Source: Geosiphon pyriformis uo1
Lineage: Eukaryota; Fungi; Glomeromycota
Length of the DNA: 64,000 nt
Direction of reading: 5' to 3'
Assembly (NCBI GenBank): GCA_016748015.1
Contig: JAAOMT010000630.1
Location: 62,001-126,000 of the forward strand
In this document: positions 1 to 64,000 of the stretch, piece after piece
Numbering within the stretch: the stretch's first letter is position 1
Layout of the letters: each line of letters starts with the position of its first letter
Notes under the pieces: model-generated
The model's input: the letters and a program-made list of their open reading frames with translations, nothing else
Told to the model about the DNA's origin: nothing
The model's database searches: none
Position numbers and translations under genes: made by a program

Positions 1-235
1 GCATGTTTAATAGTAGTTGTAAGAACCAGAATTGGCATTTATACTTGAGAATTTTTCACTAATTAAATAGACGTCACATTTTTCTATTTAATGTTGATCA
101 TTTTATACTCCTAACTGGCAAATTATCAATCAAGGTCTGGTATTTAATTGCGTAATTGGAGCCAATCACAGAAGTCTATCAAACCCATTTTGTCGTATTA
201 AACAACTTAATAATCTCAGTTCTCATACAAGTGTA

Positions 236-1968
236 ATGGATTTATTGAAGGCTGAAATTGATAAGAAACGTAAGATTTTTGAGGCAGTTCACGCCGATGA
301 GGGTCCCAAAAAAAAGAAATATGTTCGCCGTGCAGATCTTGAAAAAGTAAGAGAACAACAATATTTGGAAAAACAAGCAGAGCAGCACCGAAAACGTCAG
401 GTAGCTAGGTAACACTCGTTTAGTCAAATTCCCATAATCCATAGATAATGGAAGTTCCGAAATTTTTTCTTATAGGAAAAACAATCAGAGAAAAGTCGCA
501 TGGTAAACGCTTTATTTTCTCATTATTTTTATCGCATCCTCAACTTACCTTTGAATCATTTCGATGTTAACCGAAAATTTATAGTTTACATCAATTTCTG
601 AACAAGAAAAGCCTGAAAGATCAACCTCTGATGGCGAGGTTCCGAAAGATGAGGTAAGCTACACAAAAACGAAAATTTTGTCTTTTAATTTATTCAAGAT
701 TCTCTATGTTATTTTATTAGGAGGAAATAAGTGATGCCTTTAACATAATGCCCGAAGAGGTGATACGTCGTCTTCGCGCTAAGGGGCAACCAATACGCCT
801 TTTTGGTGAGACTGATAAAGAAAGAAAAATTCGTTTGCGTGCCATTGAATTAATTGAAGAACGATCAGAAGTGAGATTGTGACCCTTTTGTAGTATTATT
901 TTATTCCGCAGATCTAATAAAAATTATTAATGATAGGGCCAACGCAATGACTTTATGAGAACATTGGAAGAGATGGAAACTGGTCTTGATTTGGAAGCAC
1001 TTAAAAAACAACTAGATCATGTAAATGAAGAACAGAGTGGCATTTCATCGAAAAAGAAGATCATCGAGGATTCAGCACTGGTATTGTTTATGTCTTCATT
1101 AATAGGTATTTTTAATTATGGGAAAGATTTTTCTGCTTACTCTAGTTTTCTTTCCCAGGATACGTCTTTGATCAGCATAGATCTTTTAGATAAGGACCCA
1201 GATAAACTCTACGTTCTTATATATACTTTTTTCAAGGTAAATCACAAAATAGTCGCTAAAACTTGGGATTGTAAAATCCTTATAAATTATGTTATTTATA
1301 GCGACTTCTACGAGAATGGGAACAAGAGATGAATAATCGTCCGGATAACATTAAGAGAAGTACTCAAGGAAAATTGGCAGCAGCCATTCAACGACAGACC
1401 AATGAATATTTACAACCTTTTTTCAGATTGCTTAAAAAGAAAGTAAGTAATTTCAAAAAAGGAAACACAATATTTAGTCGATTTTTTTCTAATTGACTGC
1501 AATATCATTGGGCGTAGTCGATTGAACCTGATGTGCTTGCACGTGTCACTGAGATCTCGCATTTTATGCAAAAGCGAGAGTATATAAATGCAAGTGACGC
1601 GTATTTACGGCTATCGATTGGTAATGCTCCATGGCCAATTGGTATGTAGAGATATCAAAATTTTATGTATCCTTAACTTCAGCATTGGCTCAATTTTTAA
1701 TATTTATTTTTTCAAATAGGAGTTACTATGGTTGGGTGAATATTAAAAAAATTTGAACAGTTCAAAATCTTGAATATATGGAAACGACATTAATATGATT
1801 TTTTTTAGTATTCATGAACGGTCAGCTCGGGAAAAAATTTTTTCAGCACAAGTGGCTCATGTTTTAAACGATGAAACGACCAGAAAGTGGATTCAATCCA
1901 TCAAACGATTGTTAAGTTTTTGTCAGACTAAATATCCCCCAGATGATAACGCTCAATTGATGGGCTGA
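236..1968 (+). CDS. PRP18: Pre-mRNA splicing factor Prp18, 10 exons (approx. 236-400, 476-502, 585-653, 721-870, 937-1080, 1159-1236, 1302-1442, 1518-1642, 1720-1735, 1809-1968)
   Basis: Spliced translation MDLLKAEIDKKRK...EVIRRLRAKGQPIRLFGETD (PRP4-like motif)...[30 protein letters not shown]...HVLNDETTRKWIQSIKRL...LMG*. This is the conserved Prp18 loop, and all introns are GT-AG. Confidence 0.95.
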
Positions 1969-2807
1969 CATGTGGTCTGTTAGAGTCATTTATATCTAGT
2001 AGAGTATCTTTTGTTCTGTCTTGTTTAATTAAAAATTCAACTGACAACCTCATTTTCCAAATCCAAAGGTTTGCCTATATCCTTAACATTGATGGACACG
2101 TGTCTGGCTTAAAATCGTGGTTGGTGTGGTTTAGCTTATTCTATATAGGACGATGATCAATATGCAAGATAAAATATAATAATATTTTATCCTCTAGTAA
2201 CAATCCATTACTTTTCACATACAATAAAATTGAGGTTAATATATGGCTGGGATTTTGGGAGTATATTTCAAGTTTCTTCGTCAACTTTACTTAGATTAAC
2301 AAATTTCTTCTACATTATCATTTTTTTTAGTAAACCCTAGAATTTGTTTTCAAGTCTCATGAAGGGGTATACGCTTTGAATGATAATGTCATTTTAGATG
2401 TGAAGAATTTAATTTGGACAACTACAAAAACCATATTTGGGGACTTTTCATTGACGTTACGCAAAAATTGAGGGTCGGCAAAGGAACTTAATAGTGAAGG
2501 GCAGTAGGTTAGGTTCTTTTATCATTGAACTTCTCGATAAGCTTATTTAGGCTAAAGCGAGCGCTCAGGAAGTTGAATAGTTTTTAACAATTCACGCCGG
2601 AAATCCTTTTGAGCTTTTTATGTTTTTAAAAAAATTCCACATATCCAGAATTCACCCAACTGGATTTCTCATCTTAAAACCATCTTTAGTGCGTGATTTA
2701 ATAAAACCCTGGCAATTTTGACAGCCGGATAAATAAGTAAATATACAAATTTTCTACTAGTGCGAAATAAAGAATGCCTGGTTTCAGTCCATTTGATTCA
2801 CATTTCT

Positions 2808-3689
2808 CTATTTGGTAGCGTCAATTGCGGTATGAAGTACGGCTTTAGTTGCGGACTCAGCTTTGACGTGGAGTTTGGATAGACCACTGTCGAAATCAGT
2901 TTGGTAGTTTAATAAAAAGGGACGCAAGAATCTTACGTAAATAGTGTCAGCGCCTTTGAATTGAGGAAGAGCGAGCCTGGAGTACATAAACAAAATAGAA
3001 TTTTTCAAATAAGATGAAGATGACAAATATATATTAGGATAATGAAAATAAAAACATTTACCAGAGGAAAAAGATGGTCTTAAATAAGTAATAGAAAGGT
3101 AACCAGTAGAGGATGATATCTGAAAAGAACTCGACAAGACTGATAAAGCCAAATACGGTCCTAAAAGTCGACATGTTGAGATTATTAGAAGCTTTATGAG
3201 GAGATCCCTAATCGAGACGGGACTTATTTCAAATGTGCTATTCAACTGACCAATAAGTTAACCATTGAGTATCATCAGCTTTATCTATACTTTCGATAGC
3301 CTTGAACGAAGCATAAGCTGCAATAAATTATTATTTAATAGGTGAGCAAAATGGTTGAGACCTTTCTGGTCCGTCATCTCTCGAACTTTTAGATAAAATC
3401 TTAAACGAAGTTTATCAGACATGAAAAAGCCGCATTCATAGCCTTCACGACCCTATAATTAAAGTGTTCAGCACCACCTACCTGGATAGCCCCAAGCAAT
3501 AAAGTTGGAAAGCAATTGTCCCCAAAAGTTAAAGAAAATCAAGAAGAATATGACAAAGGCGGTACCAAAAGCGATGTAGGTTTTTGGAACGCTGGTATGT
3601 TGCTCAATCTTGAGGGCTTGAGGATATTTGGAAAGCTCCTTATCAAGTTGAGCATTATAGTAATTGAATTGGGCTTGAACCTTATCCAT
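2808..3689 (-). CDS. YOP1: ER membrane-shaping protein, TB2/DP1/HVA22 (Yop1/REEP) family, 4 exons (3689-3482, 3317-3251, 3160-3062, 2976-2808), 180 aa
   Basis: Spliced product contains [32 protein letters not shown]...LYWLPFYYLFKTIFFLWLALPQFKGADTIY. Exon lengths sum to 543 nt, in frame. Confidence 0.93.
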
Positions 3690-4014
3690 TTTTTAATAAC
3701 GAGATTTGATGAAAACCGGATATATGCAAAGCTTGTACAGGGCGTCAAGTTTGAAGGTGGGGTTTCATAAAGAGAATAAACCCACAAACAAGATGCTGTC
3801 TATATAGGTAACCTCTGACAAAACCATAAATATATCAGATATCATATTATCTTTTATTATTGGATGATATGCGGACATCTAATCACGAGCAATAGAATTT
3901 GTCCTTTGAGCGCCAGTTTTTGGTTCATGCTCCCTTCGTGGCTTGAATCACTTGTTTAGGTCCCAACTTAAATTTTTTCACTCAACTGCTTATACAATAC
4001 GGATATTGGGAATT

Positions 4015-7000
4015 ATGGGGGCTACCGATAGTAAATTGACCTTTCGTAAAGGCGTGTTCCGCCTATTTGAAGAGCGAGTACGTGGTTATTACTTCAAGCT
4101 TGAATTCTCAAACACTTGGATTTTGATTTAAATTTCATGTTTTGGGGTTTCACCATCAGAATATTCCGGCTACTGACGAGTATTGGTCACAGGTTGAAAC
4201 ATTTGATTAAATACATGATTTTGGGTTACTTGCCAATTGGCCTAAACTGTCTTGCCTTTTGCTAGTTTTGGCTTCTCCCCGAGTCTGCTGACGACGTTTT
4301 CTCTCTTGTGGGAGCCTCCGATATAAGACGTGTTAGAGACCATGCAAGAGAAAATTTAGAAACGCTCATTCTTAAGGTTTGAAAATCAAAGAGACTCCCA
4401 TAAAAATTTACCTTTGTATTGTGAAAAAAGCTCCTTGATTAAAATTAACATTTGGGATCTTGTTGAAAATTAAATCAGGTTATCGATCGTCTTTTTCGTA
4501 TTGTGAAAGCACGAGATTTCCCTTCACCGCAAAATTCAACACTACAACTTCTCAATTGTATAAGAGTCCTTACCCGAATAGTTCCTTTTATTTACGAATC
4601 TGAGGAATTAGCAGATTGGGAGGAGAAAATCTTGTGGACTCCACAAATTATCAAAAGAAAAGCTTCAAAGACCAGTTCAGCTGAAGTGAAAAAGATAGAT
4701 GAAAGTGTTGGTGAAAAGCCAGGAAAACGTGAGGATGGAAACATCTCGATTAAAGAAAATCAGGTGAGTGCATTTTATACATTCAAATTTCGTTAATTTT
4801 ATCAATAGATAATAATATCTCTGATTGGGCCTTCATACTCTTCAAATCAAAGTCTCTTCTATATTTGGGTTAACGTTAGCCCAATTTAAGATATTTTAAT
4901 GATTTTTGATTATTTCAAGGGATGAATAATCTTAAATTTGTAGAATTCTCAAAAATTTAATCCAATTACATTTGAGATTAGAAAATAGATTTTAAAGAAA
5001 CTGAACCGCAAACCTATCCTCCACTTGGAGAACGACTATTATTGATGATTTTGGATTTATTGTTTCTCTCTGGGTTTACCATCCCTACAAACATTGCTAC
5101 GGAAACACGTGTGAACTATGTTATCTGGTATGAAAATCCCTGATTCGGATTAAGCAAATCTTGATTGCTTGTTTAATATAAACACAATGAAATTCAGGGA
5201 AACCGGAATTGGCTCCAATATACCCATCGGGTCAACGAAAGAATATGATCTAAACAAAACTGAAACACTTCGCTTACTTCTCGTTCTTCTCTCAAAGTCC
5301 ATGTATATGCCAGGAGGTAACTTAATCAACTTAAATTTTCTAAATTACTTGATTCCTTTCGTTGATTAGTTTAGCTTTATTAATTTATTCTCCTATATTT
5401 AGCCACTTTCATGTCCAAGGAAAGCAAATTTTTGAAATTTCTGGTCCTTAAGACAGAAAAGAACGTTGTGTTGGCACTACTTTGCAGCTTACTCAATACC
5501 GCTGTAAAATATAATCCTGCGGGATGGGGTGTACCATACAATTACGTTGTATTTACGGATCCTAGAGAAATATTAGTGACTCTTTGTTTACAGGTTCTTT
5601 TAGTTCTGTTAGATTATAGAGCACCTTCGTGTCGTATCAATACAGGGAGTGATTCCAATACAATTCAAAGTCACAGACGACTTTCTTCAATTGACCCTAA
5701 CACTTCTGAAACTGAGGGAATTCGACAAAGCGCTGTGAGAAATTCATCTTCAAGTCCAATTATTACTTCGGCCCCTCTGACGCCTACCCGTACTCGTACG
5801 CAAGATGAAACTCCAAGTGTCACTAGTGTATCGGCCGCTTCAACCAATAAAGGATATTTGCCTCCTAGTGTAGATAATGCCTTTCGTTACTACACATCAA
5901 AGATTCACAGATCTCAAGACTTTCAATTTTTAATGGATGGCATTTACCGCATTTTGAGCAATCCTATGCAGGTGGGAATAACAATAATTGTTTACTGTAA
6001 ATACAAGCACTTCCCTTATCGGCTTATATATAATTAGGCAAATAATACTTACCTCCCCGGATCCTCAAAACCAATTCGTTGCCACCCGGAAATGTTGATG
6101 CTTTGTTGGAAACTTTTAGAAATTAATAAAGTAAAGTTGCCTTAATCCGCAATTCTTATTTGAATGGCTTAATGCCCTTTCCTTTTCTTATATTTTTTTC
6201 AATAATTAACACAGATGTCCTATAAATTTGCAGAGGTTCCGCACATATTTGTTGGAAACTGATAGGGTTTTAGATGTATTGATTTTGCTTTTGTACTATG
6301 CATTAGAAAACAAGTTGGACCCTGGTGAGTGCAGAAAGAAATTCAAAAGTTTGATCTTTGTTTTTACAGTGACTCTTTGATCTTAGTTATTTATTCATTT
6401 TCAGCTCAAAGTGGTTTAGTTCGGATGTGTGCGTTTATGCTTCAAACTATATCGTCCGAACGCAACTTTGGAGTCAAATTGAACAAAGCCTTTGAAGGTC
6501 ATGGGTCATTGCCTAGCAACGTACGCATTCCTGCATTCCATGGAACTTACGCAGATTTTATGATCATAGTAAGCATTGGTGGCTTTGAATATAATTAAGA
6601 AAATTTATCAAAAGCTTAATATTCCATCTAACGGCGTTCAATAGTCTATCTACGCATTGATAGCTACCACACGTGGAACATTACACGCACTATATCCGGC
6701 ATTGGTCCTTACCATTACCAATGTTTCGCCTTTCTTGAAGAACCTATCGGTAGTTTCTTCAACCAAATTAGTTCAATTATTTGTTTCATTTTCAACGCCT
6801 GGTTTTTTGTTATCCGAAGAAGGGAACCATCGATTAGTCGGATTCATCCTGGAAGCTTTCAACAATATTGTCCAATACCAATTTTCAGGTTTTCAAATAT
6901 TGAATATAAATTAATTTGTATATGATTTATTTGCACATATTAAATATTCGGCTTAAACATAGATAATCCGCACGTGATATACGCCATTGTAAGAACACAT

Positions 7001-8033
7001 AAGAAATTTGAAGAGCTTGCAGAATTTACATTAGCTAAGGGTCTGTTGGAAGTAAAGCGAATCCAAGCGGTTAAAGAGGAGCACAGAAAGCACACTCGGA
7101 ATCTTTCCGTTTTAAAAGTGGTCGAGACAGAAACTAAAAAACCTTCCGCAGATGTGACAACTTTACAACCAATATCAGATGTAAATGAAAACACTACTTT
7201 TCGTCGACAAAATTCTCATGGGCAAGATGAGGAGCAGGAGGAACTCAATGAGAAAATAGAATTAATGAATACTTCTTTGCATTCTGATAGCAGTCATGGA
7301 AATCACAGTGAGAATGGAGAAATCGAAGAAGGACCAGGATATTTATCAGAAAAAGCTAGAGGGAAATTACCTGAAGGTGTTACCGCAGCGGATCGACGAC
7401 AAAGCGGGGATAGCACTAGGAGTAATAATATAATCCTTACACCTTTTGCTATTGGAAAATCTGGATTTGTTCCGACAGAAGATTGGGTGAGAAATGTAAT
7501 AGAGGCCTTAATCCTATATCTCATTTTAATTCTAATTTTTACCAAAACTTTCATAGGTATCTTCATGGCATTCCAATCTTCCTTTGGGTACTTTGCTTGT
7601 TTTGTTATCCGAACTTGTTCCTAAAGTTCAATCCTTGTGTGGATCCCAATCCTATTCAACTGAATACGAAGTTTTAGATTTTCTTCGATCTGTCACATTA
7701 GTCGGAATTCTTCCACCACCTCAGCCAATACTTACTCGTCAGTTTTTATGGTCAGAAGCAAGCGTAGTTTGGTTCTCAAGTTTATTATGGGGCCAGGTAT
7801 ACCTTGCCGGATCGAATTATTTGGGAGTTTTTAATGGAACCCATGTAAAACTTTTCCTGATCAAAACTACGGTTAAGGAGGATAAAATAAAAAACCCACT
7901 AGGAACGGCTGTGGGAGGTGTTCAGGGTGTTCTTGACCGGTTTACACCTAACACCACAAATGTTGCCTCTCATACAATCGCCAATAATCCTATCCACTCG
8001 TCTAATTCACCATCAACTACGCCGTCCTCATGA
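4015..8033 (+). CDS. HID1: HID1/Ecm30 family (high-temperature-induced dauer-formation) protein, multi-exon
   Basis: N-terminus MGATDSKLTFRKGVFRL (Gly2 myristoylation type), plus LNCIRVLTRIVPFIYE, LLCSLLNT, SKIHRSQDFQFL, LQTISSERNFGVKLN, EAFNNIVQYQF and C-terminal WFSSLLWGQVY...FNGTHVKLF. GT-AG introns throughout. Confidence 0.9.
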
Positions 8034-8793
8034 TGGAAAAGACAAGATAGAGGTGACACGTGGCTGAAAATTATTGCCTAATGACTACCAAATGCGTCCA
8101 CAAACATTAAATATGCATATTTCCATAAATCTTTTAGATTTATTGCTATAATATAATAGAATCAAGTATCTTATAAATGACGACTGATTCAAAAGTTCAT
8201 GCATTGTTGATAGATGATAGCAACTTCTTCAAATTGATCTTTGTCTTGAGTGGCAGATCATGTTGGAAATAACCAAACGATAGGCGTTGAGTATTTAGTT
8301 CGCACAAAAAAATCAATTTCTCACACTTTCCCCTTTCTTCATCCTTTCCTTCCTCTCCCTTTTTCGCCAATCCTCATACCCTTTTATAATTCCTTCTTCC
8401 GTTCCGCACATAACTACGCGCTAAATATAAAATACAAAAAAAATTAAAAATATTTGCCTACCTCTCTCTTGCTTTTCTTTTTTTGTTTTTCGAGTTTATT
8501 TAGTGGGAGCAACTTTATTGCTCCCCTCTCCAAATATATTATTTTTTCCTTTAACTTAACCCACCACACAACCTGGTTTCTTTCAACATCCCGTCATATT
8601 ACCTTTCTTCCGATTAGTCCTTGCGTTAAGATAACGACTTATTAATTTTACTCCTGAATAAAAGTTTTTCACAGGGTTATCTATCCTTAAAATATTTTTT
8701 ACCGACTTTTCTTTTAATTGAAAGAGAAATTACAAAAAACTAAAAATATCTTAAAATTCTTAAACACAAACACGTATACGGTGAAACCAAGCA

Positions 8794-10283
8794 ATGACAA
8801 GAGAAGAAATGGCTGAACCCACGGTAAACAACGGCTTCAATTATGAAAACTATAGCTCCACTAAATCAGGTGTAGTGCCGGGTTCTTCCGCCACTGGTAC
8901 ACTTGAAACAAAACATGAAAGCGTCACTCTCAACAACAATTCCGCGACCTTAAATAACAGCGGTATCAACCACGCTTCTAACTCGCACTCTCTGTTTGAA
9001 CGTAACGCACCCTTTATTCAGCCCAACGATCAAACAGTTCCCGAGGGTGTTACAGATGATGTACAGATTGAAGGATCTTTACAAGAAGATGCTGAGTCTG
9101 GAGACATATCCACTTCTCAACTCACCCTCAGAGCTCTTGTATCTACAAAAGAAGCTGGAGTAATTATCGGCAAAGCCGGTAAAAATGTCGCTGAGCTTAG
9201 AGAAATAACTAGTGTTAAAGCAGGTGTATCCAAAGTCGTTGAGGGTGTTCATGATAGAGTTCTATCTGTAGCTGGTACTCTTGATGGTGTTTCAAAGGTA
9301 AGCAGCCTTCTATTTGACCAATATGGTCGTTAATCTCCCTTCTATATATTTTCCTGAGCGACATTGTGTCAAATGAAAAGTTGAAGTCGATTTTTAATAT
9401 TGTGCCTAGTTTTTATTAATGCTGAAGGCAGCAGGATTCTTTTAATCAAATTCTCATAAAATTTGGTCTCTTACCCATAAAAAAGGCATACTCTCTCATC
9501 GCCCAGACCCTACTCGAAAATCCTGTTAGTGCTAGTCCTAACTCAACTCCGATTACACCTCCACCTAACGCTTTCACCTCTGTTCGGCTTCTTATCTCCC
9601 ATAATTTAATGGGAACAATTATTGGTCGCCAAGGGCTCAAGATTAAGCATATTCAAGATGTTTCTGGAGCCAGGATGGTTGCTTCCAAGGAAATGCTCCC
9701 ACAAAGCACCGAACGTGTTGTAGAAGTACAGGGAACTGTGGAAGCGATTCGAGTTGCTGTTTATCAAATTGGTAAATGTCTAATTGAAGATAATGAACGC
9801 GGTATTGGAACTGTTCTTTATAATCCGGCCATCCGAGTTACCACCACCTACACTGGTACTCGTCGTCAAAGCGATTATACTCAGCGCACTGGAAATGGAA
9901 CTGATTTCATCCAACCTTTACGTGGTAATAACAGCAAAAACTCGAATAGTAATAGTAATAATAACGAGTATCATAATAACCGTCGTCAATCTTCCAATTA
10001 TGATTCAACCACCATTCGCACCCAGAACATATCTATCCCTGCCGATATGGTTGGTTGCATTATTGGTAAAGGTGGTTCAAAAATTTCCGAAATTCGTCGT
10101 CTCTCCGGCTCTCGCATTAGCATCGCCAAAACACCTCATGACGAGACTGGTGAGCGTATGTTTACGATTCAAGGCACGCCTGAAGCCAATGAAAAAGCTC
10201 TCTTTCTGCTATATAATCAGTTAGAAAATGAGAAGGAACGTCGCTTAAATGCCAATTCCAATGGCGGTGATTCGGATGCCTAA
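8794..10283 (+). CDS. rnc1: Three-KH-domain RNA-binding protein (Rnc1/Hek2/PCBP-like), exons 8794-9297 and 9486-10283
   Basis: KH GxxG loops IIGKAG, IIGRQG and IIGKGG. LRALVSTKEAGVIIGKAGKNVAELR is typical of fungal Rnc1-like proteins. Intron 9298-9485 (GT...AAG) keeps the frame. Confidence 0.85.
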
Positions 10284-11479
10284 AATTCTCAACTTCATCG
10301 TTCTTATTAATGACGTCTGAGCATGGGTATCCCATTTGTAATGAAAGCATTTCAAAGAGAAATAATCATAATTTCGGGGTAGCTGGGAAACTTAATTAAC
10401 AACAAGTATATGTGTGCGTGTGTGTATATGTATGTATATATTTTCATTAGAAAAAGACATCCATATCAGGATTTCGAACATTGGACATTTCTTTTTATAA
10501 TAACAGTAGGTGCAAAAAAAATACTCCTTACAAACACATTATTTTATCATCTATCGTCACCTCAACACAAAATAATTCTTTTGAGAATAACTTTTCCATT
10601 TCTTAGTTTTCCTTTCTTCCTTTAAGTATACAACATTAATCTCGCAATCATCGATTTGGAATTTTATCTGTTTCTTATTGATCTTTTTTAAAGAGTATTC
10701 GAAACTATTGTGCCTTTCATCGTTACAAACCAGATGAATGGTGAGCGATATGTATTCAAAAATATTGTTTTATTGGCAAGCTATTAACCTAGGGCTACAA
10801 ATATCTCTTTATAATTATTTGAATTTATATACTTCTTGATCCATATTCCAAAGATCTTTCTTGATCGCAGTTGTATAACGATCCCTTAAACCAATTTTCT
10901 TTTATTTTTTGTTCTCTTATCTCTTTACTTCTTCCATCCGTCTCAAAATTTTTTCTTTTTTCTTAAAATTTCCGTTTACTACATACAACCACAACACACA
11001 CATTTATCGCGACACGTGACAAACTGTAGACACCAAAATAAAGAACAAAACAATAAATACGCTTTTTTACTCATTTACACATTCTCATTTGGAAGATCAA
11101 ATTAAAAAGAAATTGAGCGGCTTGAATTTCTAAACATTCAATTAATAGGTGACTCACTCAAACCGGACTGTCAATATTTTAAGAAAATAATGGCTGAAAA
11201 AGTTTAATTTATCAAAATTGATCATGTCTTAATGATTAATCCAATTCAAATAGTCCTAAAATAATTAAGACTGCAGAAGATTTTTTAATGTCTATTTATA
11301 TAAATAATTAGAAATGTTTATCAATCAAATTATTTAATTAATAAATTTTTAATGTGTTGATAATTTTTTTGATTTTAAAAATATTTGTTATAATTAATTT
11401 TTATGTCATTAATTAAATCATTTTAATGATTTTTCTTAACATTATTTTATTATTTAATTACTTTATTGAGTAAATTTTA

Positions 11480-12900
11480 ATTTTATATATAAATATTTTA
11501 TTTTAAACTTAAACTTTTTTTATAAAAAATAAGTTTTTTAATAATATTCTGTAATTAACAATAGGTTATAATATAGCCAAAACCATATAAAAAAACTGTT
11601 TGTTTGAAATAGTTTTTTTCAAAACCATTTTAGCAAAAAACCTAATATTTAAGTATATTTTAACCAAATTAGGCTTAAATAAACTATTTAATAATAAAAA
11701 TATGTTCAAATATCTATGAAATTCATTTTCTTTTACAATTAAAATTAGCAAACCACTAATTAACAAAGAAAAATTTTTTATTTTTTAATTAATAGGAATA
11801 ATCAGTTTTTTTATTGTTAATTAAAATTTTGTTGAGCAAAAAAACTTATTAGCAATATTTAAAATATATTAAGTTATCATTTGACTATTTTTTATCCAAA
11901 TTGTGTTATTAACAAAAACATTAACTGCAAAAAATAAGGTTTTATTTAGTCTTTAATAAATTTATAAACTGTATCAATAATCTTAATAAAAAAATAACAA
12001 AATTTAATATTGTATAACTTATTAATAACTTTAAAAATATATATATTTTTTAATTCAAATTAAAAATATGCTAAATGTTTTTAAAAAACTTTAATATTTT
12101 TTAATCTTAAATTTAAAAAGTAAATATTAACAAACTGTTATAAATTTTAAAAATTTTAAAAAAACAGCTTTTATATTTTAAAAAAAATTATAAATTTAAT
12201 ATTATGTTTTTTTATTTATTAAAAAGTATTTTAACAATATTTTTAAAACTTATGAATATTGTTTAGCTAAAATATTATAGAAATTAGTATTTGTTTATTA
12301 AAATAACATTAATATTTATTTGCTAATTTTTAAAACTTATTTAATTTATTTGCAAAAAGTTTTTTAATTATTTTAAAAAGCAGAATTAATATTAAATATT
12401 AGAAAATATTGTTTTAAAAAAATACTGGTTTTTTAAATTATTAACAAAAATAGAATTAAACTTAATTTTAAAAAATTATTAAAGCACAACAATTCAAAAA
12501 ATTTTGAATTAAAATATTTAATATATATTGAATTTTTGGTTAATAATAAAATTAATATTTACTACAAGTTTGAAAAACTTTACACAAATAATACTAATTA
12601 AATTATTATACTTAATTTATAATAACAAAAAAAAATAAATACCAAAAATTATAAAGATATCAAAAATTATTTAAAAATATTTACAATACTAAAAATATGA
12701 TTTTTAAACAAAAAATATCTTTTATAATACAAACAAAACAATAATTTTTACAAAATAATATATTTATTATTAAAATTTTTGAAATTCAAAAATTTACTAA
12801 GATTAATTTAAAAAAAAACAATAATATATATTCAAATTTTTTTTAATATATTTTAGCAAAAACAAAATTATTTAAAAAATATTAAACCATTATTTTTGGT
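11480..12900 (-). pseudogene. Near-saturated (very AT-rich) relic of a LINE ORF2 RT region
   Basis: ORF 11566-11766 (LISGLLILIVKENEFHRYLNIFL...FKPNLVKIYLNIRFF...KKTISNKQFFYMV) aligns with the adjacent LINE (ISGMPISITKRGEPYHYLDIFL...LKPSLVKAHLDIWFF...RKVISDKQFAYLV). FVDDT has become FVNNT near 11900-11915. Boundaries are approximate. Confidence 0.75.
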
Positions 12901-13119
12901 TTTATATACAAAATTTTTTTAATAATATGTTAACTTATATAATAATTATTAAAAAAAAGTACTTTATAAAATTTTTAAATTTAATTAAAATTAGACAACT
13001 ATTTAATTTAATTTTTTTTTTATGCTATCTAGAACTATACAACATACAAATATTCTAAACTAGGTGCGAATCATGCATTTTCTATATGTGACCAGCCACT
13101 CAAGCCAATCAGAACAACA

Positions 13120-16100
13120 CTATACATTTATATGAACAGAAACCATATCACCTATACCAGAAAAGAACCGACAATATTTACGAAACCCAAAACTAACACC
13201 AAAAGCATCAGTAACACCTAATAACTTAACCACACTATCTGAAAGTAGCTTAGGGGGGCCTATCACTGGAAGGAGTAGAGAACCATTACGCGGAATTGAA
13301 CTATTTCCCTCCATAAGAGATCTGTGTTTGGCACAAACCAACCAAATCTCCTCCTAAAAAGTGAGACAAAATTTTCATACAAAGTCTATAACAGTTAGAG
13401 CTGCCACTTTGGGATCTTTAAAAACAGAAATTGACTCATGATATCAATTGTTAAAAACAAAATCTTTACAAAAAGCCGTGCTAATCACAACATCAGAAAC
13501 ACACATTGACAACAACTATGAGACACATAAGGAGGAATGAGATAAACCAGTGTGAGTTTTCCATGCAGACGCATGAACATTGACCAACCGAGCGTGGGCA
13601 GAAACATCAGATGGGCATGAAAACACATGGTCGGAGACCTCAACATCACCACAATAAAGACATATCATGTTGAGATAGCACTTATTATACAACCGTTTCC
13701 ATACAGCTACAGGAAGCTGATGATGTAGTGTCTTCATGAAATATGACCAACTGTCAACAGTACACTTACTAGTGAAACTAGCAGCCAAATGAGAATCCAG
13801 ATGTCACACCAAAGAAGACCTGAACCAGTCAATGTCTGAATGCAAGCTCTCCATCACAACCTGAGAGTTCGAACCCATCTCCCATCATGCACAATGAACA
13901 GATCGGAACATGTTACAGACAAAATGTCTAGAATTACCAGATACTGCAGTATCACCAGCTATTAAAAACTGCTCACTAATAGAAGGAGGTAGATGAAAGT
14001 TAGAAAAAGCAGCAGCCTTAGCTAAAGCATCAGCATGCTTGTTGCCTGAGACACCCAAATGGCCCTTAGTCTTAATCCAACTAACATCCAAGTTTTTGCA
14101 ACAAATGACATTGGTGATATGACGACACTCAATCCAACAACAATTCCTAAAATTAGGGCCAGCCAATAAAAACTCCAACCTGCAAGCATTAATAGCCGCC
14201 TGGCTGTCCAAGAACAAATCAACCAAACAAAAAGAAGGAACACACTCAAGAGCTAAAGCAATGGCCTGCAGCTCCACCAAAATAGAAGAAACCAAACCAG
14301 AAACCCCCACACCCAGACCTGAATCAATGTCCTCAAAGAAAACCACAGCACCAGCCAACATGTCAACTGTGCCCAAGTTACTCAGAGACCCATCAGTGTA
14401 TACAGAGAGGCAGGTGACATCCATACCCAACAGATCATGACAAACAACACCAAAACCAAGAGACTGACAGATGTTATAAGAACTATCAACACCATTATGA
14501 GTGGAACGACCAAAAGGAGAAGCTACACCACCAAGAAAATGAACAGAGAGATCAAACCAGGAGAAAACTGGGCCATGGGGGTCTAGTCTCTTTCAACGCT
14601 TGAAAGTCTTCCAATCAAAAACAATGCTATTCTGGTCACAAAGCTGTTCCATGAAAGCAATACCATAACGCCTAAGAGAGAAGACACATTTGAAGAAAAT
14701 CGTCTCACTAAGTACCAAAGACATAGAAGTACCACACCAAAGACAAAAAGCACTGGCCAGAGAGCCACCCAAAGACAAATCACACCCAGAAAAAATATGA
14801 ACCACATCTGCCAAAAAGTTGTTTGAAGAGCTGACTCTAACATGAACAGGAAACAACAAAGAGTGACGAGGACGCCAGCTGAGAATCTGGAGATCATGAG
14901 ACCTATGAGAAAACAAGTGACCCAAAACACCAACTGAATTCGCAAAAGCAATAACAGAAGCTAACTTGCTCTCAGCTTGAATCTGCTCAAAAGTTTTTAA
15001 ATTGTACAAAGAAGGATGATGAAATGCATCATTGGGAAAGTCCAGAGGCAGCCCAGATTTGAATTTCAGGCCCTTGCAAATCAAAGCATCCCATTTATTA
15101 CACACACTGAGAGGAATAAAACTAAACTGAGTTTTGTAGCTGACAATAAGAAAGAGAACTGAAGACACCAAATAAGCAAACTGTTTATCTGAAATAACCT
15201 TTCTTAGAATGAGATTAATGAAAAACCAAATGTCTAAATGCGCCTTAACCAAGCTAGGCTTTAAAAGACCATCAGAAGATAAAAAAATATCCAGATAATG
15301 ATAAGGTTCACCTCTTTTAGTGATGGAAATTGGCATACCACTGATAGTTAGATAAGGAACAGCAACTTGACAGTTGATAGGAATGGCCACAATCTTGTCA
15401 TTGTTTATCGAAATGTCATTCAAACAAAAAAACTCACTAGCAACATTGAGAATGTGTTGTGTAGCAGCTTGGCTGCTACTGACCCAGATAGTATCATCAA
15501 CAAAAGCACCAGCAGCCAGAAATGATGTCAGCCCAGCTTGAGATTCCACCTGGCCAGTCTTAGAAATGAAATGAGAAATCAACCTGTAAACACAAATGCT
15601 CTTCTGTCTCTTAACCTCACACAAAAACAAGTCATAAAATATGCACCAGAGAAGTGGCGAAAAAACTTCCCCCTGATCCAATCCATCGTGAACATGATAT
15701 CCATTAGTCAAACCAAAATCTGTCATCACTCTGTTAGCGTGACCATTATGAATGGCACCAAAAAATCTGATGAATTTGTCACACATTTTGATCCTAATCA
15801 AACTCCTCTTGAGATGTTTTCAACCAACAGAATCATAAGCTTTGCGCATATCCTGTAAAACCAGTCACAACTTTCGGTTCTTTTCCAAAGCATCTTTGAT
15901 TACTGAACCAATAGCAAAGATAGGCAATTGAGTAGACATACCTTTTAAGACAGAGAAATTGTTCTTACAGAGGACATCAAAAGTGCTACAAGCCAGGGAG
16001 ATCCGATCTGAAAGAATCTTGGAAAAGACCTTGCAAGCTGTCTCAATCAAAGCAATAGGGTGGGTATTTATAAGAAACCTCTCCCACTTGTAAGGTTTAG

Positions 16101-17808
16101 GGATCATTGAAACCCAGGCTTCTCTTCAAGATCCAGGTACTGACTCACAATCCAAACAGAAATTCAAGAGCACCAAAAACATATCTAAGACCGACTTGTC
16201 ACAGTGTTTCCAAAGTTCATTAGTAATACCAGAAAAACCAGCTGCTTTCTCATCAGACAAATTTGAAATAACATCAAACATCTCATTAAAACTGATTGAA
16301 TGCATCACATCAGAGAAGACATTATTGAAGACATGATTCTAAGGCCAAAACTGCCTTGCCCAATCACCAGAGATATTAGAAGTCACCACATGTTTCTTAG
16401 TCCAACCCTCCATGATTCCATCCATCTTAGATTTAACCAAATCAGGCTCCAAGACCAACTTCCCATCATCCACCAAATGATCCAACACCACTTTATGAAA
16501 AAGATGCTCCAAAACACTTCTAATAGTGTGACTCTTATCCACCTCAAAACTTTCCATTCTTCTCTTAATAGCCTGCCTTATATGAGATTTTCCAGCACGC
16601 TTAAATTCCAATAGCTTAGAAGAGTGGTAAGACTTTCTTGCCTTAGCCAGCCCAGAACAGATTGCATCAAAACTGGCACCAGAAAGAAACAGAGCTTTCA
16701 CTGATGAAGCACCCATAGAATCAAGCCTGTTCCAAGTATTCAACAATGAGGCAAAATCCCTGCCAAAAACCAACTAAGAAGCCTTCACCAGTTTAGACAC
16801 AAGTAGCTCAAGTCTATGAAACTGGGAAGATACCTTATTAAAAACACAATCAAAACCCTTAAACCATTTTTTCTTGAACATTTTACCAGCCAAAAGAATC
16901 ATAATCTTATGAACAATATCCCATATTGCATCCAGATCAGAAAACTGCTTAGCCGCAACATACTCATCCAAGAATATAACCGCATTAGCAGCCATAGCAT
17001 TCCTGAATTCTGACCACTTAATCTCATTGGCATCTTTGATATCATACTTCCAATGATCTTTATTAGCTTGTTTGCACAGTGAATTCAGCTGGACATTGAG
17101 CAGGCCACCCAGTCCCACAGAAACATAAACAGCCTTGTGATCAGTATCAAAATATTCCTCAATGCCATTCACACCACAATCCATCACTGCATCAGCCAAA
17201 TTAGAGGAAACAAACATGTAGTTGATTGTCTTAGTGATACCACAAAAATTGCACTAAGTAGGTGACTTTACAAAAGAGCTTCTCCCCAGAGAGTTAATCA
17301 AACCCAAATCAAAACATTTTTTAAAGCTGGCACATTTGTGCAAACCATTCTCATTAAAATTACCACCAAAAATAACAAAAGAAGACTTATTAACAGCTTT
17401 AGCAATGAGAAAGTTGATCTCACCAGTCTGAGAAAACTAAGCCACCAATGAAGCACCAGCATAGAGCCCCAAAATAGACATTGAAAGTTTATTTTTGAAA
17501 AGCAACTTAATGGATAGGAGCCGACCAGGCATCTCAGAAATTTTGCAGACATGCTTTGCTAAAAAAAAATTCACAATAATTAACACCTCAGCACCCAAAG
17601 AACCAGAATCCAAACCAGAAGCAAAAACTCAAACACCATCAAATTTGTCAGCTAACCATGGGCAAACTTTCCCTTTAAGCTTTGACTCCATGAAAATAGA
17701 AACCAAATTGTCCATATCCTTGTGCCAACGAATGACATCATCTTGCTTCACAGAATTGTTCAACCCATGAACATTACATGTAGCAAATTTCTATACCAGA
17801 CTATTCAT
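13120..17808 (-). pseudogene. LINE 1 ORF2: AP endonuclease, reverse transcriptase, RNase H, CCHC finger (~1560 codons, one frame, internal stops)
   Basis: APE: ATCNVHGLN, GGNFN, TINYMF, DTDHKAV. RT: PIALIET, DMRKAYDSV, GLDQGEVFSPLLW, AFVDDT. RNase H: VYTDGS, ELQAIALAL, DSQAA, KGHLGVSGNKHADALA. Finger: CLYCGDVEVSDHVFSC. Confidence 0.9.
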
Positions 17809-19604
17809 TAAGAAATAGGAAGAGAAAGAGCACCATCTGCCAAAACCAAACTGTCCAAGCATGCTGATAGGCTCATGACCGAAGCAGAGAGATCTTCCAA
17901 CATGTTTTCCAATTTCACAACCTCAGATGAGGCAGTTAAACCAAGAATGGCAGCAGTCTTGTCACTAGTGGCATCACCCAAACCCACTTCCATCACTATA
18001 TCCTCCCCTTGATTCTGTGATGGGGGGGTTACCGGCAGCTGACATCCAGGGCTAGACTGGGAAACTGCCAGCATGAATAAGTCCAACCTCTTAGCCAACT
18101 CACCAATTTGTCCTGTGAGGCTGACAAGACTGCTTTCAATATTCTTCAAACAGTCCTTCAATTCACCATTAACAGTCGGAAAAGGTTTACCATAAGATAT
18201 GGAACCAGATTGAGCTAAACCACCAAAAGACACTATTGGGAGTGGTCTACCAACCACGAAAGCCCAAGTTTTTCCACCAAAAGCCAAGGGATGAGAAATA
18301 GGAGCAGACTTTTTTTCATATATCTTTGCCAGACAGAACTGATCCTGAGCTGAAAAAGGAGCTCTCTTGCTCCTAGGACTTGAGGACACACCAGCAGTAT
18401 GACATGTGAGAGAAGTATGACTGGAAGTTTTGTAAATTGAGCACAGTACAGCGGTTAAATGAGACCATCGGAGACCAACACCTTTTATAACAGAAGTGTT
18501 CACCATCGCCTGAATAAGGCTACCCTCAGAATTGAAGCACACAGTAGCACAGCATGTTCAGACATAACTGACAGAACTGCATTCAATAACACATGTTTTC
18601 CCACCAATTGAGCCAATGAAGTCCCAAAGATCATGAGCATTAGTGCTCATGGGGAGGATATAAAGCAAAGCCCTAAACTCATCTCTGGCATCCCATGTTT
18701 TTTTGTCAACATCAGTCCAGGCCATACACACTGCATCTTTCCCAATAAGAATGGACCACTCAGCTGTCAAGAAATCAGCCTAAAATTGATCCTCTAATTC
18801 AATAATCGCCTTTTGCCATAGTTTTACCAACTGTATCTTGATCGACTTAATAACCCCAAATTCAGAAATGGCTGCATGCACTGCCTCAACGGAAGTTTCC
18901 ACAGGAATTTTTTTCAACACAATTGCCTGATTCATATGATTGTTGACGGAGTGCTTAAGATCGGTGTTTACCACAACACCACGATTATTTGCCAATTGAG
19001 CAGCTGCCATTATCACCTTTTCAAAAGTAAAAGATGCCCAAATGATTCCACCAAATTTTGAGGAGGTAAAGGCTCCCCCAAAACCATTTACACTTGAAAA
19101 GATTTTTCTGACAAAATTGACTTTTTTCTGAAATGATTTACCAGCCACTGCTACAAGATCAATATCTAAAATGAAGAATTTGTGAACAGGCACTTGAACA
19201 GACGGCTTGACTGGAAGAGGAGGTGAGAGAAGAAGAGAATCATCCAACACATTATCTTCTGCATCAACAGTATTATAGTCAATCACACCCAGTGGCTTCC
19301 CTAGCACTTTCTTGGTTTTTACATGCAAACCTTTTGGTGTCTGATCAGAATCCTCTCCCACAAAAGTACCATTATCATCATAGTCTATACTGGTTTTTTC
19401 AACCAAGCATTCTTCTTCCATGTTGATATTCTCAGATTCTGTAGTGTCATCAGTTTCAGAACCCCATGAACGAGCGCCAAGAGTTTTAGCAACAACCCCT
19501 TTATTATCAATACTCTCTTCCAACACACCACTCTTTCTTTTCTTCCTTGATGCAACAGCCTTGAAACCACTCTCAGAACCAGAAGCTTTAATGGTCTTCT
19601 TCAT
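17808..19604 (-). pseudogene. LINE 1 ORF1 (~598 codons, one frame, internal stops)
   Basis: ORF fragments starting at 19604, 18770 and 18542 are co-frame. They include an RRM-like region, a degenerate Zn knuckle (CSIYKTSSHTSLTC) and a C-terminal coiled-coil-like segment. Confidence 0.8.
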
Positions 19605-20164
19605 AACAGCAATAACAGAGCCAACAGTGGCCTCGTAATCGAAAAATGGTTTTGATTTGTCATACTGAATGGTAAAAAATTTCTTTCGAAAAAAACTATA
19701 GACTCTTTTTTGGGAATTTTTTGGACAAAAAAGAAAAAGTTACTAAACTGAGTAACAATGTTATTACTCCACAAAAGAGAAAAAAAAATACTATTTAATA
19801 AGATAAAAATAATTTAGTTAACTATTATTTATAATAACAAAAAACTAAAAAATAATAATAATAGTAAGTTATCTTATAAAATAGTTTAAAAAAATTATTT
19901 AAAAAGCAAATGCAAAATTTATAACAGATTTTATTTATAAAATATTATTTGTAAATAATTGTATTTTTATTTACATAAAAAACTATATTTTATAAACAAC
20001 TTAATACAAAAATATTAGATTGTGTTTAGGTCTTACTTATTAAATAAAAATACAAAAAATCTGCAAATATTTTTATTTTATTATCTATAATAATATAAAC
20101 TAATAAAACAGTTTAATATAAATTATTAACCAAAATTTCAACTAATTTTAAACTAAACTAAAAT

Positions 20165-21422
20165 ATTTTTATTTTATTTTATTTAATGAGTGAAGTCTAA
20201 ACACTACTTAATACAATACATCAACTAAGTGATCTAAACTAGACATGAATTATGCATTTTCCATATATAACCAGTCATTCAAGCTAATCAAAACAACACT
20301 ATACATCTATACAAACTGAAATCACATTATCTAAACCAGAAAAAAACTGACAAGAATCACAAAAACCAAAACCAACACCAATAGCATTAGCAATACCCAA
20401 CAATTTAACTACACTAGCAGAAAACACTAAAAAAAGCCCAGACACTGAAATCAAAACAGACCCATCATGCATAATTAGTCTATTTTTCTCCATAAATGTC
20501 TAGTGTTTGATATGAGCCAACCAAATCTTCTCTCTGAATACAAAGTCAAATCTGTGCACAAATTCCACAACTGTTTAACCTGCAATTTTAGAATCTTTAA
20601 AAATAGAAAAGAACTCTTGATACCAATTATTAAAGACAAAACCCTTGCACAAAGCCACACACATAGCAACATTAGAAGAACAGGAACTCAAATATTGTAA
20701 TACACACAAGACTGAACAAGACAGACTAGAAATCACCTCTCATTCAGCTGCATAGGTATTCAGCAACTAAGCACAAACATCAAAATCAAACAAACAGAAA
20801 AAAGTGTGGTCTAAAATCTTAATATTCTCACAGAACAAACATACTACACTTAGATAACTTTTGGCATACAAATGTTTACAAACAGCAACAGAAAGTTGGT
20901 AATGCAAAGTCTTCATAAAATAAGTGCAAGTGCTAACAATACTCATATTAATAAAGCCAAAGACCAAATGTGAATTAGGATGCCATACCAAGGATGACCT
21001 AAACCAATCAATATCAGCATGCAAAATATCTACCACAACTTGAAAACCAAAGCCAACTTCTCAGTGTGTTCAATAGACAGACTAAAATATATCATAAACA
21101 AAATATCTAGAATTAGCAGAAATGATGCCACCATTAGTCCTAATATAACACTCTGCAATATGATAAGAAAAATACTAATTAGAAAAGCAAGCAGTCTTCA
21201 CAAAAGTATCAGCACATTTATTGCCCAAGACACTTGAATAACTCTTAACTTTATGCCAACTGACCTCTAAACTCTTCTTATAAATAACACCCATAATATG
21301 ATAATGCTCAATCCAATATTGATTCCAGAAGTTAGGACACAACAAGCCCAACTTTGACTTACAAGCATTCAAAGCAAACTGACTGTCTGAGAAAATTTGA
21401 ACTGAACTAAAAGAAAAGAGGC
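20165..21422 (-). mobile_element. LINE 2, 3' portion (end of RNase H, CCHC, 3' UTR and A-rich tail), cut by LTR element A
   Basis: Homologous to 13010-14240 (WHKVKSYSSVLGNKCAD, CLFCENIKILDHTFFC, same 3' UTR). It ends abruptly at the TGTTAC at 21423. Confidence 0.85.
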
Positions 21423-22410
21423 TGTTACTTGAATAGAGAAACCAATCTGAAGTTATGAAAAAACATCACCAAAATGTGACATAATACAGAATAGCACACA
21501 ATAATGTTGAATAATGTGTTATAACTTAGAATAGTGCAGAATAACACATTATAATATAGGATAACACAGAATAACATATAATAATACCAGATAACATATT
21601 ATAATATAGGATAATTAGTAATAACATAGAAAAACAAAGCAATAACAGAAATAACAAAGCAATAGTTAGCAATAATGAAACAATCAGAAACAATTCTGTA
21701 AAACCAAAAGAATATATAAAAGTGAGTAGTTGTAGAAGGTAGAAACAGTAGACAGATAGATACAAACCACTAGACAAGAATCAAATATTCTTACCCCTTC
21801 CATCATTTATTCTATTTCATCTTCATCTTCTAAAATAAATCAATTATTAAGAAATTATAATCACAAATTTATGTTCTCAAATTTTGTGAAATTTATGTGA
21901 ACTAACCATTGTTTCATACATTCATTCTAGAACAGATGCTCTTAGCATAACTGCTTTGAACTATTAACAATTTGGACCAATTGTTCTTGATTATAGTGAT
22001 TGACAATACTAATTTATCTTTTATTTTATTTTATTTTATTTTATTTTATTTTATTTTTTTCTCTTGTGAAGCAGCAACATAGTAAAATCAACTGTCTAGA
22101 AATAGACTTTGTGATAGCTTGGTAAAAGAGGGAAGCTTTTTCTAAGTTGTTAGATATTAATATTATCTTAATAGCTTACCAGAAAAGTAAAAAAACACTG
22201 TCAGACCCTAATGATTGTGCTTGTTAGCTCAAAGAAAAAAGCTCACTTTTATAAGAAGTTGCAATTAGTGAGAACCAAAACTCTGTGCCTTATAACCAAA
22301 GAACTTAACAGGTAAATTTACAACCAGTAAAATAAAATTTTTAGAGACTAATAATCAAGATTAAACAACTGAGATTATGCGAAACACACCTTACTAATAA
22401 TTGAAAGCAC
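21423..22410 (+). repeat. Element A 5' LTR (left part; remainder 32274-~32317)
   Basis: Starts TGTTAC, is colinear with 40412-41420 and contains a (TTTTA)n tract. Confidence 0.88.
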
Positions 22411-23394
22411 TGTTACTGGAGGTTTTTGGTCTCTTTTCTGTAATGTTGTTGATACTTATTTGCTGTGAATTCACATTTTCTGGATGTGGTTGAACCTCCA
22501 ATAACTGAATTTTTAACTTCAAATTATCTCCTATAATTTGAACTTGCTGGGCTTATGAGTGGAATGGCCAATTCCGTGCCAGTTGCTTTGTGTAGTTACG
22601 TTGTAGTAAACGTCAACTCTTTCCCAGAAATTGCTTGTCTGGAAGCTCACTAAAAATATGTAGTTACTTTGCTGTGAAAGTCAACTCTTCTACAGGAATC
22701 TTGTCTGTAGGTTACCCTAATGATTATGATAAGAAAATAAAAGAAAATAAAAGAAATGTAAAAGAAATAGAATTTTATCAAGAGAAACATTTTCTATTCA
22801 GGCATGGAGTCACTAACAGTTTACTGAAATTGGTAGCTAATCAATTTCAAAATATTAGTTGGGTTTTGGGGATTTTCCAAGTGCAATAATTAAAAAATTT
22901 GGTTTTTCAAATTATTTGATATTTATTTCTTTTTGTGTGTATAGGAATGGTTCTAAGTGATAAATCTAGAGTAAAATATTTTTTTCTCGAAGAAAGAAGC
23001 TCTTTTTTTATACAACTTGTCGTAACATTATTCTATGAACTTGAACTTTGCTATTTTCTACAATTTCGCTGAACTAAAGATACATTTCGGTGAACTACAA
23101 GTTATTTCTGCGAACTTATTAGATATTTTGATGAACTATCAATTATTTTGGCGAATTTCTATAAATTTCGGCAAACTTTTGAATATTACATAGTTTGGGG
23201 TATTGCATGATTGATCATTGCAATTAGGTTACATTTGTGTTGTGTACAATTTGGGTTATTAATTAAATGATAATTTCGGACATTTTTTGCTAATGTAATA
23301 AGTAATAATTTGAAATGATAATATATGCTAATTAATGATAGGAATTATAAGATAATTTCATGTTAAATGATATCTCTAATTTCGTCTGGTAACA
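22411..23394 (-). repeat. Element B 3' LTR
   Basis: Colinear with 31286-32269 and the same length. Differences in the part compared are transitions. Confidence 0.95.
23064..23178. repeat. About six imperfect 20-21 bp tandem units (core TTTCGGCGAACT) in the U3 part of the B LTR; also ~31939-32053
   Basis: tttcgctgaact / tttcggtgaact / tttctgcgaact / ttttgatgaact / ttttggcgaatt / tttcggcaaact at regular spacing. Confidence 0.75.
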
Positions 23395-24082
23395 TAACCT
23401 CCTCCTTAAGACTGAGCTCCGTTGAAGTCCAAGTACTGTCTGTTATTTCCAGATAATAATCCAAAATTATTGAAGAAATTTGGTCTGAAAATTGTTGAAA
23501 TTTCAGTTCTGTAAGCTTTCCAATGTATTGAATCTTCAAAGGTTGAAAAATTGGGTTTTGTAGTACGTTTTCACAGGTATGGAATAGGTCATAAAGTCTA
23601 AGAGCAGCTTTAAGCCTGTAGCGACTGTTTGTTGATCCAGCTGTTGTCTTGAATTCATTGTGGAGTTGTTTCTGAATAGCTTCTTTTGTGAGGTTTGCTG
23701 TTGTAAGTTCTAGTTTCTGTTCGTAGAGTGTTTTTCCAATGTGAAAATATCTATAGATTGGAAAATATTCAGTGTTTTTCTCATTGAGACACAGTTGAAG
23801 TTTTTGTTGAATTGTAGCATTTGGTGGAATACTAATCGGAGTGAGCATTAGGTTTTCTCTTAAAGCAAGCTTTAAAAGTTCTGGCAGGTGAATTCCAGTA
23901 TAACTTTTTGTGTTCTTTTTATACGGGTGATATTTTCGTGAATTTGGGGCTAAATTTGTAACTACTTCTGTTTGGGTATAATTAATGTGGTTTCTAGTAA
24001 CAGTAATGAATAATTCGGGTATTGTTTTTAAAGCTAACATTAGTTTTTGGAATAATTGTTGAATGTTTTAAGAAATAGTCAT
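23363..24082 (-). pseudogene. Element B ORF3, ~239 codons of unknown function, overlapping the PPT and 3' LTR
   Basis: ATG at 24082, one early TAA (probably CAA), then 225 aa open (24040-23363). Homologous remnants occur in A and D. Confidence 0.75.
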
Positions 24083-24198
24083 TATAAACAATTGAAAAAA
24101 AATAAAAATTATTTTTGGTGTATGGGTTTTTATGTTATTTTTGTTTTGTTTTTGTGAGATTGTTTCTAAATTATAAGAGAATAACTAGTAAAATTAAA

Positions 24199-25582
24199 TT
24201 AAGTGTTCAGGTTGGAAGGTTGTTCAATGACAACTATTGGTTCTAAGTTTCGGGGAATATCTTTAGGACTGACCAAAGGGAAATGTGTACCAATTTGTGG
24301 AATTAATGGTTCAAGATTGTTTCTGGAATGATAGTGTTTCAAACAATCTCCATGTACAACTTTTGCTAGGATTTTATCATCAAGTCTTAGCTTGTATGAT
24401 TTATTGTCTAGGACTTCATGGATAAAGAATGGTCCATCCCATTTATTTTCAAATTTTCCACTCCATTGTTTTTCAGCTTTAGTTCTGTGTAAAAGAACTT
24501 TGTTTCCAATTTTGAATTTATTAGTGACTGAAGGCAATTTGTCATCATGCTGTTCTTTTTGTTGAGCTTGGAAGTGTTCAATATGGGTGGCTGCTATTCG
24601 TCATTTTCCTTTCAATGTGCTAAGCAGAGTGTAGGCTCTTCGCTGAAGTATTTCTTGGAAATTGTTTTCATCAATCGGTTGTGCTGGGTATGTTTCCACT
24701 GTGAAACTGATTGGTAACGTTGCCATCCTTCCATAAGTTAAATCAAATGGTGTGTTTCATGGTATCTTGTTTTAATGTCCTATATGCTAGTAATACTGAT
24801 GGAATAAAGAGATCCCATTCTTGCTTAAAATTGGTTGAGACTTTGGTTAATGACTCACACAATGTTCTGTTAAAATGTTCCACAAGTCCGTTTGTTTGTG
24901 GATGGTAGGGCAAAGACAGAGGTCTTTTGACATTAAATTGTTCACAAATTTCTTGTATTAGGTTGTTCACAAAGTGTGTTCCCTGATCGGATAAAAGTTC
25001 AATTGGACATCCATATCTACAAATGATGTCTTCGTAGATGAAATTTGCTACTGATTTTGCATCTGCTCATTGAATGGCTCTGGCTTTAGGCCATTTAGTA
25101 AGATAGTCTACAGCTACTGTAATATAACAGTTTCCTTGAGTGGTGATAGATAGTGGTCTGACTAAATTAATACCAACTCTGTCAAAAGGCTGTCCAACTT
25201 TGATTGGATTTAAAGGTTCTATAGAGTAAGTTCCTTCTTTTTTTTGACAACTATCACAAGATTCGACATATTTGTGAATGTTTTTTCTCATTCGAGACCA
25301 AAAGTAGTATTTTAGTGTTCTTTGGGTGGTGCTATCTTTTCCAAAATGTGCTGATGAAGGATCCAAGTGCATGTTGTATAAAATGGTCTTTTTTTCTGGT
25401 TCTTGTATTAATCTAAGTGGTTTGGTTGGGTTTTTGAAATTTCAATAATAGATAATGTTGTTGTGTAGAAAATATTGTTTGGCTTGTTGTTGTAACTGAT
25501 GTTTTTTGTCTGGGAACCAATCTGTTGGGATTGTTAATGTCTCCAAATATTGTTTGAGATTGTTGTAGTTTTTGGAGTTCAT
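24199..25582 (-). pseudogene. Element B integrase (separate ORF, one small indel near 24750)
   Basis: MNSKNYNNLKQYL...HLDPSSAHFG...CDSCQ (HHCC), VDYLTKW, SDQGTHF, PYHPQTNGLVEHFN, WDGPF (GPY/F motif). No chromodomain. Confidence 0.9.
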
Positions 25583-25631
25583 TGTTTGTTGTTTTAATGC
25601 TGTTAATTCAAATGGGTGTTGGTTTTGTTTT

Positions 25632-28600
25632 CTAATTTTGCCTCATTCTTGAGAGACAATCAACATTGGTGTGGAGTTTTCCTGGTTTGTGGTGTACAAT
25701 GTATCAGTAATTAGCTAAAAATCCTGTCCATCGGGTTTGTTTTGGGTTCAGCTGGGTGTTTTTGTTTTGTAGCCATTTAAGTCCAATATTATCAGTAATA
25801 ATATCGAATTCTTTGGGTCTGAGGTAAAGATTGAAGTGATGTAGAGCCCAGATTACTGCTGTGGTTTCCAATTCTGTTGTGGGGTAGTTCTTTTCAGTTG
25901 GCTTTAATGTTCTACTAGCATAAGCAATTACTCGCTCATTTCCATTGTCATCTAACTGTGATAGGATGGCACCAAAGGCAGTATAAGAGGCGTCAGTTGC
26001 TAACTGGAATTGGTTGCTGAAATCTGAGTAGGCAAGGATTGGAGCTGTTGTGAGTTTTTCCTTAAATATCTCAAAGGCATTTTGGTGTTCTTTTGTCCAT
26101 TTGTATTCAACATTTTTAGTAGTGAGCTGGTTGAAGGGTTTTGCAATTTCTGAGAATCCTTTGATGAATTTTCAGTAATAGAATGCTAATCCAATAAATC
26201 CTCTTAATTCTGTGGTATTTTGTGGAGTCTTGAAGTTTTTGACAGTACTGATTTTTCTGGAGTCTGGTTTAATTTCATCTTTGCTAATAATGTGACCAAA
26301 AAAAGCTAAACTTGTTTTTCCAAAGTAGCATTTTTCAATGTTCAGTTTCAATTCTGCTTTCCATAATCGTTGAAAAACTTCTCGCAGGTGAATTAAATGT
26401 AGCTCGAAAGATGATGAATAAACATCAGTGTCATCAAGATAAATTACTACTGATTTCCAAAGGAGGCCTTTGTAAACAACATCCATGAGTCTTTGGAATG
26501 TTGCTGGTGCATTGCATAATCTGAAAGGCATTACATTGAACTCGTAATTTCCTCCTTGAGTGGTGAATGCTGTTTTGGGGCGGTCTTTGGAATCCATAGC
26601 AACTTGCCAGTATTCACTCTCTAAATCTAATGTTGAAAAGTATTTGGACTTTCCAAGGGCATCCAACATGTCATCAATTCGAGGAAGAGGGTAGGCATCC
26701 CCAATGGTGATACTGTTGAGTTGTTGGTAATCAACACAAAATTGTATCTTTCTATTTTTTTTTTTAACTAGAACCATAGGTGAGGCCCATGGGCTCATTA
26801 ATGGTTGAATAAGCCTATTGTTAAGCATCCATTGTACTTCTTTTCGGATAAATTGGTAACTTTCTGGAGCAACTCGATAGGCTTGTTGTCACCTGGGTTT
26901 GGCATCTCCTGTATAGATTTGGTGTTGAACCAAATCAGTTCTTCCTAAGTCATTGTTGTTTTCGGCGAAGATATCAGCAAATTCTGCAATTAGTTCTTTG
27001 AACTGGGTCTGTTGTTGTGGTTCAAGTTGTCCCATGTTGATTTGAGATAGTTTTTCCATGACAACATGGTAGTTTTCAGAGCTAGGGTTTGGGTTGATTT
27101 TTGGTAGTAAATGTCTAATAATTTTAGGAAAATCGGGGACTGTTTGGAGTAATTCTTGTTGAAATATATTACTGTGAATAACTCTAATTTCTAAATTATT
27201 TAATAAAATTATGGGGTAATTATTGGGATTGTAAAAAGTAACTTGGACTTTCTTTGTTCCTTCTGGAATATAAATGTTTGGGATTGAAATATTATGTTCC
27301 AAGCAGATTTGTTCATTGGACTCAAAAATTTGTTGTGTGGTTGTTGGCTTTGTGCAAATATAGATTTCCGGATGTTCTCCAAAGGGTGAGATAGTAATCG
27401 GTTGTGGAAGTTTGAGAATCTGGTGGGATTCATTCTGTGTATTAAGAGCTATATTAACTGGAACTGTGAATCGTCCAGTTGAACCAAAACCTTGGGTTCC
27501 TCTATTGCTTTTTCCTAATTGTTCTCTTTGATTGACTAGTTGTAAACCCGAAATGTTAATTAAAAGTAGGTAAATAGCTTGGGCAATTTTTTCAGCATGT
27601 TTGATCTTGAATGGTTTGTCAGTTTCATTTTGAAGCATCACTGTTATGTTTCCAGTATATTCAGCATCAATTATTCCTCCTCTGACATTGATTCCTTTGC
27701 TTGCCAGAGAGGACTAGGAGGCGATTTGAACCATTGCTCCTGGCAGAATTTTGAGTGCAATTTTGAGGTTGATTTTTGTAAGAGATTTGGGTTTGAGAAC
27801 AAGAGTATCCTTGCCTGGATATCTTAGGTCATATCCAGCATTAATTTCATGTGCTTTTTCGGGTTTTATTCTCTGTCCGTTGTTGTTGAAGTATTTAAGT
27901 TGTAAGGCAGGCTGATTTTCGATAAGATAGATGGGTGTTGTTTCAATTTCTTTCATTTCTTTAGGTTCTTCAAATTCAATTTCATTCTCATCATTTTTGC
28001 TGGGCAAGGGGATACTAAGAGCATAGCATTCAGGACACCACTGTTCATTGCAAGGCATAATGCATTCTTCACATAGCCTAATGTTCATTTGCTCTAATCA
28101 TTGAATTTGAGCTTCTTGGGTCGGGTAGGTGTAACTTGCAATTTGGTGATAGACTTCTACTTCATCTTCGTAATTGAATCCAGCTAATTCCATAGTGTAT
28201 TCAATGTATTCTGCTTTCTTCATTTGACAAACATCTTCTTTGGTAGCTCCATTAATTAATGCCATTGCTAAGTCGAAAATCATCTTGGCATCATAAGAGT
28301 AGTGATAAAGTTTGTTGAGAGCACTGTTGTATGCTGCATTAAAGGGTGTTCTTCTTTTTACTTTTTCTGAAATTGATAAAGCATATTGGCAGGTCTGATC
28401 GCAGACGCCTCCTCTTATTGCTACATCAATCCAATTGCATTCTTCTGGTAGCATATCTCCACAAGTTAAACAAGGAGTGTTGTCCCATTTTCTGCTTCTT
28501 TTTATTAGATGGCCCCATTGCTCTCTGTGGCAAGTCTTGCAGTAATAACAAGTATGATTCTCATATTCTTCTTCAGGTGAAATGCAGGCTCCCATTGACA

Positions 28601-31244
28601 ATAGTTTCTTGTGGCAGTCCTTACATTTAAGGGGAATATAGGGGCGTTGTTTCCTTGGTTCGGGTTTTGAGTAAAGTATATTCCATCCAGAGGTTTCGGG
28701 TTTAGTGTGTGGGGTAAAATGTTCTTGTTCTGTTTCATCAGCCCAGTTGGACGTTAATCCAAGAGCCATGAATGTTTCGATTATTGGTTTTTCTTCTTCT
28801 GGTTCAAATTCAAAAGCTGGGGCTTTTTCAGAGCATTTGTTGAATGTACCACAAATGGCAGGTATTCGGGCGTGTTGTCCTTGGTAGAAGATTGTTAACT
28901 CTTGTGTTTTCCAATTCAAATTAGCATTGGCTTTTTGAAGCCAATTATTTCCGACAAGAGCTTGGTACTGGGGTGTGTCCATTACAAGAACTTTGACTGG
29001 AATGGTGATTCCATCAAGAGTGAATAGAAAATTGTCAATTTCTCCTACTGGGGTCTTTTTCATGCCATCAGCAGTGACAATTACTGTTTGAGCTGGTCGG
29101 TCAACCTTTCTTTTTAACTGTTGCATTAATTGGTAGATAATAATGCTTCCAGCGGATCTACTGTCTAAGATCAAGTGAATTGGCTTTCCTTCTACTTCAG
29201 TTTCTGTGTACATTGCAGTGATGGCTTTTTGCTCATTAGCTGCTGCATTGCTAAGCAAGAATGGTGATTCATTTGCTTCAAATTCAAAAGGAAAGATATT
29301 AGAGAGATTGGCATTTTCAGCAATTCGGACTGGTGGAATAGTAGTGTGGTTATGAGAAGGGTTTCGTTGTTGTTGTACTGCAGCTCTACCTTCCGAGAGT
29401 GCAGTATGGTGAAAATCCTGTTCTTCTGACATTGTTAAATAACTGGATTGAGTGTGGTAATGGTTGGGTCTTGGTTGAGTGGTATTTTGGGGAACTAATT
29501 GGTTGTTCGAACTAATTCTACTGTTGTTTACTTGGTATTGGTTTTGTGGTGTGAATTGATTTTGTGTAATCAGTCTTCAAGCAGATACTTGATAATATTG
29601 TGTGGGTAGTTGTTAATATTGCTGTTGGATTAGTTGTGAGGCGGGCTGATAATAGTTATTTTGGTATTGGGGTCTTGGTGAATAGTAAGCTGGTGGTAAT
29701 GGTTGATAATAAGATTGTTGTGGTGGAGAGTAACGTTGATTACCTCTATTTTATTGGTCTTGTTGCAGCTTTCTGCAATCTCTTTTCCAGTAGCCAGAGA
29801 TTCCACAGTAATAGCAATTCTGGGGCTGGTTATTGGAAAGTGGTACAAAGTTATTTTGATTTCGTATTTGGGGTGGTTGATATCTTTGGGGTTGTTGTTG
29901 TTGTTGGTTGGTAAAATAGTTTTCGACCTTCTTTGTAAGTTGGTCAATTTTTTCCTCAGCTGCTGAGCTGGTTTCTCCAATTGTCAAATTTACAAGTTTT
30001 GTACAATTGACTTCTTCCATGGCCATTTCGTATCTTTTTGCATGCTGTATGGCAGAGTTTAAATCTTCTGGCGTGTGTGGGCGAACCTTTTTAATTAGTT
30101 TATCTTTTAGACCAGCAATAAATTGATCCAAGATTTGAGCATCGGAATAATAATTGTTTGTCTCAAGTTGGCGAATCCGTTTGAGAAGTTTGTTGAATTT
30201 CCCAATATAAGTCATAACGGATTCGGAGAGTTCTTGTTTGATATTTCGAAAACAATTGTAAAGAGTAATGAAGATATTATTGTCGGTAAACTATTCAAGG
30301 AAGGCTGCTTTGAAAGCATTCCAATCATTGAATGAGACAGCAAGGTTTTCAAACCATTCTCCTGCTGTTTCTTTAAAAAAATAGGGAATTGTTCTTAACA
30401 TTCTGGCAGTGTTCTATCCATTTGCATCTCCAGTTTTAGTAACTTGGTCGAGCCATTCTTGGGGACTGGTCTCAATATCTTCTCCATTGAATTCAGGGAT
30501 TTTTGCGATGTATGTTGTCATTTTGTCTTCTTCGTTTTCACTGTCTATTGATTCTTCTTTGGTTATTTCAGAGTTGTTTTCTTCATTTGCTGCTGTCTCA
30601 GAGTGTTCACTTTGATTTTCAGCTAGAAAATCAAGGAGATTGGAACTAGTTTGAAGGGGTTCTTGTTGTCTGGATTGACTTCTGAGTAATGTAAAATCTT
30701 CTGGTCTTGCAAATTGATTCAAGGGTGAATTAGGTGTTTGTGCTTGTACAAGTAAAGCTGAAAAAGGTGTGATAGTAAGTAGAAGTTTTGAGCTGGTTCT
30801 TTGTTCAGGTGTTTGTAAATGTTTGAATGATATTTTGGAAGTATTGGGTGTTGTGTGAACAGGCCGGTTATCTTTTTGTCTTTTGTTGCTACTGGTTTCA
30901 GGTTCAGATTCGAGTTCAAAAGCAAATTGTGCGTTTGTAGGATATCTTTCTTTGCAGAATCGAATGATATTATAATCAAGTTCCTCAAAATAAGTAGCAC
31001 AAGCTTCAGCACTAATGTTCTCTGATTCAGTGTTGGAATAGTGTAGTATGTTCTCAAGAAGATCTCTTTTAACTGTTGTAATGTTATAGTTCCCAAAGAG
31101 GTAGTCATTGATTCGATTTTCGATGTATTGAAAAAGTGTTTTCTTGAAAGCTATGATTCCATTGCGTATTTCAAATCGTTGTTTGCAGTGTGTATAAATT
31201 AATTGATAGTACTCTAAGGTTGTGATGTTTGAGGTAGTCACCAC
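25632..31244 (-). pseudogene. Element B Gag-Pol polyprotein, single frame of ~1870 codons with nonsense mutations
   Basis: Fragments starting at 31244, 30215, 29432, 28088, 27641 and 26828 are all co-frame. Motifs: capsid KIPEFNGED, CYYCGISGYWKRDC, LILDSRSAGS, dUTPase motifs, YPLPRIDD, IYLDDT, ATDASYT and NVDCLSRMRQN*. Confidence 0.92.
27475..27860 (-). other. dut: dUTPase domain within element B Pol (homologues: A ~35995-36380, D ~59115-59500, E ~51839-52019 partial)
   Basis: All five trimeric-dUTPase motifs in order: AGYDL, S*SS (RSS), GIIDAEYTG, KIAQ, RGTQGFGSTG. Confidence 0.92.
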
Positions 31245-31285
31245 TTTGAATTTGTTGCTGTGTTATTTCTGTGGAAAGCACCAAA

Positions 31286-32269
31286 TGTTACCAGAGGTTT
31301 TTGGTCTCTTTTCTGTAATATTGTTGATACTTATTTGCTGTGAATTCACATTTTCTGGATGTGGTTGAACCTTCAGTAACTGAATTTTTAACTTCAAATT
31401 ATCTCTTATAATTTGAACTTGCTGAGCTTATGAGTGGAATGGCTAATTCTGTGCCAGTTGCTTTGTGTAGTTACATTGTAGTAAATGTCAACTCTTTCCC
31501 AGGAATTGCTCATCTGGAAGCTCACTAAAAATGTGTAGTTACTTTGCTGTGAAAGTCAACTCTTCTACAGGAATCTCGTCTGTAGGTTACCTTAATGATT
31601 ATGATAAGAAAATAAAAGAAAATAAAAGAAATGTAAAAGAAATAGAATTTTATCAAGAGAAACGTTTTCTATCCAGGCCTGGAGTCACTAACAGTTTACT
31701 GAAATTGGTAGCTAATCAATTTCAAAATATTAGTTGGGTTTTGGGAATTTTTCAAGTGCAATAATTAAAGAATTTGGTTTTTCAAATTATTTGATATTTA
31801 TTTCTTTTTGTGTGTATAGGAATGGTTCTAAGTGATAAATCTAGAGTAAAATATTTTTTTCTCGAAGAGAGAAGCTCTTCTTTTATACAACTTGTCATAA
31901 CACTATTCTATGAACTTGAACTTTGCTATTTTCTACAATTTTGCTGAACTAAAGATACATTTCGGTGAACTACAAGTTATTTCTGTGAACTTATTAGATA
32001 TTTTGGTGAACTATCAATTATTTCGGTGAATTTCTATAAATTTTGGCAAACTTTTGAATGTTACATAGTTTGGGGTATTGCATGATTGATCATCGCAATT
32101 AGGTTACATTTGTGTTGTGTACAATTTGGATTATTAATTAAATAATAATTTCGGACATTTTTTGCTAATGTAATAAGTGATAATTTGAAATGATAATATA
32201 TGCTAATTAATGATAAGAATTATAAGATAGTTTTATGCTAAATGATATCTCTAATTTCATTTGGTAACA
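31286..32269 (-). repeat. Element B 5' LTR
   Basis: Followed on the minus strand by TT-TGGTGCTTTC (PBS). Confidence 0.95.
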
Positions 32270-32317
32270 GCACCAAACATTACTATTTTCTTACCCTACC
32301 AAGTTTACCTATAACAT

Positions 32318-32336
32318 TTGGTGCTTTCTGTAAGGT
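32318..32336 (+). promoter_or_regulatory. Primer-binding site of element A (consensus across A/C/D: TGGTGCTTTCTGTGAGG)
   Basis: TGG start 2 nt after the LTR end. Related sequences sit at the same position in B, C and D. Confidence 0.8.
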
Positions 32337-32377
32337 TATAAATCCACAGAGACAGAACACCCCAGAAATTCACAAAA

Positions 32378-35300
32378 GTGACAACTATTAAAACAGTAGG
32401 AAAAGACTACTCTCCATATAGAAAAGCATTATTTCAATACTTTTAAAAAGATCTAGGAATACCAGCAGAAACTGTTTATACAGAAAGTAATTTTTGTAAC
32501 TATATCAATGCAAAAATTGACTACTTATTAGACCATACAACCAATACAGGAAGACTTGAAGAACAAATCCATCAAAGCTTATTAGAGTACTCAACAGTCA
32601 TGACTACCTGAGCAATTACTGAAACTCTGCGCATAATTGATACAGATATTAAATATTACATGGCAAAATAATTCCCTCAAATACAACAACCAGTGGAATC
32701 TGACTCTGAGGAATATGAAAACAAATCTAACAACTTTACAACTGTCCAAGCCAAGTCCATGGTCAACAAAAAACCAAGATTCTTTTTCCCAACAACTCTA
32801 TCATATCATCAAACACTCCAAAGTAGAATTGTATTCAACTCATCTCCAGAAACCCAGTCGGAAACACTATGAACTCCTAAAAATCTACACTCCTGGGGTC
32901 AACACAATTGGACCAAATCATTAGGAAAATATGGATTATTGTTTGGAAATTTCATCCCAACAATTAATAAAACAGACAAAAATACATCAACATGAGAAAC
33001 ACTACCAACCCAACTCTTGACCAAATTATCAATTACTCTCTCTAAAAAAACAGCTATTCTCCAGCCCATTGAGATAATTAACAAAAGAAAACAACCAAAA
33101 TTAGCACCAGGAGAACACTCTAGCATGCAAACACCAAACTCCTCAGCATCAACCAATAAGACTCCATCTATTTACCAGATCATGGCTTACTGAGATATTG
33201 CCAAATTAAAAAAATTCTCTGGTGAAAAAGACAATGCATATACATAAATTGCAGAAGCCAAGAAAGCTATTACTGCCAACAATTAAGATGATAATAGGGC
33301 CATTCAAGCATTGTCATTTTTTTTGACTGAAATTGCAGACTCATGATATCAAAGCCTTACAGAAAAACCAACCAACTTTGCTGTCTTTAAACTTGTTTTT
33401 CTGCAATACTTTTGTGATCCTAATACTCTCATCAGATTACAAAATCAGTTTAGTATAATAAAACAAAAAGATCACGAAGCAGTAACCACTTATCTTGGAT
33501 GATTCAACCAAATCCTTCATTAAACCCAGGCCATTGAAAGGAACTACTACACTGTGGCACAAATCCTTAATCAATTTGTCAAAGGATTAAAGAGCAGCCT
33601 CCTCCGATCTGTAAGACTCTACCACCCAACAAACCTACAAGAAACAGTTACTTTTACTTATGCCTTTGAGTCAGCAGAACAAAAGGCTAACCATATTCAA
33701 GTTGTTAATCTGGCTATTAATGAAATATTCAATATTGACACAAAAATAACTCAATTAAGTAAAAAAATAACTCAATTAAGTAAAAAATTAACTCAAAAAA
33801 TTGAGGAATTTTTAGCTGATACTATAAGACTCTATCAGCCACCACAATAAAGAGATAGTAATAATAACAGATACCAATAACAACAGAATTGTCAGCAACA
33901 ACAACAATCTTGAAGATCCAATTTTCGCAATTATTACTATTGCCAAAAATCTGGACACATTGTCTAAAACTGCTATAAGAAAGTAATGGACCAAAATCAA
34001 GGAAATTAATATTAACAACTGAGATACTCTCAAAACATGGTATTCCAATACTTTGCACCTCAATATCAACTGCCTCAATACTCACAACAAATTCAGTATA
34101 CCTAGCAACCACCTCAGAACTATTACCAGTCATTACAGCCAATGGTTCAAACAGTATTCTAGTACCAAAACTCTGTTAATAATCAACCTAAACATTGTGT
34201 GATTGATTACAACCAAAGATAAAGAAACCCCAACAACAATCAGATGTCAACTAACAGTGTACCATTGCAATCTCTAAATTATAGTAATATCTCATCTTGA
34301 CCAGTACCAACTGGATATTCTAACCAAGTCTTATATTTTGGTTTCAATAAAAACCAGGATTTTTATAGCTTTACATCTTTAGAAAGAAAAAATGTAGGAG
34401 AGACTCCCAACCTTTTAAGAGAAAATTGAACCAACAATACTATCCCATCTACTATTATCACTGAAGATATTACCTTTGCTGTTATTTTTCCTTTCAACAT
34501 TGATGGTCTGAACACAAATAGCCTTTTTAGTGGAGCTGTCATAAATCAGGACAAACCAATCACAGCTCTGTACACTGATGCTAAAGTTGAAAACATAGAC
34601 ATTAAATTAATTCTCAATAGTGGATCAGCAAGCAGTATAATAATAAAACAACTTATGAATCAATTAGGTTACCAAATAGATCATGCTGCAACTGTCTGAA
34701 TAATTACTACAGATAACAATACCAAAATCCCAATCAGAGAAATCAATAATTTCCCCTTTGAAATCAATAGAATCCAAATTTCTACAAAAGTCCTGGTCAT
34801 GGAAGCCACACAATATTAAGCTCTTGTCAGAAATAACTGGCTGGCCAAAATCCATGCCACTTTTGACTAAAACACACAGAAATTACAAATTATCTTTAAT
34901 GGATGACATGCCTGAGTTCTAGCTACATGTAAACACTTTAAAGTCCAAAGCTTGAAGGAACCACTAATTGAATTCGAAGACACCACACCACTATCAACTA
35001 TAGAAATCTATCAAGTTTCATGAGTAGACAATTTCCGAACAGAGTTACCCTTACCGCCAACTTGGGAAGAAAAGGAAAAGGGAAAAACAGAAAAAAAACT
35101 ACAATCAGCATCTACAGACTATTCTGCCCCAAGTCAAGGAAGTCAATAGTATCAAATCTTGAAATTAATTTGTGTCGACTGTGGAAAAAAGTTATCTTCT
35201 ATAGGTGCATGTATTGGAGATGATGAGAAATGGCCAACTACCACCAAATATTACTGCAGACTTTGTATGTTGAAAAAATTTGGCAGACCAAAATAACAAG

Positions 35301-38201
35301 ACAAATGGGACAATATATCATGTTTTGCCTGTGATAAGATTCTGCCAGATGAAGAACTATGGAATAATGTTCTCAGCTGAGGAGAAATATGCAATGAAGC
35401 ATGTTAATACACAATCTTGATCAATAATTGAGTACAAAAAGGAACTCCAATTGACAACACTTGGAAACAAGTGTTATGATAATTAGACAGGTATTTCCAT
35501 GATGAACACAAGATTTGGAGAATGATGAGTGCAAAAGCAGAAGGCACTACAACCAGAAAATTACTGGAAATTAAAAACAACTTTTTATTCCTTCCAAAAC
35601 CCAAATATATCATAACTTTTGATGTTTTTGGCAACATTAAAGACAACCCAGAATATTTCTATAAGCACTATTAGAACCTGGCACTAACTAGAAAAAAGCA
35701 GAAACAAAAACTAGCTGACCTAAACATAAAACTGTGTGATCATTGTTTGATCTCTTGCCACTTTCAGTATTGCAATGAATGCAATATTATGTTCAACCTG
35801 CTTCCAAGAAAACTATACCCAATCACCAAACTACTGAAATCTAAGGTAGAAGAGGAATTAATTACCAAGAACATGTCATTTCAAGATCCAACTGAAGATA
35901 CCAAAACAGAACAGTATCTTGTGTATCCTAATCTATCCAAAGAATTAGAATTAAAATGGTACAGTAACAATGAGGAAAAAATCTGTTCAGAAAGAGCACA
36001 TAATATTGATGCTGGTTTCAATCTATAATACTCTGGACAATCAATTATAGTTATAGCCCTATATTTCTTTGTAAAAATAGATCTTAAGATAGCATTAAAA
36101 ATTCCTGTTAGTACAATGTTACAAATTGCTTTTCGATCTAGTCTAGCCAAAAAAGAAATTGATGTAAAGAGAGGAATCATCAATGCTGGTTACATGAGAA
36201 ACATCATAGTAATGCTACAGAACAATTCGAACAAATCTTACAAAATAGAATTACAAAAAAAAATTGTCCAAGCTATTTTTCTACTTTTAGTCAAAATGCT
36301 CTAATTGACCCCAGTAACAACCCAAGAAGAATTAGGTCTCACTGTCTGAGAAATCAACAAGTTTAGATCAAGTGGAAGAGGAAATGTACCAATCAACTTC
36401 ATGGAGGAAAATAATAATCAGATAGAACTTATCTACACCAATACAGTCATTTTCATCCCCTCTTATTGACAATACATCCTCAAGATAAATCAAAAGATCT
36501 AAAAATCAAGCCCTGTTATTTGAAGCCAATCCTGAAATCTGTTTCTTAGCCAATGTTGCTAACTTATACCTACTGGCCAAAGCCCATAAACACTTTAAAA
36601 TCTCTATCCACAACCCCACAAAAGATGTAATTGAAATTCCCAAAGGGACTCTTATTGGTTCTATCTCACTGGACATTTAACATCTCAAAAAACCCCAGCC
36701 TATCCCAGATTTTGCACAATTGTTCTTATTTTGCAACATCACTTCACAAGTATAGAATCAGCCAAAAAAAAGTTACTTGTTTACACCAGAAGAAATCAGT
36801 AAATTGAATCTCAGAAACTTAAGTACTCTGCAGCAAATGCAACTCAAGGTTCTCTTGAATCAATATGCCAATGTTTTTGCCAGTGAAAATGAATTCAGAT
36901 GCACTGACATCATGAAACATCAGATTGATATGGAAGACACTTGACCTATTAAACAATGAGCTTATTAAGTACCCCAATTTGGCAACAATTTTATCAAACA
37001 AGAAGTCCAACAAATGCTTGACAATGGCTTAATCAAGAAATTGTTAAGCTCTTGGTCCTTTCCAGTAGTTCTGGTCACCAAGAAAAATGGAAAGATATGA
37101 TTTTGCATAATTACTGAAAATTAAATAGTGTCATCTGAGAAGATAGTTACCTCACTTCTCTCATCCAAGAAATCCTGGACAATCTAAGAAAAAAGAAATG
37201 GTTCTCATTATTAGACTTAGCCAGTAAATATTAGCAAGTCGAAATAGATTCCAAAGATAAAAAAAATGGCATTTACCACTTGAGATGGAAACTTTGGGTT
37301 TAATGTAATGCTTTTCAGACTCTGCAATGCTTCTGCCACATTTTAATGCCTTATAGATGTCATGTACAAAAGAATTCTTTGGAAATCAGTCATAGTTTAC
37401 TTAGACAACACAAATGTATTCTCTGAAACATTTGATAATTATCTGCTTTATCTTCAATAAGTCTTTGAATACCTTTAAAATGTTGGATTAAAACTCAATT
37501 CCAAGAAATGTTTCTTTGGAAAAACTGAGTTAAAATTCCTAGAACACGTGATTGGCAAAGACAAAGTTAAACCCAACCTAAACAAAGTCCAAAAAGTTAA
37601 AAATTTTCCAGTTCCAATTAACCTTCAAGAGTTATAAGAATTTTTAGAATTGGCAAGATACCACTGCCAATTTGTCAAAGGATTTTTAACTATAGCAAAA
37701 TCTCTTCACCACTTGTTGTCCAAATATGTGCCATACCTATAGAAAAAAGACCAACAGAAAGCATTCAACTATCTTAAACAGCAATTGATTACATCCTCAA
37801 TCTTAATTTACCCAAATTTCATTAAACAGTTCATTGTCGCTACAGACACCTTGAAAAATGCTCTAGGAACAGTCTTATTACAAATAGAACCAGACAATAG
37901 AGAACATTTAATTGCCTATACCAATTACAGCACTAGCCCAGCAGAAAAAAATTACAGCACAACAAATCTGGAATGTCTTGCCATTTATTGGGCCATACAG
38001 ACATGGAGACATTACCTCAGCTTGCTCTTTGATCTATATACTAATCATAAAGAACTTGTTTGGTTACTTAACAATCCACAACTGGAAGAAAAATATGTAA
38101 GATAAAGTACTTATCTGCAACAATTTCCACTCAAAGTCTATTACAAGAAAGAATTCAAGAACACCAATGCTGACAGTTTGTCGAAGATGTTACAAACCTA
38201 A
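32378..38201 (+). pseudogene. Element A Gag-Pol polyprotein remnant (N-extension, capsid, CCHC, protease, Cys-rich module, dUTPase, RT, RNase H)
   Basis: Motifs AKLKKFSGEKD, LILNSGSASS, CVDCGKKL, AHNIDAGFNL, IINAGY, VYLDNTNVF and NTNADSLSKM*. Many stops and some indels. Confidence 0.85.
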
Positions 38202-38211
38202 TTTTAGACCC

Positions 38212-39578
38212 ATGGACACACTCACTTATTAATAATTACATCAGTACTTATCAACACTATGTTTTAAGGAGATATTATCTCAACAGAAATAAAATACTAT
38301 ATGAAAACAAGCTTGAAAATATTTTATTCAAGACAACCAACTATATTAACAAGAACACCAAAACTGTTCCACCTCACAATAAGTTATAAAAAACAATGAA
38401 AAAGAAACTATATACATAGTATGCATTCTGATCCAACTGCAGAACACTTTAACAAAAATGCTACCCTTGAAAAAATACTAAATTTATACTATTGGCCAAC
38501 AATATACAAAGACATTTTTGAATACATGCTCAATTGTGACTCATGCCAGTAAAGAGGAGGAACAAGATCAACAGAACCACTTTGATCCATTTCAGTTGGA
38601 AATCTATTTGATAGAATTGAGATCAATTTGGTTGGACCTCTCTCAATTACATCTCAAGGAAATTGCTATATTGCTATAGCCATAAACTATCTTACAAAAT
38701 GGCCAGAAGCCAGAGCAATCCAAGTGGCTGATGCCAAAACAGTAGCCAAATTTGTGCATTAAGACCTAATTTGCTGACATGGATGCTCAAAAGAATTATT
38801 ATCTGATCAAAGAACACATTTTGTTAATAATACACTAACTAAACTAAGCCAATGATTTGGAATAAAGCAACATTTATTATCATCATATTACCCACAAACA
38901 AATGGATTGGTAGAACAATTTAATCAAACACTGTGCGAAGCATTAACAAAAATAAGTCATGAAAACAAACAAAAATGAGACTTATTCATACTTTTTGTAC
39001 TCTTTGCATATTAAACAGTGAAACAAAATATGACTCAGTTCATACTCTTCAAACTAGTCTATGAAAAAAAAGCTACATTATTGATTAAATGAGTAATACT
39101 ATCATACCCAACAGAAACAATCAACGAAGAGAATTTTGAAGCTATTTTACACCAAAAAATGTATCAGCTAATGAAAATGTTAAAAGACAATCAAAGAACA
39201 GCAGCTGACAATATTAATCATGTTCAAAAACAACAAAAAGAAAGACATAATAACTGCCTATTAAAACAACCAATGGAATTCAAGATTGAAGATCAAGTAC
39301 TGTTACATTGTACAAAAGCTAAGAAACAGTGAAAAGAAAAGTTTGACCCAAAGTGGAACAGTCTATTCTATATATACAAAGCTTTAGAAAATGGAGCTTA
39401 CAAATTATGATTAAAAGACAGAATTTTAAAAAAAATAGTGCATAGAAATTGGTTAAAAATTTATCATGTAAAACAAAAATTATCATCATCAGTACCTCAG
39501 CTAGGAACACAAATTTCATTAATCAGACCAGAAGATATACCATGAGATTTGGAACCAATTATTGTTATCAAAACATAG
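38212..39578 (+). pseudogene. Element A integrase (separate ORF)
   Basis: MDTLTY...MHSDPTAEHF...YYWP...CDSCQ...NYLTKWPEARAI...SDQRTHF...YYPQTNGLVEQFN...LEPIIVIKT*. Confidence 0.85.
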
Positions 39579-39582
39579 ACAA

Positions 39583-40424
39583 TATGCAGCAAATTAAATT
39601 AGGGAATTCAAATATATATAGCATCTGAAAAACAGCAAAAAACAATAGAACTTTTAATATGGACTTGTTAGATCAAATTCTACAACTCTTGAAACAACTA
39701 TTTGATGCAATTCAACAATCTTCTGCTCAAATAGAAATAACAATTGATAGAAAAAAAAATACACTATAAAGATAGGAGCAAGAAAGGAATGGACGCGAGT
39801 TTAACTAAAACTAACTGTTCCTATCTCTACACCCTATCCAAGAAAAAAATTTTATAAAAAGGAATTAAATCATCTCAGGTGGGGCTTGAAAAAAGAGTGG
39901 AGAAATGAGAAAAAGTTTATAAAAAAAGATACTTGGTTCCTGAGCTGGAAAAAATCAAAAAAGCTTTAGCTCATGGGATTGATCTCCCTTAAACAAAAGA
40001 ATAAACACTAAACAATGCAAAAAAATGAAAAGAAAGACTTTCTTCAGCTTATTGGTTCTACAAAATGGGTAAAAAATTAGACTTAAAGATGTCATATAAA
40101 GGCTTTAGCCAAAAAACTTTCAACAAAGAAGCAATGCAACAAGTAGAAAAATTCATAAAAAGAAGCAACCTGACCTTATATTACAAAGCAACATATTGAC
40201 TATATGCTGCTTTCCAACTTTGTTCAAACATATTGTTGTATAGATCTATAAAGATGATAACAGTTAACAATATAGAACAAATTACCAATCAACAATTCGA
40301 AGACCTATGAAAAACAATATTTGACACAACCATCAAACATTATATAAACAAAGACATAGAAACAGATACATACAATTTCACAGAAGCTCAATTCTAAAAA
40401 AAGAGGGATAATATTACCTGAGTA
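39583..40424 (+). pseudogene. Element A ORF3 remnant
   Basis: ATY*LYAAFQLCSNILLYRSIKMITVNNIEQITNQQFEDL is homologous to ORF3 of B. The start position is uncertain. Confidence 0.6.
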
Positions 40425-41420
40425 GAGAAACTGATCTGAAGTTATAAAGAAACATGACCAGAATGTGACATAATACAGAAAAGTACCCAATAACATTGAA
40501 TAACATGTTATAACTTAGGATAATGCAAGATAATGTATTATAACATAGAATAAATAGTAATAACGTAGAAGAATGAAGTAATAACAGAAATAGCAAAGCA
40601 ATAATTAACAATAATGAAACAATCAGAAGCAATCCTGTAAAACCAAAAAAATATATAAAAGTGAGTAGTTGTAGAAGATAGAAACAGCAGACAAATAGAT
40701 ATGAACTACTAAACAAGAATCAAATATCCTTATCTCTTTCATCATTTATTCTATTCTATCTTCATTTTCTGAAATAAATCAATTATTAAGAAATCAGAAT
40801 CACGAATTCATGTTTTTGAACTTTGTAGAATTTACATGAACTAACCATTGTTTCGTACTTTCATTTCAGGACAGATGCTCTTAGCATAACTGCCTTAAGC
40901 TATTAACAATTTAGACCAATTGCACTTGATTATGGTGATTGATGATACTAATTTATCTTTTTTTTATTTTTATTTTTATTTTTTTATTTTTTATTTTTTT
41001 ATTTTATTTTTATTTTTATTTTTATTTTTCTTGTGGAGTGACAACATAGTAAAATCGACTGTCTAAAAATAGACTTTGTAATAGCCTGGTAAAAGAGAGA
41101 AGCTCTCCCTAAGTTGTTGAATATTAACATTATCTTGATAGCTTACCAGAAGGGCGAAAAAACACTGCCAGACTCTAATGACTGCATTTGTTAGCTCAAA
41201 GAAGAAAGCTCACCTTTATAAGAAGTTACAATTAGCAAGAACCAAAACTCTGTGCCTTATAACCAAAAAACTCAATGAGTAAATTCACAATCAGTAAAAT
41301 AAGACCTTTAGAGACTGATAATCAAGATTAAGCAACTGAAATTACATGAAACATGCCTTATTAATAATTAAGAGCACCAAACATTACTATTTCTCTATTC
41401 TACCAAGTTTATTTGTAACA
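40412..41420 (+). repeat. Element A 3' LTR
   Basis: TATTAC (mutated TGTTAC) after a purine tract. It ends GTAACA and is uninterrupted at the ...GAGCACCAAAC site where B sits in the 5' copy. Confidence 0.88.
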
Positions 41421-44400
41421 GTGTATATTGCTGTAATTGGTTTATTCTAATTAATAGCAGTTTTGCTAAAAAGATTAGTAATGTTTAGATTATCAATGTT
41501 AAATGGAAATATAATAATGAAAATATTATCTTCAATAATTATAATAAGTAAAATTATATTGGTAAACAGATTTGTATTTTAAGTAAAAAGATTAATGATT
41601 CTAATTACATTTTTTTTTTAAAAATATAGCATTACTAAAATTTAGAATTTTTATAAAACCAAGATATGAGATCTGGTTTAAATATCTGGTTTGTGCTGTT
41701 TGAAATAGTATGTTGTTATAATTTACTAATCAAAATGGCTTACTAATAAGTTGTGTCTAATTTTTATTAATGTTTTATTATCCTTAATTATAATCAATTG
41801 CTTAAAGTCTGAGATAGTTATATATGAGAGCTTGGTATTAAAACATTGTTTATACCATTGCTTATAATTGCTAATAGTAATTCTAAAACAGTAAATGTAA
41901 ATACTGTAGTGGTTAATATTAAGATATGGAATATTAAGGTTTTATGGCTTGAAAATATTTTAGTTGTTGTTAATATTGGTTTCTTTAGTTTTGGTCTGTT
42001 ATTTTTTTTCAACAATCTCTGGCAATATGTTCAAATTTCTGATAATAGTAATAATTATAAGGATTTGATTTCTAGGGTTGTTGTTGTTGTCAATTCTGCT
42101 GTTATTAGTATTTATTAATATTGTCTTTTTATTGTGTTGGCTGATAGATTTTTGCAGTTTTGGCTAAAAATTTCTCAATTTTCTGAATTAATTTCTCACT
42201 TAATTAGGTAAGTTTTGTGTCAATATTAAAGGTTTTATTTATAACCAAATTAACAGCTTAAGTATAATTGGCTTTTTGTTCTATTAATTTGATATTATAA
42301 ACAAAAATAATTGCTTTTTATAAGTTAGTTAGATGGTTAAATCTCACAGATCATAAAATATTACTCTTTAATTTCTTGATAAATTGGTTGAAAATTTGTC
42401 TTATGGTGTAATAATTTTGTTCAATTGTTTTTATCTGTCAAAAAATTTAATTAAACTGTTCAAAATAAGTGGTTACTATTTTATGATTTTTTTGTTTTAT
42501 TATGTTTAACTAATTTTGTAGCCTAATAAGTGGATTGAAATTGCAAAAATACTATAAAAAAGCAAGTTTAAAAACAGCAAAGTCAATTGATTTTTTCTCA
42601 AAACTTTGGTATTATAAGTCTGCAATTCTTGTCAAAATAAATAACAGTACTTAAATTGTTTTGGTATTATCCAAATTGTTGATACTAATTGTTTTTTCAG
42701 CTTTTATAATCCAGATATATATGTTGTTTTTTTTACTAAAAAATTTTTTCAGTCTAACAATATTTTGGTAAGTCATAATCTAAGTAATAAGAGATAATTT
42801 ATTTGTTAATAACAAAAGAATTAATAGTAGTATACTTGGTTGTTTTATGGGTTTTAAGACTGGTTGTTTTTTTTTATTGGTTGGACCAATAAACTACAAG
42901 ATAACTGTTTTTTTTGAAAGGGTAGTTGCTAATTCAGTTAAAAATAGTGCTAGTAGTAGTGCCCAAAATAATGTGTTTTTACTGAGTTTACTGGCTGTTG
43001 AAATAAGATTCTTAAATAATAATCTATATTCTCTTAGGAATTTGGTTTAAAGATTGTTATTATAGTCTTAAGAGTACAAGATTCTGAAAGTTCTTGAAGT
43101 ATTTAATTATGTTTCTATGAATTGGTTAAATAAAATTTTATTTTTTGGTGTCTAATAATATAAAGAAGTAATTAATAAGAAAAATCTTGATTTTTTGTTA
43201 ACTGTAAATCAAGTTTTTTCTTGTATAGTTGTTGTATTATTGGATTCAGACTCAGATTTTTCAGAGTTGAGTTTTGCTAATTGTCTTTTTTTCACTTGAA
43301 AGTAATATTTTGCTGTGTATTTTTTGATTTTTTTATTAATTATATGAAAAGTTTTAGCTATGGCCTGGGTGGCAGTTGTTAAATATGTTAATAATTTTTG
43401 ATAAATTTGTTCTCTAAGTTTTTTTGTATTTGTTATTTGGCCTAATAAATAGTCAATTTTGGCATGCAAATAGTAACAAAAATTACTTTTTGCAGTAATA
43501 GTTTTTGGTAGTATTCCTAAGTCTTTCCTAAAGTGTTAAAATAATGCTCTACTATATAGTGAATAATTTTTTTTTATAGTCTCAATAGTTATTACTTTTG
43601 TGAATTTTTAGAGTATTTTGTTTTTGTGGATTTTATAACTTCACAGAAAGTATCAAATATTATAGATAAATTTGGTAAGATATATGGTAGTAATATTTGG
43701 TGCTCTATATTTGGATAAAAAAAGCTTAAAAGTTTTTTTTTATAGGCTTGTATAATATATTAATATTATCAGTCTTTAAAAGTCTTTTAAAAAATGTAAA
43801 TTTACTTATAAAGTTTTTTGGTTATAAGACACAGAAATATAGTTTCATAGTGTTACAACTTGTATATATGAGTTATTTTCTTCAAGTTAGTTAAACACAA
43901 TTGCTAAAATTTGGTGATGTTTTTTCACTTTTTTGATAAACTAATAAGATAATATTAATATTTAATCTTAAAAGAAGCTTTCTTTTTTTACCAGTCTATT
44001 ATAAAGTCTATTTTTAGACAGTTAATTTTTTATGTTGTTACTCCACAAGAAAATAAAGAAAAAAAAAAAAGAACAGAAAAAATAAAATAAAATAAAACTA
44101 AAAAAAAATTTGTATTGTTAATAATCAAAAGTAATTGGTCTAAGTTGTTATTTGTTTGAAATATTTTTATGCCAAGAAAATTTGGCTGAAAATAAAAATA
44201 AGAGAATAAGTAATTTGGTTTAAACACAAGATTTGAAAATCATAAATGAATGATTTTTGGTTTTAAATATTTTCTTTATTTGAGATAATATAAATATATA
44301 AGTAAAATAGATCTAATAAATATAAGTAAAAAATATATTTTTTATCTGACTATTTTTTCTGTCTGTTCTTTTTTTACTTCTAAAACTATTCATTTTTATA

Positions 44401-44678
44401 TATATTTTTGGTTTTATAAAATTGGTTTTTAATTGTTTATTATTACTAACTATTGTTTGCTATTTTTGTTATTGCTTTGTTTTTTTATACTGTAATTAGT
44501 TATTTTATGTTACAGTTAGTTATTTTGTGCTATTTTATATTATTGTGTTATCTTGTATTTTAAATTATAATGTATTATTCTGTGTTATTTCATATTATTA
44601 TGTTTTTTTATGTTATTACATTTTCTAATTATGTTTTTTTAATATCTTTTGTATTTGTTTTTTTTTATTTAAGTAACA
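41421..44678 (-). mobile_element. LTR element C (A family, heavily eroded): 5' LTR, PBS and gag, truncated just before the protease
   Basis: LTR 43658-44678 is homologous to the A LTR. PBS remnant TGATACTTTCTGTGAAG. The gag remnant is colinear with 32378-34575 and ends at NKPITAIYT, abutting the 3' LTR of A. Confidence 0.8.
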
Positions 44679-46218
44679 ACATAATAATATTCTAAACAAG
44701 ACTGGTCATTAAAATAACAGAAATTCTAAAACCAAACTAAATTTGTCTATTTTGGCCAAAGAGCTTAAAACTGTATTCAAAAGACATTTTAAACTGTCCT
44801 TCAACTTATAAACTACAAAAAAGTCCAAAGATGCTGCTTCTGTTACAGTTCTATTATTAATAATCATATCTGAATTTTTATTTATTACTGTATTTGCCTC
44901 TTAATTTTGTGATAAAAAAGTCACCAATGGCTAATATTCAGGATTAGACTAAAAAACTATTGGTTTGAATTTATCTAATCTCTTAGTTAACTTACCAACT
45001 TGTTCTATAAAGCTAATAAAACTGAACTTAAAAACAGCAAATCTAATATTCAATTTATCAAACACAAATAGAATAGACTTTATTTTTAGAGAGAAGCCAA
45101 AATTCACAAAACTATTTTGCATAAAAAAAAAAGAAAATCCACCAATTATCTTAGCCTAAGAAATGCTACCAAAGAAAACAAACTAAATAATAAGTGCTGA
45201 ATGTTTGACATAGATAATTGTCAATCTGCTTTTATCTGTTTTTAATAAGTTTTATGATTTAAGCCACCAGAAAATACTTTTTTACTCATAAAATATCTTA
45301 ATAATATATGACCCAAATTTTTATACTTTACATACTTAGCTAAATCCAAGTGGAATTAATACAAATTAGTTCTTTTAACACTGGTGTGGTTTTTATAATA
45401 GTCTCCAATGATTCAACAGAATTAAAACAGACTATTGCACATCTGACTTAGACATATATGACTGGATAATAATCTATAACACATGTTTTTTATCTACAAA
45501 ACCAATAAAATTTCAAATATTATAAGTATTTGTTTTCACTAATAATATATAAAGCAGCATCTTATTTTTGTTTTTTGTATTCCATGATTTTTTGTTAATG
45601 TTAATTCTGGTTATACACATTGCATTTTTTTTAATTAAAACAGATTATATTATTACAATTAGATTATTACAATTAGATTATTACAATTAGATTGGCATAA
45701 TCTAAATAACCAAATTCAATTATAGCTTTTTGTTACAGCCCTATTAGTTGTATCTTGATTGACTTAATTTTTTTAAATTTAGATAATACAGTATATATAG
45801 CATTAGTCAACATTCCAATTAGAATTTTTTTTATTATCACAGTCCAATCTGAATACACAGTTGATTTTTTAAGATTAGTGTTTACAATAATATTCTTAGT
45901 TTTTACCAAATTAGTTATTTGTGCCAAGTTAGATTCAGAAATAAATATAGTTTTAATAATTTCAGTAAATTTTGAAGAAGTAGAGACCTCTTCAAAACTA
46001 TTAATTTTTGAGAACAATTTTTTTATTACTATAAGCTTTTTTTGAGAAAACTTTTTAACAATATTATCTAAGCCAATATTTATTACAAAATTTTTTTTAA
46101 CAAAAACAAGAACTAGATTTTTTAGAGAAGAGAGAAGAATTAGTAAAGCATTTAGCAAAACATTATCATCATTAATATTATTTAAGAAATTTATTTTTCT
46201 TAAAGGTATACTTAACAC
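44679..46218 (-). mobile_element. LINE ORF1 remnant and first ORF2 codons (probably the 5' part of LINE 2), cut by element D
   Basis: ORF 45733-46218 (KKLFSKINSFEEVSTSSKF...IIVNTNLKKS...IKSIKIQLIGL) matches LINE 1 ORF1. TAATG junction at 44711-44707 is followed by MTSLV*NI. Confidence 0.8.
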
Positions 46219-47102
46219 TGTTACAAGTAATTATTTGGAATCTCAAATCAAATAACAAACCCATAACTTGGTGCTTAGAAGCTATTCACATTGATAATGA
46301 TCTGAAGATATTGTAATCTGAAGATGTTGTTATTTGAAGGTTTTGGTTGAGTTCTTTGTATAATGAACAGAGATTTATTTGTTGTCTTTTCAGTAGCCTC
46401 CTAGAATCACAATTCTATCAAATTTTTTTTTAGTGTGATGACCAGTAATCTGGCAGAGATGCTTTTCTGATAAGCTATCTTTAAATTTTTAATGTTATAC
46501 CCTTTCTTTGGGGTCTTTTACCAGGCTATCTTTGATGTCAATAATTTTGTGCTTTTCTTTTTAATCAATTAGTAAAACAAAAAAAATAAAAAAAAATAAA
46601 AAAAATAACAAAATAAAAGAAAATAAAAAAATAAGCCAAGGTAATAAAAGTTAGTATTTTATCAATAGCCATGATCAAGAGCTATTGTTCCAGTGTGGTT
46701 AAGTATCAATTACTATCAACATAAAGTATTGAAAGTAGAAAGAGGATTTGAGATAGTAAATAATTATTTATTTGATATTTTTGATGTGAAAGATTGCTTA
46801 GATTAAATCTAAACTAAGAGATTTGTCTTTTCTATTTCTAATGCTACTGATATATATACATAATTAAGATTCTTCAATTTCTCAATTCTTTACATCAGGA
46901 ATTCTGCAATTCCTGGAATTCTGCAATTCCTTTGAGAGAAATTCTCGAATTTTGGAATCCTATAATTCCTTGTACAAGAATTCTGAAATTCATAGAATCT
47001 TGCAATTTCTTTGAAAGGAATCCTGGAATTCCACATTTACTATAGATACTTCTAATTGGCTAATTTATATGCTAATATACTTCTTATATTCTATGAGTAA
47101 CA
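46219..47102 (-). repeat. Element D 3' LTR
   Basis: TGTTAC...GTAACA ends. The first ~450 bp match 63546-64000. Confidence 0.88.
46897..47033. repeat. Degenerate GGAATTC...AATTCC tandem array in the U3 part of the D LTR
   Basis: ggaattctgcaattcct occurs twice exactly, followed by several decayed copies. Confidence 0.7.
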
Positions 47103-47806
47103 TTATTCTCTCCTCTTTAATATTGAGCTCTGTTGAGATCTTCTAAGTCTAATTCTTCATCTTTAAGTATTTCTTGAACTTTTTTTTTAAGAATTACTTG
47201 TGCTATCTTGTTTTGTAATTCTTTAAATTAAGCATTTATTATTTTTCCCATTTGGTTAATTGTAATGGAGTTTATTTTTGGATTGAGTAAGATTTTTGGT
47301 CGATCTTGAAATCTGGTGTGTAGCTGATAAATGGCTTTTGCTTATGTAATCAAATTGTTTTTTCTCACAAATTGTTCCAGTTGTTACAGTATGGTTGTGT
47401 CAAATAATTATTTTGTTTTATCTGTATACAAGTCCTGAATGTTTATGTGTTGTCCCAAATAAAAGTAACAAAAGTTTCTTGAAAATTGTTGTATTCACTA
47501 ATTCCAAGTTTCTATAGTCAACTTTTGATATTGTGTGACTTTTGGTTGTGTTTCTATTGCCAATTTCACTTTGCTAATTATTTTGTTTACCATGTTTTCT
47601 GTTTTTCTCTGTATTTTATCTTGTGGTCTTTTTCTGGTGTTTGTGTATCTGATAGTTTGTTGGTTGATTGTAATTTCTATCTCTTGTTGTTAGATTAATT
47701 GAAAAAGTTGTTATGCTAGTGAGTGAATGCTATCAGTAATCTCTATTTTTCTGCTGTTTTTTGTCACATATATTGTCACTTTATGTATTCTTTTGGTTGT
47801 TTGATT

Positions 47807-49190
47807 TTACATGTTTGGTTCAATGATTATAATTGGTTCTAGATCTCATGGAATCTTATTTGGTTTGACTAGTATTTTTTGTACTCCTAATTGTGGAATA
47901 TTATTGGTAGATGATGACACTATATGATAATATGGTTTCAGTCGATTACTATATGCTGCTTTGGCTAAAATTTTGTTGTCCCATTTTAATTTATAAGCTC
48001 TATTTCCAAGAATTTCTTCAATGTAAAATGGTCTATTTCATTTGGGGTCAAATTTTTCACTTTATTGTTTTTCTGCTTTAGTACAATGTAAAAATACTTT
48101 GTCTCCAATCTTGAATTCTACTGGTTTCTTTGGTAGTTGGTTATCATGTTTTTTTTTTGTTTTTTTTGTGACTTTTGGATGTTATCAGCTGCTCTTTGCC
48201 ATGTGTTTTCTAGTGTCTCTATTAAGTCATATGTTCTTCTCAACAATGTTTTTTGAAAATTTTTTTTTGTTATTGGTTCTGTTGAATATGTTTTAACTTC
48301 TATTTTAACTGGTAATGTTGCTGTTCTACTGTATACTAATTCGAATAGTGTTGCTTGTGTAGTGTCTTGCTTTATTGTCCAATAAGCAAATAATATTGAT
48401 GGTATAATCAAATTCTATTTGTCTTGGTTTTCTTGGCTGATTTTGGCAATGACTTCACACAATATTCTGTTAAACCTTTCAACTAACCCATTTGTTTATG
48501 GATAGTATGGTGATGATAATAGTCTTTTTATCCCAAATCTTTGACTTAATTCTGCCAATATTCTATTTACAAAATAAGTTTCTTGATTTGATAGTAGTTT
48601 TTTTAGACATCCGTGTTGACATATCAAATCTTGATAAACAAATTTGGCAACAGATTCTACATTTGCTCTTTGAATGGCTTTTGCTTCTGGCCATTTTGTA
48701 AGATAATTTATGGCTACTGCAATTTATCTGTTGCCTCTGCTGGTTATTATTAATGGTCTGACCAAGTCAATTCCAATGTGATCAAATAGTTGTCTTACTC
48801 TGATTGGTCTCAATGGTTTACTGGATTTTGTTCCACCTCTTTTTTGACAAGCATCACAATTTTGAACATATTAGATGATATCTGAATACATTAATGGCCA
48901 ATAGTATTTTTTTCTGGTTCTTTTTATGGTTGCTTCTTTATGAAAATGTCCTGCTGTTGGATCTGAGTGCATGTTGAATAATATTGTCTCTTTTTCTGGT
49001 TTTGTGATTACTTTGGTTGGTTGATCTGGATTTTTTTTGTTCTTCCAGTAAGATATATTTTGATGGTTAATAAAATATTTTGATTGCTGTTTTGTTTTGT
49101 TTTTTTTGAGATAATTTCTCCTTGAACAATTGGGTATTTATATAATATTGAAGTTGTTAGTATTTTTGTATATTTATCTTTTGTTATATT
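47807..49190 (-). pseudogene. Element D integrase remnant
   Basis: MHSDPTAGHF, YYWP, CDACQ, YLTKWPEAKAI, PYYP*TNGLVERFN, LEPIIIIEPNM*. Confidence 0.82.
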
Positions 49191-50374
49191 TTTGGGTTAA
49201 AATGTTTTTAGATTTGTCTCATTCATGACAGTCCATCAGCATTTCCATTTTTTTTTTGTAATGTACTATATAATTAAATAGTGAAAGTTCTATTTTCTAT
49301 CTAACATAGCAATCGGCTGCAAATTTTTGTTTCTAGATTGAAATCAATCTTTTATGATTGGTGTACACATCAAACTTTTGACTCAAGTATTCTTTTTATT
49401 TAGTAACAGCCCAATAAATAGCTAAGTGTTCCAGTGTTGGGGTTTTATAGTTTTTTTCTGCTGAATTTAAGCTTTTACTAATGTAAATTACTGAATGTTC
49501 TCTTCCATCCAGTTCTCTCTGTAATAATACTGCTCCTAATGCTTGACCAGATACATCAGTTGTGATTATGAATGGCTTGCTATGATCTGGATAGATTAGT
49601 ACTAAGGCTTGAATAAGCTTTCTTCTTAATATATCAAAAGCTTTTTGTTAAGTTTTAGTCTATTTATATTTGGTGTTTTTTGTTTGGAGTTGGTGTAGTG
49701 GTTGAGCTATTTTAGAAAAATCTTTGATAAAATAGTGGTAGTATCTAGCAAATTCCAAGAATGTTCTTAATTTTGTAAGATTATTTGGTACTGAAAAGTT
49801 CTTAACAATCTCGATCTTATTTGGATCTATTTTGATATCATTTTTGCTTACCACATGTTCCAAAAACTTAAGTTTTGTTTTGTCAAAGAAGTATTTGTTT
49901 GCATTTAATTTCAATCTTGCTTGTTTGAATTTTTCAAATACTTGTTAAAGATGATGCAGATAATTATCAAATGTTTTTGAGAACACATTGGTGTTGTTAC
50001 GGAATGGTTTTCTTGTTATATTTAATTGCTGATATCCCGCTTTAATTGCAATCAGTCTTTCGTGAGTTCCTCAATTCTATTTGTGTGATAATGTCACTGT
50101 TACACTGAAGGCTTTCTTTTTACTGTTGTGATGTAAGTTATTCTTTAATTCTTGATTGTTGTGTGTGTTTATGTACTTCTTCTCAGAGGCTGAACTGAAA
50201 TCTACCCACTGTCTGGGGTCTTCTCTGAGGCTATCCTTGCAATTGCCTGATGTGTTTCTCTAATCTAGAAACACAGAATGTTAATGGTCTTTAGCACTTT
50301 TCTAATTCTCACAATAAAGCTTTTATCAATTAGTAACAACGTGAATAATCTTGANNNNNNNNNNNNNNNNNNNN

Positions 50375-50566
50375 TTTTTCATCCGTGGTTATAACTCTTA
50401 ATGGATTATCTGGATTTTGTCGATTCCGGTAATAAAGTATGTGATTTTGGATGAAATAGTGTTTTGCTAATTTTTGGAGCTTAATTAGCTCTTTTACTGG
50501 CATTTCTTCGTCTATTTGTAGTGTTTCCAAGTATTGGCTGAGGTTTTTGTAAAGGTGGTTGTTCAT
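50375..50566 (-). pseudogene. Element E integrase, N-terminal start only (separate ORF, cut by gap)
   Basis: MNNHLYKNLSQYLETL...AKHYFIQNHILYYRNRQNPDNPLRVI matches the start of the B integrase ORF. Confidence 0.8.
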
Positions 50567-50595
50567 TGTTGTTGTGGTGGGTGGGTTGGTGATTT

Positions 50596-53500
50596 TTATG
50601 TGTGTCTCATTCTTGACAAACAGTCGGCATTAGCATTTTTGGTATTTTCTTTGTATTTGATAATATAATCGTATGGTGCTAACGTTTGTGACCATCTGGC
50701 GTATTTTTCTTTTAGCACTTTCTTGTTATTTAACCAGACCAGACCTCTATGATCTGTCATAATCTCAAAGGGTTGGTACTGTAAATATGTGTCAAAGTGA
50801 ACACAACTCCAGACTACTGCTAAGCATTCAAGTTCATGTGCTGTGTAGTTTTGTTCTGCCATACTGAGACTTCTGCTGGCATAAGCGATTACACGTTCTC
50901 TTCCATTATCATCTTTTTGTGACAGAATGGCTCCAAGTCCAGTTCCAGAGGCATCTGTGGCCAAAATGAATTTCTTGTTGAAATTCGGATAGATCATTAT
51001 TGGTGATTCAATGAGCTTTTGTCTAAGGTACTCAAAAGCTTTTTGTTGTGCTTCAGTCCATTCAAACTTCACATTTTTAGATAGTAGGTAATTAAGGGGT
51101 TTGGCGATGTTTGAAAAGTTTTCTACAAAGTGGCAGTAGTAAGATGTGAGTCCTAAAAAGCTTCTAACTTCTGAGACATTTCGAGGTACTGGAAAATTTT
51201 TCACTTTGTCTATTTTTGATGGATCTGGTTTTATTCCATCTTTTCCAACTACATGTCCTAAAAATGCTAGCTTATTTTTCCCAAAGAAACATTTTTCTAG
51301 ATTTAGTTTAAGTCCAGCGTGTCTCAATTTCTCAAAAACTTGTTGTAAATGTTGGAGATGATCCATGAATTTTGACGAGAAAACATTTGTATCATCCAAG
51401 TAGACAACAACGGATTGCCACAGGATTCCGGAGTAAATTACGTCCATTAGTCTTTGGAATGTCGCGGGAGCGTTTGTTAATCTAAATGGCATTACATTGA
51501 ACTCATAATTGCCATTTTGTGTTGTGAATGCTGTTTTATGTCTGTCCTTTGGGTCCATTTCCACTTGCCAGTACCCACTNNNNNNNNNNNNNNNNNNNNT
51601 TTGCGATAGGAATTTTTATCCATTGAGCTTTATCAGCTGGAATAAAAAGGTTAGTAAGTCCTATGAGAAACTGTTGGCAAGTTTCTGGGTAGGGCTCAAA
51701 TATTAGGTCTTTTTTTTTAATTATCCTTTTTATTCTTATTTCTGATTTTCCATATGGTAGGAGTGTGATGGACCACTCATTTTTAATTACTTCGCTTTTT
51801 TCCTCTATTGTTTCAGCAAAATTCGCTTCAATTCCTTTTCCTGTCGATCCGAAACCAAAAGTTCCTCTCGTTGTTTGTGACAATTCCTCACGATTTTCTA
51901 CTGGCACGAATTTCCCAATTTTTACCAATGATAGGAAAATTGCTTGTGCAATCTTTTCCTTAGATTCAATGGTATAAGGCTTTTCTGAATTGTTCTGTAG
52001 CAAAACCATCAAATTTCAANNNNNNNNNNNNNNNNNNNNTTGTATCATCCAAGTAGACAACAACGGATTGCCACAGGATTCCGGAGTAAATTACGTCCAT
52101 TAGTCTTTGGAATGTCGCGGGAGCGTTTGTTAATCTAAATGGCATTACATTGAACTCATAATTGCCATTTTGTGTTGTGAATGCTGTTTTATGTCTGTCC
52201 TTTGGGTCCATTTCCACTTGCCAGTACCCACTGGTCAAGTCCAGTGTAGAAAACCATTTTGCTCCTCCAAAAACGTCGAAGATTTTGTCAATTAACAGTA
52301 TTGGGTATGAGTCTTTGGTTGTTTTGCTGTTTAGTTTGTGATAGTCGACGCAAAATCTAATTTTTCCGTTCTTTTTCCTTACTAAAACAACTGGTGAGAA
52401 CCATGAGCTCATTGATGATTGTATTATTCCTTTTTCCAACATGCTTTGGACTTCTTCTCTGATAAAATTATGCTCCATTGGTGGGACATGGTAAGCGCAT
52501 TGTTTTTCAGGTCTGGCGTCTCCAGTGGGGATTTGGTGTTGAACCAAGTTGGTTCTTCTAAATTCGCCATTTCTTGAAAATATATCAGAGTATTTTAAAA
52601 TTAATGCTTTTAATTGTCGCTGTTGGTCAGGATCCATTGTTCCAATGTTTAATTTGGCCAATTCTTCTGGCGTAAATNNNNNNNNNNNNNNNNNNNNATT
52701 ATTCCTAAGTGCCCATTGTCGAAGTATCGGATGTCGGTCACCTGTTCTAGGTCGGTATAGGCTACAAATTTTTCTGACTCGGGACTGTCAGGTGAGTCTT
52801 GTTGATGTATTGATTGATTTTGAGACTGCTGATTCTCAATTTCCATTTTTCTTTCCAAGTCCCTTTTGTCTTGACACTCTTCACAGCACTGACTTTGGCA
52901 CAGGATGAGACAGTTTTCGCAGAGGTAAGTGTTGATTTGGGCGAGGTATTGTTCTTGCTCTTGTCGAATGGGGCATAGTTGTTGGTAGTAGTCCTAGAAT
53001 TCGTCCACTGGGTCGAACATGTTGTAGCTGGCAACTTTGTTGGCTACTTCGGCTGACTCTTTCCAACGTCGTATTTCTTCAGCGGTTCCTTCTCTTACTT
53101 TGGCTTGTGTGATGTTGTACAACTCGTCCTCGTCGTGTGAGTAGTGCTGTAGTCTTTTTAACGCTCTGTTGAATGCTGCTTCGAACGGCGTTCCTCCTCT
53201 TACCCAGTCACAGATGAGGATCATGTATTGGCAAGTTGCGTCACACGTTCCTCCTCGGCCTGGTAAGTCATTCCAGTCGCACTCTCTTGGTAACAGTTCT
53301 CCACAAGCGAGGCACGGTTCCTCATCCCATTTTCCGTGTCTTTCTGGGTAACCGTATTTTTCTTTGTTACAACGGTTACAATAGTAATGGGTGGGGTTTT
53401 TTGGGTCTTTGTCCAGTGTGCTGCACGCAGTCATAGACAAGAGTTTCTTCTTGCAAACCGAGCATTCTAGCTTTGGTCTGCGTCACTGGTGGTTTCTTCG

Positions 53501-56182
53501 TGAACTTACCTGGTTCTATTCGGATCTTTCTTCGCTGGTCCACATTGGTACGGCTGGTAGTCCTGTTCTTTGGTCATCAGCCCAAGAGAGCTGATAAGTT
53601 TCGATGGCTGGTAGTGCTGGATTTTCCTCAAATTCGAAGGTAGGTCTTTGGTTGGTGCTGGGTTTTTGGAAGTGGCCACAGGTGGCTGGAATTTTGGCCT
53701 GGTGGCCATTATAATTAATCAGAAGCTCTTGGGTGGTCCAGTCTAGGGTGGCGTTGGTTTTTGTTAGCCAGTCATTCCCTACTAACGCTTGATATTGTGT
53801 AGCGTCTATTACTAATACTTTTGTAGGTATTACTATGCCGTTAATTTCGAAAGGGAATGAGTCAATTTCGCCATAAGGCAGCTTTGTACTTCCATCGGCT
53901 GTTATGATTTGGGACGTCACGGCACGATCAACTTTGAAACCCAATTGGTTTACTAGTTGAAGCATTACGATGCTTCCAGCGGATCCGTTGTCTAAGATAA
54001 GTTTGATTGGGGTATTGTTTACAGTGGCTTCCATATACATAGCAGTGATTGAGCATTTTTCGTCCAATGCTGCTCCACTGAACATAGCCTCATTTTCCTC
54101 TAATTCAAAAGGAAAAATAGCTGCGAGGCTGCTATCTTCGGTGGCAACTGCTGGTGGTATTGTCTGGCTCAATTTGGAGGAATTCTTGGTTCTGTTTATG
54201 TTTCTACCATCATTGTTTCCGATGATCAGGTTTTCCGGTATATTAAGGTAAGTTTGTTGATAATTTTGGTAGTTTGGATTGGTTTGCTGATTGGTTCCGG
54301 CGCGGTTTGGATTCTTCTGGACCAATGCGTTCTGGTTTCACATAGGCTGATTTCGGGCCTCGGGACGCCAATTCGGGTTGGCTATCATGGGCTGTTGCTG
54401 GTAAGCTCCTTGATTTTGATACGTGGTGAGATATTGGCGTGGTATTGGCGTGTACTGGTTTCTGGGCATTTGAGGTGGCGTGTAGTAATTATTTTCGCGT
54501 GCTTCCTGCATCATTCGCATTCGACATTGACTAATCAAATGTCCTACGTGTTTGCAAAAATGGCAGGCACGTGTTTCTGTTCTGAATTCCTGGCGCGACG
54601 AGCGATTATTTCGACTGTCGCTGACTTCCTGGCTGCGTCTTTGGGGTGGTTGGTATGTATTTTTTCTCGGATCCGGGATGAGGTAACTTTCTATTTTCTT
54701 AGAGAGTTCCTCCCCTAATCGCATTACTCTTTTCTCTAATGTTTCTGTCTTATTTTCCTCCATTACCATGTTAACCATTTGACTATGGTTAGCTTCTTTC
54801 TCAGCCGATTCAAGGGCTCTGGCAAGCGTAACGGCTTCTGGTAAGGAATTAGGGTGGGCAGGGCGTACTCTTCCTAAAATGCTGCTTTTTAATTCTCTAA
54901 TAAACTGATTTAAAACCTGAGGATCAGTGTAGTATCCTTGTTCAATCGCTTCAATCTGATGGTGAATTCGATTGAATCGAGCAAGGTATTGGGTGACAGT
55001 TTCACCGGTATTTTGCTTGATAGTATTGAATTCATTCTGTAGTTGGATTATGGCGTTTGGGTTGCTAAAATACTCCAGGAGTGCATTTTTAAATTCGGTG
55101 AAGCTCGTGGGTTTTGTTTCCAGGCTTTGATACCACGAGTCGGCTGTGCCTTTCAGGAAGAAAGGTAATGTTTGAATTGCTCTTTGGTCATTCCAGTTAT
55201 TTGCCTGGATGGCTTTTTGTGCTTCTCTGAGCCATGTGTGCATGTCCGTTTCTTCTTCCTCTCCTGAAAAATCTGTTAGTCTTACAATATATGGTGTGGT
55301 CATTTCGTTGCCATTTTCTGCTGATGGGTTTATTGGTCTAAGAGAAGGTGGGATGATATTTCCTTGAGTGTTCCTAAAGGTGGCTTCCCTTATATCCGGT
55401 TCTTTCTCTTGATCATGAGTTTCTTGGTTTCTGGACTGGCTGCTTGTTTCAGTGACTGGTCTTGTGATTGTTTTTTTGCTGATCTCTTTTTCGGATTCCG
55501 ATTCAGACTCCTCTTCACGGTTTTCAAACCCCATTCTAAATTTTGGCTGAAAAAGAGGGTTTTGGAATAGTGATGAATATCCTCCTGTAATTGGTATGTC
55601 TCCCCAGTTACGTTGTTTAATTTTATCAATATAACTAGGAGTTCTTGGCGTTTGTGGAGTTGATGTTGATGATGATGCAGCTCCTAATGGAATTTGTATC
55701 TTATTTTCTGGTGAAAAATGGTATGATTTATCTTCTGGTGAATAAATACGTTGTTTCTTTATTGATTGAGTGACAGTTTTCTTTGGCGTTTGAGCTGGTG
55801 TTCCTAGTTTTTGCTGGTTACTTTCCTGATTAGTTTCTAAATTTTCTTTGGTTTTGTTGGCGCATTCCCTAGTGTTTCCTGTGGATATTGAAAAATTTTC
55901 ATTGGCGTATTGCTCAATTTCTCGATGGATTTTGACAATAATTGCAGCTATTACTGCTACTTCTTTTGTAGTGTATTGTGATAATTCTCTATACAATCCA
56001 AGTTTTGCATCGTGTGGTTCTTCTTCCTTTCCTATATGATAATTTATTCTGGCGTTGATATAATAAGTGAGGGCAGATTCTGCTGGACAACACCCTTCTG
56101 GTAATCCAAGATCACTTTGATTTTGTGTGTAAATAGCACGGCAGAATTCAAGAACAGTAAGATTAGGGGTTTTTGTCGCCAC
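50596..56182 (-). pseudogene. Element E Gag-Pol fragments (order partly scrambled by assembly)
   Basis: 614-aa Gag ORF (RLTDFSGEEE, CHFCKHVGHLISQC), LILDNGSAGS, Cys-rich module, RGTFGFGSTG, VYLDDT, ATDASGTG, NANADCLSRMRHT*. Confidence 0.88.
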
Positions 56183-58077
56183 TTTTGTCTTTTCCTTTTT
56201 AGCAATGAATTATTGCTAATTATTATTTCCTNNNNNNNNNNNNNNNNNNNNTTGTATTATTCCTTTTTCCAACATGCTTTGGACTTCTTCTCTGATAAAA
56301 TTATGCTCCATTGGTGGGACATGGTAAGCGCATTGTTTTTCAGGTCTGGCGTCTCCAGTGGGGATTTGGTGTTGAACCAAGTTGGTTCTTCTAAATTCGC
56401 CATTTCTTGAAAATATATCAGAGTATTTTAAAATTAATGCTTTTAATTGTCGCTGTTGGTCAGGATCCATTGTTCCAATGTTTAATTTGGCCAATTCTTC
56501 TGGCGTAAATTGATAGCATTCTACCAGTTGTTGCCAATTTATTGAAGTGAGTTTACAGTAGAGGGCGATTTCTGGGAAATTTAGAATTTTTTGTGGTGTT
56601 AACGTGTTTTCTAGCTCCATTCCGAGGTATTCAATGATAGTATCTTCCGGAATGTAGATGGGTTCTTCTGTGGTGTTTGCGATAGGAATTTTTATCCATT
56701 GAGCTTTATCAGCTGGAATAAAAAGGTTAGTAAGTCCTATGAGAAACTGTTGGCAAGTTTCTGGGTAGGGCTCAAATATTAGGTCTTTTTTTTTAATTAT
56801 CCTTTTTATTCTTATTTCTGATTTTCCATATGGTAGGAGTGTGATGGACCACTCATTTTTAATTACTTCGCTTTTTTCCTCTATTGTTTCAGCAAAATTC
56901 GCTTCAATTCCTTTTCCTGTCGATCCGAAACCAAAAGTTCCTCTCGTNNNNNNNNNNNNNNNNNNNNGTTCTGGTTTCACATAGGCTGATTTCGGGCCTC
57001 GGGACGCCAATTCGGGTTGGCTATCATGGGCTGTTGCTGGTAAGCTCCTTGATTTTGATACGTGGTGAGATATTGGCGTGGTATTGGCGTGTACTGGTTT
57101 CTGGGCATTTGAGGTGGCGTGTAGTAATTATTTTCGCGTGCTTCCTGTATCATTCGCATTCGACATTGACTAATCAAATGTCCTACGTGTTTGCAAAAAT
57201 GGCAGGCGCGTGTTTCTGTTCTGAATTCCTGGCGCGACGAGCGATTATTTCGACTGTCGCTGACTTCCTGGCTGCGTCTTTAGGGTGGTTGGTATGTATT
57301 TTTTCTCGGATCCGGGATGAGGTAACTTTCTATTTTNNNNNNNNNNNNNNNNNNNNATTCTTTAATTCTTGATTGTTGTGTGTGTTTATGTACTCCTTCT
57401 CAGAGGCTGAACTGAAATCTACCCACTGTCTGGGGTCTTCTCTGAGGCTATCCTTGCAATTGCCTGATGTGTTTCTCTAATCTAGAAACACAGAATGTTA
57501 ATGGTCTTTAGCGCTTTTCTAATTCTCACAATAAAGCTTTTATCAATTAGTAATAACGTGAATAATCTTGATCAAGGATTATTCTTCCAAGGGATTCAGT
57601 TGATGAATGATAGTTTCTTTCAATAAATAATACAAGTAGGTTTCTTAATATTTTGGGTTGTGATAGTTCAGTTTTAAATATTCTTTTTCATTTCTTTTTG
57701 ATTTTAAAGGTTTCTTGGGATATTTAATTTGAAAGTATGATTTAAAGTGGAGTTTGTTGGATAAAATTGGATCTATTGCTTGATAAGTTATGATTTTTAT
57801 TACTTGATTGATCCTTTCCCAATATTAAAACTACTGTATATATACATGTTTGTAGTTCTACGAGAAAATACTTTCTTTTTGATATTTCAACCTAGTGCTT
57901 GCTGCTATCACCAGTTGGTGTTGGCTGCTATTGTGAACTGGTGCTTGCCACTATCGCGAGATGGTGTTTGCTACTATGTTAATCATTACCTTTCTAAGAT
58001 TATTACTGTGCTATATTATGATTGAATAGTTTGTATTATTTTTATGATTCTTTTTGCTAAATTCTTAAACTGTAACA

Positions 58078-60580
58078 GTGTCATCCAAGTATACAATTAC
58101 TAATTTCCATAGCAGTTTAGTATAAACAATTTTCATCAGCTGTTAAAATGTGGCTAGAGCATTTATTAAGCCAAATGGCATAATCTTGAATTCGAAGTTC
58201 CCTTCTTATGTTGTAAAAGCCATCTTCTCTTTATCTTCTGGTTTCATGGCTATCTGCCAGTAACTATTGTCTAAGTCTAATATTAAAAACCATTTTTTTC
58301 CTTCAAAAGCATCGAACAATTCTTGGATTTTTGGAGTCAAATAGCTATCTCTTTTGGTTACTCTATTTAGTTTCCTGTAATCCACACAAAAGCAGATTTT
58401 CCCATTTTTTTTATAGACTTGTACCACTGGTGATGACCATGGGCTCATTGATAACTAAATTAGCTTATTGTCAAGCATCCAATTGATTTCTTGACAAATA
58501 ATCTCATGACTGGCTGGTAATACTTTATATACTCTTTGTTTAATTGGCATTGCATTTCCAGTCTTAATCTGGTGCTGAATTATGTCTGTTCTGTTAAATT
58601 TATTTTCACTGGCAAAGATGTCATTAAAGTTGTTGAGTAATATTTTGAGTTGCATCTGTTGAAGTGGGTCCAAGTTTCCTAAGTTCATTTGATCCAACTG
58701 TTCTGGCTGGAACAGATAATATTCTTCTCATCCATATATTGTTTGAAATATAATATCTACATATTTACACAGTTGTGGAAAATCTGAAATGGTGTTTGGC
58801 AATTGGTCTTTAATTTTGGTGGTTAGATATCCAATGATAGTTCCTTCTGATATCTTGATGACATTTCCCATGTTGTTGTAAATGGGAATTTTGATATGAC
58901 TGTAGTTTTTGGCTAATATGTATAGATTGACTAATCCAATCTCTTTTGATTCACAAAGTGTTGCTTCTGTCTCAAAAATCTGAACTTGATCTTTTACTTT
59001 TCTCTCTATAATTACCATGTACTGGTCATATGGTGGGATGAAAATTGGTTGACAGATAGAGATAATTTCTTCCTTGTTAATAACTTCTTTCTCTGCCATA
59101 TTAACTGGTACATTTATTCTACCTATTGATTCGAAACTCTGTATTCCTCTAGCTGTAATCCTTAATTCCTCCCTGTTTTCTATTGACACTAATTGAGCTA
59201 TTTTTACCAGAGGTAGGAATATTGCCTGTGCTATCTTTTCATTTGGCTCTATAATATAGGCCTTTTCAGAGTTATTCTGTAGTATTGCAATAATGTTTTT
59301 TACATATCCTGCATTATTATCCCTCCTCTAATGTTGATTCTTTTTTTTGCTAAACTATTTCTAGATGCCAGTTAAATTATTGTTGTTGCTTGGATTTTTA
59401 GTGCTATTTTAATATCAATACATGTGTGCAAATGTGGTTCCAATTTAATGGCATTCTTTCCTGGATATCTCAGATCAAATCCAGCATTAGCATTATGCAC
59501 ACATTCTGGCATAATACTTTTATCATTATTGGTAAATCATTTCAGCTCTTGTTTCTTGATAAGATCAGAAAGTGTGATGTATGTTTTGGGGTTTGTATCA
59601 GAATATGAATTGTTGCTATTTTTGTTGCCATTTTGAACAGGGCTAAAACTGTTATTTTTGTTGTTATCATTGTTAGAGTTTGAATTGGAGTTGAAATTTG
59701 ATTCTGATTCTGATGTGCAGCTCTTGATTGGTTTATCTTCCTCTGGAATCATGTAGATTATGCGTGGTGGTAGATTGTAAATAAGGTTACACTTATTACA
59801 ATATTAGAAGTCATATGGAATTAGGCAGTATTGACACAGTTGAGTGTTCAGCTGCTCTAAGCATTGCTCTTGTTCTTCTTGGGTGAGTGCTAATTCTTGG
59901 TAGTATTCATAGAATTGTTCTGAATCCAGTAGATTTATGACTGGTTCTGGGTCCCAGTCAAGTTCTATAGATTCTGGAAGATTATTTTTTATTATTCTGA
60001 TTTTCTCTGACATCACACCTTTGATTTTGGCAAGTGCTATTTGCCATATTTTGTCATTATTGTGTGGACAATTGTCCAGGTGTTTTACTGTTCTTTGTTA
60101 GATGGCTTCTATTGGTATTTATTTTCTAATTCAGTTACTTATTAGAATCATGTATTGACACAATTTATTACATGTTTCTCTTTGCCCAGAAATGTCATTC
60201 CACATTTTTTCATTTAGAAAAGTTTTTTCACAAGCCAAACATGATTTGTTATCCCATTTTCCAGCTCATTTTGGTCTTCCAAAGCATTTAATAATGCATG
60301 AACAGCAATAAAACTTAGTTGCTGTTTGGTATTCCTCATTGTTACCATAGTATGTGCCTATTGTCGACAATTTCTTGTCACAATCAATGCATATTAGCTT
60401 GAGTTAACAGTAATTGGTTTATGGTTGTGGTGCCAAATATGAAATATACATAGAGTTGGGGTCTTGTGTGTTTTTACTTTCCCTTTCTTTCCCTTTTCTC
60501 TTTTCTTCTTAGATCCAAATTGGTGGTAACTTGCTTTGATCATTGTTATTCCACAATAATTGATCAGTGTTTCAGATAAG

Positions 60581-60614
<34 letters not shown>

Positions 60615-63483
60615 GGTTGTTCTATAAAGATATTGGTGACAGCTTGTTGTGATCTTTGTTAGCCCAAGAAACTTGATAAGCTTCCCAAATGAGTTTAGTT
60701 TTCTTTTCTTCTAGTTTGATTAGTAGTTGCATAGTGGTTGGTTTAAAGTTGCCACAAGAAGCTGGTACTCTCATATGTTGGCTGTTCTGGCTTAGCTGGA
60801 GTTCTTGGGTGGTCCAATTGAGTACTACATTGGTTTTGAACAGCCAGTCATTACTAATAAGTGCTTGGTATTAGGTGGCTTCCATGACTAGTATCTTGAT
60901 TGGTACTATAAGATCATTGACTCTGATGGGGAAGTTGTCAATTTTGCCAATTGGAGTTTTAGTTGCTCTATCTGTCATAATGATTTTTGCACTGGCAGCC
61001 CAATTAACTCAGTGACTTAATTGATCCATGAGTTGTTTTGTGATGATGCTGCCAGCAGATCTATTATTGAGGATCAGTTTGATAAAGTGGCCATCAACTT
61101 TGGCATCAGTGTACATTACAGTGATGAGTTTTTCTTCAAGTGCAGCTCCATTAAACAAAAGGGTTTCTGATGGTTTTTTCATTTCAAAAGGAAATATAGC
61201 TGCAAGTAACTTGTTTTTTATAATGGTGGCTGGTAAAATGTTGCTAATAAGTGGTTTATTTTAATTGGATTCCATTTTGCTAGATGAGGCATTTTCTGGA
61301 GTTACTAGAAAGCTTAAATAGTTCTGAGAACTTGGGTTTTATGTGTACCTGGTTCTCAAACTCTGCTGGCAGAATTCCGATAACTGGTTTGAGAAGCTAA
61401 AGATTGATTGGTAGACAACTATTACTGATCTCCAGTTTTGGGTAACCCTTGATCTAGGATTCCCTAATGTCATTTGAGCTGAGTTTAATGACAGTATTGA
61501 AATTTGTTGGAGTTGATAGATTATGGGTGTTGCTGATTGATATATTGGAGATGAATATAATTGCTGCATTATTGGTGCTTGATATATTGATAGAGTTATT
61601 TGGGCATAAGGTGATTAATATTGGTAAGGCTCTTGTGATTGATTACTAATGTAATTCTGAGTTTGGATTCAGTGATCAGAGTTTTAATACTGATGGCCTG
61701 ATTGTTGTTTACTTAACCATTTATGGCATTCAAACTGTAAATGTTTTTGTTTACCACAATAGTGACATGTATGCATTTTCTGCTGCCACTGTTGATTGGT
61801 TGAGGATGCTGCTGGACACAACTGATTTTGGAAGCAATTTTTGTTTCCCTGATTGTTATGTTATTGTGGAGATTAATAAATGGCTTGATTGGTGTTAACT
61901 AAGTATCTCTCTAATTTTTGATTGATTAATTCACTGAATTGCTTCAATTTGAAGTCTAAGTCAGATAATCCATTTATTACTAGATTTACTGCTTAGAAGT
62001 GATTGGTTTTTAATTCAATGGTCTCAAAATCTCTGGCATTAGTAACTGCAGCTTGAAGATTTGTTGGGTGTAATAGATGTACACATTGGAGGATGCTACT
62101 GTGCAAGTCTTTAATAAATTGATTCAAAATCTGGACTGCAGTGAAATAATTAGCATCGATGACTTGTATTTGGCACAGATTTCGATGAAACCATTCCAAG
62201 TAAGTAGTGACTGCTTTAGTATCTCCCTGTTTAATGGTAATAAAGGTATTGGCCAAGTGATTAATACTGTTGCTATTACTAAAATATCTTAAAAATTCCA
62301 ATTTAAATGAATCAAATATTTGGGGTTTCTGAGCTAGACTATAATACCACGAGTTGGTGACATCTTAAAGAAAATAGAGGATTGCTTGAAAGGCTTTGGT
62401 ATTATCCCAGTTATTGGTAGTAATGGGTTTGGTAATGTTATTAATCCATGTTTGGACGTCATCTTCTTCACTAGAAAATTTTTCTAGTTTTGCAATGAGT
62501 GTATATGCCATTTGTGTAATCAATTGTTGTTGGGCTGGTAGTAGTTGAAGTTGTTGTTGCAGCTGTTGAAGTGGTTATTGTGGTTGTTGAGGTGGTTGAA
62601 TTGGTTATTGAATAGGTTGTTGAAGCGGCTGCTGTTAAATTGGTTCAATAATCAGTTCAATGAGTGGCTAATTAATGACAATTACTAGAGGTAAGTTTTG
62701 CTAATTAATTGTTTTGGAGTTTGGATTGTTTTGAGTTTGCTGGGTTTGAATGTTCAGAGTTTCAACTTCAGGATTTTCTAGAATTGGGTTTTGGTAAGTA
62801 ACTTTTTGATTCTCACTTTTTTTTTCTTCTGATTCTATTACTTCTCACAGACTTGCAATTTCAAAATCTGGTTGAGATAGCAGTAATCAAAATTCTGATG
62901 GCATTAGTAATCACAATTTAAATCCTTTAAAATATTCATCATATAGTCTTAATAACTTTGCTTTTCTTTGTTTACTTTGAAATAGAAATTGTCCAAAGAT
63001 TGATGTTATGTTTAATGTGGATGCATCTGCTGAGGAGATATTGATAGCATTTCCTGATGTATAATGGTATAATAGATTGGTTGGTAATTCAACTCTGGTT
63101 TTTTTTCAAGTGAGTGGTTGTATTTTTTTGGGTGTTACTGCTGGTGTTTGCAATTTTTCTTTGTCTTTGTCTGCATAGGTGATGAGGAATTGTTGTTGGG
63201 TGTAATTTTCAATAATTTAATTGATTTCCTCAATGATTGGTGTGAAACTGTAGTTTTTTGGTAAACTGGTATGTTGAAATAATTCTGTATAGAAATTTTC
63301 CCTTGCAGATTCAATGTTAACTGTTTCTCCTAAGCAGTTTGTGATTTTATTGTTGACATAAAAGTTGAAGGCTGATTCTGCTGGAAAATGGTTATTGTTT
63401 AATCTTAACTGTTGGCTGTACTGTTGAAACAAAAATTTGGTAAATTCTAAATGGTTGGTTCCTATGATTTCTGATTCTGCCAC
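58078..63483 (-). pseudogene. Element D Gag-Pol remnant, N-extension through RT YLDD (continues 49994-49208)
   Basis: MAYTLIAKLEKFSSEED, LILNNRSAGS, CIDCDKKL, AHNANAGFDLRYP, KIAQAIF, FCVDYRKLN, VYLDD. Confidence 0.85.
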
Positions 63484-63545
63484 TTTTGGATGATTGTTGT
63501 TGGTGCTGGTTTTCTGTAAGATTATACTTCACAAAAAACACCAAA

Positions 63546-64000
63546 TATTACAAGTAATTATTTGGGGTTTCAAATCAAATAACAAATCTGTAACTTGGTG
63601 CTCAAAAGCTATTTACATTGATGGTGATCTGAAAGTATTGTAATCTGAAGGTGTTATTATTTGAAGATTTTGGTTGAGTCTTTTGTATAATAGACAAAGA
63701 TTTATTTGTTGTCTTTTTAATAGCCTTCCAGAATTGCAATTCCATCAAATTTCTTTCTTAGTGTGATGGCCAGTAATTTGGCAGAGATGCCTTTCTGATA
63801 AGCTATTCTTAAAATCTCAATGTTATACTCTTTCTTTGAAGTCTTTTACCAGGCTATCCTTGACATCAATAATTCTGTGCTTTTCTTTTTAATCAATTAG
63901 TAAAACAAAAAAAATAAAAAAAAATAAAAAAAATAAAAAAAATAAAAAAATAAGCCAAGACAATAAAAGTTAGTATCCTGTTAATAGCCATAATTAAGAG
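63546..64000 (-). repeat. Element D 5' LTR (partial)
   Basis: TATTACAAGTAATTATTTGG... is colinear with 46219 onward and adjacent to the PBS. Confidence 0.88.

Follow-up and report, generated by a model that had tools for sequence, protein, structure and literature searches.

Ty3/gypsy elements in a 64,000-nucleotide stretch of Geosiphon pyriformis DNA (the whole stretch analysed, hereafter the window) carry their integrase outside pol, as a separate gene. In all four families of the window (A, B, D and E), Gag-Pol ends at a homologous stop codon behind RNase H and the integrase follows in its own open reading frame, as an earlier note on this DNA had claimed, and the same split was found in 32 of the 32 metagenome relatives that are informative at this junction, none of them being fused. 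We put at roughly 60% the probability that these elements represent a Ty3/gypsy lineage of Glomeromycota with a separate, AUG-started integrase gene, likely expressed through a shorter RNA or internal initiation and not through polyprotein cleavage.

Element B occupies 22411-32269 on the minus strand and is a Ty3/gypsy element that is complete yet dead. Its two LTRs, each 984 bp long and ending in TG..CA, differ at 44 positions, 43 of which are transitions, and it is flanked by a 4-bp target site duplication (TSD), GCAC; RCAC/GTGY is a candidate target preference. The earlier description of B as complete is borne out, in a copy that is itself dead. The features of B and the neighbouring elements are as follows.

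22411..23394, minus strand: B 3' LTR, 984 bp
23363..24040, minus strand: B ORF3, 225 aa, uninterrupted by stops
23395..23412, minus strand: B polypurine tract (PPT), overlapped by the end of ORF3
24199..25582, minus strand: B integrase gene, starting at its own AUG; has H2C2, DDE core and SH3/GPY but lacks a chromodomain
25583..25631, minus strand: B spacer from RNase H stop to integrase AUG, 49 nt, AUG-free, A/C-rich
25632..31244, minus strand: B Gag-Pol as one frame that stops behind RNase H; GUG at 31244 is the likely start
25635..26945, minus strand: B RT and RNase H (Pfam RVT_1 1.8e-27, RT_RNaseH 2.5e-33)
27171..27473, minus strand: B conserved segment following the dUTPase, ~100 aa
27474..27863, minus strand: B dUTPase (Pfam 1.7e-20)
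28023..28640, minus strand: B Cys-rich module, with 11 invariant Cys across the four families
28836..29225, minus strand: B aspartic protease (Pfam)
29769..29816, minus strand: B CCHC knuckle, His decayed in B
30006..30521, minus strand: B capsid (Retrotrans_gag / Ty3_capsid, Pfam)
30522..31244, minus strand: B N-terminal Gag extension, a 241-codon stretch with neither Met nor stop
31268..31285, minus strand: B primer-binding site (PBS), TT then TGGTGCTTTC, tRNA-type
31286..32269, minus strand: B 5' LTR, 984 bp
21423..41420, plus strand: element A, layout as B; 5' LTR split by the insertion of B
41421..44600, minus strand: element C, hypermutated A-family copy, truncated within the protease
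46219..64000, minus strand: element D, layout as B; RT interrupted by E
49995..58077, minus strand: element E, younger, nested in the RT of D, with a 4-bp TSD

Capsid, protease, dUTPase, RT and RNase H of B all lie (Pfam) in one reading frame (31262->25635; 1,876 codons, with 10 internal stops and free of frameshifts), whose last residues before the stop are ...LSRMRQN. The integrase gene of B is disrupted by stops and one frameshift, and ORF3 passes through the PPT to end inside the 3' LTR. The first ~110 aa of the N-terminal Gag extension can be aligned in A, B, D and E, and the CCHC-type knuckle is intact in E and D and decayed in B and A. Identity of the A, D and E families to B is 44-69% in RT, 49-59% in the protease, 29-37% in the capsid and 31-41% in the Cys module; the earlier view of divergent families with one common layout is confirmed. 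The LTR bodies of A/C, B, D and E had been called unrelated, which fails for the A/D pair: these LTRs share ~100 bp at 75% and are thus not wholly unrelated. As the note had said, C is truncated and the 3' part of E is lost in gaps, E being spread over seven scaffold gaps and devoid of the integrase core and ORF3.

The distance from the Gag-Pol stop to the integrase is 49 nt in B, 10 in A (stop ending at 38201, AUG at 38212), 29 in E (stop ending at 50596, AUG at 50566) and 30 in D (stop ending at 49208), where the integrase start has decayed; the frame offset relative to Gag-Pol is +1 in B and A, +2 in E and 0 in D. The window integrases lack a chromodomain and are made up of H2C2, rve and SH3/GPY parts. 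Of the 80 metagenome relatives, 32 extend to the junction; 48 loci lack the RNase H end. In these 32, the integrase is spread over the three frames (8/13/11, eight being in frame), and the gaps range from overlap up to 943 nt. The integrase begins with M-[DENST]-x-x-x-Y in 30/32, and a purine occupies position -3 of its AUG in 29/32. Stand-alone integrases of ~420 aa are also found under the names R. irregularis and R. clarus, in a search whose length filter excluded fused forms, and a scan of viral contigs found no integrase relatives. The eight closest RT-RH relatives (54-56% identity) are without integrase, and one integrase-free cluster consists of Rhizophagus irregularis proteins of 1,423-1,447 aa.

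Ribosomes ending Gag-Pol on the genomic RNA might instead restart at the nearby integrase AUG, and again at ORF3. The AUG-free window spacers of 10-49 nt fit such termination-reinitiation equally well, 9 of 32 junctions in the relatives overlap or are separated by at most 25 nt, spacers of 21-200 nt are AUG-poor (11 AUGs vs 19.3 expected), and the ORF3 start is often on or close to the integrase stop. However, 23/32 gaps exceed 25 nt, and six exceed 200 nt, with AUGs there at or above chance, although two of these six probably stem from broken RNase H tails. UGGGA, which we take to be a TURBS-like motif, occurs in 0/10 short-gap and 1/15 long-gap junctions and is not enriched. The part of PMC10275272 that concerns reinitiation gives precedents in the fungal viruses CHV1 and HvV190S and also in SART1, whose restart requires RNA structure downstream of the stop, and places TURBS-type restart within ~20-30 nt. 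Because the spacers are often beyond this range, a separate RNA or internal initiation appears likelier than stop-restart, and we consider reinitiation possible but unlikely. The unusual expression strategies suggested earlier are supported in that the integrase lies outside the pol frame, by a route that we infer from sequence.

Recoding is common in Metaviridae, and a frameshift, readthrough or splice could fuse the integrase to Gag-Pol and yield ordinary protein products, with which the eight in-frame junctions would agree. Such a fusion is very improbable, since all three frames and all three stop codons are used, gaps extend to hundreds of nucleotides, the first integrase residue is a conserved Met, and a branch-site/acceptor pattern is no more frequent at the junctions (6/32) than in control windows (27%). 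Every window copy is mutated and E lies in scaffold gaps, but intact 400-430-aa integrase ORFs stand behind intact RNase H stops in independent contigs and 0/32 junctions are fused, making it extremely improbable that the split arose by decay or misassembly in dead copies whose active counterparts have an ordinary pol. The split in all 32 informative relatives supports the view that the separate integrase and ORF3 are inherited features and not decay. In run X1, which may be the source of the window, 766 contigs over the junction show no variant of at least 12% at the terminal stop, an edge-lying control stop in the same analysis likewise not being reported as variable; the internal stop at 26174 has another base in 68% of the depth.

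In the proposed lineage with a separately expressed integrase, Gag-Pol would likely begin at GUG and form particles that reverse-transcribe from a tRNA primer. The integrase, made separately, would be loaded in trans or join the cDNA afterwards, with ORF3 as a candidate adaptor or regulator of its loading or its meeting with the cDNA. On the Geosiphon branch, a zinc-finger-like Cys module and a dUTPase would have been inserted between protease and RT, the latter to exclude uracil from the cDNA. The GUG start is suggested by an in-frame AAAGTG located 41-62 nt into the leader of A, B, D and E, by the Met-free stretch at the beginning of Gag (241 codons in B, 216 in E) and by the aligned homologues, which have K-V at this site in 41/42 cases and K-M in 0/42; Gag thus likely starts at GUG. 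In one sub-clade, a covarying RNA motif lies immediately 5' of the integrase AUG. All 22 matches of its model are on the coding strand, none is in the window's own elements, no Rfam match was found at the motif site in 15 loci, and the exact pattern had no match in viral or prokaryotic contigs.

The 11 Cys of the Cys module are invariant across A, B, D and E, and the module likely binds zinc. Its helical core is confidently predicted, in a Cys-dUTPase model that is poor overall (pLDDT 53; best Z 6.6, to unrelated helical proteins), and no match to its fold was found among structures. All of its 66 matches (66/66) are in proteins named Geosiphon pyriformis, and no profile match below E 0.2 was obtained in 120 proteins and 80 loci. 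All five dUTPase motif positions can be recognised in B; among 11 relative loci extending to the protease, one has a dUTPase. Judged from this distribution, the Cys module is an add-on of the Geosiphon branch, and so, probably, is the dUTPase. In the portion of PMC2864245 dealing with them, dUTPases are already described in fungal Ty3/gypsy elements. The 'dUTPase-like repeat' of the earlier note is a real conserved segment of ~100 aa (model pLDDT 30-70), but its homology to dUTPase is at most putative: hhalign gave a probability of 0.3% (E 0.21), and no dUTPase match was found in Pfam or PDB.

The ORF3 family (599 clusters) centres on a helical protein of ~140 aa, with members of ~140-230 aa overall, modelled as a 139-aa all-helical globular domain at pLDDT 97. 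B ORF3 is likely a long, divergent member: it is the best six-frame match in the window to an ORF3 profile built without window rows or locus L001 (iE 0.003, a weak link), and it matches the L001 ORF3 by tblastn. The profile gave iE 0.069 against A and no match to D ORF3; A and D ORF3 are 28% identical (E 1e-9). Foldseek found no match at E<=0.001 in PDB or BFVD, the best Z in VIA was only 4.9, the sequence had no match in PDB, and no Pfam family was common to even two of 17 members. The top Atlas match, a closterovirus coat cluster (0.94, 152 shared features), was not confirmed by fold searches and is a tentative lead. An envelope or fusion glycoprotein was considered for ORF3 and rejected, given the all-helical globular model and the absence of env Pfam families among the 17 members. 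The 'retrovirus-like' complexity attributed to these elements was therefore overstated, ORF3 being small, soluble and helical.

A, B, D and L001 group together at 100/100, and E joins B in the RT-RH tree. The trees were built from unlabelled database matches as references and 57/86 rows with both RT-RH and integrase, after removal of two long-branch fused rows; for the mixture-model trees, five further rows were removed, and E, having no core, is absent from the integrase data. Monophyly received 92/94 for 26 of the 27 split elements under LG+G4, and the AU test for all 27 gave p 0.378. The mixture-model tree, with the fused protein P0158 in a basal fork, neither supports nor rejects monophyly, for which the case is moderate. 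Named relatives are all Glomeromycota (Geosiphon, Rhizophagus, Glomus, Cetraspora), and most relatives are metagenome contigs without a host. The old, coherent clade of the earlier note stands as one lineage but not by its full module list, given that the Cys module is restricted to Geosiphon, the dUTPase is present in 1/11 loci and a second dUTPase is unproven. On sequence evidence, what marks the deep clade is the split integrase and ORF3, and it covers several Glomeromycota orders rather than four families of one genome.

Likeness to Ty3/gypsy elements is extensive: TG..CA LTRs, a tRNA-type PBS, a PPT, a short TSD (4 bp; 4-6 bp expected), a Ty3-type capsid, the PR-RT-RH-INT order, an H2C2-DDE-GPY/SH3 integrase and an RT-RH 45-56% identical to gypsy proteins. 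They differ in the integrase outside pol (4/4 window families, 32/32 relatives), in Gag and Pol sharing one frame with a likely GUG start, and in a conserved non-env ORF3. In Tf1-type self-priming, the PBS pairs with the 5' end of the transcript itself in place of a tRNA. The U5 of A, C and D has an 8-9-nt PBS complement ~45-55 nt before the LTR end, and folding gave z -2.7 for D, whereas B does not fold (z -0.5); the PBSs of relatives begin with TGG and vary like tRNA primers. Metaviridae pol, integrase included, is one polyprotein in the sections of PMC3248453 and PMC5408684 that treat it. As in the chromoviral elements PosPlaTy3-5, Tmt1 and those of Phanerochaete, the dUTPase lies between PR and RT, but theirs have the integrase within pol, as far as the relevant text of PMC2864245 goes. 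The split group and chromodomain-bearing plant and algal proteins share a branch in two trees with unlabelled references (99/99 and 98/98). No chromodomain was found in the window integrases, the C-terminal piece of B matching only SH3_Tf2-1, and PF00385 was absent among 120 stand-alone integrase relatives. The bdelloid elements Vesta, Juno and TelKA similarly have a dUTPase and a separate ORF3, but, in the account given in part of PMC5408684, ORF3 there encodes an env-like, GDSL or DEDDy protein, and integrase is part of pol. Ginger1 and GingerRoot have a stand-alone gypsy-like integrase, with H2C2 and GPY motifs in Ginger1 (PMC6839031, in its passages on these elements). Here, unlike in Ginger1, the integrase is inside direct LTRs, downstream of RNase H and with a PBS and PPT; in B and loci L039 and L069 it lies with gag-pol between direct LTRs and not alone between terminal inverted repeats. 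An LTR element split in this way could plausibly be an intermediate. Troyka (PMC12440569) and Kuafuorterviruses (PMC11673190) are, in the excerpts concerned, likewise recently separated LTR lineages, but animal ones, and Troyka has a 3-bp TSD and CG..CG ends versus 4 bp and TG..CA here. No description of a split-integrase gypsy clade was found in the open literature, and subscription journals, Repbase Reports, GyDB or supplements may hold one.

In LTR retrotransposons and retroviruses, fusion to Pol normally ensures that integrase is delivered. A large lineage lacking such a fusion must express and package the enzyme by another route, so split-integrase elements likely make and deliver integrase unlike textbook retrotransposons. 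Rhizophagus irregularis has intact-looking members, and the window's family is very high-copy in run X1 by depth, which is no copy count. LTR elements make up 41% of the G. pyriformis genome, according to the part of PMC11952901 on its repeats. Annotation pipelines that expect one pol would call the integrase a 'DDE transposase' and take ORF3 for an orphan gene of the host, so that too many orphan genes are counted in these fungi. From the same group come a confidently modelled ORF3 family without a fold match, a new covarying RNA motif and a possible GUG start codon. More tentatively, and at somewhat less than even odds, the elements may form an undescribed genus-level Metaviridae branch of arbuscular-mycorrhizal fungi that is tricistronic, with a Gag-Pol that starts at GUG and lacks integrase, an integrase whose own start is controlled by a new structured RNA, and an ORF3, perhaps of novel fold, by which the integrase is loaded or aimed in trans. 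If true, integrase would here, for the first time in an LTR lineage, be uncoupled from the polyprotein of the particle, and these elements would form a natural link to the stand-alone integrases of Ginger type.

The split of the integrase from Gag-Pol is inherited, and we put the probability that the integrase is a separate gene at about 0.9. The layout is complete in element B of the window.

22411-32269, minus strand: element B, bounded by 984-bp LTRs, target duplication GCAC

The LTRs differ at 44 sites, 43 of them transitions. A single frame, 1,876 codons long and interrupted by 10 internal stops without any frameshift, encodes capsid, CCHC knuckle, protease, Cys-rich module, dUTPase (Pfam match, 1.7e-20), RT and RNase H, and ends a few residues past the last RNase H motif. 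The integrase AUG follows 49 nt past this stop in a different frame and opens a protein with H2C2, DDE and SH3/GPY parts, in which no chromodomain was found; ORF3 (225 aa) comes after it and extends through the PPT into the LTR. Elements A, D and E, with RTs 44-69% identical to that of B, have the stop at the same codon position and the integrase 10, 30 and 29 nt downstream (frame offsets +1, 0 and +2, respectively), confirming the earlier note's proposal of one layout across the window families.

In sequencing run X1, no variant at or above 12% was found at the RNase H stop across 766 junction contigs, and an internal stop was replaced in 68% of the depth; this conservation is modest support, because the edge control failed and X1 may be the window's own source. 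Metagenome loci, taken as the best 80 of 505 from an integrase-seeded scan, are an independent and stronger test: 32 of them span the RNase H end and none is fused, with integrase frames mostly of 400-430 aa. Approached from the RT side, the eight single-RT proteins of highest similarity (54-56%) have no integrase, and fused proteins begin at about 52%. Gag-Pol proteins of R. irregularis (1,423-1,447 aa) lie in an integrase-free cluster, and a length-limited search returned stand-alone integrases named R. irregularis and R. clarus, all 10 organism names among the 120 listed being Rhizophagus.

In the tree built on RT-RH and integrase, A, B, D and metagenome locus L001 group at 100/100, which, with the lack of fusion at the junctions, bears out that part of the earlier interpretation which saw one lineage with a split integrase. 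One branch unites 26 of the 27 split elements at 92/94, and a grouping of all 27 passes without rejection (p-AU 0.378). With a mixture model, resolution at the base is lost and two well-supported split sub-clades are kept, the split/fused label needing 2 changes versus 17.5 when shuffled. In these trees, built with unlabelled database hits, the split elements fall on the same side as plant and algal proteins that bear a chromodomain. Locus L069 (8,235 bp, 47% GC), a complete split element that has both LTRs, a dUTPase and a weak ORF3, stands apart from the main split branch, which may point to another fungal host or to a second origin. The layout was not found described in the available portions of the literature searched, and Repbase, GyDB and REXdb may already hold such families; the accessible text of two Glomeromycota TE surveys treats gypsy only as a class (PMC11952901; bioRxiv 2021.03.30.436303).

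As to expression, we somewhat favour a route in which the integrase would be made from a separate RNA or by internal initiation. Somewhat less likely is stop-restart, in which ribosomes finishing Gag-Pol start again at the integrase AUG. The RNase H-integrase gap is at most 25 nt in 9 of the 32 junctions (from the best 80 of 505), and stop-restart could serve such short junctions, the window's included; the remaining 23 are longer (26-100 nt in 13, 101-200 in 4, >200 in 6), and since TURBS-type restart requires about 20-30 nt (PMC10275272), it cannot account for all of them. A fusion made by recoding is unlikely. The integrases of these 32 loci use all three frames, 30 start with M-[DENST]-x-x-x-Y and 29 have a purine at -3.

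One sub-clade carries a motif of ~40 nt before the integrase, most copies ending within about 10 nt of the AUG.

L004:5193-5230; L007:4464-4500; 20 more loci: covarying RNA motif just before the integrase AUG

The structure drawn for it has two stacked stems with an 11-12-nt bulge starting GNRA-like and the loop CANNGYGA. On 16 aligned copies, the same sequences from which the structure was drawn, pairing holds in 97.5% of cells and two-sided changes occur in 7 of 10 pairs (0 of 500 shuffles; no more than 3 pairs in slid controls). The motif model hits 22 sites in 81 sources, every one on the coding strand, with no match in Rfam and none found in the window.

At the other end of Gag-Pol, the leader of each of A, B, D and E contains, 41-62 nt in, an in-frame AAAGTG that heads the homologous N-terminal domain; the start is free of Met and stops for 241 codons in B and 216 in E. 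K-V stands at this site in 41 of 42 aligned Geosiphon-named homologues, K-M in none. Because C-to-T/G-to-A decay cannot convert AUG to GUG, Gag likely starts at GUG, as judged from sequence. The integrase-free Gag-Pol relatives P0141 and P0145 are called with Val first, as in several 1,321-aa members of P0145's cluster, which fits Gag starts other than AUG beyond Geosiphon as well.

The first 10 kb of the window hold the host genes Hid1 and KH-domain, and the rest is a retroelement nest depleted in CpG: B interrupts A's 5' LTR, E interrupts D's RT, and C is a cut copy from A's family. The LTRs of A (21423-22410 and 40412-41420) are only 79% identical, no TSD is common to its flanks, and its 3' end adjoins C in the middle of the protease; two insertions may have recombined to give A. 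Seven 20-N gaps with duplicated overlaps at 99-100% lie at 50355-57356, and the contigs of E are mis-ordered in the scaffold. A LINE-like element (13054-21415, minus strand) has ORF1, an endonuclease-like N-terminus, RT and RNase H; before it lies a 1.2-kb piece from the 3' end of another copy (67%). An extremely AT-rich, barely recognisable RT remnant (11990-12478; 33% to B's RT) and C (41421-44600; GC 21-23%) show heavy C-to-T decay beyond CpG sites. Insertion flanks read RCAC/GTGY in 4 of 4 cases (22407-22410, 32270-32273, 41421-41424, 46215-46218, 49991-49994, 58078-58081), a pattern spotted post hoc (n = 4) that makes up about 1% of window 4-mers and suggests a sequence preference of the lineage's integrase. 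In A, C and D, U5 contains the PBS core in reverse-complement form some 45-55 nt ahead of the end of the LTR, possibly as a U5-PBS stem or self-priming relic; B is inserted exactly at this motif in A.

22400-22410 with 32270-32277; 41372-41381; 43696-43706; 63594-63603: PBS complements in U5

Downstream of the integrase, 14 of the 34 loci with room have a similar ORF (mutual matches), and a deeper profile finds ORF3 in 21 of the best 80 of 505 loci, many being too short to show it. The family comprises 599 clusters at 50% identity; of 10 members looked up, 4 carry a name, and these come from R. irregularis, Glomus cerebriforme and Cetraspora pellucida. It is not an envelope protein; the AlphaFold model is a compact eight-helix domain (pLDDT 97). 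The window ORF3s are longer than those of the wider family, to which they are likely homologous: a profile from which they were left out places those of B (iE 0.003) and A (0.069) top in the whole window, and misses that of D, which matches A's directly. In L015 (1945-2889) the third gene of a split-integrase element encodes a NUDIX hydrolase (Pfam 1.4e-10), which may be an analogue of dUTPase in cleaning nucleotides. In L064 (3-602) a gene resembling ORF3 (iE 2e-5) lies upstream of gag; it either belongs to a tandem neighbour or has moved.

Eleven cysteines of the Cys module are invariant across the four window families. The long proteins that match this region of B, 66 in number, all bear the name Geosiphon pyriformis (identity up to 88%), which makes this Glomeromycota fungus or a near relative the likely host. 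Beyond the proteins so named, 120 proteins and 80 loci gave no profile match below E 0.2. Other sub-clades have different Cys-rich tails past RNase H. Non-integrase tails of 165-590 aa past RNase H were seen in L004, L005, L007, L036, L039, L043, P0144, P0148, P0159, P0160 and P0165, Cys/His-rich in those printed and matching no Pfam family in those scanned. The dUTPase occurs in one of 11 relative loci reaching the protease (among the best 80 of 505); elements of fungi and rotifers are reported to carry it at the same site (PMC2864245, PMC6431247). The segment after it, claimed as a second dUTPase, is conserved, with no demonstrable dUTPase homology. Thus the long module list, which the earlier note took as the mark of the clade, belongs to one branch, to which the Cys module and probably the dUTPase were added; the split integrase and ORF3 do extend to the wider group, and mark it. 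These elements are a variant form of Ty3/gypsy.

Follow-up and report, generated by a model that had tools for sequence, protein, structure and literature searches.

Organisation of the locus

The window considered here, i.e., the whole stretch of 64,000 nucleotides of Geosiphon pyriformis DNA that was analysed, carries on its minus strand an LTR retrotransposon of the Ty3/gypsy group, complete but decayed, hereafter element B. The two LTRs of this element, of 984 bp each, are 95.5% identical to each other, and a 4-bp target duplication, namely GCAC, is present on both sides. The gag-pol region encodes a long N-terminal ORF, a capsid and zinc knuckle, a protease, a dUTPase, the RT, the RNase H and the integrase, and is fragmented into at least eight open pieces. 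Past the integrase and in a different frame lies an additional open reading frame, ORF3, which extends across the polypurine tract (PPT) into the 3′ LTR. The features of element B are as follows:

22411..23394, minus strand, 3′ LTR (TGTTAC...GTAACA), the first 32 nt of which code for the end of ORF3 (10 codons and the stop)
23363..24082, minus strand, ORF3, with the ATG at 24082-24080, the stop at 23365-23363 and 239 codons
23398..23407, minus strand, polypurine tract AAGGAGGAGG, lying within ORF3 and coding for part of its conserved tail LS-L-(K/E)-E-E
24083..24198, minus strand, AT-rich spacer of 116 nt separating the stop of integrase (24201-24199) from the ATG of ORF3
24199..31262, minus strand, gag-pol
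31286..32269, minus strand, 5′ LTR

The initial annotation described an ORF of about 239 codons in the env position, running through the PPT and 32 nt into the LTR, and the coordinates agree with this description, the 3′ LTR beginning with TGTTACC at 23394. While the extent of the 239-codon ORF stands, its uninterrupted reading does not, since codon 5 of this copy is an in-frame TAA (24070-24068); in intact relatives, MTIPQ is found at this place. From stop to stop, the frame comprises 234 codons (24067-23366), and translation from the next ATG past the TAA (24040) would give 225 aa; the sequence shares 92% identity with Geosiphon proteins of 239 aa that are intact. With a stop at codon 5 of ORF3 and a broken pol, the copy of element B in the window is dead.

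Conservation between retrotransposon families

Homologous remnants of ORF3 had been proposed in two other elements of the window, A and D. By pairwise tblastn of ORF3 of B against the window, only the query itself was retrieved, A and D being undetected at E<10. A profile built from nine sequences and run on the window detected both of them:

39665..40425, plus strand, decayed ORF3 of element A, the significant part being 40038-40364 (30.6 bits, i-E 9e-11, profile positions 106-217)
47065..47743, minus strand, decayed ORF3 of element D, matched at 47743-47141 over nearly the whole profile (28.4 bits, i-E 4e-10, profile positions 2-226), with several stops

These 28-31 bits compare with best control scores of 1.4 bits (reversed frames) and 4.8 bits (10 local shuffles), so that both the homology of the remnants and the conservation of ORF3 between divergent retrotransposon families are upheld. 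All three peptide strings originally quoted were located in the window translations; the presence of the remnants is confirmed, but their coordinates had to be revised, the true spans being wider than first given. Both remnants contain stops and a frameshift. In A, the tail KLNSKKRGIILPE is read in another frame and extends into the LTR starting at about 40414, and the N-terminal piece (39665-39781) is a weak match (-5.1 bits), not significant alone. In D, the frameshifted tail STELNIKEERIML likewise extends into the LTR.

Beyond the window, a search with the ORF3 protein yielded 209 matches at E<=0.01. The resemblance to Glomeromycota hypothetical proteins suggested at first proved correct, in that every one of the 120 matches listed is a hypothetical protein of G. 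pyriformis. Near-full-length proteins (209-245 aa) account for 78 of these 120; they form two subfamilies, one of 47 members and the other of 31, with pairwise identity as low as 55%. With phmmer, run exhaustively on 1.84 billion cluster representatives, 32 matches were obtained at E<=0.001; apart from those of Geosiphon, they include two metagenome proteins, both intact, with lengths of 230 and 234 aa and identities of 33% and 29%. P0149 and P0162 add to these distant relatives. Altogether, four intact metagenome proteins match ORF3 at 29-37% identity, and the length remains steady, at 230-239 aa, across lineages that are about 30% identical. Among Logan contigs, 3,793 are at least 80% identical on the 720-nt ORF and 15,246 over 2.3 kb. 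A second profile search was dominated by the Geosiphon family and added nothing, the metagenome scan for ORF3 loci returned a single locus, and the viral contig scan returned no relative. A match to spider titin (E 1.7e-4) was taken as chance, arising via Ig repeats.

The genomic context is the same wherever DNA is visible. In the metagenome contig L001, a relative of ORF3 begins 316 nt past the integrase, against 116 nt in B, and ends 32 nt within the LTR, with PPT nucleotides identical to those of B. Integrase, ORF3 and LTR follow each other in this order and on the same strand in B, and likewise in L001, A and D. Linkage to transposable elements (TEs) thus holds in 4/4 visible DNA contexts, namely those of B, A and D in the window and that of L001. 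Several gene models, namely P0043, P0118, P0139, P0147 and P0134, are chimeras that join ORF3 with pieces of integrase, dUTPase or gag. Outside TEs, no homologue of cellular origin appeared in protein searches covering the 1.84 billion representatives and the word-indexed collections, unannotated genomes being outside this scope.

Selection and evolutionary rate

Selection was assessed on short Logan contigs from one sample, with changes in the same codon scored individually. One paralogous contig shows 47 differences from the window, 37 of which are listed; these are distributed 9/3/25 over first, second and third codon positions, and 25 of the 37 are synonymous (third-position binomial p 2e-5), where random change would be expected to give 21-35% synonymous. 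Considering the contigs together, 32 sites of ORF3 differ from the window in at least 30% of the contig depth, and no indel reaches this share. At 22 of these sites the share is 30-85%, with 4/4/14 changes by codon position and 14 of them synonymous (p=0.0035). At the other 10, the window copy is the odd one; there the distribution is 2/5/3 and only 3 changes are synonymous, as expected of decay after insertion. From the third-position excess (25/37 and 14/22) and the mostly synonymous nature of the differences, it follows that ORF3 is under purifying selection, which bears out the conserved gene first proposed.

As for the rate, the comparison of B with L001 gives 57% identity for the RNase H, 59% and 51% for the integrase, and 32% for ORF3. 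Within ORF3, a disordered linker is the fastest part (37% identity between subfamilies versus 60-79% elsewhere), while the tail is the best-conserved segment between lineages (57-79% identity) because it is dual-coded with the PPT and the LTR terminus. Judging from these sequence comparisons, ORF3 is kept by purifying selection, yet evolves faster than pol.

Predicted protein architecture

The ORF3 protein was initially described as soluble, helical and devoid of membrane segments, and both the hydropathy and AlphaFold2 models support a soluble, largely helical, non-env protein. The maximum of the 19-residue Kyte-Doolittle mean lies at 1.01-1.29 in P0001, P0065, P0143 and P0144, i.e., at or below 1.3 in 4/4 lineage representatives; since it lacks a membrane segment, ORF3 is not an env. 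Two AlphaFold2 models share the same architecture, with block-mean pLDDT of 74-94 for the core in model 2. The protein, of about 235 aa, is predicted to consist of five parts, namely (i) an N-terminal small helix and beta-hairpin, (ii) a disordered and basic linker with an invariant Tyr in the motif P-Y-x-[RK]-K, (iii) a confidently modelled four-helix core, spanning about residues 82-175, with conserved hydrophobic and Gly/Asn positions inside, (iv) C-terminal helices, and (v) an acidic tail, the segment whose coding sequence overlaps the PPT and the LTR end. The basic patch RKYHPYKK noted earlier is present, but the proteins are not uniformly basic as a whole (pI 5.4-8.9), and the classical K-[KR]-x-[KR] pattern fits the basic motif in some lineages only. 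A PY-NLS was considered and dropped, its spacing not being conserved across lineages, and an export signal in the Leu-rich helix 66-75 was set aside, the canonical spacing not being kept in the metagenome relatives.

Comparison with AlphaFold and Foldseek had been recommended, and on the models obtained no Pfam family or known fold fits ORF3. Searches of Pfam, NCBIfam and PHROGs returned sub-threshold matches only (DUF1016_N, FtsQ and unnamed phrogs). DUF1016_N (PF17761) scores 14.8 bits with the window protein against a gathering cut-off of 32.8 bits; among 29 family members, 6 match it at E<=1, with 0.0039 as the lowest E value; when the family alignment was compared by hhalign with the N-terminus of Escherichia coli YhcG as a single sequence, the probability was 0.2%, and the corresponding ESM Atlas rows reach 0.83-0.85 only. 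FtsQ (NF008043) scores 19.5 bits against a cut-off of 366 and does not match P0143 or P0144; its recurrence in a PDB profile search (2vh1 and others, E 0.0013) was judged to be chance, and the stretch of ORF3 matched to this alpha/beta fold is modelled as all-helical. Foldseek with the ORF3 model gave best E values of 0.41 (PDB) and 0.063 (BFVD). In the ESM Atlas, P0001 has no match at 0.9 or above, and a closterovirus coat-protein cluster matched by P0144 at 0.91 with only 138 shared features is flagged as probably wrong.

In structural alignment, the wide VIA-align search with model 1 peaks at Z 4.4, below the noise guide. With model 2, the best Z is 7.2, to SMC/Rad50 heads (rmsd 2.5 over 64 residues), for a noise guide of 8; this match involves low-confidence parts, i.e., the N-terminal and C-terminal module, is missing from the list of model 1, and is accompanied by no Walker motif family in Pfam. 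The core of model 2 matches small helical, often DNA-binding, bundles and a filamentous-virus capsid protein at Z of 5.3 at most, again below the noise guide. Searches of Pfam, the PDB and BFVD, as well as structural alignment, gave no recognisable family or fold that binds RNA or DNA.

Relation to known accessory reading frames

In primate lentiviruses, nef is a 3′-terminal accessory ORF that runs over the polypurine tract into the U3 of the 3′ LTR. Its likeness to ORF3 is one of arrangement only and not of sequence or fold, with no Nef family found in the Pfam scans and with a different host and class of element. Among LTR retrotransposons, additional ORFs located in sense orientation past pol and before the 3′ LTR have been designated aORF-3S (PMC7264820), and ORF3 is a new member of this known class. 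By the account given there, they resemble ORF3 in position, orientation, presence in most copies of a family and absence of homologues outside TEs; for ORF3, recurrence is seen in 209 protein matches in one genome, three families in the window and the metagenome relatives. Those described there from plants and insects are mostly env-like with transmembrane segments, whereas ORF3 is soluble, helical and fungal, and its last 10 codons lie inside the LTR, unlike the aORF-3S of that description (PMC7264820).

Other elements offer partial parallels. The gypsy-like elements of bdelloid rotifers carry a dUTPase in pol and a family-specific ORF3, including non-env types; of the types named in that account, i.e., env, GDSL esterase, DEDDy exonuclease, coiled-coil and TM, none was found in the Geosiphon ORF3 (PMC5408684). 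In Botrytis, the Ty3/gypsy element Boty/BcGypsy1 has an additional ORF, brtn, between pol and the 3′ LTR (10.1101/2021.04.13.439636; PMC7264820), which is described as antisense (PMC7264820), whereas the Geosiphon ORF3 is sense. A further parallel comes from the Ty3/gypsy element Cer1 of Caenorhabditis elegans, whose lineage-specific protein CERV is translated from a spliced mRNA, carries a candidate NLS and NES, and is required for export of the genomic RNA (PMC10309623). Compared by description, CERV is like ORF3 in being lineage-restricted, fast-evolving and non-env, with domains on flexible linkers and candidate nuclear motifs. It differs from ORF3 in being a 517-aa protein encoded by five exons, partly in the gag frame, with a G-protein-like domain, where ORF3 is a protein of about 235 aa in one frame past the integrase and without such a domain (PMC10309623). 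The literature search turned up general TE surveys and, within the collection of papers covered, no paper linking Glomeromycota, LTR retrotransposons and an ORF3.

Nature and possible function of ORF3

ORF3 is very probably a real, selected accessory gene of a TE. For the conservation to stem solely from cis elements (PPT and LTR end), with a chance open frame in place of a gene, is hardly credible: the best-conserved part is indeed the dual-coded tail and the window copy does have a stop at codon 5, but the excess at third positions and of synonymous changes extends over the ORF body, lineages sharing about 30% identity retain an open frame of 230-239 codons in AT-rich DNA, and the core, modelled with confidence, holds conserved hydrophobic and Gly/Asn positions. 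An origin of ORF3 by degeneration of an env or env-like gene would account for its location past pol, before the 3′ LTR and on the same strand; this explanation is highly improbable given the absence of a hydrophobic segment in all four representatives, the absence of any env family from the Pfam scans and a constant length, at about 30% identity, that is unlike a decaying remnant. It is also very unlikely that a captured host gene, or a host family merely lying beside TEs, is involved without any role in the element. The named matches are all annotated as ordinary host hypothetical proteins (120 listed of 209), but no relative outside a TE setting occurs among the 1.84 billion representatives or in the word-indexed searches, the same position and 32-nt LTR overlap recur in elements with pol 51-59% identical, and the chimeric models join ORF3 to the element's own genes.

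What the accessory gene does is a matter of lesser certainty, and no family or fold identified here speaks for any of the roles first suggested, namely transactivator, RNA-export factor or anti-silencing factor. We consider it probable that ORF3 belongs to a dUTPase-bearing Ty3/gypsy clade and serves the replication of its own element, likely in a nuclear regulatory or RNA-handling capacity. A counter-defence protein, acting against RNAi or chromatin silencing in the host and without a direct role in replication, is an unlikely alternative reading of the same rates: evolution faster than pol (32% versus 51-59% between B and L001), with the disordered linker fastest, suits host-interacting proteins, and the family has attained a very high copy number (the 15,246 contigs), but weaker constraint by itself also accounts for fast evolution, and no recognised domain or other feature ties ORF3 to silencing. 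With similarly low probability, ORF3 might be a Vpr-like structural or chaperone component of the particle or pre-integration complex, e.g., a nuclear-import adaptor in a coenocytic fungus. The small helical-bundle core and the conserved P-Y plus basic motif in the disordered linker are compatible with such a component, and the weak neighbours of the core that recur in both models are small bundles of helices that bind DNA, among them the CHD1 C-terminal domain, Orc6, the Stl repressor and RecX; these neighbours (Z 3.7-5.1) are all under the stated noise level for helical models. To our knowledge, moreover, most fungal LTR elements do without a Vpr-like nuclear-import factor.

Regarding the preferred reading, i.e., an accessory protein working for its own element, an ORF lying near the 3′ end would, in a eukaryote, have to be translated from a subgenomic mRNA, either spliced or internally started; splicing is the usual source of the messages for the ORF3s of LTR elements, as recounted in PMC5408684. 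The protein would then act in trans on the RNA or cDNA complexes of the element, most likely in the nucleus, as CERV of Cer1 or Rev do. A CERV- or Rev-like nuclear RNA role in particular is suggested by analogy and is put forward tentatively. More doubtful is a wider proposition, also built on analogy, whereby these glomeromycotan elements would be "complex", ORF3 being a shuttling regulator equivalent to Rev or CERV, translated from a subgenomic mRNA and exporting unspliced genomic RNA, with its frame interlocked with the PPT and LTR end, and the module perhaps widespread in the dUTPase-bearing gypsy elements of early-diverging fungi. From X2 only 10 contigs aligned and from X3 none; two loose ends of the X2 contigs beside ORF3 have no match in the window and hence give no evidence of a splice to a leader.

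Accessory genes set "complex" retroviruses apart from simple retroelements, and almost none is characterised in LTR retrotransposons. CERV of Cer1, as presented in PMC10309623, is the sole accessory case found with a demonstrated job in such an element. The ORF3 family, unnamed so far, resides on one of the most abundant repeats of an early-diverging, mycorrhiza-related fungus, where it is annotated as hundreds of "hypothetical proteins", and naming it would make for cleaner gene counts in Geosiphon, a genome described as having unusually many genes with TE insertions in exons (PMC11952901). ORF3 is also a tractable candidate for the means by which LTR elements in coenocytic fungi control the export of RNA, entry into the nucleus or silencing by the host. 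Finally, the way in which its tail overlaps both the PPT and the LTR terminus is an elegant example of dual coding.

Structure of the ORF3 reading frame in element B

Element B, which reads on the minus strand, is a complete Ty3/gypsy LTR retrotransposon. Its LTR termini are TGTTAC...GTAACA, a target duplication of 4 bp (GCAC) borders it on both sides, and it is nested within an LTR of an A-type element. Its gag-pol order, namely capsid-like domain with zinc knuckle, protease, dUTPase, RT, RNase H and integrase, is split by stops and frame breaks into at least eight open pieces.

Landmarks of element B

22411-23394 and 31286-32269, minus strand: LTRs, 984 bp each, 95.5% identical to each other
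24201-24199, minus strand: integrase stop

Separated from the integrase stop by a 116-nt AT-rich spacer, ORF3 starts at an ATG at 24082, crosses the purine stretch AAGGAGGAGG (23407-23398) and has its stop codon at 23365-23363, 32 nt within the 3' LTR. The initial annotation had described a frame of about 239 codons in the env position, crossing the polypurine tract (PPT) and running 32 nt into the LTR, and this description is correct. It had missed that codon 5 is TAA, where intact relatives begin MTIPQ, so the stop-to-stop open frame in B is 234 codons.

A protein family linked to retrotransposons

Among 5.8 billion proteins, 209 matched the B ORF3 at E<=0.01, and all 120 of those listed are G. 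pyriformis “hypothetical proteins” (63-92% identity), which bears out the likeness to Glomeromycota hypothetical proteins suggested in the initial annotation. The 78 of these 120 that are near full length (209-245 aa) form two subfamilies (n=47 and n=31) with pairwise identity as low as 55%. When 1.84 billion cluster representatives were searched exhaustively with phmmer, 32 matched at E<=0.001, mostly Geosiphon proteins and fragments. Two of the matches are intact proteins from metagenomes, P0143 (230 aa, 33% identity) and P0144 (234 aa, 29%); P0149 and P0162 are two more metagenome members. A spider titin, aligned by its Ig repeats (E 1.7e-4), was taken as a chance hit. No paper on the family was found in the literature searched.

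Pairwise tblastn with the B ORF3 across the window did not detect the homologous remnants proposed for elements A and D, whereas a profile of six Geosiphon and three metagenome proteins recovered both.

ORF3 remnants found by profile

40038-40364, plus strand: remnant of A, 30.6 bits, profile positions 106-217
47743-47141, minus strand: remnant of D, 28.4 bits, profile positions 2-226

Control scores reached at most 1.4 bits for reversed frames and 4.8 bits for ten local shuffles, so that the proposed remnants are upheld. Each contains stops, sits between the integrase and 3' LTR of its own element and has a tail running on into the LTR in a shifted frame. A and D are distinct families, both with a dUTPase, and in pol they share 40-58% and 46-56% identity with B, respectively. 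The metagenome contig L001, which encodes P0143, has RNase H and integrase followed by a 316-nt spacer and then ORF3, which ends 32 nt beyond the TGTTACC start of the LTR as in B; in both, an A lies at -3 of the ATG. Homologues were thus TE-linked in all four visible contexts (B, A, D and L001), as the initial annotation had suggested checking. Several Geosiphon gene models (P0043, P0118, P0139, P0147 and P0134) also combine parts of ORF3 with parts of integrase, dUTPase or gag.

Selection on ORF3

Across lineages about 30% identical, ORF3 frames of 230-239 codons remain open and almost gap-free in AT-rich DNA, which is difficult to account for unless the frame was constrained as coding sequence. 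Selection was further assessed on Logan contigs of sequencing runs with the element, which are short and come from one sample. At >=80% likeness, run X1 gave 15,246 contigs on 23200-25500 and 3,793 on ORF3 alone. One contig of run X2 spans 23402-23683 with 47 differences from the window; the 37 of these that are listed fall on codon positions 1/2/3 as 9/3/25 (binomial p=2e-5 for the third-position excess) and 25 are synonymous. In X1, 32 ORF3 sites differ from the window in >=30% of depth. At the 22 of intermediate share (30-85%), codon positions are 4/4/14 (p=0.0035) with 14 synonymous, and at the 10 where the window copy stands alone against the contigs (>=85%) they are 2/5/3 with 3 synonymous. 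Every observed change was scored on its own; random change in ORF3 would be 21% synonymous, or 35% with transitions only; no indel reached a 30% share in ORF3 among X1 contigs. The third-position excess and mostly synonymous change bear out purifying selection; in our reading, it acted on the frame in the lineage while active, and the B copy decayed neutrally after insertion.

Of note, X2, a second run from the same sample, has almost none of this very abundant element, 10 contigs against 15,246 in X1; the X2 pieces lie on ORF3 and integrase (23402-23683, 24118-24160 and 24408-24518).

Between B and L001, identity is 57% for RNase H, 59% and 51% for integrase, and 32% for ORF3. The best-surviving ORF3 segment is the tail LSLEEE(I/V)MLPDEI (57-79% identity, against 16-54% for the remainder), which is encoded by the PPT and LTR terminus. 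Since the nucleotides of the PPT and of the first ~16 nt of the LTR hardly differ between L001 (3090-3135) and the window (23420-23380, minus strand) despite the low ORF3 identity, tail conservation reflects, at least in part, constraint on cis elements.

The ORF3 protein and its possible role

No membrane segment was found in the ORF3 protein, in line with its having been called non-env, and ORF3 differs from env-like proteins. Two AlphaFold2 models, of one Geosiphon member and of P0144 (mean pLDDT 56 and 60), agree on an N-terminal helix and beta-hairpin, a disordered linker, a short amphipathic helix, a four-helix core (block-mean pLDDT 74-94 in the second model), further helices and a disordered acidic tail, so that the soluble helical protein first proposed is also what is predicted here. 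Conserved in all lineages are, among others, the Tyr of the linker P-Y-x-[RK]-K, Y-x-Y-F-x-I-G, G-x-T-N and R-L-Y-x-x-F-x-x-C-E-N. Sequence and structure searches returned no known family or fold that fits.

ORF3 is a real feature, ordinary in kind, and represents a new unnamed protein family inside a known class. Its product is a soluble accessory protein that is conserved and under selection, and its frame lies 3' of pol, interlocking with the PPT and U3. In the features tested, it agrees with the aORF-3S (sense additional ORF, pol to 3' LTR) as described in PMC7264820, and the rotifer elements of PMC5408684 have a similar dUTPase-plus-ORF3 layout.

Being 3'-proximal and having an ATG of its own, ORF3 would need a subgenomic mRNA and may be made from one; according to PMC5408684, ORF3s of LTR elements typically come from spliced messages. 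A splicing element would still have to export unspliced genomic RNA, as CERV of Cer1 does according to PMC10309623. Given this need, the CERV precedent and a basic motif, a nuclear RNA-handling or regulatory protein is our tentative first choice, itself of low probability; ranked behind it, and less probable still, are action in counter-silencing and, equally doubtful, a role as a Vpr-like packaged adaptor.

Other features of the window

Sequences flanking B (21425-22410 and 32270-32584) match the A 3' LTR (40414-41377) and an inverted A-like LTR (43389-44563) at 72-84% identity, the latter LTR lying within an inverted and truncated A-like 5' part (~41966-44563). All related gypsy elements carry a dUTPase between protease and RT, at 26889-28097 (B; PF00692, 57 bits), 36137-36397 (A), and 51638-52015 and 58545-59315 (D/E region), so that the clade with ORF3 is one with a dUTPase as well.

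The B segment between protease and dUTPase (28000-28631, minus strand) is rich in Cys, has numerous CxxC pairs and belongs to no Pfam family (sole match Cytochrome_C7 at 0.025); it may be a so far unrecognised zinc-binding insert in pol. A 282-codon open frame (30417-31262, minus strand), which immediately follows the 5' LTR with its primer-binding site and precedes the capsid-like domain, encodes an acidic, Ser-rich product with no match in a Pfam search; the frame may extend Gag considerably at its N terminus or be an ORF in its own right.

At 50140-57571 there are seven gaps, each of exactly 20 N, bordered by 99-100% identical duplicated blocks; they look like scaffolding of collapsed repeat copies. 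The first gap (50355) cuts element D, and the sequence past it belongs to a different copy. A decayed non-LTR-type retroelement (14593-19604, minus strand) has one 397-aa ORF with a weak RVT_1 match (26.7 bits, cut-off 29.6), and its adjoining ORFs matched no family. The TE cluster begins past ~10300; at the left end lie host genes, namely exons of a Hid1/dymeclin-like gene (5384-8033, plus strand) and a KH-domain protein (8785-10283, plus strand).

What the first reader, a model, noticed from the sequence alone, without database searches (positions are those of the whole stretch)
25580..25660. Integrase is split off Pol into its own ORF in every family
Seen: Pol stops a few codons after the RNase H NADxLSR motif in B (LSRMRQN*, 25634-25632), E (LSRMRHT*, 50598-50596), A (LSKMLQT*, 38199-38201) and D (LS*MRQI*, 49210-49208). 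Integrase restarts at its own ATG after short spacers of 49 nt (B), 29 nt (E) and 10 nt (A), none a multiple of 3. The N-termini are similar (MNSKNYNNLKQYL, MNNHLYKNLSQYL, MDTLTY**LHQYL). The same stop position in four families with different spacer lengths and frames argues against decay, readthrough or one fixed frameshift. Known: Ty3/gypsy INT is normally cleaved from Pol, which ensures co-packaging. Inference: INT is made by reinitiation or from a subgenomic or spliced RNA and must be packaged in trans, loosely analogous to foamy-virus Pol.
Basis: partly seen in the sequence, partly recalled or inferred. Interest (0 to 1): 0.78.

Follow-up and report, generated by a model that had tools for sequence, protein, structure and literature searches.

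The report
Retrotransposon integrase encoded as separate gene
Four decayed Ty3/gypsy retrotransposon families in this fungal window, like hundreds of intact relatives from mycorrhizal fungi and soil, encode integrase as its own gene just behind the stop codon that ends the RNase H gene; it is likely translated by ribosomes that restart after finishing Pol, which would uncouple integrase from the Gag-Pol protein.

Summary
All four RNase H-integrase junctions in the window (B, E, A, D) have a stop codon at the same aligned codon, four residues after the LSR/LSK motif. Integrase follows in another frame after 49, 29 and 10 nt in B, E and A, starting at a Met in one shared alignment column.

This is not decay. 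In 798 contigs of a public DNA run laid on the B junction, no variant of 5% or more touches the stop or the ATG. An internal stop of the same copy reads CGA in most of the depth.

The layout is lineage-wide in Glomeromycotina fungi and soil metagenomes:
- 1058 stand-alone integrase ORFs were found.
- 56 of 56 soil loci have ATG at integrase residue 1.
- The Pol stop lies 1-31 codons after LSR.
- Spacers run from -20 to +365 nt, in all three frame offsets.
- In 12 of 19 spacers the integrase frame is closed by a stop, so no fusion by frameshift or readthrough is possible there.
- The only three "fused" close relatives are gene models that splice out the junction.

Spacers are strongly ATG-depleted (4 observed against 21.9 expected), beginning at the Pol stop. 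This favours termination-reinitiation, which remains inferred. My literature searches found no description of this layout for LTR retrotransposons.

The parts
31274..32274 (-). Element B, 5' LTR
   Evidence: Local alignment with 22403-23399: 997 nt aligned, 95.4% identical, 43 of 46 differences are transitions
25635..31262 (-). Element B, single gag-PR-dUTPase-RT-RNase H frame (dead: 10 internal in-frame stops)
   Evidence: Translation. Pfam Asp_protease, dUTPase, RVT_1 and RT_RNaseH
25632..25634 (-). Element B, Pol stop codon TAG, four residues after LSR
   Evidence: No variant of 5% or more in 798 laid contigs
25583..25631 (-). Element B, 49-nt A/C-rich spacer with no ATG and no GT
   Evidence: Spacer varies between subfamilies (loose ends at 25591, 25595 and 25633)
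24323..25582 (-). Element B, integrase ORF starting at ATG 25582-25580, frame +1 to Pol (decayed towards the C-terminus)
   Evidence: Pfam Integrase_H2C2 and rve. 44-59% identity to the 120 listed stand-alone integrases
22403..23399 (-). Element B, 3' LTR
50599..51579 (-). Element E, RT-RNase H frame ending ...LSRMRHT
   Evidence: Pfam RVT_1 and RT_RNaseH.
50596..50598 (-). Element E, Pol stop TAA
50375..50566 (-). Element E, integrase N-terminus from ATG 50566-50564 (29-nt ATG-free spacer at 50567-50595, frame -1), cut by the N gap at 50355-50374
36801..38198 (+). Element A, RT-RNase H frame ending ...LSKMLQT
38199..38201 (+). Element A, Pol stop TAA
38212..39077 (+). Element A, integrase from ATG 38212-38214 (10-nt spacer at 38202-38211, frame +1). 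Decayed, with a frameshift near 38400
49211..49998 (-). Element D, decayed RT-RNase H, with a frameshift in an A-run about 14 codons before the end (...NADGLS*MRQI)
49208..49210 (-). Element D, Pol stop TAA
48346..49107 (-). Element D, integrase, frame +1 to the Pol tail. Start codon no longer recognisable
   Evidence: Pfam Integrase_H2C2

Best explanation
These are members of a large Glomeromycotina-centred clade of Ty3/gypsy LTR retrotransposons in which Pol ends at a stop codon right after the RNase H domain and integrase is a separate cistron with its own conserved AUG. That AUG is likely reached by ribosomes that terminate at the Pol stop, stay on the genomic RNA, scan the short AUG-free spacer and reinitiate (termination-reinitiation).

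Shown:
- The stop and the ATG are fixed across copies and families.
- All three frame offsets occur.
- The INT frame is closed between stop and ATG in most relatives, so no fusion protein is possible there.
- The ATG-free zone starts at the Pol stop.

Inferred:
- Reinitiation is the route to the AUG.
- INT is made in lower amount than RT.
- INT, not being tethered to Gag-Pol, would have to join the particle or the cDNA in trans.

A sister group of relatives (not the window's elements) carries a covarying stem-loop 8-20 nt before the INT AUG. This may be a dedicated restart or entry element.
For: 1. Same-codon stop in 4 of 4 window junctions from lineages only 42-63% identical in RT-RH.

2. Other copies of B.
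- 798 contigs of run X1 were laid on 25556-25725 at 85% or more.
- None of the 13 listed substitutions (share 5% or more) lies in the stop (25632-25634) or the ATG (25580-25582).
- The only indels are 1 + 2 nt in the same 3 contigs, about 9% of depth, so the frame offset is kept.
- Control: B's internal stop TGA at 26174 reads CGA in 45,644 of 68,069 depth.

3. Stand-alone integrases.
- 1058 stand-alone integrases of 153-489 aa were found.
- Of the best 120, 95 begin at the shared Met column and 3 more carry 9-17 extra residues.

4. Fused forms of 490-2000 aa.
- Only 3 have 47% identity or more.
- All 3 are gene models lacking the ADxLSR motif and the first 21-37 INT profile positions.
- Real fused polyproteins reach 40% at most.

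5. Soil loci.
- Of 80 loci, 56 of the 56 whose match reaches INT residue 1 have ATG there.
- 30 of these show ADxLSR upstream, with the stop 1-31 codons later (5 or fewer in 14).
- Spacers run from -20 to +365 nt. Frame offsets 0, 1 and 2 occur in 8, 16 and 6 loci.
- 11 are stop/start overlaps, including one TAATG.
- In 12 of 19 positive spacers the INT frame is closed by a stop.

6. Intact elements with long ORFs keep the layout: L014 (1621 aa, then 426 aa), L016, L025 and L046.

7. ATG counts in 26 loci (one search gives the same result with the three window spacers added).
- Spacers: 4 observed against 21.9 expected (0 of 3000 shuffles as low).
- Last 60 nt of Pol: 19 observed against 20.2 expected.
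- Control stretches 3' of the INT stop: 31 against 26.2.

8. A purine stands at -3 in 48 of the 56 loci, counted by hand from the table.

9. In a quick ML tree, the 35 fused integrases sit on one side of a branch with SH-aLRT 98. The 45 split ones, the 3 window copies and the 3 gene models sit on the other.
Against: - There are no RNA data of any kind, so translation from the full-length RNA is not shown.
- Known reinitiation after long ORFs needs stop and start within about 20-30 nt and an upstream structured element (review passages). Here spacers reach 163 nt, with outliers of 365 and 727 nt.
- The 45 nt before the stop show no excess structure: mean z is -0.10 for n = 29. The window junction folds give z of -1.34, -0.82 and +1.10.
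- An ATG-free spacer would equally suit the 5' leader of a subgenomic mRNA that starts at or after the Pol stop.
- In B, E and A themselves the INT frame happens to be open across the Pol stop. For these three copies alone, a frameshift fusion is not excluded by sequence.
- The 56 of 56 ATG count is biased, because local alignments reach residue 1 more easily when it matches.
- Some soil loci are near-duplicates.
Confidence: 0.55

Rival explanations
1. Integrase is a separate cistron but is translated from its own subgenomic mRNA. This would come from an internal promoter near the end of RNase H, or from a splice joining the 5' leader to an acceptor at the spacer, as retroviruses do for env and foamy viruses for Pol.
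For: - It has the same conserved AUG, good -3 context and ATG-free leader.
- It would explain long spacers of 163-727 nt, which are awkward for reinitiation.
- The conserved stem-loop just 5' of the AUG in 20 of 80 relatives could mark a promoter or RNA 5' end.
Against: - The ATG-free zone starts at the Pol stop, not upstream of it (19 against 20.2 expected in the last 60 nt of Pol).
- 11 of 30 relatives have the AUG 1-20 nt upstream of the Pol stop, the classic coupled layout.
- No RNA evidence was obtainable.
Confidence: 0.28
2. Internal ribosome entry: the spacer, or in the sister group the stem-loop, recruits ribosomes directly to the INT AUG on the genomic RNA, independently of Pol termination.
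For: A covarying 6-bp stem with the conserved loop CARNGUGA lies 8-20 nt before the AUG in 20 of 80 relatives.
Against: - The window's elements, and the relatives in which INT directly follows RNase H, have no such motif (0 hits in the window).
- They show no significant structure.
- ATG depletion of the whole spacer points to scanning.
Confidence: 0.1
3. Pol-INT fusion by programmed frameshifting (+1 in B, A, D and -1 in E) or by stop readthrough, with the conserved Met being an ordinary internal residue.
For: In B, E and A the INT frame is open across the Pol stop. In 7 of 19 relatives with a positive spacer a fusion is formally possible.
Against: - Frame offsets 0, 1 and 2 all occur (8, 16 and 6 loci).
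- In 12 of 19 spacers the INT frame is closed by a stop.
- Spacers are unconserved in length and sequence.
- No shared slippery site is visible at the four window junctions read.
Confidence: 0.04
4. Artefact of decay: the stops and frame changes are random damage in dead copies.
For: All four copies are dead. B has 10 other in-frame stops, and divergence is transition-dominated.
Against: - The same codon is hit in four lineages.
- It is fixed across 798 contigs, while a true decay stop is in the minority.
- Intact relatives keep the layout.
Confidence: 0.01

Closest known systems
Canonical Ty3/gypsy (Metaviridae) elements such as yeast Ty3 and fission-yeast Tf1 (layout recalled; fungal surveys seen as passages, PMC3248453 and PMC2864245)
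   Same: LTRs, gag, protease, RT, RNase H and HHCC/DDE integrase in the RT-RH-INT order. A dUTPase between PR and RT, as reported for PosPlaTy3-5.
   Different: There, integrase is the C-terminal part of the Pol polyprotein and is released by the protease. Here Pol stops after RNase H and integrase has its own AUG.
Termination-reinitiation after long ORFs ('scenario 2'): calicivirus VP1/VP2, influenza B M1/BM2, hypovirus CHV1 UAAUG, victorivirus HvV190S, non-LTR retrotransposon SART1 (passages of PMC10275272; PMC2699510 seen in the search listing)
   Same: A long upstream ORF with the downstream AUG on, just before or shortly after its stop, out of frame. UAAUG and short overlaps occur in relatives. 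The sister group has an RNA structure downstream of the stop, as the review reports for SART1.
   Different: No TURBS-like upstream structure was detected. The window's spacers are 10-49 nt, and some relatives exceed 100 nt, beyond the roughly 30 nt that works in viral cases. It has never been shown for an LTR retroelement in the papers I searched.
Foamy-virus Pol, made from its own spliced mRNA rather than as Gag-Pol (recalled, no call)
   Same: A replication enzyme not tethered to Gag, which has to be recruited into the particle in trans.
   Different: In foamy viruses the whole PR-RT-IN is separate and a spliced RNA is documented. Here only integrase is separate, and no RNA data exist.
Caulimoviridae polycistronic translation by transactivator-dependent reinitiation (passage of PMC10275272)
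   Same: Reverse-transcribing elements related to Metaviridae that translate consecutive, closely spaced ORFs from one long RNA.
   Different: These need a virus-encoded transactivator and have no integrase. No such protein was identified here.

Membership tests
Ty3/gypsy (Metaviridae) LTR retrotransposon | Long terminal repeats flanking the coding region | tested here: met
   B: 22403-23399 and 31274-32274, 95.4% identical over 997 nt
Ty3/gypsy (Metaviridae) LTR retrotransposon | Domain order PR-RT-RNase H-integrase, with RVT_1, RT_RNaseH, Integrase_H2C2 and rve | tested here: met
   Pfam hits in B, E, A and D and in intact relatives
Ty3/gypsy (Metaviridae) LTR retrotransposon | Integrase made as part of the Pol polyprotein (usual textbook layout, not a formal criterion) | tested here: not met
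   Stop after RNase H and own ATG in 4 of 4 window junctions and in 30 of the 30 relatives where the RH end was found
Termination-reinitiation after a long ORF (TURBS type) | Restart AUG within about 20-30 nt of the upstream stop, either side, any frame | tested here: inconclusive
   Window: 10, 29 and 49 nt. Of the 30 relatives, 11 overlap by 1-20 nt, 4 have spacers of 2-28 nt, and 15 have spacers of 39 nt or more (up to 365 nt)
Termination-reinitiation after a long ORF (TURBS type) | Structured element or 18S-complementary motif upstream of the stop | tested here: not met
   The 45 nt before the stop give a mean z of -0.10 for n = 29. 18S complementarity was not tested because no rRNA sequence was held
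Termination-reinitiation after a long ORF (TURBS type) | Downstream ORF expression depends on termination of the upstream ORF | not testable with these tools
   Needs a reporter assay
Programmed ribosomal frameshift (Ty1/Ty3 +1, retroviral -1) | Fixed frame offset, an overlap window open in both frames, and a conserved shift site | tested here: not met
   Offsets 0, 1 and 2 in 8, 16 and 6 loci. INT frame closed in 12 of 19 spacers. Spacers unconserved
Subgenomic or spliced mRNA expression (foamy-virus Pol, retroviral env) | A separate transcript or splice junction ending just upstream of the AUG | not testable with these tools
   No RNA run was listed for this sequence

The most novel reading that the evidence does not exclude
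An ancient, highly successful clade of Ty3/gypsy retrotransposons has permanently uncoupled integrase from Gag-Pol. It spans Glomeromycotina fungi (Geosiphon-like host here, Rhizophagus, Cetraspora) and is abundant in soil metagenomes. It translates integrase by stop-restart on the genomic RNA, which would be the first such case among LTR retroelements. One sub-lineage has evolved a dedicated stem-loop at the restart site. Integrase would then be a trans-acting, separately dosed factor.
Probability: 0.45. Interest if true: 0.8.

Novelty: new variant of a known kind. Interest (0 to 1): 0.7.

Why it matters
Retroviruses and LTR retrotransposons are taught to deliver integrase into the particle as part of Gag-Pol. 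A whole clade that thrives without this link asks three questions.
- How is integrase dosed?
- How does it reach the cDNA?
- Can it serve other copies in trans? That bears on non-autonomous elements and on the repeat-rich genomes of mycorrhizal fungi. In R. irregularis, Gypsy elements are expressed and recently expanded (passages of bioRxiv 10.1101/2021.03.30.436303).

The finding also offers many natural variants of a possible eukaryotic stop-restart signal: overlaps, short and long spacers, and a covarying stem-loop.

It has a practical side too. Gene models in Cetraspora and R. clarus bridge the junction with false introns, so TE and gene annotation pipelines should expect a stand-alone integrase ORF.

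Tried and rejected
- No whole genome is held for the window, so copies could not be aligned directly. I used contigs of one public DNA run instead.
- No RNA holder was listed for the sequence, so expression, transcript ends and splicing could not be examined.
- Alternative genetic code: rejected. TAA, TAG and TGA all occur in frame in B at positions that are W, Q or R in relatives.
- Intron that fuses RH and INT: rejected for B and E, which have no GT between the LSR codons and the ATG. In A the only GT...AG candidate would be 19 nt long. Overlapping stop/starts in relatives also speak against it.
- HMMER search of 1.84 billion representatives with an RT-RH ORF (L016) did not single out the clade.
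  - RT-RH is about 50% identical to ordinary elements.
  - Of 195 RH ends reached in the best 150 proteins, 157 are followed by INT in the same protein, 5 end within 25 aa, and 33 are other.
  - This is useful only as a control showing that fused forms are detectable.
- Structure upstream of the Pol stop: none above shuffles.
- The stem-loop model R1 finds nothing in the window.
- B's open frame at 23363-24067 has no Pfam hit and no similarity to the ORF behind INT in L014.
- The careful ML tree did not finish. The quick tree is reported.
- Earlier-findings look-ups by place and by sequence gave nothing.
- Supplementary tables of PMC2864245 and PMC3248453 (element structures) were not opened. 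They could hold an unremarked split INT.
Full report
**What the window is.** It is AT-rich eukaryotic DNA for which no genome is held.
- It carries host genes with Hid1/dymeclin and KH-domain matches, a LINE-like RT/RNase H, and several LTR retrotransposons.
- The KH-domain frame (9426-10280) is 99% identical to a protein named for Geosiphon pyriformis. The next best matches are other Glomeromycotina (Ambispora 87-88%, Gigaspora about 80%).
- The host is therefore a Glomeromycotina fungus, not an animal or plant.

**The observation.**
- B ends ...NVDCLSRMRQN-TAG (25634-25632). E ends ...NADCLSRMRHT-TAA (50598-50596). A ends ...NADSLSKMLQT-TAA (38199-38201). D ends ...NADGLS*MRQI-TAA (49210-49208).
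- Integrase (INT) follows in another frame: +1 in B, A and D, and -1 in E.
- The ATGs lie at 25582, 50566 and 38212, after 49, 29 and 10 nt. The Met stands in one column, 10 residues before QYL.
- D has lost a recognisable start and has a frameshift in an A-run just before its Pol tail.
- E is cut 192 nt into INT by one of seven 20-N gaps. These gaps are flanked by 100% identical duplicated segments, so that region is an assembly tangle.
- These are 4 of 4 junctions in the window. Three other RT fragments have no junction.
- Pfam confirms RVT_1 plus RT_RNaseH before the stop in B, E and A. D's RT-RNase H rests on tblastn only, because the single-frame read of its frameshifted copy gave no Pfam hit. 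Integrase_H2C2 follows the stop in B, A and D, with rve in B and A.

**More than chance.**
- The four lineages are only 42-63% identical in RT-RH, yet they stop at the same aligned codon.
- All copies are dead. B is a complete 9.9-kb element with 1-kb LTRs 95.4% identical, and has 10 other in-frame stops in its gag-to-RNase H frame.
- The question was therefore whether the junction stop is just one more of these.

**Other copies of B.**
- One public DNA run (X1) holds the sequence. At 80% likeness, 17,929 of its contigs lie on 2.8 kb of B, so the family is very abundant.
- 368 of 405 variable places are transitions.
- On the 170-nt junction, 798 contigs were laid at 85% or more.
  - 13 substitutions reach a 5% share. 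None lies in the stop (25632-25634) or the ATG (25580-25582).
  - The only indels are 1 + 2 nt missing in the same 3 contigs, about 9% of depth. This keeps the frame offset.
- Contigs that part from B do so inside the spacer (loose ends at 25591, 25595 and 25633). Those leaving at 25633 still read a stop.
- By contrast, B's internal stop TGA at 26174-26172 reads CGA in 45,644 of 68,069 depth (51 contigs).
- Decay stops are thus private to this copy, and the junction stop is fixed.

**Relatives: proteins.**
- B's INT, read with X at its two stops, finds 1058 proteins of 153-489 aa. The best 120 are 44-59% identical.
- Those that carry a name are from Rhizophagus irregularis and R. clarus. The rest are from soil metagenomes.
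- Of the 120, 95 begin at the shared Met column (M-[DEN]-x-x-x-Y-x-x-L-x-x-[YF]-L), 3 have 9-17 extra residues, and 22 start later in the profile.
- Among proteins of 490-2000 aa, only 3 reach 47-51% identity: two Cetraspora pellucida gene models and one from R. clarus. The next best reach 40% at most.
- All 3 lack the ADxLSR end of RNase H and the first 21-37 INT profile positions, so the predicted intron removes the junction.
- The R. clarus model is nearly identical in INT to a stand-alone R. clarus ORF.
- Truly continuous polyproteins, for example ...NADALSRMPVVSV...YLQTGELP..., are the distant ones.
- In a quick ML tree, the 35 fused integrases lie on one side of a branch with SH-aLRT 98. 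The 45 split ones, 3 window copies and 3 gene models lie on the other.
  - I used 45 of the 50 rows of A1 and the first 35 fused hits that passed a length filter. The careful search did not finish.

**Relatives: DNA.** A scan of soil metagenome contigs with an alignment of 50 intact integrases gave 528 confirmed stretches, of which the best 80 were kept.
- In 56 loci the match reaches INT residue 1, and all 56 have ATG there. This sample is biased towards matching first residues.
- In 30 of these an ADxLSR motif lies upstream in another or the same frame.
  - The Pol stop comes 1-31 codons later, and 5 or fewer in 14 loci.
  - The stop-to-ATG distance runs from -20 to +365 nt.
  - 11 are overlaps, including one TAATG (L046). 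A second TAATG (L001) was seen only by eye and is not among the 30.
  - Frame offsets 0, 1 and 2 occur in 8, 16 and 6 loci.
  - In 12 of the 19 positive spacers the INT frame is closed by a stop between the Pol stop and the ATG. There, neither frameshifting nor readthrough can make a fusion.
- Intact elements keep the layout.
  - L014 has a 1621-aa gag-PR-RT-RH ORF, then a 426-aa INT ORF.
  - L016 and L025 have gag-PR, RT-RH and INT ORFs, with INT overlapping by 20 and 14 nt.
  - L046 has a TAATG overlap.

**How INT is likely made.**
- In 26 loci (15 where INT directly follows RNase H, 11 of the sister group) the spacers hold 4 ATGs where 21.9 are expected (0 of 3000 shuffles as low).
  - The last 60 nt of Pol hold 19 against 20.2 expected.
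  - The same 26 plus two more loci and the window's three spacers give 4 against 23.5 (0 of 5000). Equal-length stretches 3' of the INT stop hold 31 against 26.2.
- The ATG-free zone therefore begins at the Pol stop.
- A purine is at -3 in 48 of 56 loci (hand count), and +4 is G wherever INT starts MD or ME.
- This is what scanning from the termination site to the next AUG predicts. It fits the overlap cases, which resemble coupled stop/restart sites reviewed in PMC10275272 (passages).

**Against reinitiation.**
- Viral restart works within about 30 nt and needs an upstream structure.
- Spacers here reach 163 nt and more.
- I found no excess structure in the 45 nt before the stop (mean z -0.10, n = 29) or across the window junctions.
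- A subgenomic RNA beginning at the spacer would also want an ATG-free leader.

**Odds.** That INT is a separate cistron: about 0.9. Among the routes: reinitiation about 0.55, own mRNA about 0.28, internal entry about 0.1.

**A side finding in relatives.**
- In 20 of 80 loci, Pol carries a further roughly 290 residues after RNase H with no Pfam match (L014).
- In these loci the spacer holds a conserved motif, GGUGAAAGC-AAAG, followed by a 6-bp stem with loop CARNGUGA, ending 8-20 nt before the INT AUG.
- On 16 sequences, 99% of cells pair and 5 of 6 pairs show compensatory changes. 0 of 500 shuffles reach the covariation score, and slid controls fall to 25-59% paired.
- A covariance model finds it in 20 loci, 4 of them not used to build it. 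It is always directly 5' of INT on the coding strand, and never in the window.
- The review notes that SART1 needs a structure downstream of its ORF1 stop. That is the nearest parallel.

**Comparison with what is known.**
- The elements are Ty3/gypsy by LTRs, domains and order, but fail the usual Pol-INT fusion.
- Full-text searches turned up no description of an LTR retrotransposon with integrase as its own cistron (listings). The terms covered:
  - a separate integrase ORF in LTR or gypsy elements;
  - Rhizophagus or Geosiphon with Gypsy and integrase;
  - termination-reinitiation with retrotransposons.
- Passages read in two fungal LTR surveys describe one gag-pol ORF or two ORFs (PMC3248453; PMC2864245).
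- Passages of PMC5911963 and of the R. irregularis TE preprint do not mention it. I did not open the supplementary tables.
- Seven earlier notes of this scan report the same stand-alone integrase in other fungal-type windows, mostly with ATGA or ATGAATAA overlaps.
  - They agree with this report but are not independent evidence. I saw them after my own tests.
- What this window adds:
  - non-overlapping spacers in four diverged families of an early-branching Glomeromycotina host;
  - the population check on the stop;
  - the ATG-depletion boundary;
  - the stem-loop subgroup.

**Verdict.** The layout is a new variant of a known kind of element, and the translation route is inferred rather than shown.

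Noticed in passing
L013, L014, L015, L017, L018, L021, L026-L030, L034, L037, L038, L040, L048, L061, L067, L071, L074 (e.g. L021:1132-1183): A conserved RNA motif lies directly 5' of the integrase AUG in 20 of 80 soil relatives. It consists of GGUGAAAGC-AAAG, then a 6-bp stem with an 8-nt loop CARNGUGA. 99% of cells pair and 5 of 6 pairs show compensatory changes. It is absent from the window.
   Followed up: yes
L014:301-5163 (residues about 1329-1621); also L028, L042, L029: In the stem-loop subgroup, Pol continues about 290 residues past RNase H. This part is Cys-rich (C-K-x-C...L-P-Y-G-T...H-x-C...E-M-D/N-P) and has no Pfam match.
   Followed up: partly
L014:6576-7061, L028:5842-6330; window 23363-24067 (-): A further ORF lies behind integrase. 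The L014 and L028 ORFs (162 and 163 aa) are 24% identical (E 4e-9) and have no Pfam hit. B has a 234-codon open frame between INT and its 3' LTR, with no Pfam hit and no similarity to them.
   Followed up: partly
window 26892-27713 (-) and 58731-59327 (-): A dUTPase domain lies between protease and RT in B's Pol. A second, weaker, sub-threshold dUTPase match lies in another copy. This is the same position as reported for PosPlaTy3-5 of Postia placenta (PMC2864245).
   Followed up: partly
window 50140-57571: Seven runs of exactly 20 N are flanked by 100% identical duplicated segments (e.g. 51387-51579 = 52040-52232 and 51600-51871 = 56676-56947). The region is a scaffolding tangle, so element E's overall structure cannot be trusted.
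   Followed up: partly
window 22403-32274 and run X1: Divergence between copies is almost all transitions: 368 of 405 variable places, and 43 of 46 differences between B's LTRs. At least one of B's in-frame stops is CGA to TGA (26174). This fits deamination-type decay (methylation-linked or RIP-like).
   Followed up: partly
P0121, P0123 (Cetraspora pellucida), P0122 (Rhizophagus clarus): Public gene models join RT/RNase H or gag to integrase through predicted introns that delete the end of RNase H and the start of integrase. These are annotation artefacts caused by the split layout.
   Followed up: yes
L016:2881-2885, L025:3289-3293, L069:2925-2929; L046:3132-3144: Relatives differ at the gag-PR/RT boundary. 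L016, L025 and L069 have a single in-frame stop, which may be readthrough. L046 has overlapping frames. L014, and B in the window, have one continuous frame.
   Followed up: no
window 5384-7621 (+), 9426-10280 (+), 13888-15819 (-): Host genes (Hid1/dymeclin-like exons, and a KH-domain protein 99% identical to a Geosiphon pyriformis entry) and a LINE-like RT plus RNase H lie beside the LTR elements.
   Followed up: partly

Follow-up and report, generated by a model that had tools for sequence, protein, structure and literature searches.

Between the protease and the dUTPase of a Ty3/gypsy retrotransposon of Geosiphon pyriformis lies a real, bounded domain of about 200 residues, conserved in sequence and marked by 13 fixed cysteines (hereafter, the Cys module). 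It is a lineage-restricted, previously unnamed domain without catalogued sequence or fold relatives. We tentatively propose that, in the gypsy Pol of G. pyriformis, this predicted three-zinc domain may serve as a protein-binding anchor for the adjoining dUTPase, a reading that we consider plausible, although short of probable.

The Cys module and its host element

Element B, which carries the copy studied most closely, is a complete yet decayed LTR retrotransposon within the window, that is, the whole stretch of 64,000 nucleotides of G. pyriformis DNA that was analysed (Table 1). Its two LTRs are 984 bp long and 95.5% identical (blastn), its termini read TGTTAC...GTAACA, and it is flanked by a 4-bp repeat, GCAC. 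Thus, by its paired LTRs, TG..CA ends, target-site duplication and domain order (gag-PR-Cys module-dUTPase-RT-RNase H-IN, all on the minus strand, from Pfam and module mapping), element B is a Ty3/gypsy (Metaviridae) element with a dUTPase. The latter is disrupted by an in-frame stop at 27711-27713.

Six-frame motif scans and translation located the module in element B, on the minus strand, which the earlier note had left unstated, and in three further elements of the window, as copies A, D and E. The earlier note had reported a discrete multi-Cys module in these four copies, between protease and dUTPase, and the mapping bears this out: the ends fall within about 10 bases of the earlier coordinates, and in element B Asp_protease_2 lies upstream and PF00692 downstream, followed by RVT_1. 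All parts of the claimed cysteine pattern were found as well. In the numbering of P0001, the module carries C6xxC9-KKL, YYC34xxC37, KWDxxxC57xxC60 and C80xxxC84-QY, next a helical stretch, TPF..A...L..Y.HD, and finally LC190xxC193xxxC197xxxxC202xxC205. A protease also precedes the module in copy E (53519-54337), and copy D retains a dUTPase remnant (58731-59327). In-frame stops interrupt the module in all four window copies (seven in A, a single TGA at 28098-28100 in B, a single TAG in E and five in D), and the tail of copy D has decayed to CQYCLIPYDF*YCNKC.

Table 1. Coordinates in the window of element B, of its parts and of the four module copies (each copy delimited by its outermost conserved Cys codons)
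Feature	Position	Strand	Basis
Element B, Ty3/gypsy LTR retrotransposon	22411..32269	-	LTRs, ends, Pfam
3' LTR (element orientation), element B	22411..23394	-	blastn of two flanks
RNase H and integrase, element B (several broken frames)	24202..26171	-	RT_RNaseH_2, Integrase_H2C2, rve, SH3_Tf2-1
Reverse transcriptase, element B	26175..26888	-	RVT_1 E 6.2e-29
dUTPase domain, element B	27471..27899	-	PF00692 E 1.7e-15 on C-terminal part; translation
Protein P0001 (copy B module plus short flanking stretches)	28008-28640	-	
Cys module copy B	28026..28625	-	six-frame motif scan, translation
Cys5 cluster CxxCxxxCxxxxCxxC (C190-C205), predicted zinc site 3, copy B	28026..28073	-	motif scan, conservation
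Acidic helical bundle, copy B, residues 87-185	28086..28382	-	model, charge
Predicted zinc site 2, copy B: C57, C60, C80, C84 (KWDxxxCxxC-x19-CxxxCQY)	28389..28472	-	conservation, model
Predicted zinc site 1, copy B: C6, C9, C34, C37 (CxxC-x24-CxxC)	28530..28625	-	conservation, model
Aspartic protease core, element B (residues 126-212 of ORF 28098-29576)	28941..29201	-	Asp_protease_2 E 1.4e-6
gag remnant, element B	29754..30290	-	Ty3_capsid E 1.5e-5, Retrotrans_gag E 8.4e-5
5' LTR, element B	31286..32269	-	blastn of two flanks
Cys module copy A	35171..35782	+	motif scan, translation
Cys module copy E (protein P0002)	52874..53464	-	motif scan, translation
Cys module copy D	59789..60391	-	motif scan, translation

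The cysteine spacing is indeed shared by divergent copies, as had been claimed. Pairwise identity among copies A, B, D and E is 33-49%, yet 12 of the 32 invariant columns in a five-way alignment of these copies with P0145 are cysteines; the 13th Cys column holds Cys in 4 of the 5 sequences and Tyr in the decayed copy D only. Across 44 sequences, the Cys fraction at the 13 columns ranges from 23/33 to 39/41 of filled cells, and the replacements are mostly Tyr. P0145, an environmental relative of 1064 residues, is uninterrupted and keeps all 13 cysteines. Between copy B and P0145, identity reaches 47% in the zinc part, 34% in the helical part and 58% in the tail, compared to 33-37% in the linkers and 63-65% in PR, dUTPase and RT; the zinc parts are thus more conserved than both flanking linkers. 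Pairwise hhalign comparison of finger 1, finger 2 and the tail gave no similarity signal (E 0.11-0.22), and the comparison of the post-dUTPase spacer with the dUTPase (E 0.096, probability 0.6%) did not establish a relationship.

An exhaustive profile search recovered at least 242 cluster representatives carrying the module. Most carriers are decayed gene models from one genome; the 19 that were looked up comprise 16 gene models of G. pyriformis and 3 metagenome proteins. The module could be regarded as a functionless inherited spacer whose likeness among copies reflects common descent, a view that the decay of these carriers and of all four window copies would favor. We consider it highly improbable, given that the invariant cysteines are shared by lineages that have diverged at 51-67% of positions, that the zinc parts outlast the neighboring linkers in identity, and that the uninterrupted relative has lost none of its cysteines.

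The order protease-module-dUTPase is essentially constant. A protease lies upstream in 95 of the 100 proteins with at least 230 upstream residues, and a dUTPase lies downstream in 54 of the 55 proteins in which the module end is complete and 200 or more residues follow it. Of three dUTPase proteins scored as module-less, two from Geosiphon were inspected, P0269 and P0283, and they hold frame-shifted or deleted module remnants. In P0276, from a related element, about 25 residues connect the protease to the dUTPase without a module. Its dUTPase, which is 52% identical to that of P0145 and is followed by a C-P-H-x9-C-x2-C motif, falls beside one Geosiphon clade in a quick tree (SH-aLRT 93), on a long branch. 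Because P0276 lacks the module, a dUTPase can do without it, an observation that speaks against the anchor proposal. Outside these proteins, a scan of viral contigs in the collection found no module, and the single locus from JGI metagenome contigs (L001), a bacterial multi-CxxCH cytochrome-like ORF, was a false positive.

The constant order also bears on the possibility that the module extends the C-terminus of the mature protease, or acts as a scaffold for polyprotein oligomerisation and the timing of cleavage, and is unrelated to the dUTPase. The regular position behind the protease, a conserved acidic motif (FEFE..E..P.IET) in the post-protease linker and the module-less dUTPase of P0276 speak for this idea. 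However, the association with the dUTPase is just as strict, and the Cys5 tail, which among the small parts is conserved best, adjoins the dUTPase rather than the protease. We judge this explanation to be rather unlikely. A further point against the anchor proposal is that the module may belong to the protease product.

Predicted structure and comparison with known zinc fingers

The module was modelled with AlphaFold, free of metal and at medium confidence (mean pLDDT 73.1). In this model, a helix (residues 35-42) begins at C34/C37 after a knuckle, a hairpin (71-79) precedes a second helix (82-95) beginning at C80/C84, and helices span residues 82-171. The pLDDT is about 79-96 for residues 81-150, below 50 for the Cys5 tail and 59 for the N-terminal part modelled alone. 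The model suggests that C6/C9/C34/C37 form one C4 finger and C57/C60/C80/C84 another, each with a treble-clef-like arrangement of knuckle and helix. The second finger is predicted to pack against four to five helices that make up an acidic bundle; beyond it, about 35 residues before the dUTPase, a small Cys5 cluster is predicted. Judging from the cysteine spacing and the medium-confidence, metal-free model, the module probably binds three zinc ions.

In a treble clef, two of the ligands come from a knuckle and two from the first turn of a helix, and a hairpin lies between them. The secondary structure of the metal-free model fits this arrangement at both C4 sites, with no significant structural match. 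Foldseek comparison of the whole model with the PDB gave 116 rows, none at E<=0.001; the top rows, GATA3 (4hc7_A, E 1.1) and the LIM chains 7d2t_B and 4jcj_B, are non-significant, with probabilities of 0.11-0.18 and TM scores of 0.13-0.27. The N-domain model yielded 9 PDB rows, each at E>=5.6. A Foldseek search of BFVD gave no row at E<=0.001 (best E 0.15). The top score in the ESM Atlas, 0.78, was under the lead level.

Sequence searches gave a similar picture. At E<=10, Pfam returned only Cytochrome_C7 (E 3.3) for P0001 and no match for P0002. A single-sequence query of PDB sequences retrieved antibody light chains, the best at E 0.043, which we judged to be chance matches, and a 31-sequence profile retrieved two rows (E 0.54 and 0.89). 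Neither Pfam nor the literature revealed a previously annotated domain at the module position, and our literature search found no description of a Cys-rich domain at this place in Pol. The extra Cys-rich region of badnaviruses, to which the earlier note had compared the module, lies upstream of the protease.

Several established zinc-finger classes were considered and rejected. RING and PHD fingers use eight ligands, among them a conserved His, and only 1-3 residues separate their second and third ligand pairs; the module has no conserved His column, a C37-C57 gap of 19 residues and no Pfam match to either class at E<=10. LIM domains follow C-x2-C-x16-23-H-x2-C-x2-C-x2-C-x16-21-C-x2-(C/H/D), with two residues between the two fingers. 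The corresponding spacings in the module are x24, x19 and x19 with CxxxC, the His ligand is absent, Pfam gave no LIM match, and LIM chains appeared in Foldseek only at E 2.9-6.3. The GATA signature is C-x2-C-x17-18-C-x2-C followed by a basic tail; the module has spacings of x24 and x19 with CxxxC, is acidic from finger 2 onward and has no Pfam match to GATA. GATA double fingers and LIM domains resemble the module in their tandem knuckle-plus-helix sites, which in the module are only predicted, but differ from it in spacing, and the structural matches are far from significant. The nucleocapsid knuckle (zf-CCHC, C-x2-C-x4-H-x4-C) is absent from the module; the motif scan detected it in the gag of copies E and D alone. 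In HNH endonucleases, the beta-beta-alpha-metal motif places a catalytic His and Asn between CxxC pairs. An HNH/zinc-ribbon endonuclease, which weak BFVD rows (E>=0.15) had brought into consideration, was rejected, since no His or Asn column is conserved between the Cys pairs of the module.

These comparisons bear out the remaining claims of the earlier note in part. Its estimate of about three zinc sites agrees with the 8 + 5 conserved cysteines and the predicted knuckle-plus-helix geometry. Of the zinc folds it had suggested for comparison, a treble clef would fit the secondary structure of the metal-free model; the LIM, PHD and RING signatures and a significant fold match were absent. Its suggestion of a nucleic-acid, chromatin or ubiquitin-related function found no support in any search, and the spacing signatures of LIM, PHD and RING do not apply. 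A host-directed role, in which a chromatin, nuclear-import or ubiquitin-pathway domain would recruit a host factor for targeting or counter-defence, appears quite improbable. Tandem zinc fingers commonly bind proteins, and weak, non-significant LIM, RING and PHD chains did surface in Foldseek; against this stand the missing His, the long separation of ligand pairs 2 and 3, which clashes with cross-brace signatures, and the empty Pfam searches for RING, PHD and LIM. Moreover, targeting domains of gypsy elements are usually located at the integrase C-terminus.

Possible roles and relation to other retroelement dUTPases

The module as a whole is acidic (median net charge -8, pI about 5.3), with regional medians of -6 for the helical part and -3 for the tail; finger 1 (+3) is the sole, mildly basic part and contains the invariant KKL. 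This acidity speaks against a nucleocapsid-like nucleic-acid binder, although some nucleic-acid contact through finger 1 is possible from its sequence. A nucleic-acid tether, in which the module would bind element RNA or cDNA and place the dUTPase at reverse transcription in the manner of the betaretroviral NC, is in our estimate unlikely. It could draw on the basic finger 1, on the analogous position of module and NC relative to the dUTPase and on the DNA-binding GATA double fingers heading the Foldseek rows. Those matches are non-significant, however; the charge of the module argues the other way, and Gag of copies E and D already has the CCHC knuckle that the module lacks.

Under the anchor proposal, polyprotein processing would leave the module attached to the dUTPase, and the module would keep the enzyme in the reverse-transcription particle by contacting another element protein or a host protein, rather than by coating nucleic acid. 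Candidate partners include, for example, the basic Gag/NC, RT or IN. The proposal draws on the domain order, the conserved cysteines, the modelled fold and the overall acidity, which favors a protein over a nucleic-acid partner; zinc motifs linked to the dUTPases of Juno elements and betaretroviruses, described below, offer a precedent. Against it stands that no structural or sequence match of significance points to any function.

The closest known systems differ from the Geosiphon case in several ways. The dUTPase-bearing fungal Ty3/gypsy elements include PosPlaTy3-5 of Postia placenta and elements of Phanerochaete chrysosporium and Tuber melanosporum (available part of PMC2864245). Like element B, they are LTR elements with the dUTPase between protease and RT; element B has, in addition, about 200 residues with 13 conserved cysteines before the dUTPase, where the available part of that source describes no Cys-rich domain. 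In Juno LTR retrotransposons of bdelloid rotifers, an extra Zn knuckle comes after a dUTPase that is placed between PR and RT (PMC5408684). There too, a zinc motif adjoins the dUTPase inside Pol, but it is a single small knuckle behind the enzyme, whereas the Geosiphon domain comprises three parts, spans about 200 residues and lies ahead of it. No homology was found between the Juno knuckle and the Geosiphon module. Betaretroviruses (MPMV; MMTV p30) form NC-dUTPase fusion proteins, according to studies cited in PMC4531489. As in Geosiphon, where zinc binding is predicted, the zinc-binding segment lies at the N-terminal side of the dUTPase. The betaretroviral NC is basic, bears CCHC knuckles, precedes the protease and is fused via frameshifting. 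In contrast, the Geosiphon module is acidic, has predicted C4 and Cys5 sites, follows the protease and does not resemble NC in sequence.

A broader reading would make the module a new three-zinc fold with which retroelements of an early arbuscular-mycorrhizal lineage dock their dUTPase onto a protein of the host or the element, and one case of a rule that retroelement dUTPases need an adjacent zinc-module tether to work. We regard it as distinctly unlikely; if true, the rule would unite the betaretroviral NC-dUTPase and the Juno knuckle with the Geosiphon module.

The module leaves the general picture of LTR retrotransposons unaltered, and the element is otherwise of a known kind. Nevertheless, the module, with its many representatives, is a candidate new domain family outside Pfam coverage, whose bearers swell the set of 'hypothetical proteins' in the G. 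pyriformis annotation, and it cleanly marks one dUTPase-bearing gypsy clade expanded in that genome. It is also a large addition to the scattered observations of retroelement dUTPases flanked by a zinc motif and makes the question of dUTPase retention in the replication complex testable.

Four copies of the module and the element that carries one of them

A six-frame motif scan recovered the cysteine motif series four times in the window (see table), bearing out both the cysteine pattern and the coordinates that the earlier note had proposed for copies B, A, E and D. The copies share 33-49% pairwise identity, and in-frame stops interrupt the module in each of them (7 in A, 1 in B, 1 in E and 5 in D). 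When the four copies were aligned with P0145, an uninterrupted environmental relative, 32 columns were invariant, 12 of which were cysteines, and the thirteenth cysteine column held tyrosine in copy D only. In the alignment of 44 sequences, the conserved cysteines, numbered on the module of copy B (P0001), were C6, C9, C34 and C37 (putative finger 1), C57, C60, C80 and C84 (putative finger 2) and C190, C193, C197, C202 and C205 (tail). These 13 columns hold cysteine in 23/33 to 39/41 of the filled cells, with tyrosine as the main substitute; conservation does not extend to C19, C31 and C68 of copy B. Nearly all replacements of conserved cysteines in the decayed Geosiphon copies of the module alignment (A2) are to tyrosine, with G-to-A transitions turning TGY into TAY. 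Such a bias suggests decay mostly by C-to-T/G-to-A changes, of the kind that cytosine deamination or a RIP-like process would leave.

Translation of positions 28020-28630 showed that all plus-strand frames are rich in stops; a long frame, broken by isolated stops, runs along the minus strand. The series of Pfam domains in element B, its long direct repeats with TGTTAC...GTAACA termini and the GCAC on both flanks show it to be a Ty3/gypsy LTR retrotransposon, complete but decayed, that lies on the minus strand. The closest protein matches of its frame were hypothetical proteins of Geosiphon pyriformis (80-90% identity), and all of the best 120 of 275 protein matches (120/120) were named as this species.

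Features of the window, with strand and supporting evidence
Feature	Position	Strand	Evidence
Hid1/Dymeclin-family host gene, several exons	5384-8033	+	Hid1 E 3.6e-36
KH-domain protein, host gene	8785-10283	+	KH_1 E 1.2e-33
Different retroelement	13025-20423	-	RVT_1 E 4.7e-6, then cellular-type RNase_H PF00075 E 1.8e-11
220-nt direct repeats on either side of that retroelement	13025-13244 and 20204-20423		77% identity
984-bp direct repeats of element B	22411-23394 and 31286-32269		95.5% identical
Ty3 capsid-like gag of element B	upstream	-	Pfam
Aspartic protease	residues 126-212 of ORF 28098-29576	-	Pfam Asp_protease_2 E 1.4e-6
Module copy B	28026-28625	-	motif scan
dUTPase of element B		-	Pfam PF00692 E 1.7e-15
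Reverse transcriptase of element B		-	Pfam RVT_1 E 6.2e-29
RNase H and integrase zinc-binding, core and SH3 domains of element B	beyond RVT_1	-	Pfam
Module copy A	35171-35782	+	motif scan
Module copy E	52874-53464	-	motif scan
Module copy D	60152-60391, decayed tail 59789-59836	-	motif scan; tail from copy comparison

The two host genes adjoin the transposon cluster. The retroelement at 13025-20423 on the minus strand lacks the cysteine module, and the stretch at 40000-48000, between transposon copies, is very AT-rich (GC 21-27%) and almost without long ORFs. Region 50140-57571 contains seven 20-N runs (at 50355, 51580, 52020, 52678, 56232, 56948 and 57337) bordered by duplicated blocks of 190-300 nt that are 99-100% identical (families D1, D2, D4, D5 and D6). 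Within element E, this arrangement suggests an artefact of scaffolding or gap filling, and it explains the double occurrence of the element's gag CCHC knuckle (54524-54565 and 57163-57204).

Position in Pol and distribution

We built a profile from copies B and E; an exhaustive HMMER search with it returned 242 cluster representatives at E<=1e-3, of which 162 reach E<=1e-10 and 47 reach E<=1e-30. The account of carriers rests on the best 150 of these 242, and the 92 weaker ones may include carriers in other named fungi. Exact-sequence look-up of 20 proteins assigned 16 to G. pyriformis gene models, 3 to ENA metagenome proteins with the module (P0145, P0175 and P0191) and 1 to a Logan protein without it (P0276). 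When the P0145 module was queried against a word index, 5 of 74 candidates matched, namely P0145 itself and four Geosiphon proteins, and scans of JGI metagenome contigs and viral contigs revealed no true relative.

The protease precedes the module in 95 of the 100 recovered proteins with room upstream, and the dUTPase follows it in 54 of the 55 with room downstream; all six proteins that depart from this order are chimeric gene models of great length. Searching with the P0145 dUTPase yielded 25 proteins from 679 candidates: P0145, 22 Geosiphon proteins, P0276 and P0287, the last with its dUTPase placed after the integrase. The module was detectable in 17 of the 22 proteins added by this search (P0266 to P0287), among which three Geosiphon proteins scored without it. 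P0269 and P0283 retain frame-shifted or deleted remnants, and P0284 has no space for the module because its dUTPase begins at residue 72. In the related element P0276 (residues about 290-310), only about 25 residues separate the end of the protease from the dUTPase, with no module between, and a C-P-H-x9-C-x2-C motif lies after the dUTPase. In a quick dUTPase tree, P0276 groups with one of the Geosiphon clades (SH-aLRT 93), although its branch is long.

P0145 reads through 1064 residues without a break and retains 13/13 cysteines. Its identity to copy B is 64% in the protease, 37% in the protease-module linker, 47%, 34% and 58% in the zinc part, helical part and Cys5 tail of the module, 35% in the module-dUTPase linker, 63% in the dUTPase and 65% in the N-part of the reverse transcriptase. 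Thus, the predicted zinc parts are more constrained than the linkers and less than the enzymes. Between dUTPase and reverse transcriptase, a spacer of ~100-160 residues (27000-27470, minus strand; P0145 residues 751-850) is about 33% conserved between B and P0145. It faintly resembles a dUTPase beta-strand motif (FMQNTTDKPIIL versus MLQNETNKSYTI; hhalign E 0.096, probability 0.6%) and could represent a second, degenerate dUTPase-like barrel; P0276 is without this spacer.

Predicted fold and possible role

The AlphaFold2 model of the module, based on the 44-sequence alignment (mean pLDDT 73.1, pTM 0.51), contains a knuckle around C6/C9, a helix (35-42) starting at C34/C37, a hairpin (71-79) followed by a helix (82-95) starting at C80/C84, and helices up to residue 171; pLDDT is 79-96 across residues 81-150 and below 50 in the tail. 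This predicted, metal-free model has the build of a pair of treble-clef-type C4 fingers, of which the second packs on a helical bundle. Modelled alone, the N-terminal 95 residues reached a pLDDT of only 59. The earlier note had called the module unexplained, and this held: there was no significant match in Pfam, PDB sequences, the ESM Atlas, PDB structures (Foldseek) or BFVD structures (best E 0.15). The best PDB row in the Foldseek comparison was the GATA3 double finger (E 1.1). Comparison by hhalign gave no sign that the three cysteine clusters are mutual duplicates.

The module is acidic, with a median net charge of -8 and a median pI of about 5.3. The corresponding medians are +3 and 8.75 for finger 1, -2 and 4.7 for finger 2, -6 and 4.8 for the helical part, and -3 and 4.3 for the tail. 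This acidity argues against a nucleocapsid-like nucleic-acid coat and favours a protein-binding or scaffold role. The motif scan found that the elements have a CCHC knuckle of their own in gag (copies E and D). By analogy with zinc motifs beside the dUTPases of other retroelements, our preferred reading is that the module would act as an anchor, binding another protein and so retaining the dUTPase within the replication particle. Rotifer Juno elements, as described in passages of PMC5408684, likewise have a zinc motif adjoining the dUTPase, although their extra knuckle sits after the enzyme, and betaretroviruses, according to reference titles in PMC4531489, make NC-dUTPase fusion proteins in which a zinc motif similarly lies beside the dUTPase.

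We found no description in the literature of a cysteine-rich domain between protease and dUTPase, and the terms zinc, cysteine and dUTP do not occur in PMC3248453. Passages of three other sources report that dUTPase position varies, with an unclear role, in Postia placenta elements (PMC2864245), that dUTPase is enriched along with retroviral domains in Entomophthora muscae (bioRxiv 10.1101/2023.09.13.557621) and that Geosiphonaceae underwent a striking LTR expansion (PMC11952901). The module is real and no catalogued family accounts for it, but it represents a lineage-restricted accessory domain of an already familiar type of element.
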